A stretch of DNA of 64,000 nt from Myxococcota bacterium. Lineage in GTDB: Bacteria; Myxococcota_A; UBA9160; UBA6930. The notes beneath the pieces were generated by a model. That model saw only the letters and a list, made by a program, of their open reading frames with translations, had not been told where the DNA came from and did no database searches. A program made the translations under genes and the position numbers. Where the stretch lies: assembly GCA_965223415.1 (NCBI GenBank), contig OZ245002.1, positions 5,000,757 through 5,064,756 on the forward strand. Reading direction: 5' to 3'. Below, piece by piece: positions 1 to 64,000 of the stretch (its first letter is position 1; each line of letters opens with the position of its first letter).

Positions 1-1365
1 GGGGGACTCGAGCTGGAGCGGTGACTCGTCGCCGAGGACTGCGGCTGCCGGCGGCGGCGCGGCTTCGGCCGCCGGGTCCGGCTCCAGCACGGGCCCGGGC
101 CCGACCGCCTCCGTGACATCCCCGCCTTGCTCGGATCGCATCTCGACGAGGGGCTCTGCCGCAGGCGTTTCTGCCACCTCGAGGGCGGCCTCCAGAGGCT
201 CCTCGGGGAGATCGGCCGGCTCCGGGGCTGTCGTCCCCGGCGGCACGCGGACCTCGGGCTCGGAGATGGAAGCCGCAGCCGGTGCCTCGGCGGCGCGTTC
301 GGGTGGGCGCGGGTCCGAGGGCCCCGAGCGCAGGGCGAAGATGAGCCCGAAGCCCAGGAGCATCGATCCCAGCAGGAGCGGCAGATGGCGGCGCAGCCCG
401 CCCCGCTGCGTGGTGGGCGGGCTGGGCCGGGTCGGGGGAGGCCCGGGGACACGAGGCGCCGAGGGCGCGACGACGCGCTCGGCCCGCCACTCGAACGCGG
501 CGGTCTCGGAAGGCGGTGCCGCGGCCAGGGCCTCCCCCGGAGGCTCGACGAGAGGTGCCTCCTCCTCGGCGGCCCTCCCCGTCTCCTCCACCTCGAGCCA
601 CTGCTCCCGCCGGGCGAAGCGGTCGCGGTCCGCCTCCGGGCGACCGCGCAAGAACTGGACCGCGAGGGCGTGCAGCTCGCGGGGGAGCCCGCCCGACTCG
701 CGGTGGAGCCAGGAGACCACGGGCTCCGCGAACCGCTCGCGCACGACGGCGGTGGCGCCGCTCGCCCGCAGGCGCTCCGCCACGTAGGCGTGGGTTTCCT
801 CCTCGGTCATCGGGGCGTTGAAGCGCACCAGGGCGACCTCGGCGCCCAGAGCCGCGAGGACGCGGCCGGCGCGGGAATCGTCGATCGGCACCGCGAGCAC
901 GCGCAGGGCGCCTTCCGACTGGCGCGCCAGGTCGCCGATCGCCCGGGCCGTCTCGATCGGGAGCCCGCTCGCGTCGTCGATGGCAAGCAGGAGGCCGCGG
1001 CCGGTCTCGGCACGGGCATGGGCGGCCTCCAGTAGCGCGCCGCCGGGGTCCGAGTAGGGCCCCTGGTCCTCCCCCAGGAGGCCCAAGACCCAATGACAGA
1101 GATCGTCCAGCTCCACCGCCGCATAGGGCAGGACGAGCACCTCGGCCTCGTTCTCGAGCCGCGACGCCAGGACCCGCAGGAGCTGGGTCTTCCCGATCCC
1201 ATTGGGTCCGACCAGCGCGATGCACGGAGCGCCGCGCCGATGGGCGGCCTGGAGCTCTTCGAGGGCACGCTCGCAGGCCGGCCGCGGGATGTAGCCCTCG
1301 GCGCCGGTCGTGAGGGCGAAGGGGTCGGCGCCCGCCGGGAGCGCGGGCTCGTCGCTCGTCGTCAT
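1..1365 (-). CDS. ExeA/GspA-like AAA ATPase, membrane-anchored, 3'-partial (continues past the left window edge)
   Basis: Absent from the ORF track because no stop is reached. Manual minus-strand translation from ATG 1365-1363 gives MTTSDEPALPAGADPFALTTGAEGYIPRPACERALEELQAAHRRGAPCIALVGPNGIGKTQLLRVLASRLE... Walker A is GPNGIGKT and a Walker B-like LLLAIDDASG follows. Later comes a TM-like LPLLLGSMLLGFGLIFAL and a Pro/Ala/Glu-rich tail. Third codon positions are almost all G/C. Confidence 0.7.
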   Translation of the reverse strand, partial: MTTSDEPALPAGADPFALTTGAEGYIPRPACERALEELQAAHRRGAPCIALVGPNGIGKTQLLRVLASRLENEAEVLVLPYAAVELDDLCHWVLGLLGEDQGPYSDPGGALLEAAHARAETGRGLLLAIDDASGLPIETARAIGDLARQSEGALRVLAVPIDDSRAGRVLAALGAEVALVRFNAPMTEEETHAYVAERLRASGATAVVRERFAEPVVSWLHRESGGLPRELHALAVQFLRGRPEADRDRFARREQWLEVEETGRAAEEEAPLVEPPGEALAAAPPSETAAFEWRAERVVAPSAPRVPGPPPTRPSPPTTQRGGLRRHLPLLLGSMLLGFGLIFALRSGPSDPRPPERAAEAPAAASISEPEVRVPPGTTAPEPADLPEEPLEAALEVAETPAAEPLVEMRSEQGGDVTEAVGPGPVLEPDPAAEAAPPPAAAVLGDESPLQLESP

Positions 1366-1383
1366 GGGGAGATGCGCCGCCGC

Positions 1384-1770
1384 CTACAGGAGCGCACGGA
1401 TCTCCTGGAGCTCGCCGCGGATCCGCTTCAGCTCCGCCCGCGGATCGGCTTCCAGGGCCATCTCGAGCTGCGGTGTGTCGAGGGCCCGGCCGACGCCGAG
1501 CTCCCGCAGCTTCTTGCGCGCCCCGGCGATGGTGAAGCGCTCCTCGTAGAGCAGGCGCTTGATCAGCTGGATGATCTCGATGTCGCGCTTGCGATAGAGC
1601 CGCTGCTTCGAGCGCGATTTCGCCGGCGCCATCCAGCGGAACTCGGATTCCCAGTAGCGGAGCACGTAGGGCTTCACGTCGGTGATCCGGCTGACCTCGC
1701 CGATGCGGTAGTAGAGCTTCTCGCCGCTCTCTCCGCCGTCGCCCTTCGCACTGCCGTGCTTCTTCGCCAC
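1384..1770 (-). CDS. MerR-family transcriptional regulator
   Basis: 128 aa. N-terminal HTH YYRIGEVSRITDVKPYVLRYWESEF is typical of MerR-type DNA-binding domains. It lies directly downstream of ihfA. Confidence 0.85.
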   Translation of the reverse strand: MAKKHGSAKGDGGESGEKLYYRIGEVSRITDVKPYVLRYWESEFRWMAPAKSRSKQRLYRKRDIEIIQLIKRLLYEERFTIAGARKKLRELGVGRALDTPQLEMALEADPRAELKRIRGELQEIRALL

Positions 1771-1815
1771 GCTCCCCCCTTCTTCCCGGCCGGTCGACCG
1801 GGAAAGACGCGTTGG

Positions 1816-2130
1816 CTAGACCTCGCCGCCCTGGGCCGTCTCGCTCCGGGCGCCGTCCTCGTTCAGCACATTCTTTAGCACGAGGCTGGGCTTGAAGGTG
1901 AGCACCCGCCGCGCGGCCAGGCGGATCTCCTCGCCGGTCTGCGGGTTGCGCCCCTTGCGGGCGTTCTTCTGGCGAACCACGAAGTTCCCGAAGCCCGAGA
2001 TCTTGACCTTCTCCCCCTCCGCGAGGGTCTCCTTGATGATGTCGAAGACCTTCTCCACCAGCTCCGCGGACTCCTTCTTCGAGAAGCCCACGCGCTCGTA
2101 GATGTGCTCGACGATGTCGGCTTTGGTCAC
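1816..2130 (-). CDS. ihfA: integration host factor alpha subunit (HU/IHF family)
   Basis: 104 aa. MTKADIVEHIYERVGFSKKESAELVEKVF...ISGFGNFVVRQKNARKGRNPQTGEEI matches the IHF-alpha beta-arm signature. It occupies the classical position after pheT. Confidence 0.9.
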   Translation of the reverse strand: MTKADIVEHIYERVGFSKKESAELVEKVFDIIKETLAEGEKVKISGFGNFVVRQKNARKGRNPQTGEEIRLAARRVLTFKPSLVLKNVLNEDGARSETAQGGEV

Positions 2131-2197
2131 GCTCTCTCCCCCTTCCCTGCGTCCCCGAGCCTAACGGAGCCGGATCCGGAGACCCATCGCCTCCGGG

Positions 2198-4606
2198 TCA
2201 CCGGAGCTCCGCCCCGAAACGCTCGGACAGGACCTGAACGACGCGCTCGATGGCCTGGGCCACCTCGGCGTCCGTGAGTGTGCGGTCGGTGCGCTGGAAG
2301 TGCATCCGGAAGGCCAGGCTGAGCTTGCCCTCGGGGACGCCGCGTCCCTCGTAGCGATCGAACAGATGCACCGAGTGCAGGGAGGCGCCGGCCTTCTTGC
2401 GCACGGCCTGGAGCAGCTCGCCCGCCGGCGTGCCGGCATCGACCAGCAGGGCCAGGTCGCGCCGGACCCGCGGGTGCCGGGACACCTCCTGGTAGCGCCG
2501 GGGCTCCGGGGCCAGGCCGTCCAGGGCGTCGAGATCCACCACGAGCACCGCCGTCGGCACATCGATCTCGAAGTGGGCGGCGGTCTCCGGGTGGAGCTCG
2601 CCCACGCAGGCCACGAGGCGGCCCTGGACGCGGAGCTCGCCGGCGGCGCCCGGGTGCAGGAAGGGCTCGTCCGAGCCGGCGCGGAACTCCGGGCGCCGTC
2701 CGAGCTCGGCCAGGAGCCGCTCGCCCGTGCCCTTGGCCCGGAAGAAGACGGGGACGTCGCCGCTTCCCCACAGATCGTCGCCGCCGCTATCGGAGATCGC
2801 AGCGACGGCCTGGAGGGGCTCGCGTTCGTGCCAGGCCTCCGGGCGATCGGTGCCACCCTGGAAGACGCGGCTTACCTCGTAGAGCGCCACCCGCTCGGCC
2901 TGGCGGGCCCGGTTGGCGCGAACGGCGCGGAGGACCGAGGGCAGGAGATGGGTGCGCAGCACCGAATCGCCGGCCTGGATCGGGTTCACTAGGGGGACGT
3001 GCGCGCGCCGCGGATCGTCCGGGGCCAGGCGCAGGCCGTCGTCGTCGGCGGGCGGGCAGCCCGGGAAGGTCATGACCTCGGCCAGACCCGCGCCGACCAG
3101 GGCGTCCCGGACGGCCTCACGGGTGCGCCGGCGCGGAGCGACGCGGACGCCGGCTAGGGGGCCGCTCGGAAGCGTGGGCTCGATGGCGTCGTAGCCGAAG
3201 ACCCGCGCCACCTCCTCGACCAGGTCGGCCGGCAGGTGCAGGTCGCTCCGCCAGCTCGGCGGCTGGCAGCGGAGGGCGTCCCCCGCTGGCTCGCAGGCGA
3301 CGTCGACCTGGGCGAGCAGCCCGGCGATCTCGTCCCGTCCCAGGGCGGTGCCGAGCAGGCGGTTCACCCCCTCTGGCGAGAGATCGATGGCGCCGGCCCG
3401 CGGCGCGGGATCACCCAGCGCCTCCACCGGGCCGCGGGAGACCTCCCCGCCGGCCAGCTCCACGATTAGCCGCGCCGCCCGATCGGCGGCGCGCCCCTGC
3501 CCCTCCGGGTCGACGCCGCGCTCGAAGCGGTAGGAGGCGTCGCTCCGCAGGGCCAGGCGCTTGGCCGTCCGGCGCACCCGGGAGGGATCGAAGTGGGCGC
3601 TCTCGAGCAGCAGGCTCGTCGTCTCGTCGCCGACCTCGCTCTCGGCACTACCCATCACCCCGGCGATGGCGATGGCGCCCTCCCCATCGGCGATCACCAG
3701 GTCCTCCCGGCGCAGCTCCCGATCCTCGCCGTCGAGAGTGAGGATCTTCTCGCCGTCGTCGGCGGCGCGCACGCACACGGCGCCGCCCCGCAGCTTGTCC
3801 AGGTCGAAGGCGTGGAGCGGTTGGCCGAGCTCCAGCATCACGAGGTTCGTCGCGTCGACGACGTTGTTGACCGAGCGGAGGCCGGCGGCCTCGAGCCGCT
3901 GCTGCAGCCATTCCGGCGACGGGCCCACTCGCACGCCCCGGACCACGCGCCCGACGTAGCGGTGGCAGCCAGCGGCGTCCTCGATGGCAATGGCCACGTC
4001 CTCGCTGGCTTCCCGGTCGCCCTCGCTCACGTCGCAGGGCGGCAGGGTGAGCTCCCCGCCGAAGTGGGTCTGCACCTCGCGGGCCATGCCGAGCATCGAC
4101 ACCCAGTCGCCGCGGTTCGGTGTGATCTCCACGTCGAGCACGGTCTCGCCGCTGGGCAGCACCTGGTCGAGAGGTGCTCCGATCGGTGCCTCGGCGTCGA
4201 GCACGAGGATGCCTTCGTGCCCGTCGCCCAGGCCGAGCTCGCTCTCGGAGCAGATCATGCCGTGGGACTTCACGCCGCGGATCTTCGAGCGCTTGATCTT
4301 GAGGCCGCCCGGCAGGACGGTGCCGTGGGTGGCCACCGCCACCCGCTGGCCGGCGGCGACGTTCGGCGCGCCACACACGATCTCGAGGGGCTCGCCCTCG
4401 CCCACGTCCACCGCGCAGACCGAGAGACGATCTGCGTCCGGGTGCTGGGCCCGCTCGAGGACGTGGCCGACGCGGAGGGCCGACAGGTCGGCTCCGGTCA
4501 GGGTCACGTCCTCGATCTCGAGCCCGCCGACGGTGAGGCGCTCTTCGAGGGCCCCGCGCTCCGGCAGCGGGATCCACTCGGCGAGCCAGCCCAAGGGAAC
4601 CTTCAT
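2198..4606 (-). CDS. pheT: phenylalanine--tRNA ligase beta subunit
   Basis: The ORF 2198..4792 contains an internal ATG at 4606 giving MKVPLGWLAEWIPLP, the typical PheT N-terminus. Its start overlaps the pheS stop (TGATG). tRNA-binding, B3/4 and B5 region sequence is present throughout. Confidence 0.95.
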   Translation of the reverse strand: MKVPLGWLAEWIPLPERGALEERLTVGGLEIEDVTLTGADLSALRVGHVLERAQHPDADRLSVCAVDVGEGEPLEIVCGAPNVAAGQRVAVATHGTVLPGGLKIKRSKIRGVKSHGMICSESELGLGDGHEGILVLDAEAPIGAPLDQVLPSGETVLDVEITPNRGDWVSMLGMAREVQTHFGGELTLPPCDVSEGDREASEDVAIAIEDAAGCHRYVGRVVRGVRVGPSPEWLQQRLEAAGLRSVNNVVDATNLVMLELGQPLHAFDLDKLRGGAVCVRAADDGEKILTLDGEDRELRREDLVIADGEGAIAIAGVMGSAESEVGDETTSLLLESAHFDPSRVRRTAKRLALRSDASYRFERGVDPEGQGRAADRAARLIVELAGGEVSRGPVEALGDPAPRAGAIDLSPEGVNRLLGTALGRDEIAGLLAQVDVACEPAGDALRCQPPSWRSDLHLPADLVEEVARVFGYDAIEPTLPSGPLAGVRVAPRRRTREAVRDALVGAGLAEVMTFPGCPPADDDGLRLAPDDPRRAHVPLVNPIQAGDSVLRTHLLPSVLRAVRANRARQAERVALYEVSRVFQGGTDRPEAWHEREPLQAVAAISDSGGDDLWGSGDVPVFFRAKGTGERLLAELGRRPEFRAGSDEPFLHPGAAGELRVQGRLVACVGELHPETAAHFEIDVPTAVLVVDLDALDGLAPEPRRYQEVSRHPRVRRDLALLVDAGTPAGELLQAVRKKAGASLHSVHLFDRYEGRGVPEGKLSLAFRMHFQRTDRTLTDAEVAQAIERVVQVLSERFGAELR

Positions 4607-5595
4607 CAGAACTGCTCGACGGTCCGGACGTCGCCGTCGAAGAAGAGCTGGATGTTGGGGATGTCCCAACGGATCATCGCCGTGCGGTCGATGCCCATGC
4701 CGAAGGCGAAGCCCTGGTAGCGCTCGGGATCGATGCCGCAGTTCAGCAGCACCCGCGGGTGGATCATCCCGCAGCCGCCCCACTCGAGCCATCGCCCGCC
4801 CCAGCCGATGTCGATCTCGGCCGAGGGCTCGGTGAAGGGGAAGAAGTGGGCGCGAAAGCGCATCTCGGTGCTATCGCCGAACAGGTGCCGGGCGAAGGCG
4901 AAGAGCGTGCCCTTCAGATCGGCGAAGGTCGTGCGCTCGTCGACGCAGACCGCCTCGATCTGGTGGAACATCGGGTAGTGGGTGCCGTCGAGGTCGTGGC
5001 GGTAGACCCGCCCCGGCGAGACGAAGCGGAACGGGGGCTTGCGGCCGCTCATGGCCCGGATCTGCACGTTCGAAGTGTGGGTGCGCAGGACGTTGCCGCC
5101 GGGCACGAAGAAGGTGTCCTGCATGTCGCGGGCGGGATGGTCCTCGGGGAAGTTCAGGCCGCCGAAATTGTTCCAGTCCGTCTCGAGCTCGGGGCCGTCC
5201 TCGATGCCGTAGCCGAGCTCGGCGAAGAAGGCGCACATCTCCCGCTCGATCTGGGTGGTCGGGTGCAGGTGGCCCCTCGGCGGGGCGAAGCCCGGGAGCG
5301 TCACGTCGAGCTTGTGCTCGACGATCTCCCGCTCACGGTCCGCGCTCTCGAGGGCCTCCTTGCGGGCCGCCGCCCAGGCCTCGATCCGCTCCTTGGCCCG
5401 ATTGGCCGCCTGCCCGACGGCGGCTCGCTCCGCTCCGGAGAGGCTGCCGATGCTGCGCAGCACCGCCGAGACCGAACCCTTCTTGCCGAGGAAGCTCGCC
5501 CGCACCTCGGCCAGGGCCTGGACGGAGCTCGCCTCGCCGAGGGCCTGCTCGGCAAGGGCGACCACGCGCTCCAGGTTCTCCTCGGCGGCGGACAA
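4606..5595 (-). CDS. pheS: phenylalanine--tRNA ligase alpha subunit
   Basis: The conserved core runs FLGKKGSV...HPTTQ...FPEDHPARDMQDTFF...FRFVSPGRVYR. The N-terminus of the listed ORF overlaps rplT. The first in-frame start after the rplT stop is TTG at 5595-5593, so the start is moderately uncertain. Confidence 0.9.
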   Translation of the reverse strand: MSAAEENLERVVALAEQALGEASSVQALAEVRASFLGKKGSVSAVLRSIGSLSGAERAAVGQAANRAKERIEAWAAARKEALESADREREIVEHKLDVTLPGFAPPRGHLHPTTQIEREMCAFFAELGYGIEDGPELETDWNNFGGLNFPEDHPARDMQDTFFVPGGNVLRTHTSNVQIRAMSGRKPPFRFVSPGRVYRHDLDGTHYPMFHQIEAVCVDERTTFADLKGTLFAFARHLFGDSTEMRFRAHFFPFTEPSAEIDIGWGGRWLEWGGCGMIHPRVLLNCGIDPERYQGFAFGMGIDRTAMIRWDIPNIQLFFDGDVRTVEQF

Positions 5596-5599
5596 GGCG

Positions 5600-5956
5600 C
5601 TAGGCGACCTGGGACTTCGCCAGCTTCGCCAGCTCCGCGAAGGCCGCCGGATCGGAGACGGCCAGGTCGGCCAGGTTCTTGCGATCGATCTCCACGCCGG
5701 CCAGGCCGAGGCCGTGGATGAGGCGGCTGTAGGAGAGGTCGTTCTCGCGGGCCGCCGCATTGATGCGGGCGATCCACAGCGAGCGGAACTCGCGCTTCTT
5801 CGCCTTGCGGTCGCGGTAGCCGTACTTCCAGCCCTTCTCCACCGCCTCGCGGGCGGTCTTGATCAGCCGGTGGCGGGTGCCCTGGTATCCCTTGGCGGCC
5901 CGCAGCACCCGCTTGTGTCGGGCGTGGGAGGCCTTGCCTCGCTTCACTCGCGGCAT
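5600..5956 (-). CDS. rplT: 50S ribosomal protein L20
   Basis: 118 aa. [68 protein letters not shown] is canonical L20. Confidence 0.97.
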
Positions 5957-5980
5957 CGTTCTTCTCCCTCTGCCCGTTCC

Positions 5981-6178
5981 CTAGAGGTAGGGGACGAGCT
6001 GCTTCACGCGCTTCTTGTCGGCAGCGGAGATCTCGCCCACCTCGCGCAGGTGGCGCTTCCGCTTCGTCCGCATCTTGGTGAGGATGTGGCGCTTGTTGCG
6101 TTTCTGGTGCCGGAGCTTTCCGGTCCCTGACTTCTTGAGGCGCTTGGCGGCGCCCCGGTGGGATTTCATCTTGGGCAT
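5981..6178 (-). CDS. rpmI: 50S ribosomal protein L35
   Basis: 65 aa. [33 protein letters not shown] is canonical L35. The start overlaps the infC stop by 1 nt. Confidence 0.97.
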
Positions 6179-6792
6179 CAGCCCTCTCCTCCTGCTTCGC
6201 TCTGGGCGGCCTCTGCCTCCTTGGCGCGGGCCTCGGCGGCCTCCATCTCCTTGCGGGCGACCTCGACAGCCTCCCGGTTCGGAACCAGCACCATGGAGAG
6301 GAAGCGCCCCGTCATCTGGGGCGGGTTCTCCACCGTCACCAGCTCGCCGAGCAGCTCCTTCACCCGATCGAGCTTGGCGAAGCCGACCTTGCGATGGGCC
6401 ATCTCCCGGCCGCGGAACATGACGGTGATCTTCACCTTGTCGCCGTCGATCAGGAAGCGCCGAGCGTTGTTCACCTTGAACTCGAGGTCGTGGTCGTCCG
6501 TGTTGGGACGCATCTTCACTTCCTTGAGTGCGGCAGCCCGGCCCTTCCCCTTGGCCTTGGCGGCGGCCGCCTTCTTCTTCTGCTCGTACTTGTACTTCCC
6601 GTAATCCATGATCCGGCAGACCGGCGGCCGGGCGTTGGGTGCGACCTCGACCAGGTCGTAACCCTCTTCCTCGGCCCGGGCGCGCGCCTCGTCGGCGGCG
6701 ACCACCCCCAGCTGCTCTCCGTCCGCTCCGATCAGCATGACCTCGCGGACGCGGATCTTCTCGTTGATCCTGACGGCGTCTTTCTCAGCGAT
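6178..6792 (-). CDS. infC: translation initiation factor IF-3, probable non-canonical ATC start
   Basis: The listed ORF starts at [11 protein letters not shown]. The in-frame upstream sequence [18 protein letters not shown] corresponds to the conserved IF-3 N-terminus (E. coli RINGEIRAQEVRL). No ATG/GTG/TTG lies in frame between the thrS stop and 6738. An ATC at 6792-6790 sits 7 nt after GGAGGG. Confidence 0.88.
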
Positions 6793-6812
6793 ACGAGTAC
6801 CCTCCGGGCGTC

Positions 6813-8750
6813 TCAGACCTGGCGGCGAGCGACTTGCTCGGCCAGATCCGTGACGAATGCATCGACGGACACCGCGTCTCCGCCGCGCTCGGCATCACGC
6901 CGGAAGCGCGGGGTAACGGTGCCCTGCTGCACCTCCTGATCGCCGATCACGGCCATCACGGGGATCTTCTGCAGCTCCGCCTCGCGGATCTTAAAGCCGA
7001 GCTTCTCGGACCGCTCGTCGAGGTGGGCGCGCAGGCCGGCGGCCTCGAGGGCCGCCCGGACCTTGTGGGCGTACTCGGCATGGCGATCGGTGATCGGCAG
7101 CAGCGCCACCTGCACCGGGGCCAGCCAGAGCGGGAAGTCCCCACCGGTGTGCTCGATGTAGAGCGCGAGGAAGCGCTCGATCGAGCCGAGCACGGCCCGG
7201 TGCAGCATCGCGGGCTGGTGGTCGCCGCCGTCGCGGCCGACGTAGCGGAGGCCGAAGCGACCGGGCATGCCCATGTCGACCTGGAGCGTGCCGAGGGTCC
7301 AGGAGCGGCCCAGCACGTCCTTGAAGTCGCAGGCGATCTTGGGACCGTAGAAGGCGGCCTCGCCGGGCTTGATGCCGCACGCGTAGCCCGCCGAGCGCAC
7401 CGCCTCCTCGAGCTGGCGCTCGCCCCGCTCCCAGTCGGCCACCTCGCCGATGAATCCCTCCTCAGGGCGCGTCTCCAGGTTGATCTCCACGCCCTCGAGG
7501 CCGAGGGCGCCGTACACCTCGCTCATCATCTCGAAGAAGCGGTGGATCTCGTTCTCGACCTGGTCGGGCTCGCAGTAGATATGGGCGTCGTCCTGGGCGA
7601 AGGAGCGCACCCGCGCGAGGCCCGTCAGCGTGCCGCTGCGCTCGTTGCGGTGGAGGCGCGAGAACTCCGCCAGCCGAAGGGGCAGCTCGCGGTAGGAACG
7701 CTTCTTCGCGTTGAACAGCCGGCAATGTCCCGGGCAGTTCATGGCCTTGACGCCGAGCTCCTCGCCCTCGTCGGCCCCTTCGAACCAGAACATGTCGTCG
7801 CGGAAGTTGTCGTAGTGGCCGGAGGTCTTGAAGATCTCGGAGCGGAAGAGCTGAGGGAGCATTACCTCCTGGTAGCCGTACTTCGGGTAGAGGGATTTCA
7901 CGAAGTCGACCAGCCCGTTGTAAACGACCATGCCCTTCGGCAGCCAGAAGGGCGAGCCGGGCGAGAGGGGATCGAGGTGGAAGAGCTCGAGCTGGGCGCC
8001 GACGCGCCGGTGGTCGCGCTCCTTCGCCTCCTCGAGGCGCTGAAGGTGCTCCGCCAGCTCCTGCTTCGTGGCGAAGGCGGTGCCGTAGATGCGCTGGAGC
8101 ATCTCGTTGCGCTCGTCGCCCCGCCAGTAGGCGCCGGCGGCCTCGAGCAGGGTGACGGCGCCGATCTGCTTGGTGGTCTGGACGTGGGGGCCGCGGCACA
8201 GGTCCACGAAGTCGCCGTGGCGGAAGAGCGTGATGGTCTCGCCCTCGGGGATGTCGTCGAGGCGCGAGACCTTGAGGTGCTCGCCGGCCTCCAGGAACAG
8301 CCGCTTCGCCTCCTCGCGGCTCACCTCCTCCCGCACGAACTCGCTCTTCTCCTTCACGATCTTGCGCATCTCGGCCTCGATGCGCTCCAGGTCCTCCGGC
8401 GTGAAGGGCTCGGCGACCTTGAAGTCGTACTGGAACTTCTCGCTGTGGTCGGCCCGGCCCGCGTCCACCTGGGCCGCGGGGAAGAGCCGCTTCACCGCGT
8501 CGGCCATGACGTGCTCGGCGGAGTGGCGGATCACGAGGGCGCCCTGGGGGTCCTTCGCCGTCACGATCTCGAGCCGCGCCACGTCGTCGCGGAGAGGGGC
8601 CCGCAGGTCGACCAACTCGCCTTCGATCCGGCCGGCCAGGGCCGCCCGGGCGAGCCCCGCTCCGATCTCCCGCGCGACGTCCAGCACCGTGGCACCCGTG
8701 GGCACGGAGAGCGTCCGACCGTCGGGAAGCCCGACTGCCAGGTTGCTCAT
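6813..8750 (-). CDS. thrS: threonine--tRNA ligase
   Basis: An internal ATG at 8750 gives MSNLAVGLPDGRTLSVPTGATVLDVAREIG (TGS domain). The class II core follows (FRHGDFVDLCRGPH, HRNERSGTLTGLARVRSF, HRAVLGSIERF). The listed N-terminal extension reads through a repeat and tRNA-Val. Confidence 0.95.
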   Translation of the reverse strand: MSNLAVGLPDGRTLSVPTGATVLDVAREIGAGLARAALAGRIEGELVDLRAPLRDDVARLEIVTAKDPQGALVIRHSAEHVMADAVKRLFPAAQVDAGRADHSEKFQYDFKVAEPFTPEDLERIEAEMRKIVKEKSEFVREEVSREEAKRLFLEAGEHLKVSRLDDIPEGETITLFRHGDFVDLCRGPHVQTTKQIGAVTLLEAAGAYWRGDERNEMLQRIYGTAFATKQELAEHLQRLEEAKERDHRRVGAQLELFHLDPLSPGSPFWLPKGMVVYNGLVDFVKSLYPKYGYQEVMLPQLFRSEIFKTSGHYDNFRDDMFWFEGADEGEELGVKAMNCPGHCRLFNAKKRSYRELPLRLAEFSRLHRNERSGTLTGLARVRSFAQDDAHIYCEPDQVENEIHRFFEMMSEVYGALGLEGVEINLETRPEEGFIGEVADWERGERQLEEAVRSAGYACGIKPGEAAFYGPKIACDFKDVLGRSWTLGTLQVDMGMPGRFGLRYVGRDGGDHQPAMLHRAVLGSIERFLALYIEHTGGDFPLWLAPVQVALLPITDRHAEYAHKVRAALEAAGLRAHLDERSEKLGFKIREAELQKIPVMAVIGDQEVQQGTVTPRFRRDAERGGDAVSVDAFVTDLAEQVARRQV

Positions 8751-8760
8751 GTGCGCGGGT

Positions 8761-8826
8761 AGAGGCGGGAATGCATGATGGATCGGTTCGGAGGATCCCC
8801 GCAGAGGCGGGAATGCATGATGGATC
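8761..8826. repeat. perfect 24-bp direct repeat, two copies 42 bp apart, between tRNA-Val and thrS
   Basis: AGAGGCGGGAATGCATGATGGATC occurs at 8761-8784 and again at 8803-8826. Each copy contains the palindrome ATGCAT. Confidence 0.95.
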
Positions 8827-8837
8827 AGCTCGCAGGA

Positions 8838-8913
8838 TGGTAGGCACGGGCGGGGTCGAACCGCCGACCTCCGCCGTGTCAAGGCGGCGCTCTAGCCACT
8901 GAGCTACGTGCCT
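8838..8913 (-). tRNA. tRNA-Val (anticodon GAC)
   Basis: Minus strand reads AGGCACG-TA-GCTC-AGTGGCTA-GAGC-G-CCGCC-TTGACAC-GGCGG-AGGTC-GGCGG-TTCGACC-CCGCC-CGTGCCT-A-CCA. This is a full cloverleaf with a 7-bp acceptor stem, a TTCGA T-loop, anticodon GAC followed by A37, and an encoded CCA. Confidence 0.9.
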
Positions 8914-8961
8914 ATCGGCCAGCTAAGAGCTCGAAATCAGTACCGATTCACCGATTCCGTG

Positions 8962-9792
8962 TCAATCGGACGGCGCCCGGACCGGTCCGCCCGCGCCGGA
9001 TGCCGCGGCGGGGGCGAGAAGCCGCACCCGGACGCGGAGCTCGCCCGGGCCCTGGGAGAGCGGGATCAGCTCGAGGCGGCCCTCCGGATCGCCGGCCAGC
9101 CGGTCCAGGAGCTGTCCCGGGCGGCCCGGGGCCTCGACCCGCAGCACGACCCGGCCCGCCTCGAAGCGCTCGGGCACCGCCAGGCGCGCCTCGCCGCGTC
9201 GGCGGAGCTGGTCGACGAAGGCGGCGTAGGCCGCCCAGTCGGTGGTCTCGACGATCACCCGATGGGCGTGGGAGGGGATCTGGCCGGGCACGGTCCGGAT
9301 CCAACCGGCGCTGCGCAGGCCCCGGGCGACCCGGTCCACGTCGACCTGCACCTCGATCTCGACGGCGTACTCGACGGAGACTGCCGGATCCCGGAGCACC
9401 CGGGCGGCCCGCTCGCCATGCTCCGTCAGTACCCGGTAGCGGACGGCGTAGTCGGCGGGGGCGCCCCCCAGCGCCGCCAGGACGTCCAGGTCCTGCGGCA
9501 CCGCGCCCCGATCGGCGGCCACGAGATCCTCGCCCACCTGGCGGACCGCCTCGCCGATGCCCTGGCGAAGGGCCGCCTGCCGGGGCGAACGACCTGCCGG
9601 CGCCTGGTCGCCGGCCGGGCTCACCCCTTCCACGACCAGCCGGGCCGGCGCCACGGCCGGGGCCGCTCCAGCGATGAGCAGGAGGAGCCCCGCCGTGACG
9701 AGGGCGACCCCGCCCCAAAGGGGCCCGTTGCCGTTGGCCCCGTGCCCCCGCCTCACGGGCCTGTTGCTGTTGCCCACGCCCCCGCCCCTCAC
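8962..9792 (-). CDS. hypothetical membrane-anchored protein, translationally coupled to dnaE
   Basis: 276 aa. The GTG start overlaps the dnaE stop (GTGA at 9789-9792). Third codon positions are strongly G/C. The N-terminal hydrophobic anchor is WGGVALVTAGLLLLIAGAAPAVA. I recognise no domain. Confidence 0.6.
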   Translation of the reverse strand: MRGGGVGNSNRPVRRGHGANGNGPLWGGVALVTAGLLLLIAGAAPAVAPARLVVEGVSPAGDQAPAGRSPRQAALRQGIGEAVRQVGEDLVAADRGAVPQDLDVLAALGGAPADYAVRYRVLTEHGERAARVLRDPAVSVEYAVEIEVQVDVDRVARGLRSAGWIRTVPGQIPSHAHRVIVETTDWAAYAAFVDQLRRRGEARLAVPERFEAGRVVLRVEAPGRPGQLLDRLAGDPEGRLELIPLSQGPGELRVRVRLLAPAAASGAGGPVRAPSD

Positions 9793-12700
9793 AGGCCGAC
9801 GTCCGTCACCGAGTGGCCGAACAGGCCATCGACCGCCCTGCGGAGCGCCGGCGAGGGGTCGACCGCTCGGCTGTCCGGCAGGGCCATCACGGTCTCACTC
9901 TCCCCGGGAATCATCAGGTGGAGGAGGACGCTGCAGTCGCCCGCGTGGTCGCTCAGGACGTCGCCCAGGGCGGTGAGCCGATCGCGACTCGCCTCCTCGG
10001 CCCGGATGCGGATGTGCACGCGGGCGGCCAGCCGCTCCTCCGCCTGGGCCAGCTCGAACACGTCCCGCAGCAGCAGCTTCGGCGGGTCGGCGCTCTCGAG
10101 GGTCCCGGTGACGATCAACGGGAGGGCGGCCTGGCTGGCATCGGCTCCGGACGCGAGCGCCCCTCGCAAGAGCTCCCGGTGGGTGGCGTAGGGCTCGGAG
10201 AAGATCACGAGCTCGAAGCCGCCCTCCAGGTCCTCGATCGTGCCGAAGGCCATGGTCTGGCCGCGCCGGGTGCGGGTCTCTCGCAGCCCGGTGATCAGGC
10301 CGCCCACCCGCACCTCGCGCCCCACCCACTCGGCGGCGGTCGTGGCGCTCGTGTCCGTGAAGCGGCCCAGGGCGGGCAGGTGCTGCTCCAACGGGTGCCC
10401 GGTGACGTAGAAGCCGAGTACTTCCTTCTCGTAGCCGAGCCGCTCCTGGTCGGTCCAGGGGGCTGCCGCCGGCAGCTCCGTCGGCCCGATCAGCTCGTCG
10501 GCGGCGTCGCCGAACAGGCTCTCCTGACCGATCTCGCGATCGCGCTGGGCGGCGGCCCCGGTCTCGAGGGCCGCATCGAGGCCGGCCCACAGGGCGGCCC
10601 GGTTCTCGTGGAAGGAATCGAAGGCGCCGCACTTCACCAGGCTCTCCGCCACGCGCCGGTTGACCCGGCGACCGTCGATGCGCCGGGTGAAGTCGTGGAG
10701 CCCCTGGAAGGGGCCTTCGGCCCTGCGCGCCGCCAGGATCGACTCGATGGCGCCCTCGCCGACGTTCTTCACGCCGGCCAGCCCGAAACGGATGCCCTCG
10801 GCCACGGGCGTGAAGTCCCGTTCGGACTCGTTCACGTCGGGCGGCAGCACCTCGATCTTGCGCTCCTTCGAGTGCGCGATGTAGCGCGAGAGCTTGTCGT
10901 GGTTGCCGGCCTCGATCGAGAGCAGGGCCGCCAGGAACTCGCGCGGGTGGTTCGCCTTCAGGTAGGCGGTCTGGTAGGTGAGGTAGGCGTAGGCGGTCGA
11001 GTGGGCCTTCGGGAAGCCGTAGCCGGCGAACTCGGCCATCAGGGTGAAGAGCTCGTCGGCCTTCTTCGGGTCGATGCCGTTCTGCCGCGCGCCGCCTACG
11101 AACTTGTCCCGGTGCTTGGCCATCTCCTCGGGCTTCTTCTTGCCCATGGCCCGCCTCAGCAGGTCCGCCTCGCCGAGCGTGTAGCCGCCCAGACGGTTGG
11201 CGATCTGCAGCACCTGGTCCTGGTAGACGATGACGCCGAGGGTCTCCTCCAGCAGCTCCTCGAGCTCCGGGACGAGGTACTCCACCTTCGTCACGCCGTG
11301 CTTGCGGGAGACGTAGTCGTCCACCATCCCGGAGCCGAGCGGTCCGGGGCGGTAGAGGGCGATGAGCGGGATCACCTCCTTGAAGCTCCGGGGCTTGAGC
11401 TTCGAGACCAGGTCGGTCATGCCCGAGGACTCCATCTGGAAGACGCCCTCGGTATCGCCCTGGCACAAGAGGTCATAGCTGGGCTCGTCGTCCAGCGGGA
11501 TCGTCTCGATGGAGAAGTCCGGGAAACCGCCGGCGCGGATGTGCTTCTCGGCGCCCGCGATGATCGTGAGCGTGCGCAGGCCCAGGAAGTCGAACTTGAT
11601 CAGGCCGACCTTCTCGACGCATCGCATGTCGTACTGGGTCATCACGTCGCCGGTCTTCGAGTCCCGGTAGAGCGGGACCATCTCGATCAGCGGTCGCGTC
11701 CCGATCACGACCCCGGCGGCGTGGGTGGAGGCGTGGCGGGTCAGTCCCTCGAGCTTGCGAGCCGTCGCGAGGAGCTTCGCCACCTGGCCGTCCGCCTCGC
11801 CGCGGGTGCGCAGCTCCGGGCTCTGCTCGAGGGCCTGGTCCAGGCTGATGCCGAGGGTCTCGGGGACGAGCTTGGCGATCCGGTCCACGTCGCCGTAGGG
11901 GATGCCGAGCACCCGGCCCACGTCCCGGATCGCGGCCCGGGCCTGCAGGGTCCCGAAGGTGATGATCTGGGAGACCCGGCGGCCGTCGTCGCCCCGATCC
12001 GGCTCGTCGTACTTGTTCGAGACGTAGCGGATCACCTCCTCGCGCCCGCGCATGCAGAAGTCCACGTCGATGTCCGGCATGGAGACCCGCTCGGGGTTCA
12101 GGAAACGCTCGAAGATGATGTCGTACTCGATCGGATCGACACCGGTAATGTCGAGGCTGTAGGCTGCCAGGCTGCCTGCCGAGGAGCCCCGCCCCGGGCC
12201 CACCGGGATGCCGTGGCGCTTCGCGTAGCCGATGAAGTCCGCGACGATCAGGAAGTAGCCGGCGAAGCCCATCTGCTGGATCACGCCCAGCTCGTACTCG
12301 AGGCGCTTGGTGTAGCCCTCGTGCTTGCCCTCGAAGGGTTGGTCGGGCTCCATGCCGAGGCGCCGCCGCAGCCCCTCCCAGGCGTCCCGCTCCAAGACCT
12401 CCTCGCGGGTCAGGCCGGCGGGCACCTGGAACTCGGGCATGTGGTAGGTGTCCATCGACAGCTCGAGATCGCAGCGCTCGGCGATCTCCATGGCGTTGTG
12501 CACCGCCTGGGGGTGGTCGTGGAAGACCTCGAGCATCTCCTCGCCGCTCTTGACGAAGAAGCCCTGGCCGTCGAAGCGGAGCCGGTTCGTGTCGTCCAGG
12601 TTCGACGCGGTGCCGATACAGAGCAGCGCGTCGTGGTGGTCGTGGTCGTGCTCCTCCAGGTAGTGGGCGTCGTTGGTGGCGAGGAGCGGGAGGCGCAGGT

Positions 12701-13301
12701 CGGAGTGCATCTTCAGCAGCTCCGCGTTGACCCGATCCTGGTCCGGGATGCCGTGGCGCTGGAGCTCCAGGTAGTAGCGGTCCTTGAAGGTCTCCGAGAG
12801 CTCCTCCACGAGCCGCCAGGCCGTGTCCATCTCGCCGCCCAGGATGCGGCGGCACACGAGGGACGAGAGGCAGCCGCTGGTCGTGATCAGCCCCTCGCTG
12901 TGCTTCTTCAGCAGGTCGAGGTCGATGCGGGGCTTGTAGTAGAAGCCCTCCAGGTAGGCCTTCGAGATCAGGAACATCAGGTTGTGGTACCCGGTCTCGT
13001 TCATGGCCAGGAGCAGCTGGTGGCTGATGGCGTCGAAGCCGCTGGCGTCGCGCTCGCGCTTCTCCTTGTCGAAGCGCGAGCCGGCGGCGATGTAGGCTTC
13101 ACAGCCGATGATGGGCTTCACGCCGTTCGCCCGCGCCTTCTCGTAGAACTCCACGGCCCCGAACAGGTTGCCGTGGTCGGTCATGGCGATGGCTTCCTGG
13201 CCGAGCGCCTTCACCCGCTCGAAGAGCGGGTTGTGCTTGATGGCGCCGTCGAGGAGCGAGTACTGGGTGTGGAGGTGGAGGTGCGCGAAGGGAACGGTCA
13301 T
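9789..13301 (-). CDS. dnaE: DNA polymerase III alpha subunit
   Basis: 1170 aa. PHP domain HLHLHTQYSLLDGA, the polymerase core (GRGSSAGSLAAYSLDITGVDP, PDIDVDF), HhH and OB regions are all present. Confidence 0.97.
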   Translation of the reverse strand: MTVPFAHLHLHTQYSLLDGAIKHNPLFERVKALGQEAIAMTDHGNLFGAVEFYEKARANGVKPIIGCEAYIAAGSRFDKEKRERDASGFDAISHQLLLAMNETGYHNLMFLISKAYLEGFYYKPRIDLDLLKKHSEGLITTSGCLSSLVCRRILGGEMDTAWRLVEELSETFKDRYYLELQRHGIPDQDRVNAELLKMHSDLRLPLLATNDAHYLEEHDHDHHDALLCIGTASNLDDTNRLRFDGQGFFVKSGEEMLEVFHDHPQAVHNAMEIAERCDLELSMDTYHMPEFQVPAGLTREEVLERDAWEGLRRRLGMEPDQPFEGKHEGYTKRLEYELGVIQQMGFAGYFLIVADFIGYAKRHGIPVGPGRGSSAGSLAAYSLDITGVDPIEYDIIFERFLNPERVSMPDIDVDFCMRGREEVIRYVSNKYDEPDRGDDGRRVSQIITFGTLQARAAIRDVGRVLGIPYGDVDRIAKLVPETLGISLDQALEQSPELRTRGEADGQVAKLLATARKLEGLTRHASTHAAGVVIGTRPLIEMVPLYRDSKTGDVMTQYDMRCVEKVGLIKFDFLGLRTLTIIAGAEKHIRAGGFPDFSIETIPLDDEPSYDLLCQGDTEGVFQMESSGMTDLVSKLKPRSFKEVIPLIALYRPGPLGSGMVDDYVSRKHGVTKVEYLVPELEELLEETLGVIVYQDQVLQIANRLGGYTLGEADLLRRAMGKKKPEEMAKHRDKFVGGARQNGIDPKKADELFTLMAEFAGYGFPKAHSTAYAYLTYQTAYLKANHPREFLAALLSIEAGNHDKLSRYIAHSKERKIEVLPPDVNESERDFTPVAEGIRFGLAGVKNVGEGAIESILAARRAEGPFQGLHDFTRRIDGRRVNRRVAESLVKCGAFDSFHENRAALWAGLDAALETGAAAQRDREIGQESLFGDAADELIGPTELPAAAPWTDQERLGYEKEVLGFYVTGHPLEQHLPALGRFTDTSATTAAEWVGREVRVGGLITGLRETRTRRGQTMAFGTIEDLEGGFELVIFSEPYATHRELLRGALASGADASQAALPLIVTGTLESADPPKLLLRDVFELAQAEERLAARVHIRIRAEEASRDRLTALGDVLSDHAGDCSVLLHLMIPGESETVMALPDSRAVDPSPALRRAVDGLFGHSVTDVGL

Positions 13302-13308
13302 CCGCGCG

Positions 13309-14904
13309 CTACTCCCACTCGATGGTGGCGGGAGGCTTCGAGGAGATGTCGTACACGACGCGGTTGACCCCCTGGACCTCGTTCGTGATGCGGTTCGAGA
13401 CCGCGGCCAGCATGTCGTCCGGCAGCCGGGACCAATCGGCCGTCATCGCGTCGATGGAGCTGACACAGCGGAGCGCGATGCAGTTCTCGTAGGTACGCGC
13501 GTCGCCCATCACGCCGACGCTCTGGATCGGGAGGAACACCGCGAAGGCCTGCCAGATGGCGTCGTAGAGGCCGGCCCGCCGGATCTCCTCGATCAGGATC
13601 GCGTCGGCCTGGCGCAGGATGGCCAGGCGCTCCCGGGTGACCTCCCCCATGATGCGGATGGCCAGGCCCGGCCCGGGGAACGGGTGGCGCCCGACAATCT
13701 CCTCCGGCAGGCCGAGGGTCCGCCCCGCCTCCCGGACCTCGTCCTTGAAGAGCTCGCGCAGCGGCTCGACCAGCTCGAGGTGCATGCGCTCGGGCAGGCC
13801 GCCCACGTTGTGGTGGGTCTTGATCGTCGCCGAGGGCCCGCGCACCGAGACGCTCTCGATCACGTCCGGGTACAGGGTGCCCTGGACCAGGAAGTCCGCT
13901 CCGCCGAGCTTCCTGGCCTGCTCCTCGAAGACGTCGATGAAGAGGTGGCCGATGATCCGGCGCTTCCGCTCCGGGTCGGTGACATCGGTGAGCAGCCGCA
14001 GGAAGCGCTCGCTGGCATCCACGGTAACGAGGGGGATGCCCAGGTGCTCGCCGAAGGCGCGCTCCACCTCCTCCCGCTCGCCCTGCCGCAGGAGCCCGTG
14101 GTCGACGAAGATGCAGGTCTGCCGCTCGCCGATGGCGCGGTGCACGAGCGCCGCGGCGACGGAGGAGTCGACGCCGCCCGAGAGGCCGCAGATCACCCTG
14201 CCCTCGCCCACCTGGGTGCGCACCGCGTCGCAGGCCTCTTCGACGAAGGCATCCATGGTCCAGCTGCACTCGCAGCCGCAGATGCCGTGGACGAAGTTGC
14301 GGAGGATCCGGTCCCCCTCCTCGGTGTGGACCACCTCCGGGTGGAACTGGAGGCCGAAGATCGGCCGGTCCCGGTGCCCCACCGCGGCGAAGGGCGAGCT
14401 CTCGCTGGTCGCCAGCACCTCGAAGCCCTCCGGGAGCCGCAGCACCCGGTCGCCGTGGCTCATCCAGACCGTCCGCTCCGCGCCGCCGTTCAGCCCCGCG
14501 AACAGCGGGTGCTCCGCGCTCTTCAGCTTGAGGAGCGCCCGGCCGTATTCGTGGTCGTCGGCGCTCTCGACCAGCCCGCCGAGCTGGTGGGCCAGGAGCT
14601 GGAGGCCGTAGCAGATCCCGAGGGTCGGAAGACCCAGCTCGAGCACCGCCGGGGCGATCCGCGGGGCGTCCTCCGCCAGGACACTCGCCGGCCCGCCGGA
14701 GAGCACGAGCCCGGCAGGGCGCCAGGCACGGACCTCCTCCGCCGAGAGCGTCGGCGGATGGATCTCGCAGTACACCTGCTGCTCCCGGATGCGGCGGGCG
14801 ATCAGCTGGGTGTACTGGGAGCCGAAGTCCAGAATCAGGATGCGGTCGCGGTGTGAGCCGGACGGTGCGCTCTCGGTGCGGTCTCGGTGGGCGTCGGTCG
14901 ACAA
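13309..14904 (-). CDS. guaA: GMP synthase (glutamine-hydrolysing)
   Basis: GATase domain ([27 protein letters not shown]), PP-loop [10 protein letters not shown], and the C-terminal dimerisation end KPPATIEWE. The exact start is uncertain. Confidence 0.95.
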
Positions 14905-14980
14905 GGGGGAATCCCTGCTGGGCCCACCGGGAGGACGGCGGGCGGTGGTGCGGGGCGTCGGGCGGGGGGCCGGCGGAGAC

Positions 14981-16540
<1,560 letters not shown>

Positions 16541-16627
16541 TCACCCGCCCCCGAGTTGGCGACCAAGTGTACCAGCCGGGGGCCCCATTCGCTTCCTCGA
16601 TCGGGCCGGCTCGGCGTGGAGCGCCCG

Positions 16628-17050
16628 CTAGATCAGGCGGTCGAGCCCGCTGCGGAGGGTGCTGGCGAGATCGCGGAGGATCGCCTCCAGGATTCGCGTC
16701 GCGGCGCGCGGTGCGTCGTCGGACAGGCGCAGGAAGGCGCTGCGAGGGAAGAGCAGCACCCGGGAGGCCTCGGCCGCCGCCGCGGTGAGCTCCCGGCGAC
16801 CGAGGGCGGCCAGAGAGGTACCGCCCAGGTGCCGGCCGGCGGGCAGCGTGACGAGCTCGCCCACCCGGGCGCTCGAGAGCAGCAGCGAGCCCAGGGCCAC
16901 CAGCACCAGCCCGTCGGCCTCGTCGCCCTCCTCCACCACGATCTCACCCATGCCGAGCTCCCGCGCCTCGACGAGATCGCTCACCATGGCGAGCTCCTCC
17001 TCGCTCAGCTCCGCGAAGGGCGCGAAGCGCTTGAGATCGGCGCCGTTCAT
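16628..17050 (-). CDS. stand-alone cyclic-nucleotide-binding-like domain protein
   Basis: Only the last 140 aa of ORF 16628..17884 are used, starting MNGADLKRFAPFAELSEEELAMVSDLVEARELGMGEIVVEEGDEADGLVLV, a CAP-effector-domain pattern. The ATG overlaps the upstream stop (ATGA at 17047-17050). The phosphate-binding cassette looks atypical (GGTSLAALGRRELTA). Confidence 0.78.
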   Translation of the reverse strand: MNGADLKRFAPFAELSEEELAMVSDLVEARELGMGEIVVEEGDEADGLVLVALGSLLLSSARVGELVTLPAGRHLGGTSLAALGRRELTAAAAEASRVLLFPRSAFLRLSDDAPRAATRILEAILRDLASTLRSGLDRLI

Positions 17051-18588
17051 GGCAGGACCCGTCCCAGCATGGTGCCCAGCAAGGCGACCGGGTCGCGCTC
17101 GCCCTCCAGCGGCAGCAGGAAGACCGAGGCCTGATCGAGGAGGCCGAGGCTTGGCTCCAGCTCCGCCCGCGCGAGCTTCTCGCCCTTCGGCAGCACGATC
17201 ACGTGGAAGACCCGGGCTTCCGGGCCCCGGCTGCGGATCTGCTCGACCAACGGCCGCAGCCGCTCCTCGTCCTCGTGATGGGGCCAGCGCATGAGCAGCA
17301 GGGTGCCGAGGGCACCGTGGGTCAGGGCGGGCCAGCAGGCGGCGTAGCGCGGGTCGCTCGGCACCTGAAGGAGCTGGACCATCAGGCCCTCGCCGACCTC
17401 GATGCGTCCCAGCACCGCCACGTCTTCCGGGCGGTACTCGCCCGAGCCACCGGGCTCCATGCGCACGCCCGGCAGGGCCGCGAGCACGCGGACGAAGTCC
17501 CGGGTCCCCGCCGGGTCCGCCGCCGCCAGCAGCAGCTTGGCCTCCTTGGCCGCGCTGCCTCGGGGCCGACCCGCCTGCAGCCACTCCCGCAGGCGCCGCT
17601 TCTGGGCGGTATCGAAGAGGCCCTCGAGGCTGCCCGCCTCGCCTTGCTCGGCCTCGCGGCGCAGCTGGACGAGCCCGCGCTCGCAGAGGGTCTGGAGGGT
17701 GCGGAGCACCTGGTAGTCCGGGAAGCTGGTCCGGTCGAGCAGGTCGCCGACCCGCTCGTCGCGCTCGAGCAGGCCCAAGAGCTCCTGGGTCACCGGGTGG
17801 AGCGCGGAGGGCAGCTCCTCGCGCGGCACGGCCAGGCTCACCCGAGCGGAGGTCGGCGGCAGGGACTCGCGCAGCTGGTCCCACTCGTCGAGCTGGCGCA
17901 GCGCCTCCATCAGGAGGGCCCGTGTCGGCGTGGTGATCCGCGGCGCCATGGTCACCGTGCCCGGCGTGAAGGCGAAGCGGCCCTCCCGCCAGGAGAGCAT
18001 GCGGAAGAGCGCCTTCTCGCCCTCCACCCGGCCCGCGGTCGCCTGCACCAGGTTGCCGTCGCGCAGGATCAGGGCGCCCTGCTCGTCCTGGTGGCCGCCC
18101 TCCTCCCGGGCCAGCTCGATCGTCCCGGTCCGTCGGTTCATGTGGAAGAGCTGGAGCAGATCGGTGAGCGGGATCTGGGCGAGCTTGCCCTGGACCTCCT
18201 GCTGGGCTTCCGCTTCGCGCTCCACCGCGTCGATGCGCTCGCGCTGGGCCAGGATCGCTTCGATTCGCAGGGCCACGTCCTCCGCCGAAGCGGACGGCGG
18301 CAGGGCGTCGTCGAAGAAGCCGCCGTTGATCGGGTCGTCGCCGAGGAAGAGGAAGCGAACCCCTTGGGTCCGCGGGTTGGCCCTTAGGATCTTCGCGAGG
18401 GTGCCGGCATCGATCAGCTCCAGATCGACCGGCGCCACCAGGACGTCGGGCACGTCCGCCAGCGCGGCCTCGAGGGCGGCCGCGCCGGTCCGCACGCAGC
18501 TCGTCGCGTAGCCGCGGGCGGCGCAGGCGTCCGCGAGCTGGCGCGCCCGGCTGGGCAGGCTCTCGGCGATGAGGATCGCGCTACTCAC
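17047..18588 (-). CDS. receiver-like / PATAN (DUF4388) / small-GTPase-like (no P-loop) multidomain protein
   Basis: 513 aa. The N-terminus has a CheY-like pattern (AILIAES...DVLVAPVDLELIDAG) without an obvious conserved Thr or Lys. The DUF4388 signature is IPLTDLLQLFHMNRRTGTIEL...GEKALFRMLSWREGRFAF. C-terminal residues ~348-513 follow MglA/Ras-like strand order, but with ADPAGTRD in place of GxxxxGK[ST]. Confidence 0.78.
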   Translation of the reverse strand: MSSAILIAESLPSRARQLADACAARGYATSCVRTGAAALEAALADVPDVLVAPVDLELIDAGTLAKILRANPRTQGVRFLFLGDDPINGGFFDDALPPSASAEDVALRIEAILAQRERIDAVEREAEAQQEVQGKLAQIPLTDLLQLFHMNRRTGTIELAREEGGHQDEQGALILRDGNLVQATAGRVEGEKALFRMLSWREGRFAFTPGTVTMAPRITTPTRALLMEALRQLDEWDQLRESLPPTSARVSLAVPREELPSALHPVTQELLGLLERDERVGDLLDRTSFPDYQVLRTLQTLCERGLVQLRREAEQGEAGSLEGLFDTAQKRRLREWLQAGRPRGSAAKEAKLLLAAADPAGTRDFVRVLAALPGVRMEPGGSGEYRPEDVAVLGRIEVGEGLMVQLLQVPSDPRYAACWPALTHGALGTLLLMRWPHHEDEERLRPLVEQIRSRGPEARVFHVIVLPKGEKLARAELEPSLGLLDQASVFLLPLEGERDPVALLGTMLGRVLP

Positions 18589-18617
18589 CGATCGGGTTCT
18601 CCATCTCCCGGCTCGCG

Positions 18618-20537
18618 CTACTCACCGATCGGAATCCCAAGGTCGTGGCCCAGCTGGAAGGCCAGCTGCTCGACCACCACCGGATCGGAGGTGTGGAAGG
18701 TGGTGGCGTCGTCGGCGCTGCCGTCTTGCAGGAACGCATACGAGGCTCCCTCGCCCATGTAGACGAGGAAGGGCTGCTCGCGGGTGCCGGAGCTCGGCGC
18801 CACCCACGTGACCGGAACGCCCGGCATCAGCTGCTCGTCGCGCTCGGCGAAGAGGAAGACGTCCGTGTGGGGCGTGGTGCCGCGCAGCTGCTCCAGGCCC
18901 CCGCGCAGGGAGCCGGCCTCGCCGCCGGGCGGCGCCAGGAAGAGCAGCCCCCGCTGATGGGGATTGCGGCTCACCTCGTCGAGAAGGAAGCGCGCCATCT
19001 GGTCGCCGAGCTCCCCGCGCCCTTCGTCGCCTTCGGCCAGGAGGCTCTCCAGGAGCCGCCGGAAGGGGACCTCCTCCAGCTCGTAGCGGCGGAGCAGGCT
19101 CTTGCGGTCCTCCTCGATGCGCCGCTCGAGGCAGGCGTGCAGGGAGGTCCGGTCGACACCGTTCGACGGGAAGGTGGCCATGGCGGAAAGGACCACGGGC
19201 CGGTCGTCGCCCAGCTCCCGGAGCGCCGGACTGCGCTCCACCGCCGTCCGCAGCCGCCGCTTCGCCACCGCCGAGCCCAGGCTGTCGCACTCGGGCAGCA
19301 TGACCAGGTACTCGTGGTCGCTCTGGGTCGCCAGCAGGTCGGTGACCCGCACCGCCTTCTCCAGATCGGCCACCACCGCCTGGATCCAGGCGCTGAACTC
19401 CCGCAGCGAGAGGCGCTCGCGCACGGGGCCGATCGGGTCCAGCTGCATGCGCACGAGCGAGACACTGCGGCCGAAGCGCTTGGCCTTCTGGAGCTCGTGG
19501 TGGAGCACGTCGTCGAGGTAGGCGCCGGTGTAGGCGCGAGTGGTCGGGTCCTTGAAGGAGCGTCGCTCGAGGGACTGGAACTCGATCGCGTTGGCCAGCG
19601 CCTGGCTCGCGAACAGCGCGAAGCGCTCGGCCACCTCCCGGTCGGCCGCGTCGAATTCGGCGCCGTCGAGCCGGTCGGTCAGGCGCAGCACACCCAGCAA
19701 GCGGCCGTCGTGGCGAAGGGAGACGTAGAGCGGGGCCCGGGACGCACCGGTGCCCTCCGGCTGCAGCGAGCGGCAGCCCGGGTCCCGGAGTGGCTGGAGC
19801 GCTTCGGGCAGGCGATCCAGGACGAGCTGCGTCTCCTCCTCGTCGACCCGCACCAGGCCGCCCACGCCGCACAGCTCGAGTGCCCGCGGCGGGTCCCCGT
19901 CCGCGAGCCAGGCGACCCCGGCGTGGGCGTTCGTCTCCAGGCAGAGCACCTCGACCACGCGATCGGCCAGGGGCTCCAGCGAAAGCGTCGAGAACAAGCT
20001 CAGCGCTCGCTCGTACTGGGCGAAGTGGCCCATGAAGGACAGATTCTCGGCGACCAGGCGGTCGTGCTCGGCGTGCATGGCCCGGCGTTCGAGCACGCCG
20101 TCGATCGCGCGCAGCAGCGAGGTGCGGTCGATGGGCTTGAGCAGGTAGTCCGTCGCACCGAGCCGCATCGCTTCCACGGCGGTCTTCACGTCGCCCACGC
20201 TGGTGACCACCACCACGTCCTGCTCCGGCCAGCGCTCCTTCACCTGGCGGACGAGCTCGCGGCCGTCCATCTCGGGCATCACCAGATCCGTGAGGACCAG
20301 GTCGACCGGCTCCTCCTCCATCAGGGCGAGGGCCTCGGCGCCGCTTCCGGCCGTGACGACCTCGAAGTCTTCCTGCTGAAGGAGGTCCTCGAGGAACACC
20401 CGGAAGTAGAGCTGGTCGTCGACCGCGAGGATGCGCGCCTGGTTCAAGGCTCTTGCCTCGCGTGATGGGTCCGGGCCTGGTTCAAGGATCACCCCTCCCG
20501 GATCCTGTCCGGGCATGGTTCGTAGGCCCTTCCTCAC
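18618..20537 (-). CDS. response regulator with GAF-like, degenerate GGDEF and DICT-like domains
   Basis: 639 aa. REC domain (RILAVDDQ, LVLTDLVMPEMDG, YLLKP). GAF-like middle region. GGDEF-like region with RVTD then SDHEY instead of GG[DE]EF. C-terminal VFLFAERDE...EQPFLVYMGEGASYAFLQDG...FHTSDPVVVEQL resembles a DICT domain. The GTG start overlaps the miaB stop; an ATG at 20516 is an alternative start. Confidence 0.8.
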   Translation of the reverse strand: MRKGLRTMPGQDPGGVILEPGPDPSREARALNQARILAVDDQLYFRVFLEDLLQQEDFEVVTAGSGAEALALMEEEPVDLVLTDLVMPEMDGRELVRQVKERWPEQDVVVVTSVGDVKTAVEAMRLGATDYLLKPIDRTSLLRAIDGVLERRAMHAEHDRLVAENLSFMGHFAQYERALSLFSTLSLEPLADRVVEVLCLETNAHAGVAWLADGDPPRALELCGVGGLVRVDEEETQLVLDRLPEALQPLRDPGCRSLQPEGTGASRAPLYVSLRHDGRLLGVLRLTDRLDGAEFDAADREVAERFALFASQALANAIEFQSLERRSFKDPTTRAYTGAYLDDVLHHELQKAKRFGRSVSLVRMQLDPIGPVRERLSLREFSAWIQAVVADLEKAVRVTDLLATQSDHEYLVMLPECDSLGSAVAKRRLRTAVERSPALRELGDDRPVVLSAMATFPSNGVDRTSLHACLERRIEEDRKSLLRRYELEEVPFRRLLESLLAEGDEGRGELGDQMARFLLDEVSRNPHQRGLLFLAPPGGEAGSLRGGLEQLRGTTPHTDVFLFAERDEQLMPGVPVTWVAPSSGTREQPFLVYMGEGASYAFLQDGSADDATTFHTSDPVVVEQLAFQLGHDLGIPIGE

Positions 20538-21952
20538 GACGGGGTCGGAAAGGCGCCCTCTTCATCGGCGGATCGTCCTGGCTCCGTGAGTGTGCCGCGA
20601 AGCGGGACCGGGCGGCCGATCAAGGAGTGCGGGGTCGCGTCGACGATCTCCACCTCCAACAGGCTGCCCCCGGGGGCTCGGTGGTGGACGTTCACGACCC
20701 GGTGCTGGGGGTCCCGGCCCCGGAGCTGGCCCGGCGATCTCCCGGTCGCGCCCTCTACGAGGATCTCGGCGCGCTCCCCGACCCGGGCCCGGTGGGCCTG
20801 GAGCGTCAGGCGGCGCTGGAGGGCCTGGAGCCGCTCCAGGCGCTCCTGGGCGACCTCCGGCGGCACCCGGGCCTCCCGGCGCGCGGCCGCGGCCGTGCCA
20901 GGCCGCGGCGAGTATTTGAAGGAGTACGCGTCCACGAAGCCCACCTCCTCCACCAGGGCGAGGGTGGCCTGGAAGTCCGCTTCGGTCTCACCGGGGAAGC
21001 CGACGATCAGGTCGGTGGTGAGGACCAGGTCCGGCCGGGCCGCCTGGAGCGCACGGGCCCAGTCGCGGAAGTCGTCGGCGGTGTAGCGCCGACGCATGGC
21101 CTCGAGGACGCGATCCGAGCCGCTCTGGAGCGGCAGGTGGACGTGAGGGCAGAGCTCCGGGATCTCGGCGTGGGCCCGCACCAGGGCCTCGTCGAAGAAG
21201 CTCGGGTGGGGGCTCGTGTAGCGGATGCGATCCAGGCCCGGGATCGCCGCCAGCCGCCCCAGCAGCTCGGCGAACGCCAGCGTTCCGGCGGCCTCGGCCC
21301 GGCCCCGGCGCAGGTCGTGCCGGCCGTAGGCATTCACGGTCTGACCGAGCAGGGTCACCTCCCGCACGCCGCCCCCGGCCAGGGCCCGGGCCTCGGCGAG
21401 GATCCGCTCGGCGGGCCGACTGATCTCCCGCCCCCGGGTAGTCGGGACGATGCAGAAGCTGCAGAACAGGTCGCAACCTTCCATGACGGTCAGGAAGGCC
21501 CGCCCGGGGGTCCGGTCCCGAAACGCCGGGTGCCGCTCGGGCAGATCGAATCGCTCGAGGGACGCGACCACTCCGGTGCGGGCCACCCGTCGGCCGGTCC
21601 GGGCGGCCTCGATCATCTCTGGGACGTAGCGCAGGTTGTGGGTACCGAACACGAAGTCGACGTGGCCAAAGCGCCCGAGCAGCGCGTCACCCTCCTGCTG
21701 GGCGACGCAGCCCCCGACCCCGAGCACCCGCTCCGGCGCCGCGCGCTTCCACTCGCGCAGCGCTCCCAGGTCGCTGTAGAGCTTGTGCTCGGCCTTCTCC
21801 CGGATCGAGCAGGTATTGATGATGAGGAGCTCGCTCGTCTCCTCGTCGTCCGCGGAGCCCCAGCCGGCGTGGTGGAGCAGGTTCGCCAGCTTGTCCGAAT
21901 CGTGGACGTTCATCTGGCAGCCGTAGGTGCGGAGGGCGAAGCGGCGCGGCAC
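20534..21952 (-). CDS. miaB: tRNA-2-methylthio-N6-dimethylallyladenosine synthase
   Basis: 472 aa. MPRRFALRTYGCQMNVHDS (UPF0004 cluster), radical-SAM CDLFCSFCIVP, and a TRAM C-terminus. The start codon is GTG. Confidence 0.95.
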   Translation of the reverse strand: MPRRFALRTYGCQMNVHDSDKLANLLHHAGWGSADDEETSELLIINTCSIREKAEHKLYSDLGALREWKRAAPERVLGVGGCVAQQEGDALLGRFGHVDFVFGTHNLRYVPEMIEAARTGRRVARTGVVASLERFDLPERHPAFRDRTPGRAFLTVMEGCDLFCSFCIVPTTRGREISRPAERILAEARALAGGGVREVTLLGQTVNAYGRHDLRRGRAEAAGTLAFAELLGRLAAIPGLDRIRYTSPHPSFFDEALVRAHAEIPELCPHVHLPLQSGSDRVLEAMRRRYTADDFRDWARALQAARPDLVLTTDLIVGFPGETEADFQATLALVEEVGFVDAYSFKYSPRPGTAAAARREARVPPEVAQERLERLQALQRRLTLQAHRARVGERAEILVEGATGRSPGQLRGRDPQHRVVNVHHRAPGGSLLEVEIVDATPHSLIGRPVPLRGTLTEPGRSADEEGAFPTPS

Positions 21953-21958
21953 GGCGGC

Positions 21959-21988
21959 AGCCTACCCGAGAGCGCCGGCGAGCGTCAA
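21959..21988 (-). promoter_or_regulatory. candidate sigma70-type promoter placing the miaB GTG at or next to the transcription start (possible leaderless mRNA)
   Basis: Minus strand reads TTGACG (21988-21983), an 18-nt spacer, then TAGGCT (21964-21959). The -10 ends 6 nt before the GTG at 21952. No purine-rich Shine-Dalgarno lies in between. Confidence 0.3.
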
Positions 21989-22097
21989 AGTGTCCGGATT
22001 TCCTGGAAAAACCTGAACTTCACGCTCAAGGAACAGGGGCAACCTACGGAAGTTGCTGGCCTTTGCGGATCACCAACCGTGTTCTGCGAAATGATGT

Positions 22098-22131
22098 TTG
22101 ACAACGCGGGCCGGCCTGGCACATACTCGGC
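22098..22131 (+). promoter_or_regulatory. candidate plus-strand promoter (sigma70-like and overlapping sigma54-like motifs)
   Basis: TTGACA at 22098-22103, then 17-18 nt to ACATAC/CATACT at 22121-22127. This overlaps TGGCAC-N5-CGGC at 22117-22131. No annotated plus-strand gene lies downstream. Confidence 0.25.
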
Positions 22132-22154
22132 TTCACCGACTCCAACAGGTTCAT

Positions 22155-22273
22155 GGAGCGGCGGTGGATAAGGCATTTCTCACCGAAATGTCCAACCTCT
22201 CACCCCCCATCATCTATCCACCGCCTCTCCGCCCTGAACGAAGCCCCGCCCGGCGCGAGCCTGGCGGGGCTTC
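22155..22273. ncRNA. candidate structured RNA element (nested hairpins plus a GC-rich terminal hairpin), strand unresolved
   Basis: Outer stem GGAGCGGCGGTGGATA (22155-22170) pairs with TATCCACCGCCTCTCC (22215-22230), 16 bp with one mismatch. Inner hairpin is CATTTC-tcacc-GAAATG (22174-22190). A perfect 11-bp hairpin GAAGCCCCGCC (22240-22250) / GGCGGGGCTTC (22263-22273) follows. Confidence 0.3.
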
Positions 22274-23370
22274 TCGTTGGAGGCGAAGAGCACGGGGCCG
22301 ACCGCATCCGCGAGCATCCGTCCCACCTCGCGCTCGCCCTCCGGCGTGAAGTGGCAGTCGTCCATCAGCCAGCGTTCTCGGTCGAGGCGGTAGAGGTCCA
22401 CCAGCGGAGCGGCCAGCTCGGCGGCGACTTCGCGCGTCGCCGCGTTGTTGGCTCGCGCCCGGGCCTCGAGGCTCGGGAGCAGCTCGGGCCGATGGGTGAG
22501 CACGCTCGACGCGTAGCCCTCGGTCCGGAACGGGACGGTAGCGAGGACCGGGACCGCTCCGAGGGCCCGTCCACCGGCGACGAAGCGGCGCAGGTTCGCC
22601 TCGAAGGTGGCGCCGATCCCCGGCCGTTCCAGGTTCGCGGCGAGCTCGTCGACGGTCGGCCGGTTGTCGTAGCGGATCGAGCCGTAGAGGGGGTGCTCGG
22701 CACCGGCCGAGAACCCGAGGCGCCCGCGGCCGCTGGCCAGTACGAGCATCGCCAGATGGGAGACCCGGAACAGCCGCTTGAAGGGCCGATTGCTCGCCCG
22801 TAGGTCGTAGTCGAATCGGCGGTAGTGGCTGTAATCGTCCCGGTAGTCGTTCCAGAGCTGGGGGAAGATCTCGTTGCGGCCGTCGGTCATCACCACCACG
22901 TCGGGCTCGAGCCCGGCGACGTGGGCGTTCAGGTGGAGCAGGGTCTCGCGGGAGGTCCAGCCGGGCACGCCGGCGTTCACGACCTCGACCGGGCGCCCCG
23001 GGTAGCGGCGGGCCAGCTCCTCGCCGAGGCGCACGGCGCCGGTCTCGTCGTCCTCCACCCCGATCCCGTAGACCGTCGAGGCGCCCATCAGCACGACGCG
23101 GCGCACGCCCGCGGGCTTGGGGACGCGAAACGGCGGGCTCCGGAAGCCCCTCTCGTCATGGCGAAAGCCCGGGGCCTCGAAGTCCGGCGTGAGGCGGTAG
23201 CCCAGCGCCTCGTCCCACGTGAAGCGTCCCCGGGTCTCGGTCTCGTGGGTGAGCTGGTGGGCCTTGGCCTCGGGCCAGCTCCCCGCCACGAACAGGCGGG
23301 CGCCGACCTCGGCCATCAGCACGACGAACGCGACGCTGGCGGCCGCCAGCAGGAGCTCCACTCGGGTCAC
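22210..23370 (-). CDS. SGNH/GDSL-family hydrolase, N-terminally membrane-anchored
   Basis: 386 aa. TM segment LLLAAASVAFVVLMAEVGA, block I VVLMGASTVYG, NAGVPGW, and block V DDCHFTPEG (DxxH). The GTG start overlaps the dipeptidase stop. Confidence 0.75.
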   Translation of the reverse strand: MTRVELLLAAASVAFVVLMAEVGARLFVAGSWPEAKAHQLTHETETRGRFTWDEALGYRLTPDFEAPGFRHDERGFRSPPFRVPKPAGVRRVVLMGASTVYGIGVEDDETGAVRLGEELARRYPGRPVEVVNAGVPGWTSRETLLHLNAHVAGLEPDVVVMTDGRNEIFPQLWNDYRDDYSHYRRFDYDLRASNRPFKRLFRVSHLAMLVLASGRGRLGFSAGAEHPLYGSIRYDNRPTVDELAANLERPGIGATFEANLRRFVAGGRALGAVPVLATVPFRTEGYASSVLTHRPELLPSLEARARANNAATREVAAELAAPLVDLYRLDRERWLMDDCHFTPEGEREVGRMLADAVGPVLFASNEKPRQARAGRGFVQGGEAVDR

Positions 23371-24581
23371 GGGGCTTCCGATCGGCCGTCGGGTCGGCGG
23401 GCTTCAGTCGCCCCGCCCTCCCGGGGCAACACGCTCCGCAGCACCCGGAGAGCGTTGCCCGCCAGGACCCCCCGGATCTCGTCGTCGCGGAAGCCCTCGG
23501 CGACGAGTGCGTCGACGAGGAGCGAGAGTCCCGTCGTGTCGAAGGCGGTGGTGACAGCGCCGTCGAAGTCCGAGCCCAGGGCCACGTGATCGGCTCCCAC
23601 GAGGTCGCGCACGTGGGCCGCGGCCCGGGCCACGTGCTCGGGGGAGGTGCCGCACACCGCGCCGGCGAAGTAGCCGATGCCCACCACGCCTCCGGTGGCG
23701 GCGATGCCCCGAAGCTGGGCGTCCGCGAGGTTGCGCGGCCCCGGACAGGTGGCCTGGACGCCGGTGTGGGAGGCCACCAGGGGGCCGACCCCGAGCGCCA
23801 GGAGGTCGTCGACGGTCGCCGGCGAGGCATGGGCCACGTCGATCGCCACCCCGAGCGCTCGCGCGCGCCGCACGGCGGCCCGGCCCAGCTCGGTGAGGCC
23901 GTACTTCGCCTCACCCGCCGATGAGCCGCCGACGCGGTTGTCGAAGAAGTGGGTAGGCGCCATCATGCGCAGCCCCGCGGCGAACAGCGCGTCCACCCCG
24001 CCGAGCTCGCCGTCGAGGGCCTGCATGCCCTCGAGGCCCAGCATCCCGCCCACGACGGCCTCGCCCCGGCGCCGCGCCGCCACGACGGCGTCGAGGTCGG
24101 CCCGCGTCCGGACGATCCGCAGGCGGCCGTCGGATCCACCCGCGAGCTCGACCAGGCGGGCCGCCTGATGCTCGGCCCGGGCCCGGCGACTCGTCCAGGT
24201 GGCCACGGGCCAGCGCTGGAGCACGGCCAGCAGGGTGATCAGGTCCGGCTCGTCGGCCGGGGTGCGCTCGAAGTTCTGGCCCGCGGGCACCTGGGTCACG
24301 AGACCGAACACCTGGAGCGCCACCTGGCCCTCCAACAGGCGGGGCAGGTCCACCTGGCCGTGGGCGAGCTGCCGGCTGAGGTCCCGATCCCAGAGGAGCG
24401 GATCCGCGTGGAGATCCACCGCACCGGCCTCGGCGAGGAGCGCGCGGGCGCGCTCGCTGCCCGCGAAGGGCGGCTCGCCCGCCACCCGGTTGATGCGGCG
24501 ATCCAGCTCGCCGGGCAGCCAGAGAAAGGCGGCGAGCCCGAGCAGCGCGACCCCGCCGGCGACGAGGGCGAGCCACCTCAC
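23367..24581 (-). CDS. membrane dipeptidase (peptidase M19 family)
   Basis: 404 aa. VDLHADPLLW, MMAPTHFFDN, IDVAHASPATVDD, VASHTG, GIGYFAG and HVALGSDFDG follow the renal-dipeptidase family motif order. An N-terminal signal/anchor is present. Confidence 0.85.
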   Translation of the reverse strand: MRWLALVAGGVALLGLAAFLWLPGELDRRINRVAGEPPFAGSERARALLAEAGAVDLHADPLLWDRDLSRQLAHGQVDLPRLLEGQVALQVFGLVTQVPAGQNFERTPADEPDLITLLAVLQRWPVATWTSRRARAEHQAARLVELAGGSDGRLRIVRTRADLDAVVAARRRGEAVVGGMLGLEGMQALDGELGGVDALFAAGLRMMAPTHFFDNRVGGSSAGEAKYGLTELGRAAVRRARALGVAIDVAHASPATVDDLLALGVGPLVASHTGVQATCPGPRNLADAQLRGIAATGGVVGIGYFAGAVCGTSPEHVARAAAHVRDLVGADHVALGSDFDGAVTTAFDTTGLSLLVDALVAEGFRDDEIRGVLAGNALRVLRSVLPREGGATEARRPDGRSEAP

Positions 24582-24620
24582 GCGCTAGCGCACGAGCCGA
24601 TCGAGGCCCCGCATGGCGGC

Positions 24621-26045
24621 CTACAGAACCAGCCGGTCGACGACCCGGGAGAGCTGCTTCAGGTTCCGGCACTCCTCGGCGACGTCCGTATGGGGCAGGT
24701 ATTTGTCCATCACGCTGTCGCCGAAGCCCCAGGCGGAGGGGCTCTCCGGGTTCAGCCAGACGACGTCCTTGGCCTTGTTGCGGATGTCGCGCAGGCACCA
24801 GGCGCGGGGGTCGTTGTAGTTGTTCCGGGCGTCGCCCAGGATGAGCACGGTCGTCTTGTTGTCGATGGAGGACAGGAAGTTCTGCCAGAAGTGGTGGAAG
24901 GCGAAACCGAAGTTCGAACGGGTATAGACGTTGATCACGTCGCCGCCGTCGAGGGCCTTCTCGATGGCGTCGTTGATGTCCTTGTCCTTGAAGACCTGGG
25001 TCACCTCGCCCAGCTCGGACACGAAGACGAAGGCGCGGATCTTCGTGAAGCACTCCTGCAGGCTGTACATGAACTGCAGCATGAAACGGGAGACGTTGGC
25101 CACGGAGCTCGAGACGTCGCAGAGAATCACCAGCTTCGGCTTCTCCTTGCGGCGCTGCTTGAAGATCAGGTCGAAGGGCACGCCGCCGTGGGCCATGTTG
25201 CGGCGCAGCATGGTGTGGAGGTCGAGCTTGCCCTTCTTGAGCCGGCGTTTGCGGATCGAGAGCACGTTCTTGATGCGCTGGGCCAGCCGGGCGACCACCT
25301 CGCGCATCTTCTTGATCTCGTCCTCGGTGAGGTTGTAGAAGCTCTTCTCGAGCAGGCTCTCGCGGCGGAACTTCTCCATGTAGTCGAAGTTCTGCTGCTG
25401 GAGCTGGCGCTCGGTGTAGTTCCGGACGCTCTTGCGCAGGGCCTCCAGGAACTTGTCGATCAGCTCCATCAGGGCTTCGACCTCGGCGTCGCCCATACCC
25501 GACTCGCGGAGCTGCTGGGCCAGCTCGCGGAGCTGGTCCCCGGCCCCCTCGGCGTCCATCTGCTCCATCGTGCGCCGGGTGAAGAAGCCCAGCTGGAGCA
25601 TGTTCTCGATGCGCTCGACCCCGGCGGCCTCGGCCGCCTCCCGGATCAGCTGCTCGAGCTTGTCCAGATCCTGGGTAAGCAGCGCCTTGGCGAGCTCCGA
25701 CAGGTCGAGATCCTGCGGATTGCCCTCCATGTTCTGCATGCCGTCCTGGATGGCCTGCATCAGCTGCTCGAGGTCGAACTCGCCGCCCATCTCGCCTGCG
25801 GCGTTGTCGAAGGAGTTGCGCAGCCCGTCGTAGAAGGCCGACCAGTAGAGATCGAACATCTGGTCGAAGGTGGGGATGTCCTCGGAGCGCTTCACCATGG
25901 TGGTGCGCAGCGCGTCCTTGAAGATCTCCCGGTCGCCGAGGGAGAGCTCGTCGAGCGCCGTGAAGGCGTCGATCGACTCCGCCACCGACACCCGGATCCC
26001 GCTCTTCCGGAGCAGATTGGTGAAATCGACGATCTTCTGCTGCAC
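24621..26045 (-). CDS. VWA domain protein, CoxE-like
   Basis: 474 aa. The N-terminus MQQKIVDFTNLLRKSGIRVSVAESIDAFTAL is typical of CoxE-family proteins. The C-terminal VWA domain has a MIDAS-like LVILCDVSSSV. It is paired with a MoxR ATPase immediately upstream. Confidence 0.85.
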   Translation of the reverse strand: MQQKIVDFTNLLRKSGIRVSVAESIDAFTALDELSLGDREIFKDALRTTMVKRSEDIPTFDQMFDLYWSAFYDGLRNSFDNAAGEMGGEFDLEQLMQAIQDGMQNMEGNPQDLDLSELAKALLTQDLDKLEQLIREAAEAAGVERIENMLQLGFFTRRTMEQMDAEGAGDQLRELAQQLRESGMGDAEVEALMELIDKFLEALRKSVRNYTERQLQQQNFDYMEKFRRESLLEKSFYNLTEDEIKKMREVVARLAQRIKNVLSIRKRRLKKGKLDLHTMLRRNMAHGGVPFDLIFKQRRKEKPKLVILCDVSSSVANVSRFMLQFMYSLQECFTKIRAFVFVSELGEVTQVFKDKDINDAIEKALDGGDVINVYTRSNFGFAFHHFWQNFLSSIDNKTTVLILGDARNNYNDPRAWCLRDIRNKAKDVVWLNPESPSAWGFGDSVMDKYLPHTDVAEECRNLKQLSRVVDRLVL

Positions 26046-26055
26046 GGGGACCCCT

Positions 26056-27051
26056 CTAGTGCAGGACGCCCTTCTTGGCGGGCTTCGGCGCTTCGGCCTC
26101 CGCCGGCTTGCCCTCCGGGGCGGCCTCGGTCGCTTCCTCCGCCTTGCGGGTGATCAGCCGGCCGAGCTCGGCCTGGGTCTTCTTGATGTCGCCCTCGTAC
26201 TTGAGGATCACGTTCAGCGTGTCGCGCACCAGGTCCTCGTCCAGCTCGTTGGCGTTGAGCGCCAGGAGCGCCCGGGCCCAGTCGAGGGTCTCGCTGATCG
26301 AGGGCGTCTTCTTGAGGTCGAGCTTGCGCAGGCGCTGCATCACGCCCACCAGCTCTTCGGCCAGGCGTCGGTCGATGCCCTCGACCTTCTTGTCGAGGAT
26401 CCTCACCTCGAGCTCCTCGGTCGGGAAGTCGATGTAGAGGTGGAGGCAGCGGCGCTTGAGCGCGTCGCTCATCTCCCGGGCGTCGTTCGAGGTGAGGAAG
26501 ACGATCGGCTTGTGACGGGCCTCCAGGGTGCCGACCTCGGGCACCGTGACCTGGAAGTCCGAGAGCACCTCCAGCAGGAAGGCTTCGAACTCCGGGTCGC
26601 TCTTGTCCACCTCGTCGATCAGGAGCAGCGTGGGCTGCTCGGCCTGGATCGCGCGGAGGAGCGGCCGGGGCACGATGAAGTTCTCGGAGAAGAAGACGCT
26701 GTCCTCCTCGCCCACCCGGGCGGCGGCGTCCTTGACCGTGGTGGTCCCGGCCATCGCCTCGGAGAACTTCTCCTTCAGGATCTGGGTGTAGAGGAGCTGC
26801 TTCGAGTACTCCCACTCGTAGAGGGCCTTGGCCTCGTCGAGCCCCTCGTAGCACTGCAGCCGGATCATCGGCCGCCCAGTGGCGGCGGAGACGACCTTGG
26901 CGAGCTCGGTCTTGCCGACGCCGGCCGGGCCCTCCACCAGCACCGGCTTCTCCAGCTTCGACGCCAGGAAGACCACCGTCGCGATGTTCTTGTCGCAGAT
27001 GTAGTCCTGGGCGTCGAGCTGCTCGATGACTTGCTCGGGCGAGTCGAACAT
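26056..27051 (-). CDS. MoxR-like AAA+ ATPase (CoxD-like)
   Basis: 331 aa. Walker A GPAGVGKTELAK, YEWEYSKQLL, Walker B LLLIDEVDK, and a Lys/Ala/Glu/Pro-rich C-terminal tail. Confidence 0.9.
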   Translation of the reverse strand: MFDSPEQVIEQLDAQDYICDKNIATVVFLASKLEKPVLVEGPAGVGKTELAKVVSAATGRPMIRLQCYEGLDEAKALYEWEYSKQLLYTQILKEKFSEAMAGTTTVKDAAARVGEEDSVFFSENFIVPRPLLRAIQAEQPTLLLIDEVDKSDPEFEAFLLEVLSDFQVTVPEVGTLEARHKPIVFLTSNDAREMSDALKRRCLHLYIDFPTEELEVRILDKKVEGIDRRLAEELVGVMQRLRKLDLKKTPSISETLDWARALLALNANELDEDLVRDTLNVILKYEGDIKKTQAELGRLITRKAEEATEAAPEGKPAEAEAPKPAKKGVLH

Positions 27052-27061
27052 GGGGCTCCTC

Positions 27062-28342
27062 TCAGCTCATGAGATGCAGAACGTGCCCGAGCTTCTCCTT
27101 CTTCGTACGCAGGTACTCGAAGTTCTTCTCGTTGGGCTCGATCTCGAGGGGCACCCGCTCGACGATCGCGAGCTGGTAGCCCTCGATGCCGGCGCGCTTG
27201 CCCGGGTTGTTGGTGATGATGCGCATCTTGCGCACCCCGAGGTCGTGCAGGATCTGGGCGCCCACGCCGTAGTCGCGCAGGTCGGCGGCGAAGCCGAGGC
27301 GCTCGTTGGCCTGGACCGTGTCGAGGCCCTCCGAGTCCTGCAGGCCGTAGGCCTTGATCTTGTTCTTGAGCCCGATCCCGCGCCCTTCCTGGCGCATGTA
27401 GAGGATCACGCCCTGGCCCTCGTTCTCGATCATCTTCATGGCGGCTTCCAGCTGCTCGCCGCAATCGCAGCGCAGGGAGCCGAAGGCGTCGCCGGTCAGG
27501 CACTCGCTGTGCACCCGGACCAGGATCTCGTCGTCCTCGCGGATCTCGCCCTTCACGAGGGCGATGTGGTCGACGTGATCGATGTCGTTCTCGTAGACGA
27601 CGGCCCGGAAGTCGCCGCCGCCCACGGTCGGCAGCACGCACTCGCCGGCCCCGCGCACCAGCTTCTCGTTGCGCAGGCGGTACTCGATCAGGTCCGCGAC
27701 CGTGACGATCTTGAGATCGTGCTGTCGGGCGAAGGTGACCAGGTCCGGCATCCGGGCCATGGTGCCGTCGTCGTTCATGATCTCGCAGATCACGCCCGCC
27801 GGCTTCATGCCGGCCAGGCGGGCGAGATCAACGGAGCCCTCGGTCTGGCCGGCCCGGCGCAGGACGCCGCCGTCGCGGGCCCGCAGGGGAAAGATGTGGC
27901 CGGGCCGCACGATGTCCCGGGGCCGGGCGTCCTCGGCGATGGCCGTGGCGATGGTGTGAGCGCGATCGAAGGCCGAGATGCCCGTGGTCACGCCCTCGCG
28001 GGCCTCGATGGACACGGTGAAGGCCGTGCCGAAGCCGGACGAGTTCTCCGCGTCCGGCACCATCATCGTCAGGTTCAGCCGGTCGAGCTGCTCCTCGGTC
28101 ATCGGCAGGCAGATCAGGCCACGGCCGAACTTCGCCATGAAGTTGATCGCGTCGGGCGTGACGGCCTCGGCTGCCATGCACAGATCGCCTTCGTTCTCCC
28201 GGTCCTCGTCGTCGACGAGGATCACCATGCGGCCGGCGCGGATCTCCTCGATGGCCGTGTCGACGGCGACGATGACGTCGCTCGCGTCCACCGGCAGGCG
28301 CGTGGGTTCAGCCGGGTCGGGCTGCGATCGGGGGTCGCTCAT
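27062..28342 (-). CDS. ribBA: bifunctional 3,4-dihydroxy-2-butanone-4-phosphate synthase / GTP cyclohydrolase II
   Basis: An internal ATG at 28342 gives MSDPRSQ...[16 protein letters not shown] (DHBP synthase). The C-terminal half contains [21 protein letters not shown] (GCH II zinc site). Confidence 0.95.
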
Positions 28343-28430
28343 CGTTCCTCTCCGTACGGACCGCGAGGGTGGCACGGTTCCGTCGGGCGCGCGGCGGCCG
28401 GAGCTGGCGTTGGGGGGCAACTTGCTGAGC

Positions 28431-28459
28431 ACCCTATCAGCAGTTGACTCTCGTGTCAA
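28431..28459 (-). promoter_or_regulatory. candidate sigma70-type promoter for ribBA
   Basis: Minus strand reads TTGACA (28459-28454), a 17-nt spacer, then TAGGGT (28436-28431). It lies about 90 nt upstream of the ribBA ATG. The -35 is embedded in the palindrome TTGAC-tctcgt-GTCAA (28444-28459). Confidence 0.4.
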
Positions 28460-28680
28460 TCGCGGGAATTTCGCAAGTGCTGGTTCCCAAAGGGGTTTCG
28501 GCGCCTCAGCCTGACCGCAGGTCAGGCGGCGACCGGTCCTCGTTCGCTTCGCCCTGGCGCCGGGGACGGCCATCAACGAGGGCGCGCTCGGCTACCACCT
28601 GCGCGAAGGCGAGCACGACCTCACGAGCTGGGACTGGGAGCGCTTCCTCGACTGGGCGGACCGGGCGCTCCCGGGCGCAC

Positions 28681-29328
28681 CTACTGGAGGTTCTTGAGCA
28701 CGCCCTTCAGGAAGTCGTCCTCGGAGACGGCGAACTTCTCGTGGAAGGCGTGACGCGCGTCGAGGAAGCGGTAGACCCGGCGCAGCAGCTCGCGGAAGGT
28801 CTCCACCACGCCTTCGCCGCGCATGGCCACCGCGGGGAAGGTCGGGATGTCGCCCCAGGCGCTGCGGATCTCCTCGAGGTCCTTCACGTCCGGGAGGTCG
28901 CGCTTGTTGAACTGCACGACCTTCGGAATGGCGTCGAAGTCGATGCCGTTCGACTTCAGGTTCGCCTCCATGTCGCGCCAGCTGTAGGCGTTGGCGCCGG
29001 CGGAGGAGCGCTGGGAATCGGCGACGAAGACCACGCCGTCGGCACCGGCCAGCACGACCTTGCGAGTCGACTTGTGCATCACCTGGCCCGGCACGGTGAA
29101 GAGCTTCAGCTTCATGGTGAAGCCGCCGGAGGTGCCGAAGGAGACCGGCAGGAAGTCGAAGTAGAGGGTGCGGTCGTCGGCCGTGTCGAGGGTGACCATC
29201 TTGCCGCGGGTCTCGGGGTCGAGCAGCTCGTGGAGCTTCTGCAGGTTCGTGGTCTTGCCCGAGAGCGCCGGCCCGTAGTAGACGAGCTTCAGCACGATCT
29301 CACGGCCCGCCATGTTGATCTGCACCAT
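28681..29328 (-). CDS. mglA: MglA-type Ras-like small GTPase
   Basis: An internal ATG at 29328 gives [30 protein letters not shown]...[10 protein letters not shown]...TVPGQV...[12 protein letters not shown]...QFNKRDLP. By eye this is collinear with M. xanthus MglA motifs. It carries an extra ~25-aa C-terminal tail. Confidence 0.85.
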
Positions 29329-29425
29329 CGGCCACGCTCCGCCCGGGCCTGGGGCCCGTGATGCCGGTCTCATCGGCAGGAAGCGGTCGGAAATGAAGGT
29401 GGCAGCCGGGGAAACGGCCTGCGGG

Positions 29426-30399
29426 TCAATCCCCGCGGAAGGCCCTCAGCAGGGCTCGGGCCCCGGCGGCCGGCGTGGCTCGTTGCGCCTCGACCTCGGC
29501 CTCCCAGCGGCGGACTTCCGCGGCGACGGCCGGGTGGGCGCGGAAGGCCTGGGCCAAGCCCTCCTCCACCAGGGTCCACATCCATTGGCGGGCCTGGGCG
29601 CGGCGACGGGCCTCGAGCTCGCCGCTGGCCTCGAGAGCCCGGCGGTGGCCCTGGACGGTCTCCCAGACCTCCGGGAGCCCCACCCGCTCGAGCGAGCTCA
29701 CCGAGAGGACCCGCGGGCTCCAGCCGGGGGTGGTCGGCCGCAGGAGCTGGAGGGCTCCTTCGTGCTCGCCGCGGGTGCGTTCGGCGATGGCCTTCTGCTC
29801 GCCGTCGGCCTTGTTCACGATCAGAGCGTCGGCCAGCTCGAGGGCGCCCTTCTTGATGCCCTGGAGCTCGTCGCCGGAGCCGGGCTGGAGCAGCACGAGG
29901 AAGGTGTCGACCAGGGAGCGCACCGCCACCTCCGACTGGCCGATCCCCACGGTCTCGACGATCACCACGTCGAAGCCTGCGGCCTCGCACAGAAGCAGCG
30001 CCTCCCGCGTGCGGTGGGCGACGCCGCCCAGGGCGCCGCCGGAGGGCGAGGGGCGGATGAAGGCGCGCTCGTCGCTGGCGAGCTGCTCCATGCGCGTCTT
30101 GTCGCCGAGAATGCTGCCGCCGGTCACCGGGCTCGAGGGGTCGACCGCCAGCACGGCCACCCGGTGCCCCTCGGCGAGCAGGTGGAGGCCGAAGCTCTCG
30201 ATGAAGGTGCTCTTGCCGACGCCGGGCGGGCCGGTGATGCCGATCCGCACGGCGCCGCCGGTCTCCCCGACCAGCGCCTCGAGGATCTCCTGGGCCTGGG
30301 CCTGGTGGTCCTCGCGGGTGCTCTCGATCCAGGTGATGGCGCGGGCCAGGCTGCGGCGATCGCCCCGACGGATGGCGGCGGCGTGCTCCCGGGCGGAGG

Positions 30400-30403
<4 letters not shown>
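29426..30403 (-). CDS. meaB: methylmalonyl-CoA mutase-associated G-protein chaperone MeaB/ArgK
   Basis: This is the C-terminal 325 aa of ORF 29426..32515. The GTG start overlaps the mutase stop (GTGA at 30400-30403). Motifs are [35 protein letters not shown] and NKAD. Confidence 0.9.
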
Positions 30404-32532
<2,129 letters not shown>

Positions 32533-32604
32533 CTCCGCTCCTTCCGCCGCCCGCGCTTCGAGCCCCGTGGGGTCTCCGACGCGGCGGCCAGACGTTAGCC
32601 CCTG

Positions 32605-35600
32605 TCACATGGAGCGCCGGTAGCGCCCCCCGACCTGGAACAGCGCGTCCGAGATCTGTCCCAGGCTCGCCACCTGCACGGTCTCCATCAGCTCCCGGAA
32701 GAGGTTCCCGCCGCTTCGGGCCGTCTCCTGGAGCCGGGCAAGGGCCGGCGCGCAGGCCTCCCGGTGCCGGGCGTGGAACTCCGCCAGCCCCTCGATCTGG
32801 GCCCGCTTCTCCGCCTCGCTCGCGCGCATCAGCGCCACCGGCTGCTGCGCCTCCTCCGGCTCCGGGTTCAGGAAGGTGTTCACGCCCACGATGGGCAGCT
32901 CGCCCGAGTGCTTCAGGGATTCGTAGTGCAGGCTCTCGTCCTGGATCTTGCCGCGCTGGTAGTGGGTCTCCATCGCGCCGAGCACGCCGCCCCGCTGGGA
33001 CAGGCGCTCGAATTCCTGGAGCACCGCCTCCTCCACCGCGTCGGTGAGCCACTCGCTGAAGTAGGAGCCCTGCAGACCGTTCTCGTTCTTGGCCGCGCCG
33101 AGCTCCCGATTGATCACGAGCTGGATCGCGAGGGCGCGCCGCACCGATTCGGGCGTGGGCGTCGTGACCGCCTCGTCGTAGGCGTTCGTGTGCAGGCTGT
33201 TGCAGTGGTCCTGGATCGCGGTGAGCGCTTGGAGCGTGGTGCGGATGTCGTTGAAGGCCATCTCCTGGGCGTGCAGCGACCGGCCCGAGGTCTGGATGTG
33301 GTACTTGAGCTTCTGGCTGCGTTCGTCGGCGCCGTAGAGATCGCGCATCGCGATCGCCCAGATCCTCCGGGCCACCCGGCCGATCACGTTGTACTCCGCG
33401 TCGAGGCCGTTGCTGAAGAAGAAGGAGAAGTTCGGCGCGAACTCGTCCACGGCCATGCCGCGGGCCCGGTAGGCCTCCACGTAGGTGAAGCCATTGGCCA
33501 GGGTGAAGGCCAGCTGCGTAATCGGGTTCGCTCCCGCCTCGGCGATGTGGTAGCCGGAGATCGAGACCGAGTAGAAGTTTCGCACCTGCTCGTCGACGAA
33601 GAACTGCTGGATGTCGCCCATCACCTTGAGGGCGAAGGCGGTGGAGAAGATGCAGGTGTTCTGGGCCTGGTCCTCCTTGAGGATGTCGGCCTGCACCGTG
33701 CCGCGGACCGTGCGCAGGACGTCGCCGCGGATGCGCGCGTAGGTCTCCGCGTCGACGGCCTCGCGGCCGGTGATCCCGAGCAGGCCGAGACCGAGGCCTT
33801 CGTGGCCCGGCGGCAGCTCGGCGCGATAGGCCGGGAGCGCGTCGCCGCCCTGGCGCTCGCGCACCGCCTCGAGCTGGCCCGTCTCGCGCAGGTGCTTCTC
33901 CACCCCCTGGTCGACGGCGGCATTCAGGAAGAGCGCCAGCACCATCGGCGCCGGGCCGTTGATCGTCATCGACACCGAGGTCGACGGATCGCACAGGTCG
34001 AATCCGGAGTAGAGGCGCTTGGCGTCGTCGAGGGTGCACACGGAGACGCCGCTGGTGCCGATCTTGCCGTAGACGTCGGGACGTTCGGCGGGGTCACGCC
34101 CGTAGAGGGTGACGCTGTCGAAGGCGGTGGAGAGGCGGGTGGCCGGCTGCCCCTCGGAGACCAGGTGGAAGCGCCGGTTGGTGCGCTCCGGCCCGCCCTC
34201 CCCCGCGAACATGCGCGCCGGATCCTCCTCGGCGCGCTTGAACGGGAACACACCGCTGGTGAAGGGAAAGTGGCCGGGCAGGTTCTCCTGGCGCAGGTAG
34301 CGGGTGAGCTCGCCCCAGTCGCCCCCGCGTGGCACGGCGACCCGCGGGAGCTTCGTGCCGGAGAGGGTTTCGGCCCGGTTCTCGACGTGGACCTTTCGGC
34401 CGCGCACCTCGTAGGACTGGCTGTCCGCTTCGTAGCGGGTGCGCGTCTCCGACCACGCCTCCAGGGCCTCCCGGAGGGCCGGGTCGAGGGCGTCGCGGCG
34501 GGCGGCGTGCTCGGCGGCCACGACCTCGCGGGCGGTACCGGCCTCGGCGGGGAGCGCGTCTTCGGCGAGGGCGAGGGCCTGGGCGCTCCGGGCCTCCCCG
34601 GCCAGCGCCTCGGTGCGGTCCCGATAGCTCCGCACGCAGCCCGCGATCTCCTCCAGGTACCGCTCGCGGCCCGCGGGCACGAGCGGCGGCGGCTCGGCGA
34701 TGCCCTTCGCCTCGCGCTCGGCCGGCCGCGCCAGCGCCGAGGCCCCATCGGCCACGAGCCGCTCGCGCAGCCGCTCGAACACGACGTCGACGCCCGGGTC
34801 GTCCCACTGGCTGGCCACGGTCGCGACCACCGGAACCGCCTCGTCGTCGGCGTCGAAGACGGTGTGGTTGCGGCGCCACTGCTTGCGGACGTCGCGCAGG
34901 GCGTCGAGGGCGCCGCGGCGGTCGGTCTTGTTCAGCACGACGAGATCGGCGAGCTCGAGCATGTCGATCTTCTCGAGCTGGGACGGCGCGCCGTACTCGG
35001 GTGTCATCACGTAGACCGAAGTGTCCGCCAGGTCGACGATCTCCGAGTCGCTCTGGCCGATGCCGGCGGTCTCGATCAAGACGAGGTCGAAGTCCGCGGC
35101 CTGGAGCACCTGCACCGCGTCCCGGATCGCCCGGGAGAGCGCCAGGTGGGCCTGACGGGTCGCGAGGGAGCGCACGTAGACGGTCTCGCCCTGGATCGCA
35201 TTCATGCGGATCCGATCGCCCAGGAGGGCGCCGCCGCTGCGGCGCCGCGAGGGGTCGACCAGCAGCAGGCCGATGCGCAGCGCGGGGAAGCCCAGCCGGA
35301 AGCGCCGGACCAGCTCGTCCACGACGCTCGACTTGCCGGCGCCGCCGGTCCCGGTGAAGCCGACGACCGGCGCCGGCGCCCGACCGCGCCGGCTCGCGAG
35401 GAGCGCGCGGGCCTCCGCGGCCTCTCCGTCCTCCGACGGTAGGAGGGACTCCAGCCAGGAGATCACCCGCGCGACGCTGCCGGGCCGATCGGCGGCGAGC
35501 TCGCGGAGGGCGTCGCCGAGGGGCGGTGCCGGAAGCGCGCGGCACTCGTCCACGATCGTGCGGATCATGCCCTCGAGCCCCAGGCTGCGCCCGTCCTCCG

Positions 35601-35982
35601 GACTGAAGATCCGGGCCACCCCGTGGGCGTGGAGGGTCTCGATCTCCTCCGGCACGATCGTGCCCCCGCCGCCGCCATACACGCGGATGTGTCCCGCGCC
35701 GCGGCTCGCCAGCTCGTCCACCAGGTAGCGGAAGAACTCCATGTGCCCGCCCTGGTAGGAGGAGATCGCCACCGCGTGGGCGTCCTCCTCGATCGCCGCC
35801 TCGACGATCTCCGCGACGGAGCGGTCGTGACCCAAGTGGATCACCTCGGCGCCCTGGGACTGCAGGATGCGCCGCATGATGTTGATGGCCGCATCGTGGC
35901 CGTCGAAGAGCGAGGCGGCGGTGACGATCCGGATGCGCTCGGGCGCCGGCTGGATCGGTGTGACTTCGGCAGTGGCGGTCAT
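32605..35982 (-). CDS. icmF: fused isobutyryl-CoA mutase (B12 domain / MeaB-like GTPase / mutase barrel)
   Basis: 1125 aa. N-terminal B12 domain LFDGHDAAINIM. GTPase domain GFTGTGGAGKSS, ETAGIGQSD, NKTD. Mutase barrel with RMFAGEGGPERTNRRFH (Phe at the ICM-type position). Confidence 0.9.
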   Translation of the reverse strand: MTATAEVTPIQPAPERIRIVTAASLFDGHDAAINIMRRILQSQGAEVIHLGHDRSVAEIVEAAIEEDAHAVAISSYQGGHMEFFRYLVDELASRGAGHIRVYGGGGGTIVPEEIETLHAHGVARIFSPEDGRSLGLEGMIRTIVDECRALPAPPLGDALRELAADRPGSVARVISWLESLLPSEDGEAAEARALLASRRGRAPAPVVGFTGTGGAGKSSVVDELVRRFRLGFPALRIGLLLVDPSRRRSGGALLGDRIRMNAIQGETVYVRSLATRQAHLALSRAIRDAVQVLQAADFDLVLIETAGIGQSDSEIVDLADTSVYVMTPEYGAPSQLEKIDMLELADLVVLNKTDRRGALDALRDVRKQWRRNHTVFDADDEAVPVVATVASQWDDPGVDVVFERLRERLVADGASALARPAEREAKGIAEPPPLVPAGRERYLEEIAGCVRSYRDRTEALAGEARSAQALALAEDALPAEAGTAREVVAAEHAARRDALDPALREALEAWSETRTRYEADSQSYEVRGRKVHVENRAETLSGTKLPRVAVPRGGDWGELTRYLRQENLPGHFPFTSGVFPFKRAEEDPARMFAGEGGPERTNRRFHLVSEGQPATRLSTAFDSVTLYGRDPAERPDVYGKIGTSGVSVCTLDDAKRLYSGFDLCDPSTSVSMTINGPAPMVLALFLNAAVDQGVEKHLRETGQLEAVRERQGGDALPAYRAELPPGHEGLGLGLLGITGREAVDAETYARIRGDVLRTVRGTVQADILKEDQAQNTCIFSTAFALKVMGDIQQFFVDEQVRNFYSVSISGYHIAEAGANPITQLAFTLANGFTYVEAYRARGMAVDEFAPNFSFFFSNGLDAEYNVIGRVARRIWAIAMRDLYGADERSQKLKYHIQTSGRSLHAQEMAFNDIRTTLQALTAIQDHCNSLHTNAYDEAVTTPTPESVRRALAIQLVINRELGAAKNENGLQGSYFSEWLTDAVEEAVLQEFERLSQRGGVLGAMETHYQRGKIQDESLHYESLKHSGELPIVGVNTFLNPEPEEAQQPVALMRASEAEKRAQIEGLAEFHARHREACAPALARLQETARSGGNLFRELMETVQVASLGQISDALFQVGGRYRRSM

Positions 35983-36383
35983 TCGGAGGCCTCCCGGCTC
36001 AGCGCCAGGGCGCGGGCCCCCACGTGGTCCCGGTACTTCTGGATGTCGTCGCGGAGCGCGCCGAGCTCGCGGATGCGCTCGTCGAGCTCGCCCAGGTGGC
36101 GGCCCAGCAGCTCGCCCAAGTGCTGGAGCATGGCCGCGGTGGACCCCTCGATGGCGTAGACCGCGTTCAGCTCACCGATCTCGGCGAGGCTGAGACCGAG
36201 GGCCTTGAGCCGCTGGATGAAGCGCAGGCGCTGGAGCTCGTCGTCGCCGTACACCCGTCGCGCCCCGGCGCGGCGGCGCACGCCGGGAAGCAGGCCGAGC
36301 TCCTCCCAGTAGCGGACCGTGCGCGGAGAGAGGCCGGTGGCTCGGCAGACCTCACCGATCGAGTGCAGGTGCTCCTCGGGCAT
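35979..36383 (-). CDS. MerR-family transcriptional regulator, coupled to icmF
   Basis: From the ATG at 36383: MPEEHLHSIGEVCRATGLSPRTVRYWEELGLL (MerR HTH), followed by a coiled-coil dimerisation helix. The stop overlaps the icmF ATG (ATGA at 35979-35982). The listed TTG start at 36425 would lie inside the operator. Confidence 0.8.
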   Translation of the reverse strand: MPEEHLHSIGEVCRATGLSPRTVRYWEELGLLPGVRRRAGARRVYGDDELQRLRFIQRLKALGLSLAEIGELNAVYAIEGSTAAMLQHLGELLGRHLGELDERIRELGALRDDIQKYRDHVGARALALSREASE

Positions 36384-36400
36384 GGGATCCCATCGGCTTG

Positions 36401-36432
36401 TTTGCCAGTTGACGTGAGCTGGCAAATATAGC
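36401..36432 (+). promoter_or_regulatory. MerR-type promoter/operator with 19-bp spacer, facing the aldo/keto reductase
   Basis: -35 TTGCCA at 36402-36407, a 19-nt spacer, then -10 TATAGC at 36427-36432. The spacer is framed by the perfect 8-bp inverted repeat TTTGCCAG (36401-36408) / CTGGCAAA (36419-36426). It lies 55 nt upstream of the ATG at 36487 and divergent from the merR gene. Confidence 0.5.
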
Positions 36433-36486
36433 GGACTGACTGCCAGTCACCAGCCCTCCTCGGCCTTCCTGTGCTACTCGCCCGGA

Positions 36487-37520
36487 ATGCTCCAAGCGGT
36501 CCAACTCGGCAGGAACAGCGGGCTGCGCGTATCGCGGCTCTGCCTCGGCACCATGAACTTCGGGGAGCCCGGTCGCGGCCACCAGGGCGACTGGACCCTG
36601 GGCCGCGAGCAGGTGAAGCCGATCTTCGAGGCCGCCATCGAGAAGGGCCTCTTCTACTTCGACTGCGCCGACTTCTACGGCGTGGGTGCCAGCGAGAAGG
36701 TGGTCGGCGGCCTGCTGAAGGAGCTCCTCCCCCGCGACGAGTACGTGCTCGCGACGAAGATCGCGATGCCCATGGGGACGGGTGCCAACCAGGGCGGCCT
36801 CTCGCGCAAGCACGTGATGGAGGGAGTCGAGCGCAGCCTCGAGCGCCTCGGTCACGACTACGTGGACCACCTGGTGATCCACCGCCATCCCCACACCATC
36901 CCCGGCCAGGTGCCGACGCCAATCGAGGAGACCCTGGAGGCCCTCCACGACGTGGTGAAGGCCGGCAAGGCCCTCTCTACCTGGGCGCGTCGTCGATGTT
37001 CGCCTGGCAGTTCGCCGAGCTCCAGCACACCGCCGAGCGCAACGGCTGGACCCGCTTCATCTCGATGCAGAACCACTACAACCTGATCTACCGCGAGGAA
37101 GAGCGGGAGATGAACCCCTACTGCCGGCGCACCGGCGTCGCGCTCACGCCGTGGTCGCCCCTGGCCCGGGGCATCCTGGCGGGCTCCTACCGTGGCGGCT
37201 TCGAGGGGGGAACCACCGAGCGGTCCAAGGGCGGGGATCGGCTCCGCACCCAGAGCCTCTACCGCGGGGAGCGGGACTTCGACATCGCCGAGCGGGTGAT
37301 CGAGGTGGCCCGGGAGCTCGGCCACACCCCCGCCCAGATCTCATTGGCCTGGCTGCTCGGCAAGAGCGAGGTGGTCGCGCCGATCATCGGCGTCTCGAAG
37401 GTCGAGCAGCTCGAACAGCTCGTCGCGGCCGCCGAGATCGAGCTCGACGCGGAGACCGTCGCCCGCCTCGAGGAGCTCTACCGGCCCGTCGAGAACCTGC
37501 TCTCGATCGGGATGTCCTAG
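36487..37520 (+). pseudogene. aldo/keto reductase interrupted by a frameshift near 36973-36978
   Basis: The N-terminal 160 aa (frame of ORF 36487..37086) run MLQAVQLGRNSGLRVSRLCLGTMNFG...LVIHRHP...VKAGKAL. The homologous continuation YLGASSMFAWQFAELQ...GVSKVEQLEQLV...ELYRP is in the frame of ORF 36471..37520. The switch occurs at ggc aag gcc CTCTCT acc. Confidence 0.75.
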
Positions 37521-37564
37521 AACGCCGGCAACGCAACAAACGGAACCGGCCCCTAACGCAACAG

Positions 37565-38800
37565 CTAGCGGCCGACGACGAAGCTGACGCTGGTCGTTCC
37601 GCTGCCGCCGATGTTCAGGGTCTGGAAGTTGGTCGCGCCCTCGACCTGGTAGTCGCCGGCCTGGCCGGTCACCTGGAGCGTGGCGTCCAGGAGCTGGCGC
37701 ACGCCGGTGGCGCCCACCGGATGGCCGGCACCGATGAGGCCGCCGCTCGGGTTGATCGGCGTCTTGCCGTCGATCTCCAGCCAGCCCTCCTCGACCGCCT
37801 TCCAGCTCTCGCCCGGCTCGGTGATCCCGAAGTGGTCGATGGCCATGTACTCGCTGGTGGTGAAGCAGTCGTGGGTCTCGATGCCGTCGATGCCGCTGAC
37901 GTCCGGGATGCCGGCGCGCTCCATCGCGCTCGTGATCGTGCTGCGCACGTGGGGCAGGACGTAACGGTTGTCGGAGCTCTCGGCGACCTTGTCGTCGAAG
38001 CGCAGGCGCGCCGTGTTGTGCCCCCAGCCCTTGATGCGCGGGATGTCCTCGAGCTTCTTGCCCATGCCCCGCGCGTACTTCTCCGCGTAGTCCCGGCTGG
38101 CCAGGAAGACGCACACCGCGCCGTCGGTCACCTGGGAGCAATCCGCGATGCGGATGCGCCCGCCCACCGCCGGGTTGTCGTCCGTGCGGCAGAGGGCGTG
38201 TTCCTTGTTCATGTACCAGGTGCGGGTCTGGGCGTTCGGGTTGAGCTTGGCGTTGTCGTAGTTGAGCCGGCTGATCTCGGCCAGGTGCTCGTCCTTCAGG
38301 CCGTAGCGCTTGTCGTACTCGTCACCCAGCCGGCCGAAGAGCTTCGGGAAGGGGAACTCGATGTCCTTCGCCTCTTCCTCGTACCAGGCCGCCGTGCCCA
38401 GGTAGGCACCGCCCTCGGAGGCGGAGACGGTCTTCATCTGCTCGATCCCGACCACGGCCTGAAGGTCGTAGCGGCCTGCCTCGATCTCCGCGGAGGCGGC
38501 GAGAAGCGCGATGCTGCCCGAGGCGCAGGCCGCCTCGTGGCGGCCGGTGGGAAGCCCGCTGAAGGCCGGGTGCACCTCGGTGAAGAAGGCGCCCAGGTGG
38601 CCCTGCATGCAGTAGAGCTCGGCGGCGAAGTTGCCGACGTGGGCGCTCTCGATCTCCTCGGGGGCGATCTCGACCTTCTCGAGGGCGCCCAGCACCGCCT
38701 CGCGCATCAGCGCCGAGAAGTGCTTGCTCTCCTTGGTCCAGTTGCGACCGAAGTCGGTCTGGTAGCCACCGAGCACGTAGACGTCCGAACCGGCTGCCAT
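37565..38800 (-). CDS. thiolase-family protein (SCP2/nonspecific-type 3-ketoacyl-CoA thiolase-like)
   Basis: 411 aa. The nucleophile region is [12 protein letters not shown], then [17 protein letters not shown]. The terminal NIGGSGTT lacks the second catalytic Cys of biosynthetic thiolases. Confidence 0.85.
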
Positions 38801-38818
38801 GGCAGTCTCCTTGATTCC

Positions 38819-40162
38819 CTAGCTGGCGACGAAGAAGCGCCCGGGGTTGATGTGGGGGTGCTGGAAGAGGCGCTCGCTCGTGCCCGAGCGCGCGATCTCC
38901 TCCAGGTTCGACGGCACGGGCAGCCCCGACTTCGCGATCATCTCGACCGCGGCCGGCGCGCCCATCGTGTCCACCAGCACCGACGGCGGGGCCCAGTTGA
39001 AGCCCATGCCCATGATGCGGTCGACGCCGTCGATGGTCTCGGTCACCTCGCCCACCCGGTGGAAGGCGTAGCTGATGTAGCCGGCGATCACCTTGCGGGC
39101 AATCGCGGCGTACTCGCCTTCGGCGCCGAGGAAGCCCTGGATGCCCTCCCGGTACCGGCCCTGGGCATAGAGGTGGGCGACGTCGTCGATGTAGGAGAGA
39201 TCGGGGAGGCTGACCTCGGCTTCGGGCTTGTAGTCCCCGCTCACCGGATCGAGCACGTGGCGGACCTTGTCCTCCCGCCAGAAGAAGCCGCGGCCGGTCT
39301 TGTTGCCCAGCACGCCGCGCTCCATCAGCTTGTCCATGTAGGCGGGCAGCTTGTTCGTCTCGTGGGCCTCGTCGCTCGTGTTCTCGTAGACGTTGTCGAC
39401 GATGGCCCGGTGGATGTCCCAGCCGACCAGGTCGATCGTCGCCAGCGGCGTCATGGCGCGGCCGGTGTAGGGGCCGACGAGCTTGTCGACGAGCACCGGG
39501 CCGTGCTCCTCGGCGAGCTGGGCGGCCTCGTTCAGCACCTTGAAGCCGACGCGGTTCCCGGCGAAGGCCGGCGTATCCGCCGTCCGGACGATCTCCCGGC
39601 CGAGGCGCGCCCGGGAGAAGGCCTCGATGAAGTCGACGAGCTCCGGGTCCGTGTCGTCGCCGGCGATCAGCTCGGTGCCCACGATGACGTTCGGCGGATT
39701 GAAGAAGTGGAGGCCGAGGAAGTTCTTGCGGAACGCGTTGCCGCGGCCCTCGCAGAGCTTGTTGATCGAGAGGCCGGAGGTCACCGTCGCCACGATCGCG
39801 TCGTCGCGGCGCGCCTCCTCGACCCGGTCGAACATGGCCTTCTTGACGTCGAAGTCCTCGGTGAGGGCCTCGAAGACCAGGTCGGCGTCGGCGACGGCTG
39901 CATCGAGATCGTGGTCGTAGTCGCCGACGTGGGCGCGCGAGGCGACGGTGGGCGAGCGGACCTGCTTCACCGCGTCGCCGAGCCCCTCCTCGGCCTTGGC
40001 CTTCGTGCGGGCCAGGAAGGTGACCTTCGGGACGGCCTGGGTGAACAGGGCGCCGCTCCCGTAGCCCATGGTGCCGTTCGCGCCGAGGACGACCACGTGC
40101 TCGAGCTTCCGACTGCGGGCGAGCTTGCGGACCGCGGCGGGGGTGAGAGGCGGGGGGGACAT
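38819..40162 (-). CDS. 3-hydroxyacyl-CoA dehydrogenase family protein
   Basis: 447 aa. Rossmann motif VVVLGANGTMGYG, then EALTEDFDVKKAMF, HFFNPP, and a C-terminal 3HCDH domain. Confidence 0.85.
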   Translation of the reverse strand: MSPPPLTPAAVRKLARSRKLEHVVVLGANGTMGYGSGALFTQAVPKVTFLARTKAKAEEGLGDAVKQVRSPTVASRAHVGDYDHDLDAAVADADLVFEALTEDFDVKKAMFDRVEEARRDDAIVATVTSGLSINKLCEGRGNAFRKNFLGLHFFNPPNVIVGTELIAGDDTDPELVDFIEAFSRARLGREIVRTADTPAFAGNRVGFKVLNEAAQLAEEHGPVLVDKLVGPYTGRAMTPLATIDLVGWDIHRAIVDNVYENTSDEAHETNKLPAYMDKLMERGVLGNKTGRGFFWREDKVRHVLDPVSGDYKPEAEVSLPDLSYIDDVAHLYAQGRYREGIQGFLGAEGEYAAIARKVIAGYISYAFHRVGEVTETIDGVDRIMGMGFNWAPPSVLVDTMGAPAAVEMIAKSGLPVPSNLEEIARSGTSERLFQHPHINPGRFFVAS

Positions 40163-40284
40163 CGGGTGCTTGCTCCTTCCGGGGCCGAGGCCCCGCAGGC
40201 TCCCCGGGGGCGCGGCCGATCTCGCGCGTAGGCCACCTCCTGGGAGGTGCCGTGAGGGCCGACCCTAACCCACGGGGGCGAGTG

Positions 40285-40299
40285 GCGTCAAACGTGCCA
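40285..40299 (-). promoter_or_regulatory. weak candidate sigma54 (-24/-12) promoter upstream of the dehydrogenase-thiolase pair
   Basis: Minus strand reads TGGCAC-gtttg-ACGC with GG-N10-GC spacing, about 120 nt upstream of the ATG at 40162. This pattern is expected a few times by chance in 64 kb at this GC content. Confidence 0.25.
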
Positions 40300-40325
40300 A
40301 TAGTTGAGGTGCCCTTGACCGGGAG

Positions 40326-41213
40326 TCAGTGATAGCCGAGGGATTTCAGGCGGTTCGGTCGTTTCGTCCAACGGGGCTCCACCTTCACCCGGAGGTCCAG
40401 GTAGACCCGGGTCTCGAGCATCTCGGCCAGGGCATGACGCGCCGCGGTACCAATCCGGCGGACCATCTGACCGCCCTTCCCGACCACCATGCCCTTCTGG
40501 GACTTCTTCTCGACCAGCAGGGTGGCGCGGATCCGGGTGAGCTCCGGGTCGCTCTCGTCGAAGGCCTCGATCTCCACCGCCGTCTCGTAGGGCAGCTCCT
40601 GCTCCAGGGCCTCGAAGACCGCCTCCCGGATCAGCTCGGCGGCGAGGAAACGCATCGAGCGGTCGGTGACCTGCTCCGCGTCGTAGTAGGGCGGGCCTTC
40701 CGGCAGGCGTTCCACCAGCGCGTCGACGAAGGCCTCCACGCCCTCGCCGGTCTTCGCCGAGAGCTGGAGATCCGCCGGAAGGTCTGGCGGAGGCGCGCCG
40801 AGGTCGCCCTTCGTGGCGACCACCAGCGCCGGCGCGCCGCGGGCGGCGAAGCGCTCGCGCAGGGCGTCGTGCCCCGCATCCCAGCCGCGCCGGCCCTCCA
40901 CCAGGATCACCGCCACGTCGCAGTCCTCGGCGACGTCGTCGACCACCTCGTTCAGGAGCCGGTTCAGGGCCTTCGGACTCTCGTGGAAGCCCGGGGTGTC
41001 GAGCAGCAGGAGCTGCGCGTCATCCCGGCTCAGGATGCCGAGGATGCGGCTGCGGGTGGTCTGGGGCTTGGCGGTGACGATCGCGAGCTTCTGACCGAGC
41101 AGGCGGTTCAGGAGCGTCGACTTGCCCGCGTTCGGGCGCCCGAGCAGCGCGACCACGCCGGAGCGGTGCGGGCGCTCGGGTGCGGCGGTGGCGTCCGACG
41201 GCGGCTCAGCCAT
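40326..41213 (-). CDS. era: GTPase Era
   Basis: An internal ATG at 41213 gives MAEPPSD... Motifs are GRPNAGKSTLLN, TTR, DTPG, TKGD, and the KH domain KSQKGMVVGKGG. The start lies 8 nt inside the rnc end. Confidence 0.95.
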   Translation of the reverse strand: MAEPPSDATAAPERPHRSGVVALLGRPNAGKSTLLNRLLGQKLAIVTAKPQTTRSRILGILSRDDAQLLLLDTPGFHESPKALNRLLNEVVDDVAEDCDVAVILVEGRRGWDAGHDALRERFAARGAPALVVATKGDLGAPPPDLPADLQLSAKTGEGVEAFVDALVERLPEGPPYYDAEQVTDRSMRFLAAELIREAVFEALEQELPYETAVEIEAFDESDPELTRIRATLLVEKKSQKGMVVGKGGQMVRRIGTAARHALAEMLETRVYLDLRVKVEPRWTKRPNRLKSLGYH

Positions 41214-41907
41214 CGCTCTGGGCGCGCTCCAGGGCGGCCGCGGCGGCCGCGCGCTCGGCGGCCCGCTTGGTTCGGCCGGTGCCCTCGCCCCAGCGCTCGC
41301 CGGCGACCGCCACGGCCACGCTGAAACGATCCTCCGCCTGCTCCTCACCGCTGTCGCCGAGCGGCTCGTAGGTGGGCGTCTCGCGTAGCGCCGCATGGGC
41401 CCACTCCTGGAAGCGGGTCTTGGGATCGCGCTCCAGGTTGGCGCGGCCCGCCGCCAGGGGCCCGGCGAAGGCCCGCTCGACGAAGGCGAAGACCGCGTCG
41501 ATGCCCGCATCGAGGTACAGCGCGCCCACCACCGCTTCGAGCAGGTTCGCGAGCACCCGATCCTTGTCCGCACCGCCGGACTGGAGCTCGGTGCGTCCGA
41601 GCTGCACGTACCGGCCGAGGGAGAGCTCGCGGGCCCGCGCCGCGAGAGAATCCGTGTTCACCAGGGCGGCCCGCGCGCGGGTGAGCTCGCCCTCCCGCCA
41701 ATCCGGGTGGGCGAGGAAGAGAAGGCGCGCCGTCACCAGGTCGAGCACGGCGTCGCCCAGGAACTCGAGGCGCTCGTTGCCGCGGGATCCGTCGCGCTCG
41801 AAGGCGGCGGAAGGGTGGGTGAGTGCGGTCTCCAGCAGGGAGGCGTCGAGGAAGCGGTGGCCGAGGCGCTCGGCGAGCGGGTCGTCGGGGGCGAGGGGCG
41901 CGCTCAC
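41206..41907 (-). CDS. rnc: ribonuclease III
   Basis: The GTG at 41907 overlaps the mnmA stop (GTGA). The signature is NERLEFLGDAVLDLV. The dsRBD is at the C-terminus (DPKTRFQEW...GTGRTKRAAERAAA). Confidence 0.93.
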   Translation of the reverse strand: MSAPLAPDDPLAERLGHRFLDASLLETALTHPSAAFERDGSRGNERLEFLGDAVLDLVTARLLFLAHPDWREGELTRARAALVNTDSLAARARELSLGRYVQLGRTELQSGGADKDRVLANLLEAVVGALYLDAGIDAVFAFVERAFAGPLAAGRANLERDPKTRFQEWAHAALRETPTYEPLGDSGEEQAEDRFSVAVAVAGERWGEGTGRTKRAAERAAAAAALERAQSDG

Positions 41908-42974
41908 GGCAACGGGCCCGCGATCCACCCGCCGCCCAGGACCTCGTCGCCATCGTAGAAGACCGCCGCCTGGCCCCGCGCGAGCGCCCGCACCGGCTCG
42001 TCGAAGCGGACCGCCACCTCCTGCTCCGGACCCGGCGAGAGCTTGGCCGGCGCGGCATCGTGGCGGTAGCGGATCTGCACCCGCGCTCGGCACCCGGCCG
42101 GCGGCGCCTCGCCTCGCGTCCACGAGACACCGGCGACGCACGCACCGGAGGTCTCGAGCTCCTCCGCCCGCCCGACGACGACCCGGTTGCGGGCGGCGTC
42201 CAGCGCGCGCACGTAGCGCGGCTCCGGCGTCCCGAGCGAGAGCCTCTTGCGCTGGCCCACCGTGAAGCGGTGCACGCCCTCGTGGAGGCCGAGGACCCGG
42301 CCCTCGCCGTCCACGATCTCCCCGGGCCCGGGCACCTTCTCCGGCCGCAGGCGCTCGACGACCCGGGCGTAGTCCCCGTCCGGGACGAAGCAGATCTCCT
42401 GGCTCTCGGGCTTGGCGGCGGTGGCCAGGCCGAGCTCCCGCGCGATCTCGCGCACTTCCCCCTTGCGCAGGGCGCCGAGGGGGAAACGGATGCGGCGCAG
42501 CTGCTCCGGGCCCAGATCGAACAGGAAGTAGGACTGGTCCTTGGCCGGGTCGACGCCGCGCAGGAGGCGCGGCCCGCCGCCGGCCGGGTGGTCCTCGATC
42601 CGCGCGTAGTGCCCCGTCGCCACCGCGTCGGCCCCGAGGGCCCGCGCCCGCTCCATCAGGTGGTGGAACTTGAAGCGCCGGTTGCAAGTGACGCAGGGAA
42701 TCGGCGTGCGCCCGGCCAGGTAGGCGTCTGCGAACGGCAGGATGACCTCCTCCCGGAAGCGGTCCTTGAAGTTCGCGACGTAGAAGCGGATGCCGAGCCG
42801 GTCGGCTACGCGTCGCGCGTCGTCGGCGTCGTCGAGGGAGCAGCAGCGGCTCTCGCTCCCGGCCAGGTGCATCGTCACGCCGATCACCTCGTAGCCGGCA
42901 CGGACGAGCAGCGCGGCGGCTACGGAGGAGTCGACGCCGCCGCTCAGGCCGACCACGACGCGACCGCTGCTCAC
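41904..42974 (-). CDS. mnmA: tRNA 2-thiouridine(34) synthase
   Basis: The GTG at 42974 overlaps the desulfurase stop (GTGA). Motifs are PP-loop [30 protein letters not shown] and QEICF. Confidence 0.93.
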   Translation of the reverse strand: MSSGRVVVGLSGGVDSSVAAALLVRAGYEVIGVTMHLAGSESRCCSLDDADDARRVADRLGIRFYVANFKDRFREEVILPFADAYLAGRTPIPCVTCNRRFKFHHLMERARALGADAVATGHYARIEDHPAGGGPRLLRGVDPAKDQSYFLFDLGPEQLRRIRFPLGALRKGEVREIARELGLATAAKPESQEICFVPDGDYARVVERLRPEKVPGPGEIVDGEGRVLGLHEGVHRFTVGQRKRLSLGTPEPRYVRALDAARNRVVVGRAEELETSGACVAGVSWTRGEAPPAGCRARVQIRYRHDAAPAKLSPGPEQEVAVRFDEPVRALARGQAAVFYDGDEVLGGGWIAGPLP

Positions 42975-44110
42975 GGCGCGACCTTCCGCGCCCGGGCCAC
43001 CAGCTCGGGTAGCAGGACCAGGACGCGATCGATCTGCGCCTCGTCGTTGCCGAGGCCGGTGGAGAAGCGCAGCGCCCCTCGCGCCTCCTCGGGCGTGCGG
43101 CCGAGGGCGCTCAGCACGTGAGAGGGCTCGATGGAGCCGGAGGCACAGGCCGCGCCCGCGGAGACGGCGACGCCCTCGCCGTCCAGCATCTCGAGCAGCA
43201 GGTCGCCGGCGGCGCCCTCGAACTCGACGTTCAGCGTGTTCGGCAGCACGTGCTCGGCGGAGCCGTTGCGCCGCACCCGCGGCACCTTCTCCAGGATGCC
43301 CTCCCAGAGGCGATCGCGCAGACGCGCCGCCTCCGCCGCCCGCCCGGCGAGCTCGGCTCCGGCGAGCGCTGCGGCCCGGCCGAGCCCGACGATGCCCGAG
43401 GTGTTCTCGGTGCCGCCGCGCCGCCGCCGCTCCTGGGGACCGCCGCGGATCCACGGCACGAGGGGCACCTCGGGCCGTGCCCACAGGAAGCCCGCCCCCT
43501 TCGGGCCGTAGAGCTTGTGGGCGGATCCGCTGAGGCTGTCGGCGCCCAGCGCCTCCACGTCCACCGGGATCTTGCCCAGGGCCTGGGTGGCGTCGACGTG
43601 GAGATGGGCGCCGACCCGATGGACGACCTGCGCCACGGCCGGGACGTCCTGGATCACGCCGATCTCGTTGTTGGCCAGGATCACGGCCACGAGTGCGGTG
43701 CGGTCGTCGACGGCCCGTCCCAGGGCGGCGAGATCGAGACGCCCCACCCCGTCGACAGGCACCTGCACCGCCTCGTGGCGGCTCTCGCCGAGAAAGGCCA
43801 GGGGCTCGTCCACCGAGGGATGCTCGATCGTGGTCGAGACCAGCCGGGGCCGGGCGCTCCCGGCGCACACCGAGTGGATGGCGGTGTTGTTGCCCTCGGT
43901 GGCGCTGCCCGTGAACACGACGTCCGCCGCAGCGGCTCCGATCAGCGCCGCCACCGCGTCCCGGGCCTCGTCGAGGCCGCGCCGGGCCCGTGCGCCCTCG
44001 GCGTGGGTGCTCGACGGGTTGCCCCAGTCTTCCCGCAGCATCGCCTCCATCGCCGCGGCGACCTCGGGATGGACCGGGGTGGTGGCATTGTGGTCGAGGT
44101 AGATCCTCAC
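42971..44110 (-). CDS. cysteine desulfurase (NifS/IscS class)
   Basis: 379 aa. IYLDHNATTP, the PLP lysine region SGSAHKLYGPKG, and the catalytic Cys loop SAGAACASGS. Confidence 0.9.
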   Translation of the reverse strand: MRIYLDHNATTPVHPEVAAAMEAMLREDWGNPSSTHAEGARARRGLDEARDAVAALIGAAAADVVFTGSATEGNNTAIHSVCAGSARPRLVSTTIEHPSVDEPLAFLGESRHEAVQVPVDGVGRLDLAALGRAVDDRTALVAVILANNEIGVIQDVPAVAQVVHRVGAHLHVDATQALGKIPVDVEALGADSLSGSAHKLYGPKGAGFLWARPEVPLVPWIRGGPQERRRRGGTENTSGIVGLGRAAALAGAELAGRAAEAARLRDRLWEGILEKVPRVRRNGSAEHVLPNTLNVEFEGAAGDLLLEMLDGEGVAVSAGAACASGSIEPSHVLSALGRTPEEARGALRFSTGLGNDEAQIDRVLVLLPELVARARKVAP

Positions 44111-44144
44111 GGGGGAGGAGAGTCCTGTTCGTCGCGAGCCGTCC

Positions 44145-45500
44145 TCACGCCTCGGAAGCTAGCTGAGTGGGCTCTCCGGGGGCCGCGGGGCCGCGCAGCT
44201 CGAGCACCAGGTCGCGCAGGGTGCGGCGCTCGGCGGCGGGCGCGGCGGCGCTGTCGACCTCGTCCAGCACCTCGTTCACCTCGCGGGCCACGTCGGGATC
44301 GCCGAGGGTCGCGTGCCGCGCGCCCTGCAGGGCCGACAGTACGTCGGCCACCCGCACCAGCTCGGCGGGACGGCCCAGCTGGTGCGCGCCCTGGTGCTCG
44401 CCGCCGCAGGGGGTCACGATACCCGCGGCCTCGAGCTCCCCGAGGAGCTCCCGCACCGTGCGCAAGGGCACGTCGAGGGCGTCGGAGAGCCTGTCCGCCG
44501 TCCACGGCTCGCTGCCGTCTTCGAAGGCCCGGGCGCACTGCACGGCGATGGCCAGGCCGATGGTCTCGCGCGCGGCGGGACGCGGCGCTTCGCCGCGCAC
44601 CTCGCGCCGGTAGAGGTTCAAGGTCTGGTGGGCGTAGGCCACCTCGGCGCCGAACAGCACCACGTTCCAGGACCAGTAGACCCAGATCAGGAAGAGCGCG
44701 ACGCCGGCCAGGGCGCCGAAGGCAGCGCCGTAGCGGGAGGAGCCCCGGATCGTGGCCACGAAGGCCATCTGGGCGATGCCGAACAGGAAGGCCGCCACCG
44801 TCCCGCCCAGCAGTGCCGAGCGGGGACGCACCTTGGTGTTGGGCAGGAACCAGTAGAGGAAGGCGAAGGCCATCAGCGAGAGCAGCAGCGGCGCGTACTC
44901 GATCCCCGAGGCGAGCAGCGACTCGACGCCGGGGAGCTCCCGGGCGCGCCGCACGAGCCACTGGCTCTCGATGGTGGTGCGCAGCGGGATGGCGATGCCC
45001 ATCAGGAGCGGGGCCACGAAGATCACGGCCATGTAGTCCGGGATGCGGCGCACCCAGGGCCGTTGCTCCTGCACCCCCCAGATCGCGTTGAGGCCCTTCT
45101 CGACGCCGCCGATCTGCAGGATGGTCGTGAAGATCACGACCCCGCCGGACAGCCCGCCGAGGGCGCCGAAGTTGAACTTGCCCACCTGGTCGAGCAGGAA
45201 CTCCTGGGCCTCCGGCGTCACCGCCGCGAACTGGCCCAGGAGCTGCTTCACCACGTCCTCGCCGCCCCCGATCAGGTCGACGAGGGCCACGGCGATGGCG
45301 AGCAGCGGAATGATCGAGATCACCGTGAGGAAGGTGAGGTGATAGGCGCGCAGGGTGAGCTGGTCCTTGGCGAAGCCCTCGGCGATCAGGAAGCCCAGCT
45401 GGACGGCGGAGCGCAGCCATTCGAGGGGCGCCGGCAGGGGCTCGCGGCTCCACAGGTCGTCGCGGAGGAAGGTGCGCGCGCGTTCGAGCAGGTTGGCCAC
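44145..45500 (-). CDS. YihY/BrkB-family membrane protein with a C-terminal winged-helix-like extension
   Basis: 451 aa. It has multiple TM segments and YihY-type motifs (RAYHLTFLTVISIIPLL, FLPNTKVR, WNVVLFGAEVAY). About 150 extra C-terminal residues include WTADRLSDALDVPLRTVRELLGELEAAGIV. Confidence 0.8.
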   Translation of the reverse strand: MANLLERARTFLRDDLWSREPLPAPLEWLRSAVQLGFLIAEGFAKDQLTLRAYHLTFLTVISIIPLLAIAVALVDLIGGGEDVVKQLLGQFAAVTPEAQEFLLDQVGKFNFGALGGLSGGVVIFTTILQIGGVEKGLNAIWGVQEQRPWVRRIPDYMAVIFVAPLLMGIAIPLRTTIESQWLVRRARELPGVESLLASGIEYAPLLLSLMAFAFLYWFLPNTKVRPRSALLGGTVAAFLFGIAQMAFVATIRGSSRYGAAFGALAGVALFLIWVYWSWNVVLFGAEVAYAHQTLNLYRREVRGEAPRPAARETIGLAIAVQCARAFEDGSEPWTADRLSDALDVPLRTVRELLGELEAAGIVTPCGGEHQGAHQLGRPAELVRVADVLSALQGARHATLGDPDVAREVNEVLDEVDSAAAPAAERRTLRDLVLELRGPAAPGEPTQLASEA

Positions 45501-45511
45501 CGCGGGGAAAG

Positions 45512-45902
45512 CTAGCCCCTGGCCTCGCTAGGGCACGCGACGGGCGGGGGATCGAAGGAGAGCCAGCTTCGCAGCCGGGCGACCGTCTTGGGACCGAGGC
45601 CGTGGGCCCGCATCAGGTCCGCGGCTTCGCAGAAGGGGCGCGCCTCGCGCGCCGCTACGATCGCCGCCGCGCGCGCCGGTCCGATACCCGGCAGAACGGT
45701 CAGGTCTTCGGCGGAGGCGCGATTCGGATCGAGCGCTTCGCCGAAGAGGAGCCGCCCGACCGTCGCGGGAGGGCCCTGGGGCCCCTCCGCCCAGGCCGGC
45801 GCCCCGGAGCGGGAGGCCGCCCGGGCGAGGGGCACGACCACGAGCCCCAGCGCGATCGCCAGGGCCGCGATGTCACGCCTCGGCCGCAGCGAAGGCCCTA
45901 CC

Positions 45903-45916
<14 letters not shown>
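45512..45916 (-). CDS. ComEA-like helix-hairpin-helix DNA-binding protein
   Basis: 134 aa. It has a signal/anchor, then [54 protein letters not shown] (tandem HhH). The start may be a little downstream, because the listed start overlaps lysC by 14 nt. Confidence 0.7.
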
Positions 45917-47134
<1,218 letters not shown>

Positions 47135-47144
<10 letters not shown>

Positions 47145-47181
47145 GCCGCACCCCCGGTTCGAACGGTCAGGGACACGCCGC
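47135..47181. repeat. perfect 15-bp direct repeat linking the tsaE stop and the lysC start
   Basis: TCAGGGACACGCCGC occurs at 47135-47149 (covering the lysC GTG-TCC-CTG) and at 47167-47181 (covering tsaE ..GCG-GCG-TGT-CCC-TGA). Confidence 0.95.
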
Positions 47182-47649
47182 GCTCCAGGCTTCGAGGGCC
47201 GCGGCGGCGCCGGGGCCGCCCGCCGTGGCCCAGACTTCACGCTCGTCGACGGCCGCCCCGGCGCGGAGCTCCACCTCGAGGCGATCCGCCGGCAGCGCCT
47301 CCGGAAAGCGATCCGCCCACTCCACGATCAGGCCGGTGTCCGGCGCCAGCCAGTCGCGGAGGCCGGCGCCCTCGAGCTCGGCCTCGTGCTCGACCCGGTA
47401 CCAGTCGGCGTGGACGACGCGGGTGCCGGCCGCGCTCTCGTACTCGTTGGCGATCACGAAGGTCGGGCTCGAGACGCGAGACGGATCGATCCCGAGGCCT
47501 TCCGCCAGCCCCTTCGCGAAGAGCGTCTTGCCCGCGCCGAGCGGTCCGTTCAAGCTCACGACCCATCCTCCGCCGGCGTCGAGCGCGGCGGCCAGTGCGC
47601 GACCCAACGCGCGTGTCTCAGCGGGACTCCGGGAAGTCCAGCACGTCAC
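47167..47649 (-). CDS. tsaE: tRNA threonylcarbamoyladenosine biosynthesis protein TsaE
   Basis: The C-terminal part of ORF 47167..47838 reads [16 protein letters not shown]...[16 protein letters not shown]...SPTF...HADWYR. The proposed GTG start at 47649, about 30 nt inside the nnr end, is uncertain. Confidence 0.8.
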
Positions 47650-49204
47650 CCGCCGGCTCCCCGTGCGATGCCGCTTCGCGGTAGGTGGCGAGGACGCCGG
47701 GCAGGAGCTCCGGAAGGTCCGCCGCCAGCAGGCCCGCCTCTCCGCGCTGGGCGGCGAACCGGTCGCCGGCCGCCCCGTGGAGCGCGGCCCCGGCGTGGGC
47801 GGCCTCGAAGGGCGGCACACCCTGAACGAGGAGCCCACCGATCACGCCGGCCAGCACGTCACCGGTGCCGCCGCTGCCGAGCACCGGACCTCCCGTGGGA
47901 TTCACCGCCAAGCGTCCCGTCGCCTCCGCCGTCACCGTCCCCGCTCCCTTCAGCACCACCACGGCGCCGCTCTCCCGGGCCAACGCACGGGCCGCTGCGG
48001 GCCGGTCGGCTGTGATCTCGGCGGTCGTCTGGGCCAGGAGCGTCGCCGCCTCTCCTGGGTGGGGCGTCACGATAGTGGGCGCCCGGCGCGCCTTCAACAC
48101 ACCGAGGGCCTCGCGGAAGGCGAGCAGACCATCCGCGTCGAGAACGAGGGGCACGCTCAGGCGCTCGGCCAGCCGGCGCACGAGGGCCAGGGTCTCGCCG
48201 GCGCGCCCGATGCCCGGGCCGAGCACGACCGCGTCCCGGCCGGCGGCCAGCTCGAGGATGGCCTTCTCGGCCTCGAGGGCGAAGGCGTGCTCGGAGGTCT
48301 CGGCGACGGGCGCCGTCATCGCCTCGGTGCACTTCACCTCGAGCACCGGGTTGGTGCCGGCGGGGCAGGCGACGGTCACAAGGCCGGCGCCCACCCGTCC
48401 GGCGCCGTGGGCGGCCAGGGCGGCGGCGCCGGTCATCCCTTCGGAGCCGGCGGCGACCAGCAGGTGGCCGAAGGTGCCCTTGTGCCCGTGACGCGGACGC
48501 GCGGGCAGGAGGGCGCCGACGGCGCGTCGGGTCCACGTCTCGGCCTGGGGCGCCAGGCCGGGCGCCTCGTCGAGGATGCCGATGCGCCCCACGCGGATCC
48601 GGCCAGCGTGCTGGCGCCCGGGCTCGAGGGCGAGGCCGAGCTTCGGCAGCCCGAGGGTGAGCGTGACGTCGGCCTGCACGGCGACGCCCAGCACCTGGCC
48701 GGTGTCGGCGTCGAGGCCCGAAGGCAGGTCGACGGCCAGCACCGGGACGCCGGCGGGCCGCTGCCCGAGCTTCCGGATCCAGCGGGCCGGCTCGCCCTCG
48801 ACCGGCCGGCCGAGGCCGGTCCCGAACAGCGCGTCCACGACAACGTCGCCTGGCTGCGGGCGCAGGCGGGCGTTCACCGGCACGCCGATGCGCTCGGCAC
48901 GGGACGCGTTGGCCGCGGCGTCGCCGCGCAGCCGCTCCGCCGGCACGGCGGAGACGACCTGCACCGCCACCCCGCGCGCATGGAGATGGCGTCCCGCCAC
49001 CCAGCCGTCGCCGCCGTTGTTCCCCGCACCACACAGGATCCACACCTGCCCGCCGGCCGCGAGCAGCGCCTCGGCCTCCCGCGCCACCAGCTGCCCCGCG
49101 CACTCCATCAACAGCTCGCCAGGCACGCCGCGCTCCTCGATCGTGTGCCGATCGAGCCCCCGCATCTCCTCCGCCGTGACCAGCGGCCAGCGCTCGAACC
49201 CCAT
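47618..49204 (-). CDS. nnr: bifunctional NAD(P)H-hydrate repair enzyme (epimerase/dehydratase)
   Basis: 528 aa. The YjeF-N domain has CGAGNNGGDG. The C-terminal carbohydrate-kinase-like domain has GSGGTGDVLAG. Confidence 0.9.
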   Translation of the reverse strand: MGFERWPLVTAEEMRGLDRHTIEERGVPGELLMECAGQLVAREAEALLAAGGQVWILCGAGNNGGDGWVAGRHLHARGVAVQVVSAVPAERLRGDAAANASRAERIGVPVNARLRPQPGDVVVDALFGTGLGRPVEGEPARWIRKLGQRPAGVPVLAVDLPSGLDADTGQVLGVAVQADVTLTLGLPKLGLALEPGRQHAGRIRVGRIGILDEAPGLAPQAETWTRRAVGALLPARPRHGHKGTFGHLLVAAGSEGMTGAAALAAHGAGRVGAGLVTVACPAGTNPVLEVKCTEAMTAPVAETSEHAFALEAEKAILELAAGRDAVVLGPGIGRAGETLALVRRLAERLSVPLVLDADGLLAFREALGVLKARRAPTIVTPHPGEAATLLAQTTAEITADRPAAARALARESGAVVVLKGAGTVTAEATGRLAVNPTGGPVLGSGGTGDVLAGVIGGLLVQGVPPFEAAHAGAALHGAAGDRFAAQRGEAGLLAADLPELLPGVLATYREAASHGEPAGDVLDFPESR

Positions 49205-49294
49205 CCCCGAAGCCTAGCGAGATCCCGACGCAACACCGGGGACGCTGCTCGGCGCATCACCCGTTTGCGTCGAGGGGCGTTCTCGCCGTCGCGT

Positions 49295-50005
49295 TCAGCG
49301 GAGGCGGTCGGTGAGGTCGCGGGTGGCGGTGGGGATGCCGGTGAGGAGGCTGCGGCCGACCCATTCGCGGCCGACGGCGATCCACTCGCAGACGGGCGCG
49401 GCTTCGAGCATGCGGGGGGCGGAGCGGTCGTCGAGGCGGCCGCCGAGGCCGAGGCGGAGGCCGAGCTTCGCGGCCAGGCGCGCGGCGTCCGAGAGGGCCT
49501 GCAGCGAGGGGCCGAGCTCGGATTCGGGCAGGTCGACGAGGGGGCTCGTGTCGAGCTCCGCGGCCGGAATGTCGGCCTGGCGCGCCGCCTTCACCGCATC
49601 CGGGTGCGGCGCGATGCGGGCCATCACGCCGATGCCCGCCTCGCGGAGTGTGCGCACCACCGGCGACAGCGCGCTGCCCCAGGCCTGGAAGTCGAGGGGA
49701 CCGGCGGCCCGGCCCGCGGCGCGGGTCTCGGCGGCCAGCAGCACACGCTCCGGCCGCGCCTCGAGGGCGGTCTTCACCAGGGTCGGCATCGGCGCCATCC
49801 GCAGCTCGAGCTCCCGACAGGCGCGCCGCACGTCGAGCACGTCGCTCTCGGTTACCGGACGGAGCTCCTCGAGCAGCCCGACCCGCACCGCGTCGGCGCC
49901 ACCGAGCTCGGCGAGGGTGGCCGCCGCGCCGAGGGTGGCGGTTCGCTGCAGCACCTGATCGCGCAGTACGGCGATCGCATCGAGACCCGTCACCAGCTTC
50001 CGCAT
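49295..50005 (-). CDS. PdxJ-like TIM-barrel protein lacking the recognisable PdxJ catalytic residues
   Basis: This is the last 236 aa of ORF 49295..50869, and the ATG overlaps the glmM stop by 1 nt. By eye it is collinear with E. coli PdxJ: GLDAIAVLRD vs NIDHIATLRN, VRVGLLEELRPV vs ITVHLREDRRHI, LGLGGRL vs VNAGHGL, IAVGREW vs NIGHAII. The His/Arg/Thr positions are substituted. Confidence 0.65.
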   Translation of the reverse strand: MRKLVTGLDAIAVLRDQVLQRTATLGAAATLAELGGADAVRVGLLEELRPVTESDVLDVRRACRELELRMAPMPTLVKTALEARPERVLLAAETRAAGRAAGPLDFQAWGSALSPVVRTLREAGIGVMARIAPHPDAVKAARQADIPAAELDTSPLVDLPESELGPSLQALSDAARLAAKLGLRLGLGGRLDDRSAPRMLEAAPVCEWIAVGREWVGRSLLTGIPTATRDLTDRLR

Positions 50006-51384
50006 CAAGCGCTCCCTCCGCCGACGGCCCGTTGCAGGGCCTCGGCTAGATCCTGGGCGTACTCCTCCACCCGGGCTTCGTCCTCGCCCTCGACCATCAC
50101 CCGGGCCTTCGGCTCGGTGCCGGAGTAGCGGATGAGCACTCGGCCCGACCCGCCCAGCTCGCCCTCCACCCGGGCCAGCCGCTCGCGAACCGCGGGCAGC
50201 TCGTCGATCGGGATCTTCTCGCTCACCTTCACGTTCACCAGCACCTGGGGGAAGCGCTCGAAATCGGCCACCAGCTCCGACAGGCGCTTCTGCTGCTTGC
50301 ACATCACCGCCAGGGCCTGGAGGCCGGTCAGCAGGCCGTCGCCGGTGGTGTTGTGGTCGAGGAAGACGATGTGGCCGCTCTGCTCGCCGCCGACGTTGTA
50401 GCCCCCGTCCCGCATCGCCTCGACGACGTAGCGGTCGCCGACCTTGGTGCGGACGAGGCCCAGCCCGAGCTTCTCCACCGCCTTCTCGAGGCCGAGGTTG
50501 CTCATCACCGTCGCCACCACCGCATCGCCGCGCAGCTTCTCGCGCTCGAAGAAGTCCTTGGCGAAGAGCGCCAGCAGCGCGTCGCCATCGACCACCTCGC
50601 CGCGCTCGTCCACCAGCATCACCCGGTCGGCGTCGCCGTCCACGGCGATGCCAATGTCCGCCCGCAGCTCCTTCACCCGGGCGGACAGCCGCTCGGGATG
50701 CAGCGATCCGGCCTTGTCGTTGATGTTGGTCCCGTTCGGCTCCACGCCCAAGGTGAAGAGCTCGGCCCCGAGCTCCTGGAGCATCGTCGGGCCGACCTTG
50801 TAGGCGGCGCCGTTGGCGCAATCGAGCACGACCCGCAGCCCTTCGAGATCCCGGTCGAAGGGAAAGCACTTCTTGAGGAAGACGACGTAACGCCCCTCCG
50901 CATCGTCGATTCGCTTGGCCCGACCGATCGAATCCGGCCCCGCCCGATGGTCCTGGAGCTCGTCGGAGGCGACGAGCTCCTCGATCCGCTTCTCGACCGC
51001 GTCCGGCAGCTTGAAGCCGTCATGGGCGAAGAACTTGATGCCGTTGTCCTGGTAGGGGTTGTGGCTCGCCGAGATCATGGCGCCGGCGTCGCAGCGCATG
51101 TCCCGGGTGAGGAAGGCCATCGCCGGCGTGGGCATGGGGCCCACCTGGATCACGTGGCCGCCCATCGAGCAGATGCCCGCGGCCAGCGCGTCCTCGAACA
51201 TGTAGCCGGACAGCCGCGTGTCCTTGCCGATCAGGAAGCGGTGGAGGCCGTCCCCCTCGCGCCGGAAGACATGGGCGATCGCCTGCCCGAGCTTCAGCGC
51301 CACCTCCACGGTCATGGGGAAGACGTTGGCCCGCCCCCGTACTCCGTCCGTGCCGAACAGCGCTCCGGGCCGCTCGTCGCTCAT
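50005..51384 (-). CDS. glmM: phosphoglucosamine mutase
   Basis: 459 aa. LFGTDGVRG, phosphoserine loop SASHNPYQDNG, DGDADR, and GEQSGH. Confidence 0.95.
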   Translation of the reverse strand: MSDERPGALFGTDGVRGRANVFPMTVEVALKLGQAIAHVFRREGDGLHRFLIGKDTRLSGYMFEDALAAGICSMGGHVIQVGPMPTPAMAFLTRDMRCDAGAMISASHNPYQDNGIKFFAHDGFKLPDAVEKRIEELVASDELQDHRAGPDSIGRAKRIDDAEGRYVVFLKKCFPFDRDLEGLRVVLDCANGAAYKVGPTMLQELGAELFTLGVEPNGTNINDKAGSLHPERLSARVKELRADIGIAVDGDADRVMLVDERGEVVDGDALLALFAKDFFEREKLRGDAVVATVMSNLGLEKAVEKLGLGLVRTKVGDRYVVEAMRDGGYNVGGEQSGHIVFLDHNTTGDGLLTGLQALAVMCKQQKRLSELVADFERFPQVLVNVKVSEKIPIDELPAVRERLARVEGELGGSGRVLIRYSGTEPKARVMVEGEDEARVEEYAQDLAEALQRAVGGGSA

Positions 51385-52052
51385 CCCGTCTCCTCCGCTG
51401 CCTCGGGTGCGGCGGCCTCGGGCATCACCTGGACGCGCACCGTGATGGGCTCGTCGCTCTCGAGCCAGATGTGCCGACCCACCAGGGCGGGCTTCACGCT
51501 GCGTTCGACCGGGGCGTCCGCGCCGCTCACGTCGATCGTTTCGGTCATCACCTCGCCCAACCGAAGGACTTCGCTGCGGGCGCCTGTGATCCAGATCCGG
51601 GCCGGCTCCAGCTCGACCCCCTCGATCACGAAGCCCGGGGCCGGGTCGCCGGCCAGGTCCGGCCGCAGGAGGACCGCTTTCCGGCCGCGCTGGGTGAGAG
51701 TGAACTCGATGCCCGCGGGCGACCGGCTCACCACCTGGAGGCCCCGGGGCAGCTCCAGCTCCTGGGTCTCCACCGCGTGGGCGGTCACCCCCTTCTGCGC
51801 GCCGGAGAGGTCCACGCCGTACTCGAGGTCGCCCACCGAGAGCCTGCGCAGCGCCGCCCGGCTCCCCCGAACCCGCACGTTCACCGTGTCCGTGGTCTGC
51901 TGGGTCACGACCAGGTCGTCGGGAACGCCCTCCAGCGCCACCGGAAGGTCGAATCCCCGCTCGATCGACGAGGTACTGTGGGAGACGCCCCAGAGCAGGA
52001 AGGCCGCGATCAGGGCGAGGAGCTTGAAGCCCAGGTTCTTGAAGGGCCTCAT
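51381..52052 (-). CDS. cdaR: YbbR-domain protein (CdaR-like regulator of the diadenylate cyclase)
   Basis: An internal ATG at 52052 gives MRPFKNLGFKLLALIAAFLLWGV (anchor). Repeated YbbR-like beta modules follow (VNVRVRG..., IEFTL..., IWITG...). It sits between cdaA and glmM, and its stop overlaps the glmM ATG (ATGA). Confidence 0.75.
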   Translation of the reverse strand: MRPFKNLGFKLLALIAAFLLWGVSHSTSSIERGFDLPVALEGVPDDLVVTQQTTDTVNVRVRGSRAALRRLSVGDLEYGVDLSGAQKGVTAHAVETQELELPRGLQVVSRSPAGIEFTLTQRGRKAVLLRPDLAGDPAPGFVIEGVELEPARIWITGARSEVLRLGEVMTETIDVSGADAPVERSVKPALVGRHIWLESDEPITVRVQVMPEAAAPEAAEETG

Positions 52053-52083
52053 CGGGTCCGCTCGGCGTCGGGATTCAGCGCGT

Positions 52084-52989
52084 TCATCGGGTCTGCACCG
52101 CGTCGGGCGAGCTGGGGGGGCCGCCCTCGCCGCCCGTCTCTTCCACCGCCTCGGCGGCGATCTCGTCCACGGGCGTCCCGAGGATCGAATCCCGGGAGAA
52201 GAGGTCCCGCAGCACGACCCGGAGCTGGGGCGCATCCAGGTTGCGGGTGATGTTGCCGCCGACCACCACCGAGATCCCGCCGGTCTCCTCGGACACCACG
52301 ATCACCACCGCATCGGTCTCCTCGGTGATGCCGACGGCCGCCCGGTGGCGCGTGCCCATACCCTCGGGCAGGTCCCCGCTCAGCGTGAGCGGCAGGATGC
52401 ACCCGGCGTGGGTGACGCGCCCTTCGGTGACGAGCACGGCGCCGTCGTGGATCGGCGAGTAGGGCAGGAAGATCGAGGTGAGCAGCTCCTTCGTCACCAC
52501 ACCGTCGATGGCGGTGCCCGCCTCCACCAGGTCGTCGAGGCCGGTATCGCGCTCGAGCACGATGAGCGCGCCGACCCGCTTCTCGGCCAGGCTCTGGCCC
52601 GCCCGCACCACCTCCTCGAGGATCTGCGACTCCTGGCGCTCGCTGATGCGCGGGAACACACCCCGGCCCATCCGCGCCAACACCCGCCGGATGTCGGCCT
52701 GGAACAGCACGATGATGATCAGCACCGCCGAGGCCAGGAAGTTCTCCAGGATCCAGGACAGGGTGACCAGGTCGAACAGGTCCGAGACCAGCCGCAGCGC
52801 GAGCAACGCCAGCAGGCCCAGCAGGATCTGGATGGCCCGGGTGCCCTTCAAGAGCAGCAGCAGCCAGTAGATTCCGAAGCTCACGACCAGGATGTCGAGG
52901 GTGTCGCGCACCGGGTCGTAGGTGGTCGTGAGGAACGACCACAGCTCGCCCGCCTGGGCCCGGAGCCACTCGAGGAGGAACTCGATCAC
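52084..52989 (-). CDS. cdaA: diadenylate cyclase CdaA (three TM segments plus DAC domain)
   Basis: The GTG at 52989 overlaps the folP stop (GTGA). It has an N-terminal TM region and the DAC motifs HDGAVLV (DGA) and GTRHRAAVGITEETDAVVIVVSEETGGIS (RHR). Confidence 0.9.
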   Translation of the reverse strand: MIEFLLEWLRAQAGELWSFLTTTYDPVRDTLDILVVSFGIYWLLLLLKGTRAIQILLGLLALLALRLVSDLFDLVTLSWILENFLASAVLIIIVLFQADIRRVLARMGRGVFPRISERQESQILEEVVRAGQSLAEKRVGALIVLERDTGLDDLVEAGTAIDGVVTKELLTSIFLPYSPIHDGAVLVTEGRVTHAGCILPLTLSGDLPEGMGTRHRAAVGITEETDAVVIVVSEETGGISVVVGGNITRNLDAPQLRVVLRDLFSRDSILGTPVDEIAAEAVEETGGEGGPPSSPDAVQTR

Positions 52990-53834
52990 GGGCGGGCTCC
53001 GCGGAGGGCGTGGGCCACCTTCACGGCCCGGGCGGTGCCCGCGATCTCGTGCACGCGCACGGCGTCGGCGCCGGCGAACACCGCCACGGCACAGGCGGCC
53101 TGGGTGGCCGTGTCCCGCTCCGCGGCCGGATCCCCGGTGAGCTGCCCGAGGAAAGCCTTGCGGGACGGTCCGACCAGGACCGGCCGCCCCACCCGCTTGC
53201 GCAGCTCCCCGGTCTGGGCCAGGAGCGCGAGGTTGTGCGGGAGCTCCTTGCCGAAGCCGATGCCCGGATCCACCGCGATGCGCTCCGGCGCGACGCCCGC
53301 CGCTTCGGCCCGCGCGACGGCGGCCCGGAGCTCTTCCGCCACCTCGGTGAGCACGTCGTCGAAGGCGATCTCCTGCTGCATGGTGGCGGGCTCGCCGCGC
53401 AGGTGGCCGAGCACGAGACCGGCGCCCCGGCGCGCGGCCTCCACCGCGAGCTCCGGGTCGAAGGCGCCCCCGGACACGTCGTTCACGACCCGGGCTCCGG
53501 CCTCGAGGGCCGCGGCTGCCACCTCTGCCTTGCGGGTGTCGATCGACAGCGGCACGTCCAGGTGCTTGGCGAGGGCCTCGATCAGCGGGCGGGTGCGACG
53601 GATCTCTTCGTCGGCGGGAACCGTGCCCGCCCCGGGCCGGGTGGACTCGCCGCCCACGTCGATCCAGTGGGCACCGTCGCGCACCATGGCGCGCGCAGCC
53701 TCGACGGCCCGGCCCACGTCCGGAGCGCCGCTGCCGCGGACGAAGCGACCTCCATCCGAGAAGGAATCGGGCGTCGCGTTCAGCACCCCGACGATCGTCA
53801 CCCGGTCGGGCGGGAAGATCGTCGTCCAGCTCAT
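52986..53834 (-). CDS. folP: dihydropteroate synthase
   Basis: An internal ATG at 53834. Motifs are VGVLNATPDSFSDGG, IDVGGESTRPG, SIDT, NDVSG and VGPSRK. Confidence 0.93.
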   Translation of the reverse strand: MSWTTIFPPDRVTIVGVLNATPDSFSDGGRFVRGSGAPDVGRAVEAARAMVRDGAHWIDVGGESTRPGAGTVPADEEIRRTRPLIEALAKHLDVPLSIDTRKAEVAAAALEAGARVVNDVSGGAFDPELAVEAARRGAGLVLGHLRGEPATMQQEIAFDDVLTEVAEELRAAVARAEAAGVAPERIAVDPGIGFGKELPHNLALLAQTGELRKRVGRPVLVGPSRKAFLGQLTGDPAAERDTATQAACAVAVFAGADAVRVHEIAGTARAVKVAHALRGARP

Positions 53835-53892
53835 CCGCCAACCTCTCTGGGGGGAGATTCTCGCTCTGGCACCTCGGACGCCCCGGCTCGCG

Positions 53893-55818
<1,926 letters not shown>

Positions 55819-56037
55819 GTTCGCTCCCGGCGACTCGGATGCCGTTGATTCAGATGCCGTAGGTGGTGCCGTTGGGTCGGACGCGCAAGACCGATCTGAG
55901 CTGTGTGGAAGAAGCCCCAAACGCAAGATCGATAGTGGTTCCCGCAGCTTAGCATCCGCCCCCTGCCGTGCCCGATCGCTCCCCACGTCGTTTCGGCAGG
56001 AGTCTCGTCCCGCCTGAGGGCGCGCGGCCTCGCTTGG

Positions 56038-57087
56038 TCACGAAGGGCTAGGACGCTCGTCGGGGTCGCTTCGTTCTGCGGATGTCGCGCAAGCGAGCCG
56101 GAAGCCCTGGGCGTCCCGTTGCAGGCGGAGGCCGCCGGGAAGCTCCAGCACCGCACCGGGTGCCGCGGCGACCACGAACTCCAGCGCGCGGTCGAGGTGA
56201 CGACGGCTCACATCGCGGCCGCCGCCGAGCCCGTGCCACGCACGGCGCAGCAGACGACGGGCCAGGGCCGGCGGCAGCGTCTCCCAGCCGTCGCCGGCGA
56301 GGCGAACGACCTCTTCGTTGCCTCCGAGCCAGCGCGGCGCGGCTTCGTCGACCAGGGTCTCCATCCAGGCGTTCTCGTCCCGCTGGGCCGCGGCGAGATC
56401 CGCCAGGGCCCGCCGCCAGCCCGGGTTGAGGGCGACTGCCAGCTCCTGGAGCCCCAGGCGCAGGCGCGCCCGGGCGAAGCGCGGCTCGCGGTTCGACGGG
56501 TCCTCGCGCCAGCGAAGCCCGCGCTCGGCGGCCCAGGCCTCGATCTCGTCGCGTCCCAGGCCGAGCAGCGGCCGCACGACCCGCCCGTCCGGAGACACGG
56601 GAGGAATTCCGGCGAGCCCGTCCGGGCCCGTGCCCCGGAACAGCCGGAGCAGGATCGTCTCCGCCTGGTCATCGCGCTGGTGGGCCGTGGCGAGGTGGGA
56701 GGCGCCGAGCTCCGCGGCCATGGCGTGCAGGGCGTCGTAGCGCAGTCGGCGGGCCGCCTCCTGGAGGCTCGGCCGGGCCCGACTCGGCCCCTCGTCCCGC
56801 AGGCGCTCCGGATCCACCTTCGCCAGGCGAAACGGGAGCCCCAGCCGCGCTGCCGCCCCCTCCACCAGGGCCACGTCCGCGTCGGCGTCAGCGCCGCGCA
56901 GGCCGTGATGGACGTGTCCCACCGAGAGCCCCAGCCCGAGCTCCTCGCGGAGCTCGGCCAGCGCGTGCAGCAAGACGATCGAGTCGACCCCGCCCGAAAC
57001 GGCGACGAGCAGATGCCGTCCGCCGAGCCCGAGCGCCTGGACCGCCCGCGCCACCTCCGCGGACGCCTGGGCGAGGGGTCGGCCCAC
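56038..57087 (-). CDS. tilS: tRNA(Ile)-lysidine synthetase (short form)
   Basis: 349 aa. PP-loop VAVSGGVDSIVLLH. Conserved HHGLR and ATAHQRDDQAETILLRL. Confidence 0.9.
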   Translation of the reverse strand: MGRPLAQASAEVARAVQALGLGGRHLLVAVSGGVDSIVLLHALAELREELGLGLSVGHVHHGLRGADADADVALVEGAAARLGLPFRLAKVDPERLRDEGPSRARPSLQEAARRLRYDALHAMAAELGASHLATAHQRDDQAETILLRLFRGTGPDGLAGIPPVSPDGRVVRPLLGLGRDEIEAWAAERGLRWREDPSNREPRFARARLRLGLQELAVALNPGWRRALADLAAAQRDENAWMETLVDEAAPRWLGGNEEVVRLAGDGWETLPPALARRLLRRAWHGLGGGRDVSRRHLDRALEFVVAAAPGAVLELPGGLRLQRDAQGFRLACATSAERSDPDERPSPS

Positions 57088-57091
57088 GGGT

Positions 57092-57952
57092 CTAGCGGAG
57101 CGCGCTGGCGTCGCCGATCAGGACGCGGGTGCCGTCGTCCTTCTCGACCCAGACGTCGCATGCGACCCGGGTGCGCGTCCCCTCCGGCCACTCCTCGCGC
57201 ACCCGGCCGTAGGCGGTGACGCGCTCGTCCACCCACAGCACGTTGGTGAGCTTCAGCGACATCTTGCCGCCCTGCAGGAAGCCCATGCCGAAGTGGTCGA
57301 GCATCACCTGAGCCGCGAAGCAGGTGGTCATCATCCCCTGCACCACGATGTTCGGAAAGCCGATCTTCTGGGCCTCTGCCGCATCGGTGTGGTAGTTGCG
57401 TCCGGGACCGCTGAACATCCAGCAACGCCGGGCATCGATCCGCTTGCTCGTCGGCGCGAGATCTTCGCCCGTGGCCGTGGGAAACGGCGGACGCGGCGTC
57501 TTCTTCTTCGCCGTCGACTCGTCCACGACGTAGCCTTCGTCGCCCTCCCGCTCCTTCGGCGGAAGGAAGGACTGGTGCGTGCGTCCGCGCACGAGCAGCT
57601 GGCCGCTCTCGGCGTCCACCACGTCGGTCTCGTTCACGACGTAGTCGCGCCCGCGCTTGGCGTAGCGGCCGACGATCGTCGAGCGGGTGCGCACCCGGCT
57701 TCCGACGCGGATCGGTGCGAACAGCTCCCAGTCCTGCTGGCCGTGGAGGTTCCCGAACAAGTTCTTCAGGTACCACTCGCCGACGAACTGGTAGCACTCG
57801 GAGTGAAAGAGCAGCGGCGGTGCCACCTCTTCGTAGAGCGGATTGGGATCGTCCAGGGCGTCGGCGTAGAACGTGACCACCTCCGGAGTGACGTCGTAGG
57901 TATGGCTTCCGCAGTGACGGCCGACGAAGGCCGGCTGACCGAGCAGGTTCAC
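57092..57952 (-). CDS. MaoC-like (R)-specific enoyl-CoA hydratase/dehydratase, double hot-dog
   Basis: 286 aa. Two hot-dog-like halves are joined by a charged linker. The C-terminal half has MaoC-type YHTDAAEAQKIGFPNIVVQGMMT. Confidence 0.75.
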   Translation of the reverse strand: MNLLGQPAFVGRHCGSHTYDVTPEVVTFYADALDDPNPLYEEVAPPLLFHSECYQFVGEWYLKNLFGNLHGQQDWELFAPIRVGSRVRTRSTIVGRYAKRGRDYVVNETDVVDAESGQLLVRGRTHQSFLPPKEREGDEGYVVDESTAKKKTPRPPFPTATGEDLAPTSKRIDARRCWMFSGPGRNYHTDAAEAQKIGFPNIVVQGMMTTCFAAQVMLDHFGMGFLQGGKMSLKLTNVLWVDERVTAYGRVREEWPEGTRTRVACDVWVEKDDGTRVLIGDASALR

Positions 57953-58023
57953 GGGGCTCCTCCCGGGAGCCGTGGCGGCTCCCTCCGCGGCAATGATCGC
58001 ATACTTCCGGTATCACACCCGCC

Positions 58024-59556
58024 GTGCCGAGCCCGCTCGACAACGTGAGCCTCTGGATCCGCGAGCGCGCGCGCCTCGCACCGGAGCGCACGGCGGTCAT
58101 CGACGCGGAGCGCAGCCTCGACTTCGCTGCCCTCGAGGAGCGGGTGGCCCGCGCCGCCGGTCTCCTGGCGGGGCATGGGATCGGGCACGGCGATCGGGTG
58201 GGCCTGCTGCTCGGCAACCGCAGCGCCTACCTGGAGCTGGTGTTCGCGGCCGCGCGCCTCGGCGCCATCGCCATGCCGATCAACACCCGCCTCGCCCCAC
58301 CGGAGGTAGCGGAGCTGCTCGACGACGCGCGGCCCGGCCTGCTCTTCCACGAAGCGGCGCTCGAACCCCTGGCCCGGGCCAGCCTGGAGCGCGCCCGCCT
58401 CGCCTCGCCGGCGCCCCGCGCCGTGGGGGGCTCAGCCGATCCCTACGAAGCCGCCCTCGCCGCCCAAGCGCCCCACGACACCATCGCCCCGGTCGCACCG
58501 GAGGATCCGATGATCCTCATGTACACGTCCGGCACCACCGGCGTTCCCAAGGGCGCGCTGCTCCCGCACCGCAAGACGCTCTACAACAGCCTCAACGCCC
58601 AGCTGTTCTTCGGCTGCACCCAGGACGATCGGGTGCTCGTGGTGGTGCCGCTCTTCCACTCCTTCGGGCTCAAGATCCTGGCGATCCCGGCCCTCTACTG
58701 CGGCGCCACGGTCTTGCTCCAGGACGCTTTCGAGCCCCACGCCCTGTGGCGCGCGGTGGAGGAGCACCGCATCACCTACTTCGGCGGGGTGCCCACGCTC
58801 TTCGGACCGCTTCAGGAGGCCCTCGACACCGATCGCCCCGACCTGTCCTCCCTCCGCTTCGTGTTCACCGCCGGCTCCGCGATCCCGGTGGAGCGCATCC
58901 ATGCCTTCGAGGAGCGGGGGCTGCGCCTCAAGCAGGGCTTCGGCCAGACCGAGACCTCGATCCTCTGCTGCCTCGACGCCGCGGACGCGGTGCGCAAGGC
59001 CGGGAGCGTCGGGCGCCCGGTCTTCCACGGGGAGGTGCGTATCGTCCGCGAGCGCTCGCTCGCGGCGCCTCCCGCCCGGTGGGAGGATTGCGAGGTGGGC
59101 GAATCCGGCGAGATCGTCGTGCGCGGCCCCATCACCATGCTGGGTTACTGGGAGCGCCCGGACGCCAACGCCGAGACCCTGCGCGACGACTGGCTCCGCA
59201 CCGGCGACCTGGGCGCCTTCGACGCCGAGGGCTTCGTCACCCTGACCGGCCGCGCCCGCGACATGTACATCTCCGGCGGCGAGAACGTGTACCCGCGGCA
59301 GGTCGAGGCGGTCTACGAGGCCCACCCGGACGTGCACGAGCTCGCCGTCATCGGCGTGCCGGACGAGCGCTGGGGCGAGACCGGCCACGCCTACGTGGTG
59401 CTCGAGCCTGGCGCCCGCCTCGACGCGGAGGCGCTGCGAGCCTGGGGGCGCGAGCGGCTGGCCACCTTCAAGGTGCCGACGACTTTCGAAGCGGTGGGCG
59501 CGCTGCCGAAGACCGTTACCGGGAAGGTGCAGAGGTTCCGGCTGGCCGGACGCTAG
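58024..59556 (+). CDS. AMP-dependent acyl-CoA synthetase/ligase
   Basis: 510 aa. AMP-binding motif I is MYTSGTTGVPKGA. Other motifs are GFGQTE, TGDLG and ISGGENVYP, with the terminal lysine motif LPKTVTGKV. Confidence 0.9.
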   Translation: MPSPLDNVSLWIRERARLAPERTAVIDAERSLDFAALEERVARAAGLLAGHGIGHGDRVGLLLGNRSAYLELVFAAARLGAIAMPINTRLAPPEVAELLDDARPGLLFHEAALEPLARASLERARLASPAPRAVGGSADPYEAALAAQAPHDTIAPVAPEDPMILMYTSGTTGVPKGALLPHRKTLYNSLNAQLFFGCTQDDRVLVVVPLFHSFGLKILAIPALYCGATVLLQDAFEPHALWRAVEEHRITYFGGVPTLFGPLQEALDTDRPDLSSLRFVFTAGSAIPVERIHAFEERGLRLKQGFGQTETSILCCLDAADAVRKAGSVGRPVFHGEVRIVRERSLAAPPARWEDCEVGESGEIVVRGPITMLGYWERPDANAETLRDDWLRTGDLGAFDAEGFVTLTGRARDMYISGGENVYPRQVEAVYEAHPDVHELAVIGVPDERWGETGHAYVVLEPGARLDAEALRAWGRERLATFKVPTTFEAVGALPKTVTGKVQRFRLAGR

Positions 59557-59575
59557 CCCGAGAGGGGAGCCGCGT

Positions 59576-59652
59576 TGGTGGCGATGGCTGGACTCGAACC
59601 AGCGACCCCCGGCTTATGAAACCAGTGCTCTAACCGACTGAGCTACATCGCC
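59576..59652 (-). tRNA. tRNA with CAU anticodon (elongator Met type; Ile2/lysidine substrate not excluded)
   Basis: Minus strand reads GGCGATG-TA-GCTC-AGTCGGTTA-GAGC-A-CTGGT-TTCATAA-GCCGG-GGGTC-GCTGG-TTCGAGT-CCAGC-CATCGCC-A-CCA. Positions 1 and 72 are paired and the anticodon stem has no GGG/CCC, so it is not an initiator tRNA. Confidence 0.88.
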
Positions 59653-59714
59653 ACGCGACGGGGCAAGCTAGCGAATCCGGCCCCTTCTGCTCTCTGCGGC
59701 CGGCGGGAGCGCTC

Positions 59715-60329
59715 TCAGCGGCCGCCCGCGCGGGCGGCCTGATCTCCGGCTGCGCTCCCGCTCGAGAAGACCTGCTTCTCGAGCGCTTCGACCCGGCTGC
59801 GCAGCGCTTCGAGCTCGCCGCGGGCTGCCGCCGGGTCGCTGGCGGACACCTTGGGGAGCCTGCCGAGCCCACCGGTGACGTGGTGGGCCACGCGCTTCAC
59901 CAGGTTGTCGAGGCGAGGGATGATCTCGCCCAGGGTTCCCGATTGCACGAACACCGAGCGGGGGTCGCCGGCGTCCTCGCCCTGGACCTGCACGCAGCGG
60001 ACGTCCAGGCTGGCGCCCTCTCCGAAGCGGGTGAAGGAACCGTAGAGCACCCAGCGGGCGCCGGCGGCGCGGCCGGCGCCCTGGGCGGCCTCGAGGTCGG
60101 TCGTGGCCTGCTCCGGATCGTCGACCTTGATGACCGCGACGCCCTTCTCCTGGCCCAGCCGGGAGGCGAGCATCTCCGCGAGGCCGGATCGCAGGTAGTC
60201 CCGATCCTCCGTGGCATGCACGACGATCGGGAGGATCGCCACGCGGGCGCGCGAATCGGCGGCGGCAGCGGTGCCCGCCAGCACGAGGAGCAGGACGGCC
60301 GCGGCAGCGATGGCGGACTCTCGTTTCAC
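59715..60329 (-). CDS. secreted/lipoprotein-like hypothetical protein with C-terminal coiled coil
   Basis: The GTG at 60329 lies 8 nt after GGGGAG. The signal peptide is VKRESAIAAAAVLLLVLAGTAAA. RVAILPIVVHATEDRDYLRSGLAEMLASRL resembles TolB-N/FlgO-type periplasmic modules. The tail contains ELEALRSRVEALEKQV. Confidence 0.6.
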   Translation of the reverse strand: MKRESAIAAAAVLLLVLAGTAAAADSRARVAILPIVVHATEDRDYLRSGLAEMLASRLGQEKGVAVIKVDDPEQATTDLEAAQGAGRAAGARWVLYGSFTRFGEGASLDVRCVQVQGEDAGDPRSVFVQSGTLGEIIPRLDNLVKRVAHHVTGGLGRLPKVSASDPAAARGELEALRSRVEALEKQVFSSGSAAGDQAARAGGR

Positions 60330-60436
60330 GTCGGGCACTCCCCTGGGCAACGGCCCCTGCGTCGATCCGCACCGACGCGGGGTTCCCCCCGCGGAGACGG
60401 AGACGCGAGTCGTTCTATCAGGTGGGGAGGGGAGGG

Positions 60437-62095
60437 TCAACCAGACGCGCCGAGAGGCAGCCGGACGCGGAAGCAGGCGCCCTCGCCGGGCCGGCTGGTG
60501 ACCTCGATCAGACCGTCGTGCTCGGTCACGATCCGGTGGCAGATCATCAGCCCGAGGCCCGTGCCGTGGTCCGGCCCCTTGGTGGTGAAGAAGGGATCGA
60601 AGATGCGCTCGAGGTCGTCCTCGCCGATGCCCTCTCCCGCATCGACCACCTCGATGGTCGCGCCGTCCCCCAGAGCCGGCCCACCGGGCTCGATGCGGAT
60701 GCGAACGGCCTCGCCCTCGGGGCTGGCGTGGATCGCGTTGAGGGTGAGGTTGAGGAGCAGCTGGTGGATCTGTTCGCGGGAGGCCATGAGCTTCGGCGAG
60801 GCGGGATCCGCGGTGATCTCGAGGCCCACCCGACTGCGCTCGGCCTCGGGAGCGACCAGCGTCACGACCTCGCTGGCAATGGCCCCGAGATCGCACGCCG
60901 AGCGCTTCGCCGCGCCGCTGTCCTCCCGGCCCAGACGGCTCATCGTCGCCACCAGCCCGCGAATGCGCTCCACCTCCGAGCAGGCGAGGCGGTGGTAGCT
61001 GCCCCAGAACTCCTCGTCGGCCTCGGTGCGTTTCGCCGGCGCGAGGCTCAAGAAGGTGTGGATCGAAGTGAGCGGGTTGTTGATCTCGTGGGCCAGCCCG
61101 GCCGCCAGCGTGCCCAGGGTGCCGAGGCGGTCAGCGCGCAGCACCTGCTGCCGGCTCGACCGCAGGTCCTCCACCAGGCGGGCGTTCTGCAGCGCGATCG
61201 CCGCCTGGTGCGCCACCGCGGCGAGCAGCGTGCAATCGCGCGGCTCGAAGGGCGCCCCACCGCTGCGGTTGTCGACGGCCAGCGCCCCGAGCAGGCCGGC
61301 CTTGCCGACGAGTGGAACCACCAGCACGTCGCCCGCGATCTCAGTGAGCCAATCGCGCATGGGCGCCGGGTAGTCGAGGCAGTGATCGAGGGTGAGCAGG
61401 CGCGGCTCGCCGCGGGCCAGCGCATCCAGCAGCTCCGCCGCGTGCTCGCGGGTGAGCTGATGGCTCTCGAGGAAGGCCGCGGTGGGCACGTCGCTCGGAA
61501 CGCGCCGATCGAAGACCAGACTCTCGCGGGTGGGGTCGTAGAGCAGCAGCGCCGCCCCGTCGTAGTGGAGCGTATCGGTCAGGGACGCCACCAGGAGCTC
61601 GGTGAGCTTATCGACCGCAAGCTCGCGCGTGATCGTCGCCGCGAGCTCTCCCACGGTTCGCAGCTCCCGCACCAGCGCCTCGCGCTCGCGGTCCAGCGCG
61701 TAGTGCTCGATCGCCCGCTTCAGGGCAACACGCATGTCCTCTGGCTGCCACGGCTTGGCGATATAGCGGTAGACGGAGCCGTCGTTGATCGCGTGGCTCA
61801 GAGTATCCACCGAGCCGTAGGCGGTGACCAGCATGCGCATGGTCTCCGGCGCCATCTCGCGCACCCGCGAGAGGAACTCGACGCCGGTCATGCCCGGCAT
61901 CTTCTGATCCGAGAGCACGACGGCGAAGCGCTCGTTCATCAGCCGCTCGAGCCCCTCCTCGCCGGACGCCGCCGTCACGATGCGGAACTCGCGGCGGAAG
62001 GTCAGCTCGAAGACCCGGAGGTTCTCCGACTCGTCGTCCACGTAGAGGAGCGGGAAGGCACGTAGATCGACCGGGTGCGGTTGGCTATCCGGCAT
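60437..62095 (-). CDS. hybrid sensor kinase: REC - GAF - HisKA - HATPase_c
   Basis: 552 aa. REC domain (LLYVDDE, VVLSDQKMPGMTG, YIAKPW), then a GAF-like region. DHp is GLAHEINNPL. HATPase_c has NLTLNAIHA, DAGEGI and GTGLGLMI. The start overlaps the upstream kinase gene by 11 nt. Confidence 0.85.
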   Translation of the reverse strand: MPDSQPHPVDLRAFPLLYVDDESENLRVFELTFRREFRIVTAASGEEGLERLMNERFAVVLSDQKMPGMTGVEFLSRVREMAPETMRMLVTAYGSVDTLSHAINDGSVYRYIAKPWQPEDMRVALKRAIEHYALDREREALVRELRTVGELAATITRELAVDKLTELLVASLTDTLHYDGAALLLYDPTRESLVFDRRVPSDVPTAAFLESHQLTREHAAELLDALARGEPRLLTLDHCLDYPAPMRDWLTEIAGDVLVVPLVGKAGLLGALAVDNRSGGAPFEPRDCTLLAAVAHQAAIALQNARLVEDLRSSRQQVLRADRLGTLGTLAAGLAHEINNPLTSIHTFLSLAPAKRTEADEEFWGSYHRLACSEVERIRGLVATMSRLGREDSGAAKRSACDLGAIASEVVTLVAPEAERSRVGLEITADPASPKLMASREQIHQLLLNLTLNAIHASPEGEAVRIRIEPGGPALGDGATIEVVDAGEGIGEDDLERIFDPFFTTKGPDHGTGLGLMICHRIVTEHDGLIEVTSRPGEGACFRVRLPLGASG

Positions 62096-64000
62096 CCGCG
62101 CCCTCGGCGTCGACCGGGAGCACCACGGTCACGCGGGTGCCCTCTCCCGGCGTCGAAGCGAGCTCGATCCGGCCACCGTGCTCGCGCACGATGCGATCGG
62201 ACATGGCCAGGCCGAGCCCGGTGCCCTGCCCCGCCTGCTTCGTGGTGAAGAACGGCTCGAACAGGCGGGACTGAACGTCCGCTTCGATGCCCGAACCGGT
62301 ATCCGCCACCCGCACCTCCAGCTCCCCGTCGACGCGCTTTGCCTGGACGGAGATGGTCCCTTCTTCTCCTTCGAACGCCTCGATGGCGTTCTTGAGCAGG
62401 TTGAGGAACACCTGGTTCAGGCCGCCTGGGTCGCCGAAAACCGCCGGGAGATCCGCCGCGATCTCCACCTCCGTGGCGATGCCCGCCTCGCGCAGCTGAT
62501 GCCCAAGGAGCTGCAGGGTCGAGCGCAGGCCGGCGCCCACGTCCACGATGGCGTGGCCGCTTCGCCCCGGAGCTGCGAAGTCCCGCAGGTCCGCCACGAG
62601 CCGCGCCGTCCGGTCGAGGCCTTCGGTGACGATGCCCACCAGCTCGGCCAGCTCCGAGGCCATGTCCTCGAAGCCCATCTCCCGCTTCTTCCGCTCCAGC
62701 TGCAGCAGCTGCACCCGGAGCGTCTGGGGATCGTCCGCATCGAGCTCGCCGACCCAGGAGACCAGGCCCTGGATATCGTCCGCGTAGGCCCGGAGCGCCG
62801 CCAGGGAGTTGCGCGCGAAGTTGAGCGGGTTGTTCACCTCGTGGGCCACGCCCGCCGAGAGCTCGCCGACGGCCGCCAACCGCTCCGCCTGGACGAGCTG
62901 GACCTCCGCCTCCTTCAGCTCCTCGAGGGCCTGGGCGAGCTCCGCGTTCGACGATTCGAGCGCCGCGTTCTGCTCGCGGAGCTCGAGCTGGAGGGAGCGG
63001 ATCCGCACCAGCGAGCGCGCCCGGGCCAGGAGCTCGCGGGGGTGGAAGGGCTTCGTCACGTAGTCGTCCGCTCCGAGCTCCAGCCCCTCGATCTTCATCT
63101 CGCGCTCGGCCTTGGAGGTCACCAGCATCACCGGCACCCCGCGCAGCGCCCCGTCCTGCTTGATCGCGCGACACAGCTCGGTGCCCGACATCTCGGGCAT
63201 CATTACATCGGTCACGACCAGCTCGGGGGCCTGCTCGCGGACCGCCTCGAGAGCCTCCAGGCCGTTGCGCGTCGGCCGCACCCGGAACTCGCGACCGAGC
63301 AGGAAAGCCAGCAGCCGGCGCATCTCGGCATTGTCCTCGGCGATCACGATCTCCGGCGTACCCTCGGCATGCTCCGGAAGCTCGAACACCCACTCGTCGC
63401 CGTGCCGGGTCGCCTCCCAGCGGCTCACCGTGTGCTCCACCGCCGCGAAGCGCCCCTCTCCGGCGTGCTCGAGGTCCATCGAGGTCTCGCTGGCCAGCGC
63501 CTCAAAGGACTTGGCTGCGGAGAGAGCGCGATTTCCCCCGGCCTCGAGCAGTACCTCCTCCTCGGGATCGTCGTCCGCCTCTCCGAGAGGCAGCAGCACG
63601 TGCATCTGCGACCCGTGCCCATCGCCCTCGCTCGTCGCCCAGACCCGCCCGCCATGCAGCGCGACCAGCTCCTGCACGAGACTGAGCCCGATCCCCGTCC
63701 CCTCGTGCTTTCGGGTCGCCGACCCGTCCACCTGGGCAAAGCGATCGAACACCCGCGCGAGCTGATGCTCCGGAATGCCGACGCCCGTGTCCTCGACCAC
63801 GATGTGGACCCCCTCCGCATCGAGGCCCCGCCCGTCGCCGGCGGCAGCCGGCGCTCCGCGCACCGTGATCCCCCCGGAATCCGTGAACTTGAGCGCGTTC
63901 CCGATCAGGTTCACCAGCACCTTCTCGAGCGCATCCGGGTCGACATTCGCCGTGGGCAAGCCGTCGAATCCCTCGGCCCGCAGGTGAAGCCCCTTCCGCT
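62085..64000 (-). CDS. tandem kinase: (HATPase_c) - REC - HisKA - HATPase_c, 5'-partial (continues past the right window edge)
   Basis: The frame stays open upstream of the listed TTG at 63959 to nt 64000 (..RKGLHLRAEGFDGLPTANVDPDALEKVLVNLIGNALKFT is the N box of a first ATPase domain). Next come EDTGVGIP and GTGIGLSL, then REC (VVTDVMMPEMSG, YVTKPF). A second DHp (GVAHEVNNPL) and second ATPase domain (NLLKNAIEA, DTGSGI, GTGLGLA) follow. Confidence 0.8.
   Translation of the reverse strand, partial: RKGLHLRAEGFDGLPTANVDPDALEKVLVNLIGNALKFTDSGGITVRGAPAAAGDGRGLDAEGVHIVVEDTGVGIPEHQLARVFDRFAQVDGSATRKHEGTGIGLSLVQELVALHGGRVWATSEGDGHGSQMHVLLPLGEADDDPEEEVLLEAGGNRALSAAKSFEALASETSMDLEHAGEGRFAAVEHTVSRWEATRHGDEWVFELPEHAEGTPEIVIAEDNAEMRRLLAFLLGREFRVRPTRNGLEALEAVREQAPELVVTDVMMPEMSGTELCRAIKQDGALRGVPVMLVTSKAEREMKIEGLELGADDYVTKPFHPRELLARARSLVRIRSLQLELREQNAALESSNAELAQALEELKEAEVQLVQAERLAAVGELSAGVAHEVNNPLNFARNSLAALRAYADDIQGLVSWVGELDADDPQTLRVQLLQLERKKREMGFEDMASELAELVGIVTEGLDRTARLVADLRDFAAPGRSGHAIVDVGAGLRSTLQLLGHQLREAGIATEVEIAADLPAVFGDPGGLNQVFLNLLKNAIEAFEGEEGTISVQAKRVDGELEVRVADTGSGIEADVQSRLFEPFFTTKQAGQGTGLGLAMSDRIVREHGGRIELASTPGEGTRVTVVLPVDAEGADAG

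Follow-up and report, generated by a model that had tools for sequence, protein, structure and literature searches.

A conserved gene trio beside miaB in uncultured Myxococcota may encode a non-enzymatic adaptor complex responsive to phosphorylation and c-di-GMP

Three genes that follow miaB, here called g1, g2 and g3, are conserved across many uncultured Myxococcota and lineages related to them; we propose, tentatively and with somewhat less than even confidence, that their products form a non-enzymatic adaptor complex responsive to phosphorylation and c-di-GMP, with the PATAN domain and pseudo-GTPase of g2 docking on a cellular machine. Here we describe the domain content, motif status, folds and gene order of the trio, and the conservation of that order. 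The locus lies in a window of 64,000 nucleotides (the whole stretch of DNA that was analysed), where miaB and the trio are four co-oriented minus-strand genes with the following features.

20534..21952, minus: miaB, tRNA-i6A37 methylthiotransferase (Pfam UPF0004 2e-27, Radical_SAM 4e-26, TRAM 7e-7)
20448..20533, minus: miaB-g1 spacer, 86 nt, with a GAGG Shine-Dalgarno 8 nt ahead of the TTG start
18618..20447, minus: g1, 609 aa (REC, coiled linker, GAF, degenerate GGDEF with I-site, family-specific C-terminal domain)
20103..20438, minus: g1 receiver, predicted phosphorylatable (D10, D11, D54, T82, K104; E 3e-32 to the NtrC1 receiver)
19563..19979, minus: g1 GAF (Pfam GAF 1e-6, GAF_2 3e-6; secondary structure in the model)
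19098..19553, minus: g1 GGDEF-like domain, catalytically degenerate (aligned to solved cyclases, E 5e-8 to 2e-6)
19338..19349, minus: I-site RVTD (R367-D370), five residues ahead of the A-site position
18621..19094, minus: g1 C-terminal domain, about 158 aa, alpha/beta, unannotated and family-specific
18573..18646, no strand assigned: 37-nt tandem duplication over the g1 stop and g2 start (2 copies, 76% identical, 21-nt perfect core)
17047..18588, minus: g2, 513 aa (pseudo-receiver, PATAN, winged-helix-like module, Ras-like pseudo-GTPase)
18208..18588, minus: g2 pseudo-receiver without phospho-acceptor Asp (PleD receiver profile match 1e-10, Ala/Pro opposite D53)
17869..18195, minus: g2 PATAN/DUF4388 (PF14332 E 2.6e-25)
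17653..17844, minus: g2 winged-helix-like module holding the invariant PDYQVLRT (helices 265-273, 280-286 and 291-303, strand 307-310)
17050..17616, minus: g2 Ras/Arf-like pseudo-GTPase (P-loop, DxxG and NKxD all lost)
16628..17050, minus: g3, 140 aa, stand-alone cNMP-binding-like domain (PF00027 1e-8)
16775..16828, minus: degenerate phosphate-binding cassette of g3, LGGTSLAALGRRELTAAA (alignment with 46 locus-derived homologues and CAP)

The three minus-strand genes that a first-pass annotation had placed after miaB all exist, with the g1-g2 pair conserved, and the ATGA junction of g2 and g3 at 17047-17050 and the 29-nt gap between g1 and g2 that it reported are both present in the sequence. 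The gap is created by the 37-nt tandem duplication, and in four relatives g1 and g2 overlap by 8 nt instead. The GTGA overlap claimed for miaB and g1 at 20534-20537 is an artefact, as g1 starts at TTG 20447 and encodes 609 aa. The real spacer is 86 nt because the source genome's own g1 call is the identical 609-aa protein (P0121), a start codon stands at exactly this position in about 50 relatives, about 10 of these have an in-frame stop 0-8 codons upstream of it, and a Shine-Dalgarno precedes it; the exact 140-aa g3 protein is also called in the source genome. In relatives the spacers span 21-219 nt, more than half being ≤69 nt, and are GC-rich, and terminator prediction found none in the miaB-g1 spacers of the window or the relatives. 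One transcript with miaB, as had been suggested, has weaker junction support with an 86-nt spacer and no overlap, but it is still plausible, as it fits short, GC-rich spacers free of predicted terminators.

Among related loci at the species level, 51 have enough flank to judge, and g1 and g2 are adjacent in every one of them (49 by tblastn, and L071 and L080 by reading ORFs), with a median gap of 15 nt; 49 of the 51 have miaB upstream, L062 and L076 having the pair without it. This neighborhood is kept even in relatives whose g2 is only 27-33% identical, and a BFN gene separates miaB from g1 in remote loci. Whether the trio stays conserved beside miaB in relatives, a check that the first pass had proposed, is thus answered with a yes, though g3 is less regular: about 7 of 50 Myxococcota-clade loci and the majority of remote loci lack it, which counts against an adaptor complex, whereas the 4-nt ATGA overlap, present in about 30 of 43 loci (about 70%), predicts translational coupling of g3 to g2 there. 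The adjacency, short gaps and overlaps argue that selection acts on the whole g1-g2-g3 set. Every relative found is from an uncultured bacterium, and a literature search returned no paper describing this gene set. Also counting against the adaptor reading, the conserved neighbors are housekeeping genes (miaB, BFN/DUF151, PHP and guaBA), and no pilus or motility genes lie near the trio in the window or in 80 loci. The MglA-type GTPase noted 8 kb away is indeed an MglA-family protein (28681-29328; E 3e-52 to MglA structures), but it is syntenic with the trio only inside the Myxococcota clade, and this clade-limited synteny and the unrelated housekeeping genes in between leave a functional link unproven.

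For g1, the first-pass order of REC, GAF-like, GGDEF-like and DICT-like regions stands for REC (Pfam E 3e-28), GAF (1e-6) and a GGDEF match that is weak and under Pfam's cut-off (2e-4), with SDHEY at the GG[DE]EF position. The AlphaFold model (pLDDT 88.1) matches PleD, WspR and DgcR in Foldseek. In 69 homologues the receiver residues D10, D11, T82 and K104 never vary and D54 is at least 90% conserved, all five being invariant in a 22-sequence alignment. In the GGDEF-like domain, QSDHEY lies opposite YGGDEF/FGGEEF and LDPIGPVRE opposite DxDxFKxxND of solved cyclases; the pentapeptide varies freely as [SGTAD][DE]xx[FYL] among 119 family members, none of which has a canonical GG[DE]EF, and the Asn of the established GGDEF-domain motif DxLTGLxNRR is replaced by Thr or Ser. 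The RxxD of g1 aligns opposite that of solved cyclases; R367 and D370 are invariant in the 69 close homologues, and all remote members read keep RxxD, even at 20-30% identity. R398 is also invariant, 31 residues past R367, the same spacing as that of R390 after R359 in PleD. With an intact receiver and a conserved I-site, g1 looks like a working sensor rather than a decayed cyclase. The charge of degenerate key motifs therefore holds for the g1 A-site and for g2 and g3 but not for the receiver D-D-D-T-K set or the I-site of g1, which had been overlooked along with the winged-helix-like module of g2. Many remote g1 relatives lack REC and GAF (proteins of about 330 aa), placing phosphorylation outside the ancestral core and counting against the adaptor reading.

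A dead A-site with an invariant RxxD and distal Arg is the sequence signature of the c-di-GMP receptors PelD, PopA and CdgA, and g1 probably reads c-di-GMP at its I-site. Like PopA of Caulobacter, g1 has a receiver in front, although PopA has two and g1 a single intact one, and its GAF-GGDEF tandem corresponds to the cytosolic part of Pseudomonas PelD, which has a membrane anchor that g1 lacks. All three also differ from g1 in that g1 is always paired with a PATAN/pseudo-GTPase gene and carries an extra C-terminal domain of about 158 aa found nowhere else. The DICT assignment for this domain was rejected: five family members gave no Pfam match at E≤10, and no DICT accession appears in the precomputed domains of 120 homologues or of remote members. 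No PDB sequence match falls under E 0.4. With only 149 clusters in 1.84 billion representatives, the domain is always C-terminal in full-length matches (one spurious fn3 match aside) and follows a GGDEF-like domain in scanned members where Pfam detects domains, which indicates that it occurs in the g1 family only.

The g2 protein (688 full-length homologues; AlphaFold pLDDT 87.8) opens with a receiver-like domain that had been described as having no obvious Thr or Lys, and the acceptor Asp turns out to be missing too. Position counts over 240 homologues give P/A/T/S/G, never Asp, at the acceptor position in about 116 aligned Myxococcota-clade relatives and a non-basic residue at the Lys109 position throughout that clade; the window has RFLFLG at the Thr87 position, by manual reading of a column gapped in the automated alignment. 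The PATAN/DUF4388 domain was correctly recognized (Pfam E 3e-25) and occurs in 14 of 14 family members scanned. PATAN beside a CheY-like domain is shared with the cyanobacterial PatA-type proteins PixG, PixE, LsiR and PatA (PATAN-REC), where PATAN is a protein-binding output (bioRxiv 10.1101/2021.06.11.447907). In contrast to these, g2 has the reverse order with the receiver-like domain first, a receiver without acceptor Asp (Myxococcota clade) or acidic pair (remote clade), two added domains (the winged-helix-like module and the Ras-like domain) and no chemosensory gene cluster nearby.

A Ras/MglA-like fold without a P-loop was likewise upheld for the C-terminal domain, by AlphaFold with Foldseek matches to Rab8a, Arl8b, Rap2A and KRAS (E 4e-6 to 3e-5, TM 0.55-0.64) and by profile: 57 of the 60 weak profile matches listed (106 in all) are to Arf, Rab or IFT22, and the IFT22 match (E 3.6e-4) sets non-P-loop residues opposite GPQRTGKT. 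The motif VP....PLW...G..G.LLL is in register with DVGGQ...RPLW of Arf and TVPGQ of MglA, and only the P and W of VP...PLW are invariant. Unlike MglA and Arf, which share its fold, the domain is fused to three others and has no DxxG/TxxG glycine or NKxD (RKGE instead) in either clade and no P-loop in any. Specific descent from MglA is not established, with hhalign giving E 1e-3 to MglA with one sequence and 0.06 with the profile. The g3 product was rightly called a 140-aa cNMP-binding-like protein with a degenerate cassette, by Pfam and by an alignment that set the window protein against CAP and 46 homologues taken from the loci. It shares with CRP/FNR domains a Pfam cNMP_binding match above cut-off (1e-8), the beta-roll and C-helix, and the cassette Arg, and differs in standing alone without HTH and in its cassette, GGTSLAALGRRELTA, where Glu has become Gly or Ala in Myxococcota-clade members, the remote L067 homologue retaining FGEGAL. 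Beside the Arg, Ser/Thr has given way to a conserved Glu, a change that speaks against cAMP/cGMP binding.

The trio had been read as a scaffold or reader of phosphorylation and nucleotide messengers, with neither enzymatic nor DNA-binding output. This fits g1, and no recognizable enzyme domain occurs in the trio, but the three-helix-plus-strand module of g2, with its repeated sub-threshold Pfam matches to HTH families (MarR_2, TrmB, DnaD_N, HTH_20/27/52), makes the exclusion of DNA binding insecure; the module could be a DNA-binding output, a point against the adaptor reading. It is rather unlikely, in our estimate, that the trio controls transcription, with this part of g2 binding DNA under modulation by g1 (c-di-GMP, phosphorylation) and by g3 as a CRP-like sensor domain that has been separated from its HTH. 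AlphaFold does give a helix-helix-helix-strand topology at residues 265-310, where D291-T297 are invariant and the most conserved stretch of g2, PDYQVLRT..L..RG, resembles a MarR-type recognition helix and wing; MarR_2 is matched weakly in 4 of 14 members, with the other families in others, and CRP itself joins a cNMP domain to a wHTH, here found in overlapping genes. However, the best HTH match reaches 17-18 bits against a cut-off of 27, the region has no PDB sequence match, the helix is not strongly basic, and a DNA-binding role was judged unlikely for PatA-type proteins (bioRxiv 10.1101/2021.06.11.447907).

A tie to miaB and housekeeping, in which the trio would sense guanine-nucleotide or second-messenger state to control tRNA modification, translation or growth, seems improbable to us, although it would account for the trio remaining in one transcription unit with miaB in distant lineages. 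The 49 of 51 loci with miaB upstream include lineages of 40-63% GC with g2 27-33% identical and other synteny lost, the spacers lack terminators, and guaB, guaA and ribBA nearby handle guanine nucleotides. Order beside an essential gene can nonetheless persist without common function, the supposed miaB/g1 overlap is gone, the BFN gene intervenes in remote loci, L062 and L076 dispense with miaB, and none of the trio's domains is known to contact tRNA or MiaB. That g1 is an active non-canonical diguanylate cyclase, heading an ordinary REC-GGDEF pathway with accessory proteins, is very improbable despite its clear GGDEF fold (Foldseek to PleD, E 9e-18) and some remote members above Pfam's GGDEF cut-off: the pentapeptide is variable, with GG[DE]EF in 0 of 119 members, IG..RE stands opposite the substrate/metal motif FK..ND, and the DxLTGLxNRR Asn is lost. 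Scarcely credible is decay to relics without current function; canonical motifs are lost from g1 (A-site), g2 (receiver Asp, P-loop) and g3 (cassette Glu, Ser), yet hundreds of homologues are conserved at full length (64-65% mean column identity), GC3 is 0.92-0.94, typical of expressed genes in this genome, the residues that took their place are conserved in turn (VP...PLW in g2, R-E in g3), and both g1 and g2 are modeled with confident folds.

For the adaptor complex that we favor, we infer c-di-GMP binding, contacts among the three proteins and the identity of the target. A kinase would phosphorylate the intact g1 receiver, the dead GGDEF domain would bind c-di-GMP at R367xxD370 and R398 as in PelD, PopA and CdgA, and the GAF domain may contribute a third input. 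CdgA of Bdellovibrio, a c-di-GMP receptor with a degenerate GGDEF, belongs to a RomR/TPR/MglA pole hub (PMC3983030). These inputs would alter the engagement of g2 by the family-specific C-terminal domain of g1. The g3 protein, which the ATGA overlap would keep at a fixed ratio to g2, would serve as a small regulatory subunit, and its cNMP-like pocket probably takes a ligand other than cAMP/cGMP, or nothing. As the output scaffold, g2 would offer partners a permanent GTPase-shaped surface in its nucleotide-blind Ras/Arf-like domain and dock onto its target machine through PATAN, which on its own binds PilB1 and PilC in Synechocystis and suffices there as output (bioRxiv 10.1101/2021.06.11.447907); by analogy with the PatA type, that machine could be the motor of type IV pili or a different apparatus at the pole.

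The three signalling genes downstream of miaB, here called g1, g2 and g3, lie in a run of minus-strand genes that was delineated by frame-specific GC3 in a window with a G+C content of ~71%:

13309-14904, minus strand, guaA (GC3 run)
14981-16444, minus strand, guaB (GC3 run)
16628-17050, minus strand, g3 (140 aa, ATG start)
17047-18588, minus strand, g2 (513 aa, GTG start)
18618-20447 (longest ORF to 20537), minus strand, g1 (609 aa, TTG start at 20447)
20534-21952, minus strand, miaB (GC3 run)
22210-23370, minus strand, GDSL lipase (GC3 run)
23367-24581, minus strand, M19 dipeptidase (GC3 run)
24621-26045, minus strand, CoxE-like VWA protein (GC3 run)
26056-27051, minus strand, MoxR-like AAA protein (GC3 run)
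27062-28576, minus strand, ribBA (GC3 run)
28681-29328, minus strand, MglA-family GTPase (E 3e-52 to MglA structures)

Identical 609-, 513- and 140-aa proteins are already called in the public genome, and each has many full-length homologues, which bears out the three genes picked out by the first-pass annotation. The longest-ORF reading of g3 (16628-17884, 418 aa), which extends 278 codons upstream in another frame across g2, is an artefact like many antisense ORFs in 71% G+C DNA, and the genuine gene has an ATG start and encodes 140 aa. The MglA-type GTPase reported near the trio is also present, with its P-loop, TVPGQ and NKRD motifs all intact and no MglB/Roadblock gene adjoining it. The block at 24621-29328 (VWA, AAA, ribBA and the GTPase) keeps its synteny with miaB-g1-g2-g3 in over 30 loci of Myxococcota metagenome-assembled genomes, and its AAA and VWA proteins resemble the NCBIfam "MadB/MadC" families with scores below the Mad cut-offs; a literature search for "MadB/MadC" in Myxococcus returned nothing. 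Elsewhere in the window, a single ORF at 44145-45500 encodes an unusual fusion, in which a membrane domain of the BrkB/YihY type (E 1e-53) is joined to a C-terminal winged helix of the Rrf2 type (E 2e-8).

With each species represented by a single genome, a scan recovered 460 g2 relatives. The 80 best loci were fetched, all of them from metagenome-assembled genomes; neither these species-level loci nor the 240 listed g2 homologues include a cultured carrier. In the Myxococcota clade, where g2 is 38-64% identical, the gene order is ribBA, AAA, VWA, miaB, g1, g2, g3, guaB, guaA, dnaE. In the remote loci, which are labelled Deltaproteobacteria or Thermodesulfobacteriota and have 40-70% G+C and a g2 of 27-33% identity, the order is miaB, BFN/DUF151, g1-like, g2-like, PHP, with other synteny lost. 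In locus L069 the g1-g2 pair is bracketed by the BFN/DUF151 gene (8221-8718, E 5e-37) and the PHP-domain phosphoesterase gene (11939-12586), and L065, L068, L071 and L080 show the same order, so that miaB-BFN-g1-g2-PHP forms a conserved remote unit. No paper on this gene set was found, and a role in anti-phage defence was set aside after a PADLOC scan gave no meaningful match.

The proposal that the trio shares one operon with miaB is plausible. miaB lies upstream on the same strand in 49 of the 51 loci with enough flank, and the trio itself is tightly packed, but the GTGA overlap described between miaB and g1 depends on the longest g1 ORF. The 30 extra N-terminal residues of that ORF lack conservation, ~50 relatives have a start codon that coincides exactly in position with TTG 20447 (~10 of them with an in-frame stop 0-8 codons upstream of it), and both the window and relatives have a Shine-Dalgarno sequence ahead of this start; g1 is thus 18618-20447, and its spacer to miaB is 86 nt. 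The other two junctions read as first described, with an ATGA overlap of g2 and g3 (17047-17050) visible in the window sequence and a 29-nt gap between g1 and g2 (18589-18617). This gap sits inside a 37-nt tandem duplication (copies 18573-18609 and 18610-18646, 76% identity, 21-nt perfect core), with the g1 stop codon in one copy and the g2 GTG start in the other, and because g1 and g2 overlap by 8 nt in four relatives it looks secondary and appears to reflect a recent duplication. Overlaps of 8, 4 or 1 nt between g1 and g2 are frequent among relatives. From tblastn coordinates, the median gaps in relatives are estimated at 77 nt (miaB-g1), 15 nt (g1-g2), -4 nt (g2-g3) and 165 nt (g3-guaB), and the exact miaB-g1 spacers range from 21 to 219 nt, more than half being 69 nt or less. 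Since the gaps are tight and no terminator-like site was found between genes of the unit in a search for intrinsic terminators, g1-g2-g3 is best regarded as a tight operon, into which read-through from miaB is plausible. No sigma-54 -24/-12 motif was seen in 50 miaB-g1 spacers, and an Rfam search of 16300-22400 found no non-coding RNA or riboswitch. The promoter of the unit probably lies in the 257-nt region upstream of miaB (21953-22209); no sigma-70-like site was found on the minus strand, and the sole consensus match in this region (22098-22127) lies on the opposite strand.

In g1, Pfam identifies a receiver (PF00072, E 3e-28), a GAF domain (E 1e-6) and a sub-threshold GGDEF match (E 2e-4), and the AlphaFold model (pLDDT 88.1) matches PleD, WspR and DgcR in Foldseek. 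A functional receiver has an acidic pair, a phospho-acceptor Asp, a Thr/Ser and a Lys (D12, D13, D57, T87 and K109 in CheY), and the g1 receiver is complete, with D10, D11, T82 and K104 invariant and D54 kept in at least 90% of 69 homologues, and all five invariant in a 22-sequence alignment. A diguanylate cyclase needs the GG[DE]EF catalytic loop (A-site), the Asn of DxLTGLxNRR and the D.D.FK..ND motif. The A-site of g1 reads SDHEY in the window, the degeneracy noted earlier, and the canonical GG[DE]EF occurs in 0 of 119 members, the pentapeptide varying freely; a Thr stands opposite the Asn, and IG..RE lies opposite the FK..ND substrate/metal motif of solved cyclases, so by these residues the A-site is predicted to be dead. 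The inhibitory c-di-GMP site (I-site) is kept. Its RxxD (R367 to D370) precedes the A-site position by exactly five residues, does not vary across 69 homologues, recurs in all the remote members that were read and aligns, as RVTD, opposite the RxxD of the solved cyclases 6d9m, 4zmm and 3ign. The distal R398 is likewise invariant, and it follows R367 by 31 residues, the same spacing as between R359 and R390 of PleD. With both RxxD and the distal Arg, g1 has the residues expected of an I-site c-di-GMP receptor, and in its dead A-site and fixed I-site it resembles PelD, PopA and CdgA. Two overlapping hybrid histidine kinases at 60437-63959 (REC-GAF-HisKA-HATPase and kinase-REC-kinase), the first of which shares the REC-GAF head of g1, are possible phosphorelay partners.

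The last 158 residues of g1, which are modelled confidently as an alpha/beta domain, had been described as DICT-like, and this assignment fails. Five diverse members give no Pfam match at E<=10, which argues that the domain is not DICT, and no DICT accession (Pfam profile PF10069) occurs among the precomputed domains of 120 homologues or in remote members; no PDB sequence matches it either. DICT domains occur in varied sensor architectures, including cyclases and kinases, whereas all scanned members with any Pfam domain are (REC)-(GAF)-GGDEF-like followed by this domain. Searched against 1.84 billion representative proteins, a profile of it recovers only 149 clusters, and full-length matches carry it at the C-terminus, one spurious fn3 match excepted. 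Homology to the GTPase-like C-terminus of g2 was rejected (hhalign probability 0.7%), weak Rab matches of the profile (E 0.4-1) are not significant, and receiver and GGDEF matches dominate Foldseek searches with the whole model. The domain is, by these searches, family-specific and without Pfam annotation.

The earlier description of g2 as a receiver-like domain, PATAN and a Ras-like fold lacking a P-loop was correct, and the AlphaFold model (pLDDT 87.8) adds a winged-helix-like module to give four parts. Residues 1-127 fold like CheY (profile match to PleD, E 1e-10), with P, A, T, S or G and in no case Asp at the acceptor position in ~116 aligned Myxococcota-clade relatives, whereas in the remote clade Asp or Glu is retained at that position and the acidic pair is absent; the domain is thus a pseudo-receiver family-wide. 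Residues 132-240 are PATAN/DUF4388 (PF14332, E 2.6e-25), which g2 shares with PatA-type response regulators, but in those a phosphorylatable receiver lies C-terminal of PATAN, and in g2 the receiver-like domain is N-terminal and without the phospho-acceptor Asp (Myxococcota clade) or the acidic pair (remote clade). No characterization of M. xanthus PATAN proteins was found in the literature. Residues 249-312 form a helix-helix-helix-strand module with the family's most conserved motif, PDYQVLRT, and repeated sub-threshold matches to winged-helix families. Residues 325-513 are modelled with a Ras-superfamily fold (Foldseek to Rab8a, Arl8b, Rap2A, KRAS and RalA, E 4e-6 to 3e-5, TM 0.55-0.64), and the profile matches IFT22 (E 3.6e-4); its weak matches, among the 60 listed of 106, are all but three to Arf, Rab or IFT22. 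Small GTPases carry G1 GxxxxGK[ST], G3 DxxG (TxxG in MglA) and G4 [NT]KxD, where g2 has AADPAGTRD, QVPSD and PKGE/RKGE, respectively, and no g2 clade restores them, so that a predicted G-domain fold that has lost its nucleotide motifs makes this a putative pseudo-GTPase. A residual VP...PLW aligns with Arf DVGGQ..RPLW; MglA as the specific ancestor was rejected, its match being in the same register and not significant.

The small g3 protein is, as first described, a stand-alone cNMP-binding-like domain (PF00027, E 1e-8; 35.5 bits, cut-off 27.5) with a degenerate cassette. The canonical phosphate-binding cassette is G-E...R-[ST]-A, and in an alignment of the window protein, 46 locus-derived homologues and CAP its Gly and Arg persist, Myxococcota-clade members have Gly or Ala in place of the ribose-binding Glu, and beside the Arg a conserved Glu replaces the Ser/Thr, changes that make canonical cAMP/cGMP binding unlikely. 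In locus L067, a cNMP-like gene (7155-7610) near a g2 that is 30% identical keeps the canonical FGEGAL Glu, suggesting that the degenerate cassette may be derived. Remote g1 is often only the GGDEF-like and C-terminal domains (~330 aa), which points to an ancestral core in which one protein joins a dead, I-site-bearing GGDEF domain to the C-terminal domain and its partner has the pseudo-receiver, PATAN, winged-helix and pseudo-GTPase architecture predicted for g2. The first-pass annotation was largely right in what it observed, apart from the miaB overlap and DICT, and its degenerate key motifs stand for the g1 A-site, g2 and g3, but it missed the intact receiver and I-site of g1, and its interpretation is upheld in part.

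The best-supported reading, which we hold tentatively, is that the trio forms an enzyme-free adaptor complex, in which g1 would sense phosphorylation and c-di-GMP, perhaps also a GAF ligand, the output of g2 would run through its PATAN domain and through a GTPase-shaped surface blind to nucleotide, and g3 would be a small subunit in stoichiometric amount. This reading is supported by two precedents: in Synechocystis, the PATAN domain by itself binds PilB1 and PilC and suffices as output (bioRxiv 10.1101/2021.06.11.447907), and in Bdellovibrio the degenerate-GGDEF receptor CdgA is part of a RomR/TPR/MglA pole hub (PMC3983030).

A role as a transcription factor through the winged-helix-like module of g2 seems unlikely, and a true functional tie of the trio to miaB and housekeeping, the genes that flank it, more doubtful again. 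A bolder version of the messenger reading, which we rate a long shot, makes g1-g2 an ancient undescribed second-messenger switch, in which a dead cyclase loaded with c-di-GMP would control a nucleotide-free pseudo-GTPase fused to PATAN, c-di-GMP taking the role that GTP has for MglA/Arf polarity switches. In uncultured Myxococcota and Desulfobacterota-like lineages it would then have stayed in the miaB unit because it links cell polarity or surface behaviour to the state of translation or of tRNA modification. That g1 is a non-canonical active cyclase is scarcely credible, and that the domains are decaying relics is the least credible of all, both being contradicted by the motif data and the strong conservation.

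Taken as an enzyme-free adaptor complex, the trio appears to combine known kinds, a c-di-GMP effector and a PATAN regulator, with two features without Pfam annotation, the family-specific g1 C-terminal domain and the bacterial pseudo-GTPase. This unusual architecture is widely conserved, its function is something we infer, and as every carrier found so far is uncultured, work would start from heterologous biochemistry, limiting immediate impact. To our knowledge, pseudo-GTPases have been studied mainly in eukaryotes, and PATAN-domain proteins outside cyanobacteria barely at all. If the reading is correct, the family would constitute a distinct group of c-di-GMP effectors carrying a new C-terminal domain, would provide a clear bacterial pseudo-GTPase, a Ras-like fold without any nucleotide motif yet under selection, and would offer a defined partner set for testing PATAN proteins.

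Follow-up and report, generated by a model that had tools for sequence, protein, structure and literature searches.

PATAN domains are widespread, yet little is understood of how they work. Myxococcus xanthus by itself reportedly has more than a dozen proteins with this domain, and in Synechocystis the pilus ATPase PilB1 is bound by PATAN domains, a binding in which the PATAN domains of the PatA-type regulators (PatA, PixG, PixE, LsiR) have been implicated (bioRxiv 10.1101/2021.06.11.447907). Genes for MglA and MglB often adjoin PATAN genes (bioRxiv 10.1101/2021.06.11.447907; PMC4316618). The known MglA/CvnD-like GTPases are stand-alone proteins of about 175-230 aa with intact GxxxxGKT, [T/G]xPGQ and NKxD motifs. 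The MglA-type family has reportedly been treated by Wuichet and Sogaard-Andersen in 2014 and by Makarova and co-workers in 2006. The shared neighbourhood of PATAN and MglA/MglB has been noted since 2006, and we know of no demonstration of a physical link between them. In eukaryotes, the nucleotide-free pseudoGTPases CENP-M, p190RhoGAP pG1/pG2 and AAGAB psGD combine a G fold with the absence of G motifs, and they serve as protein-protein interaction or scaffold modules in larger assemblies (PMC5593906, PMC12490416, PMC10211241). Another degenerate signalling module is found in FrzS, a pilus and polarity regulator of M. xanthus, whose N-terminal receiver fold lacks the phospho-acceptor and is used as an interaction domain.

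Here we describe a 513-aa protein, encoded in a 64,000-nucleotide stretch of a Myxococcota genome (the whole stretch is called the window below), that brings features of all these systems together. A literature search found no published description of a PATAN-pseudoGTPase fusion. The C-terminal domain of the protein is homologous in sequence and fold to MglA/CvnD-like GTPases that adjoin PATAN, and the partnership with a PATAN/winged-helix unit is common to both, with two adjoining genes in the pilus clusters of four loci (L081-L084) and a fusion here. The domain retains the V-P of the TVPGQ of MglA and the switch-II Trp of actinobacterial proteins; it differs from the known family in being a C-terminal domain that has lost all motifs (no TxxGQ, P-loop or NKxD, with V-P alone surviving from TVPGQ), in having no adjacent MglB/Roadblock gene and in lying outside a pilus cluster. 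Like the PatA-type regulators, the protein combines PATAN with a receiver, but the order is reversed, Asp, Thr and Lys are missing from the receiver, the PATAN domain lacks the alpha-helical insertion and a pseudo-GTPase domain is added; where the PatA type has an N-terminal PATAN and a phosphorylatable C-terminal REC, the REC-like domain here is N-terminal and carries P53. The receiver shares its missing acceptor with that of FrzS, which in turn has a coiled coil after the receiver and neither PATAN nor a G domain. Finally, the G fold without G motifs recalls the eukaryotic pseudoGTPases, although these have been tested biochemically and are unrelated to our protein in origin and partners, whereas the present domain is a prediction and belongs to a bacterial protein, in which it is joined to signalling domains.

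Domain order, family and operon

The features of the locus are collected in Table 1. The sequence-only reading had proposed a receiver-like domain, PATAN and a GTPase-like C-terminus, in that order, and profile matches for REC and PATAN together with a GTPase-like fold bear this out; a check of the coordinates places the first base of residue 348 at 17547. The protein has more than 688 full-length homologues, and identity among the best 120 homologues listed is 48-75%. A relative is encoded in at least 460 species-level genomes, and the fusion is carried by uncultured Myxococcota and related 'deltaproteobacterial' groups. Related loci were searched with the full-length alignment and the best 80, all from uncultured MAGs, were examined; this pattern-based scan cannot prove absence from cultured species. 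No orthologue was identified in M. xanthus.

Table 1. Features of the locus, with positions numbered within the window
Feature	Residues	Position	Strand	Basis or remark
Whole gene, 513-aa pseudo-receiver / PATAN / winged-helix-like / pseudo-GTPase protein		17047..18588	(-)	ORF, GC3 0.94
Pseudo-receiver, REC fold without phospho-acceptor	1-125	18214..18588	(-)	family profile against PDB
PATAN / DUF4388 core	133-236	17881..18192	(-)	Pfam PF14332, E 2.6e-25
Winged-helix-like segment, travelling with PATAN	237-313	17650..17880	(-)	weak MarR_2 match, E 0.006
Predicted pseudo-GTPase domain with its N-terminal helix	325-513	17050..17616	(-)	AlphaFold2, Foldseek, profile matches
P-loop (G1) remnant, ADPAGTR (family consensus SDPAATR)	357-363	17500..17520	(-)	aligns to IFT22 GPQRTGKT and P0265 GPSAAGTST
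G3 / switch II / a2 / b4 face, Q-V-P-S-D...W-P...G-A-L-G	408-433	17290..17367	(-)	most conserved surface
G4 remnant, PKGE (family consensus RKGE), NKxD site after b5	467-470	17179..17190	(-)	b5 ends at aa 466 in model
G5 remnant, PLE after b6	493-495	17104..17112	(-)	b6 = aa 488-493 in model
Upstream partner gene, 639-aa response regulator: true REC, GAF, degenerate GGDEF (SDHEY), intact RxxD I-site, C-terminal domain		18618..20537	(-)	Pfam
Downstream partner gene, 140-aa cNMP-binding-like protein		16628..17050	(-)	Pfam PF00027, E 1e-8
Two exact 20-nt copies of CCGATCGGTGAGTAGCGCGA, 37 nt apart, across regulator stop and target start		18576..18632	(-)	2 matches against 0 expected

The N-terminal domain is a REC homologue: the family profile matches dozens of REC domains in the PDB, including those of PleD (E 6e-11) and FrzS, while phmmer with the whole protein against the PDB returns weak REC matches only. 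The PleD residues D53, T83 and K105 align to the family consensus P, G and P, P53 likewise occupies the position of the acceptor Asp in the alignment to 3nhm, and none of the displayed rows of the full-length family alignment has Asp in this column. With Pro, Gly and Pro at the positions of the acceptor Asp, Thr and Lys, the receiver is, as judged from its sequence, catalytically dead. It had been supposed that the protein links a two-component input to an MglA-like surface; the likeness to MglA stands, the input through its own receiver does not, which leaves the true response regulator next to it as the source of any two-component input. The PATAN match lies well above the Pfam gathering score (89.3 bits against a cut-off of 25), and aa 132-313 align as one unit with the PATAN proteins of pilus clusters (hhalign 98.4% and 95.4%). 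Within the winged-helix-like segment, PDYQVLRT is nearly invariant across the family.

The upstream regulator, with Pfam matches to REC (2.8e-28), GAF and GGDEF (2e-4), adjoins the target in nearly all of the 80 loci. The R63 and D66 of its I-site are invariant in the alignment, five residues ahead of the degenerate GGDEF motif; AlphaFold2 gave a pLDDT of 89, and Foldseek on a 305-aa model retrieved GGDEF matches only. A Roadblock/MglB-like identity was considered for its C-terminal domain and found no support (hhalign 0.2%, no PDB sequence match). The 140-aa gene is found downstream in most Myxococcota loci among the 80, its start overlaps the stop of the target (ATGA, read directly), and its product has a non-consensus phosphate-binding cassette in 43 orthologues. 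About 60 loci keep the gene order regulator, target, cNMP, and in relatives the regulator and target genes overlap by 8 nt, within the same sequence as the 20-nt repeat. The trio is thus conserved and, from the arrangement of its reading frames, evidently translationally coupled. In Myxococcota the operon sits between miaB and guaB/guaA. It contains no Roadblock gene, and no pilus gene was found within 6 kb of the related operons at the 80 loci or among the roughly 26 window ORFs scanned.

The window also holds an MglA-like gene (28681-29373), downstream of meaB and mutase genes and without MglB. It was rejected as a linked partner on context, because it lies 11 kb away among unrelated metabolic genes, and because 79 of the 80 related loci have no MglA-like gene in their +/-6 kb flanks. 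The ORF at 29370-29990 was rejected as a gene: it overlaps meaB, is rich in Arg and is a spurious frame.

A small-GTPase fold and its lost motifs

Direct Pfam and NCBIfam scans give no match for the C-terminal domain. An AlphaFold2 model of aa 322-513, built on a 32-sequence alignment, has a pLDDT of 87.3 and a pTM of 0.85, and its topology (b1-a1-b2-b3-a2-b4-a3-b5-a4-b6-a5, residues ~325-513) is the small-GTPase order, with the six strands and the antiparallel b2-b3 hairpin typical of G domains. The top 50 Foldseek matches in the PDB are all small GTPases (Rab, Arf, Arl, Rap, Rheb; E 5e-7 to 4e-6), although the modest TM-scores of 0.5-0.63, an rmsd of about 5 A and identities of 12-16% count against descent from a GTPase. 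The small-GTPase order of strands and helices that had been read from residues ~348-513 in the sequence alone is recovered by both the model and the fold search, which return neither a Rossmann nor a flavodoxin fold. The end of the domain has also kept its place, while its start has moved outwards, to about 17616; the conserved helix of aa 327-338 (RRLR[DE]W, with W336 invariant) is part of the G-like domain.

The nucleotide motifs were followed through about 168 full-length family members. The position of the G1 Lys is held by T in 68% and by L in 12% of them and by K in 0 of 168, and no member has the Lys, Ser/Thr pair; Walker A is absent from the P-loop position in all 266 collected proteins and in the most distant relatives (27-31% identity). 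A P-loop requires about 7 residues between b1 and a1, and in the model this loop has 2 residues only (DSSP). At G3 the Asp position is H in 68% and Q in 10%, and the Gly position is A in 45%, the motif reading H/Q-V-P-A/S. The G4 columns are occupied by R (47%), Q (12%), H (9%) or P (7%), followed by K (76%), G (71%) and E (66%), and the G5 columns by P (55%), L (60%) and E (70%). DxxG, intact NKxD and SAK occur in 0 of the about 168 full-length relatives, and a family-wide search for a cryptic P-loop found none. The earlier claim that every nucleotide motif has been replaced therefore extends from one protein to 168 family members, and on the alignments the loss exceeds chance by far. The domain has the G-domain fold without the G motifs and is thus predicted to be a class-I-type pseudoGTPase, which neither binds nor hydrolyses nucleotide; the persisting K-G-E remnant of NKxD and the conserved Lys at the start of b1 count against such a nucleotide-free reading.

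These remnants lend themselves to a different explanation, namely that the domain is still a ligand-binding switch, which holds a nucleotide or second messenger (GTP, (p)ppGpp, c-di-GMP, cNMP) in a remodelled, non-canonical pocket. Charged and aromatic residues near the former pocket have indeed been kept (K351 93%, H408 68%, H424 67%, K468 76%, E470 66%, R459 85%), both operon neighbours contain second-messenger-type domains, and some recognised pseudoGTPases bind nucleotide without hydrolysing it (PMC10211241). We nevertheless regard this as improbable, since the phosphate-binding loop in the model is shortened, which goes beyond mere mutation, the Lys, Ser/Thr pair is gone from all 168 members, and conservation is highest on the switch-II/b4 face and not round the pocket. 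On this face, P410 is conserved in 96%, P417 in 88%, W419 in 98%, L427 in 92% and G428 in 89% of the 168 members; HVP falls opposite the TVPGQ of MglA and the GTPGQ of the actinobacterial GTPases, whose invariant W is matched by the W here.

The same conservation bears on the idea that the domain is a functionless relic, a folded C-terminal cap retained solely to stabilise the PATAN/winged-helix unit. The loss of every catalytic motif would fit such a relic, as would the shortened C-termini of a few distant members (L073, L076, L080). However, virtually all complete family members have the domain, which is retained from 75% down to 27% identity with K351, P410, W419, G428 and R510 conserved at 89-98%, and over the same range the surface positions W419, P410 and GALG stay at 89-98%. 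Near-universal presence and a conserved surface together suggest selection on the surface and not on the core alone, and we regard the relic as improbable, somewhat more so than the ligand-binding switch.

Kinship with MglA/CvnD-like GTPases

Against PDB sequences, the profile of the domain matches small GTPases only and in the register proposed before (IFT22 at E 0.004, then Arf6, Rab25, Rab11 and Rab2). Against 1.84 billion proteins it has only 260 matches, and of the listed matches from beyond the family, the two that were examined proved to be CvnD/MglA-like proteins that stand alone (E 1.3e-7 and 1.6e-6). One such protein, P0265, aligns to the domain profile at 93.8% (hhalign), and an alignment of 30 active actinobacterial GTPases does so at 70.5% (E 3.9e-5), covering b2-b6; the latter in turn align end-to-end with the genuine MglA paralogue of the window (92.6%, 164 columns). 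Comparisons of the profile with the single sequences of H-Ras, Arf1 and the window's MglA paralogue were not significant, and homology to the MglA type is visible only through intermediates (P0246, P0265 and the actinobacterial GTPase alignment). The label 'MglA-type' thus holds along a chain from CvnD/MglA-like proteins over actinobacterial GTPases to the MglA paralogue. That some other three-layer alpha/beta fold (flavodoxin-, receiver- or Rossmann-like) was merely drawn towards GTPases by AlphaFold and Foldseek, as the moderate TM-scores and the missing Pfam match might suggest, is very improbable given the hairpin and six strands of the model, the 50 top fold matches that are without exception small GTPases, and independent sequence-only evidence at E 1e-7 to stand-alone MglA/CvnD-like proteins, in which b1, the TPGQ equivalent, the invariant Trp and the b4 positions match.

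Descent from a small GTPase is consistent with the genomic setting of these relatives. At four loci of distant phyla (L081, L082, L083, L084), a PATAN gene is directly followed by a (pseudo)GTPase gene inside clusters of PilB, PilT, PilC, pilin and PilD. The cluster types inspected number three, two of them closely related; this small and distant sample counts against a pilus link of the fusion, as does the lack of pilus genes near the Myxococcota operon. The proteins P0246 and P0297 are intermediates: they stand alone, are partly or fully degenerate and adjoin PATAN. The 513-aa protein reads as a fusion of the PATAN and small-GTPase gene pair of pilus clusters, with a dead GTPase, because its aa 132-313 are homologous to the PATAN proteins encoded directly before the GTPase there.

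A probable fixed binding face and its implications

We therefore favour, with a probability of roughly 75%, the explanation that a fossil small-GTPase domain, derived from MglA/CvnD-like GTPases and fused to PATAN, makes up the C-terminal ~190 residues, and that the protein works as a non-enzymatic adaptor with a fixed binding face. The ancestor would have been an MglA/CvnD-like GTPase encoded by a separate gene directly downstream of PATAN, as in the pilus clusters of some other bacteria; in the carrier lineage the two partners would have been joined into a single polypeptide, and the G domain would then have shed every nucleotide-contacting motif and kept its fold and the strongly conserved b3/switch-II/a2/b4 face. 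This face is the surface by which GTPases normally bind regulators and effectors, and what has been retained is most likely a permanent protein-binding surface, which could lock the PATAN/winged-helix unit in one state or dock an external partner. An adaptor is preferred to a switch because the N-terminal receiver is catalytically dead as well. Regulation probably enters through the two coupled neighbours, the REC-GAF regulator with its c-di-GMP I-site and the cNMP-binding-like protein, and analogy to other PATAN proteins makes a PilB-type ATPase or the polarity machinery the probable output. The predicted pseudoGTPase may act as an interaction module, as had been suggested from the sequence.

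A more specific and rather unlikely version is that the fossil G domain permanently imitates a single nucleotide state of an MglA-like GTPase, and so keeps the PATAN/winged-helix unit constitutively 'loaded' or competes with real MglA-type GTPases for regulators or effectors of the MglB/RomR type. In this lineage, phosphorylation and c-di-GMP input by way of the co-translated response regulator would then have taken the place of the GTP cycle, which elsewhere gates the PATAN-dependent control of pilus ATPases or of polarity. If this were true, the protein would provide direct natural evidence that PATAN and an MglA-like GTPase bind each other physically, and it would be, as far as known, the first nucleotide-free pseudoGTPase from a bacterium to have a defined role.

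The adaptor explanation has wider consequences as well. The fusion of a PATAN/winged-helix unit with the descendant of a neighbouring GTPase is classic fusion-based evidence of an interaction between the two, and it offers a stable single-chain complex that is usable for structural work. The three-gene module consists largely of 'dead' signalling domains, and its wiring, from phosphorylation and c-di-GMP to the adaptor, is directly testable. The concept of the pseudoGTPase, with its mostly eukaryotic examples, would thereby be carried to a conserved bacterial signalling family encoded in at least 460 species-level genomes.

Domains, fold and motif loss of the 513-aa protein

The gene under study has a GC3 of 0.94, in a window of 67-76% G+C, and encodes a protein that belongs to the PATAN family and does not qualify as a PatA-type regulator. 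Pfam detects PATAN/DUF4388 at residues 133-236 (E 2.6e-25) and a weak MarR-type winged-helix signal at residues 279-315, and residues 348-513 had no match in Pfam or NCBIfam scans. At the N-terminus lies a homologue of receiver domains (profile E 6e-11 to PleD; FrzS was matched as well) that has Pro, Gly and Pro where the phospho-acceptor Asp, the conserved Thr and the conserved Lys would align; as judged from the alignment, its phosphorylation by the usual route is impossible. Among the candidates scored, 688 homologues were recovered at E<=1e-3, many of them full-length, with identities from 75% down to about 48% in the listed top 120, most of which are full-length. A pattern scan with one genome per species found a relative in at least 460 genomes, the best 80 all being uncultured Myxococcota or 'Deltaproteobacteria' MAGs.

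To model the C-terminal domain, residues 322-513 were excised from 32 diverse homologues (alignment A2), for which AlphaFold2 gave a mean pLDDT of 87.3 and a pTM of 0.85. The model runs through an N-terminal helix, b1, a1, a short strand, a b2-b3 hairpin, a2, b4, a3, b5, a4, b6 and a5, which is the small-GTPase arrangement. Of the 1096 PDB structures that Foldseek matched at E<=1e-3, the top 50 are without exception Rab, Arf/Arl, Rap or Rheb (E 5e-7 to 4e-6, TM 0.5-0.63), and a PDB profile search by sequence only, apart from one weak stray match, retrieved small GTPases exclusively, led by IFT22 (E 0.004) and followed by Arf6, Rab25, Rab11 and Rab2 (E 0.4-2). The sequence-only reading had put residue 348 at 17547, which is exact, and the motif register that it proposed is borne out by the profile alignments, with KLLL on b1, HVP...W on DxxGQ...W and GALGxLLLL on b4.

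The same reading held that every nucleotide motif is replaced, and this proved to be family-wide when motif columns were tabulated over 168 full-length members. Where the P-loop Lys would stand, the members have Thr (68%) or Leu and in no case Lys, and Arg takes the place of the Ser/Thr after it. In G3, His (68%) or Gln replaces the Asp and, for the most part, Ala replaces the Gly, and the equivalents of NKxD after b5 and of SAK after b6 read (R/Q/H/P)-K-G-E and P-L-E. Walker A was found at the P-loop position in none of 266 collected proteins, nor in the most distant members (27-31% identity), which argues that the dead state is ancestral to the family. The modelled b1-a1 gap is only two residues, against about seven needed for a P-loop; from motifs and model, the domain is predicted to be unable to bind nucleotide canonically. 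In the 168 members K351, P410, P417, W419, L427, G428, R459 and R510 are conserved at 85-98%, the majority mapping to the b3/switch-II/a2/b4 face, and the switch-II face is shown by this conservation to be under strong constraint. Beside the short gap and the conserved face, a remodelled ligand pocket in this domain appears unlikely, and the notion of a purely structural relic is more doubtful still. Since the domain has the small-GTPase fold but failed every motif test, it is not functionally a member of the GTPase family, and on the present prediction it would count as a pseudoGTPase.

Kinship with GTPases of pilus clusters

Against 1.84 billion representative proteins the A2 profile gave only 260 matches, nearly all of them proteins of about 500 aa with the domain C-terminal, or fragments of such proteins. 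Among the listed matches, the two examined from outside the family were stand-alone proteins, P0246 (E 1.3e-7) and P0265 (E 1.6e-6), of 180 and 192 aa, which Pfam places in ATP_bind_1 together with the MglA paralogue of the window; hhalign aligned A2 with P0265 at 93.8% over 109 columns. The P0246 gene is flanked by genes for a PATAN protein and for PilB-, PilC- and pilin-type proteins, and its homologues are 175-aa Coriobacteriia (actinobacterial) GTPases with intact GPFNAGKT, GTPGQ and NKVD. In two assemblies the order around the latter is PilB, Roadblock/MglB-like, PATAN protein (DUF4388, E 3.5e-35), GTPase, unknown gene, PilB, PilT, PilC, pilin and PilD. A2 aligned with A5, a profile built from 30 active GTPases, at 70.5% (E 3.9e-5) from b2 to b6, with HVP falling on TPG(Q) and the invariant Trp residues of the two families falling together, and A5 aligned end to end with the genuine MglA paralogue at 92.6%. 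Next to these alignments, a likeness to small GTPases arising from a convergent fold is highly improbable.

Residues 132-313 aligned as a single unit with the pilus-cluster PATAN proteins (98.4% and 95.4%), which carry the known alpha-helical insertion, whereas the PATAN domain studied here lacks it. This homology to both members of the pilus-cluster gene pair indicates that the 513-aa protein is a dead receiver, a PATAN/winged-helix protein and the small GTPase of that pair, joined in a single polypeptide.

Stand-alone small GTPase-like proteins adjoin PATAN genes in actinobacterial-type pilus clusters (locus L081, 1563-2105; locus L084, 6001-6567). P0297, a half-degenerate relative in the order PilB, PATAN, P0297, PilB, PilC, pilins, PilD, PilM, retains the P-loop and has lost G3 and G4, and P0246 is fully degenerate (GPPHAGTT, GIPAR, GHWQ); motif loss beside PATAN therefore occurred more than once.

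The operon and other genes of the window

The order miaB, 639-aa regulator, PATAN fusion gene, 140-aa cNMP-binding-like gene, guaB, guaA is kept in about 60 Myxococcota loci, and the most distant loci retain miaB, the GGDEF-plus-C-terminal part of the regulator, and the fusion gene. The stop of the latter overlaps the start of the cNMP-like gene in ATGA, by which the two are translationally coupled. In relatives (L040, L011, L018 and L012) the regulator stop and the next start overlap by 8 nt, within the repeat sequence found in the window, where one repeat copy holds the regulator's stop and the other the GTG start. Copies and overlap together indicate that a small duplication, of 37 bp as read from the sequence, uncoupled the two genes in the window and separated them to 29 nt apart.

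Features of the operon and of other genes in the window
Feature	Position	Strand	Remarks
cNMP-binding-like protein	16628-17050	-	140 aa, single-domain; ATGA overlap
Gene of the 513-aa protein	17047-18588	-	513 codons; C-terminal last third is the feature under study
Exact direct repeat CCGATCGGTGAGTAGCGCGA	18576-18595 and 18613-18632	-	20 nt; distance between copies 37 nt; chance expectation 0
Regulator C-terminal domain	18618-19070	-	aa ~490-639 (last ~150 residues); confident prediction, pLDDT 74-92
Regulator GGDEF-like domain	~19220-19530	-	GGDEF fold, degenerate signature, RxxD I-site
VWA CoxE-like protein	24621-26045	-	paired with MoxR-like gene
MoxR-like AAA+ ATPase	26056-27051	-	paired with CoxE-like gene
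MglA-family GTPase paralogue	28681-29373	-	genuine; about 25 extra residues at each of N- and C-terminus
MeaB	~29426-30400	-	encoded in tail of long ORF
Methylmalonyl-CoA mutase	30400-32532	-	
IcmF-like fusion	32605-35982	-	B12-binding, MeaB and mutase domains
MerR regulator	35979-36425	-	

In the regulator a canonical receiver is joined by GAF and by a GGDEF fold of degenerate signature (SDHEY in the window, SDSEF in relatives); the RxxD I-site, five residues upstream of this signature, is invariant. This combination resembles known c-di-GMP receptors, and by its motifs the domain looks like a c-di-GMP receptor rather than a cyclase. The regulator's C-terminal domain carries the invariant motifs PF..Y.GEG..YA, HTSD and VEHLAFQL..DLGIPIGE, and searches gave no Pfam match, no PDB sequence match and no similarity to Roadblock; because it stays beside the fusion gene in the most distant loci, it is a candidate partner of the fusion protein. 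Across 43 orthologues the phosphate-binding cassette of the cNMP-like protein is non-consensus, with no Glu in 'GE' and no Ser/Thr in 'R[ST]A'.

Elsewhere in the window, the MglA paralogue gene lies directly downstream of the meaB and methylmalonyl-CoA mutase genes and is not accompanied by an MglB/Roadblock gene, and a homologue (76% identity) is found 6 kb upstream of a homologue of the fusion gene in locus L038 only. An ORF at 29370-29990 was rejected as a spurious Arg-rich frame. The MoxR-like/CoxE-like pair has the riboflavin gene ribBA on one side and a membrane dipeptidase gene on the other.

Proposed role

The best reading, from sequence and model, is that the C-terminal domain is a nucleotide-free pseudoGTPase, fused to the type of protein (PATAN) that is its gene neighbour elsewhere, and would give an adaptor protein a binding surface that stays fixed. 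The co-translated response regulator and the cNMP-like protein would take over regulation, and the output would reach pilus ATPases or the polarity machinery. Such an output is probable by analogy with the binding of PATAN proteins to PilB1 in Synechocystis and with MglA/MglB genes near PATAN genes (bioRxiv 10.1101/2021.06.11.447907; PMC4316618; PMC11580455); the operon itself is not adjacent to pilus genes. The searchable literature yielded no account of a fusion between PATAN and a pseudoGTPase. The protein connects PATAN with MglA-like GTPases through a natural fusion that is clean and can be tested; with the cellular role that we infer, it would represent the pseudoGTPase scaffolds in bacteria.
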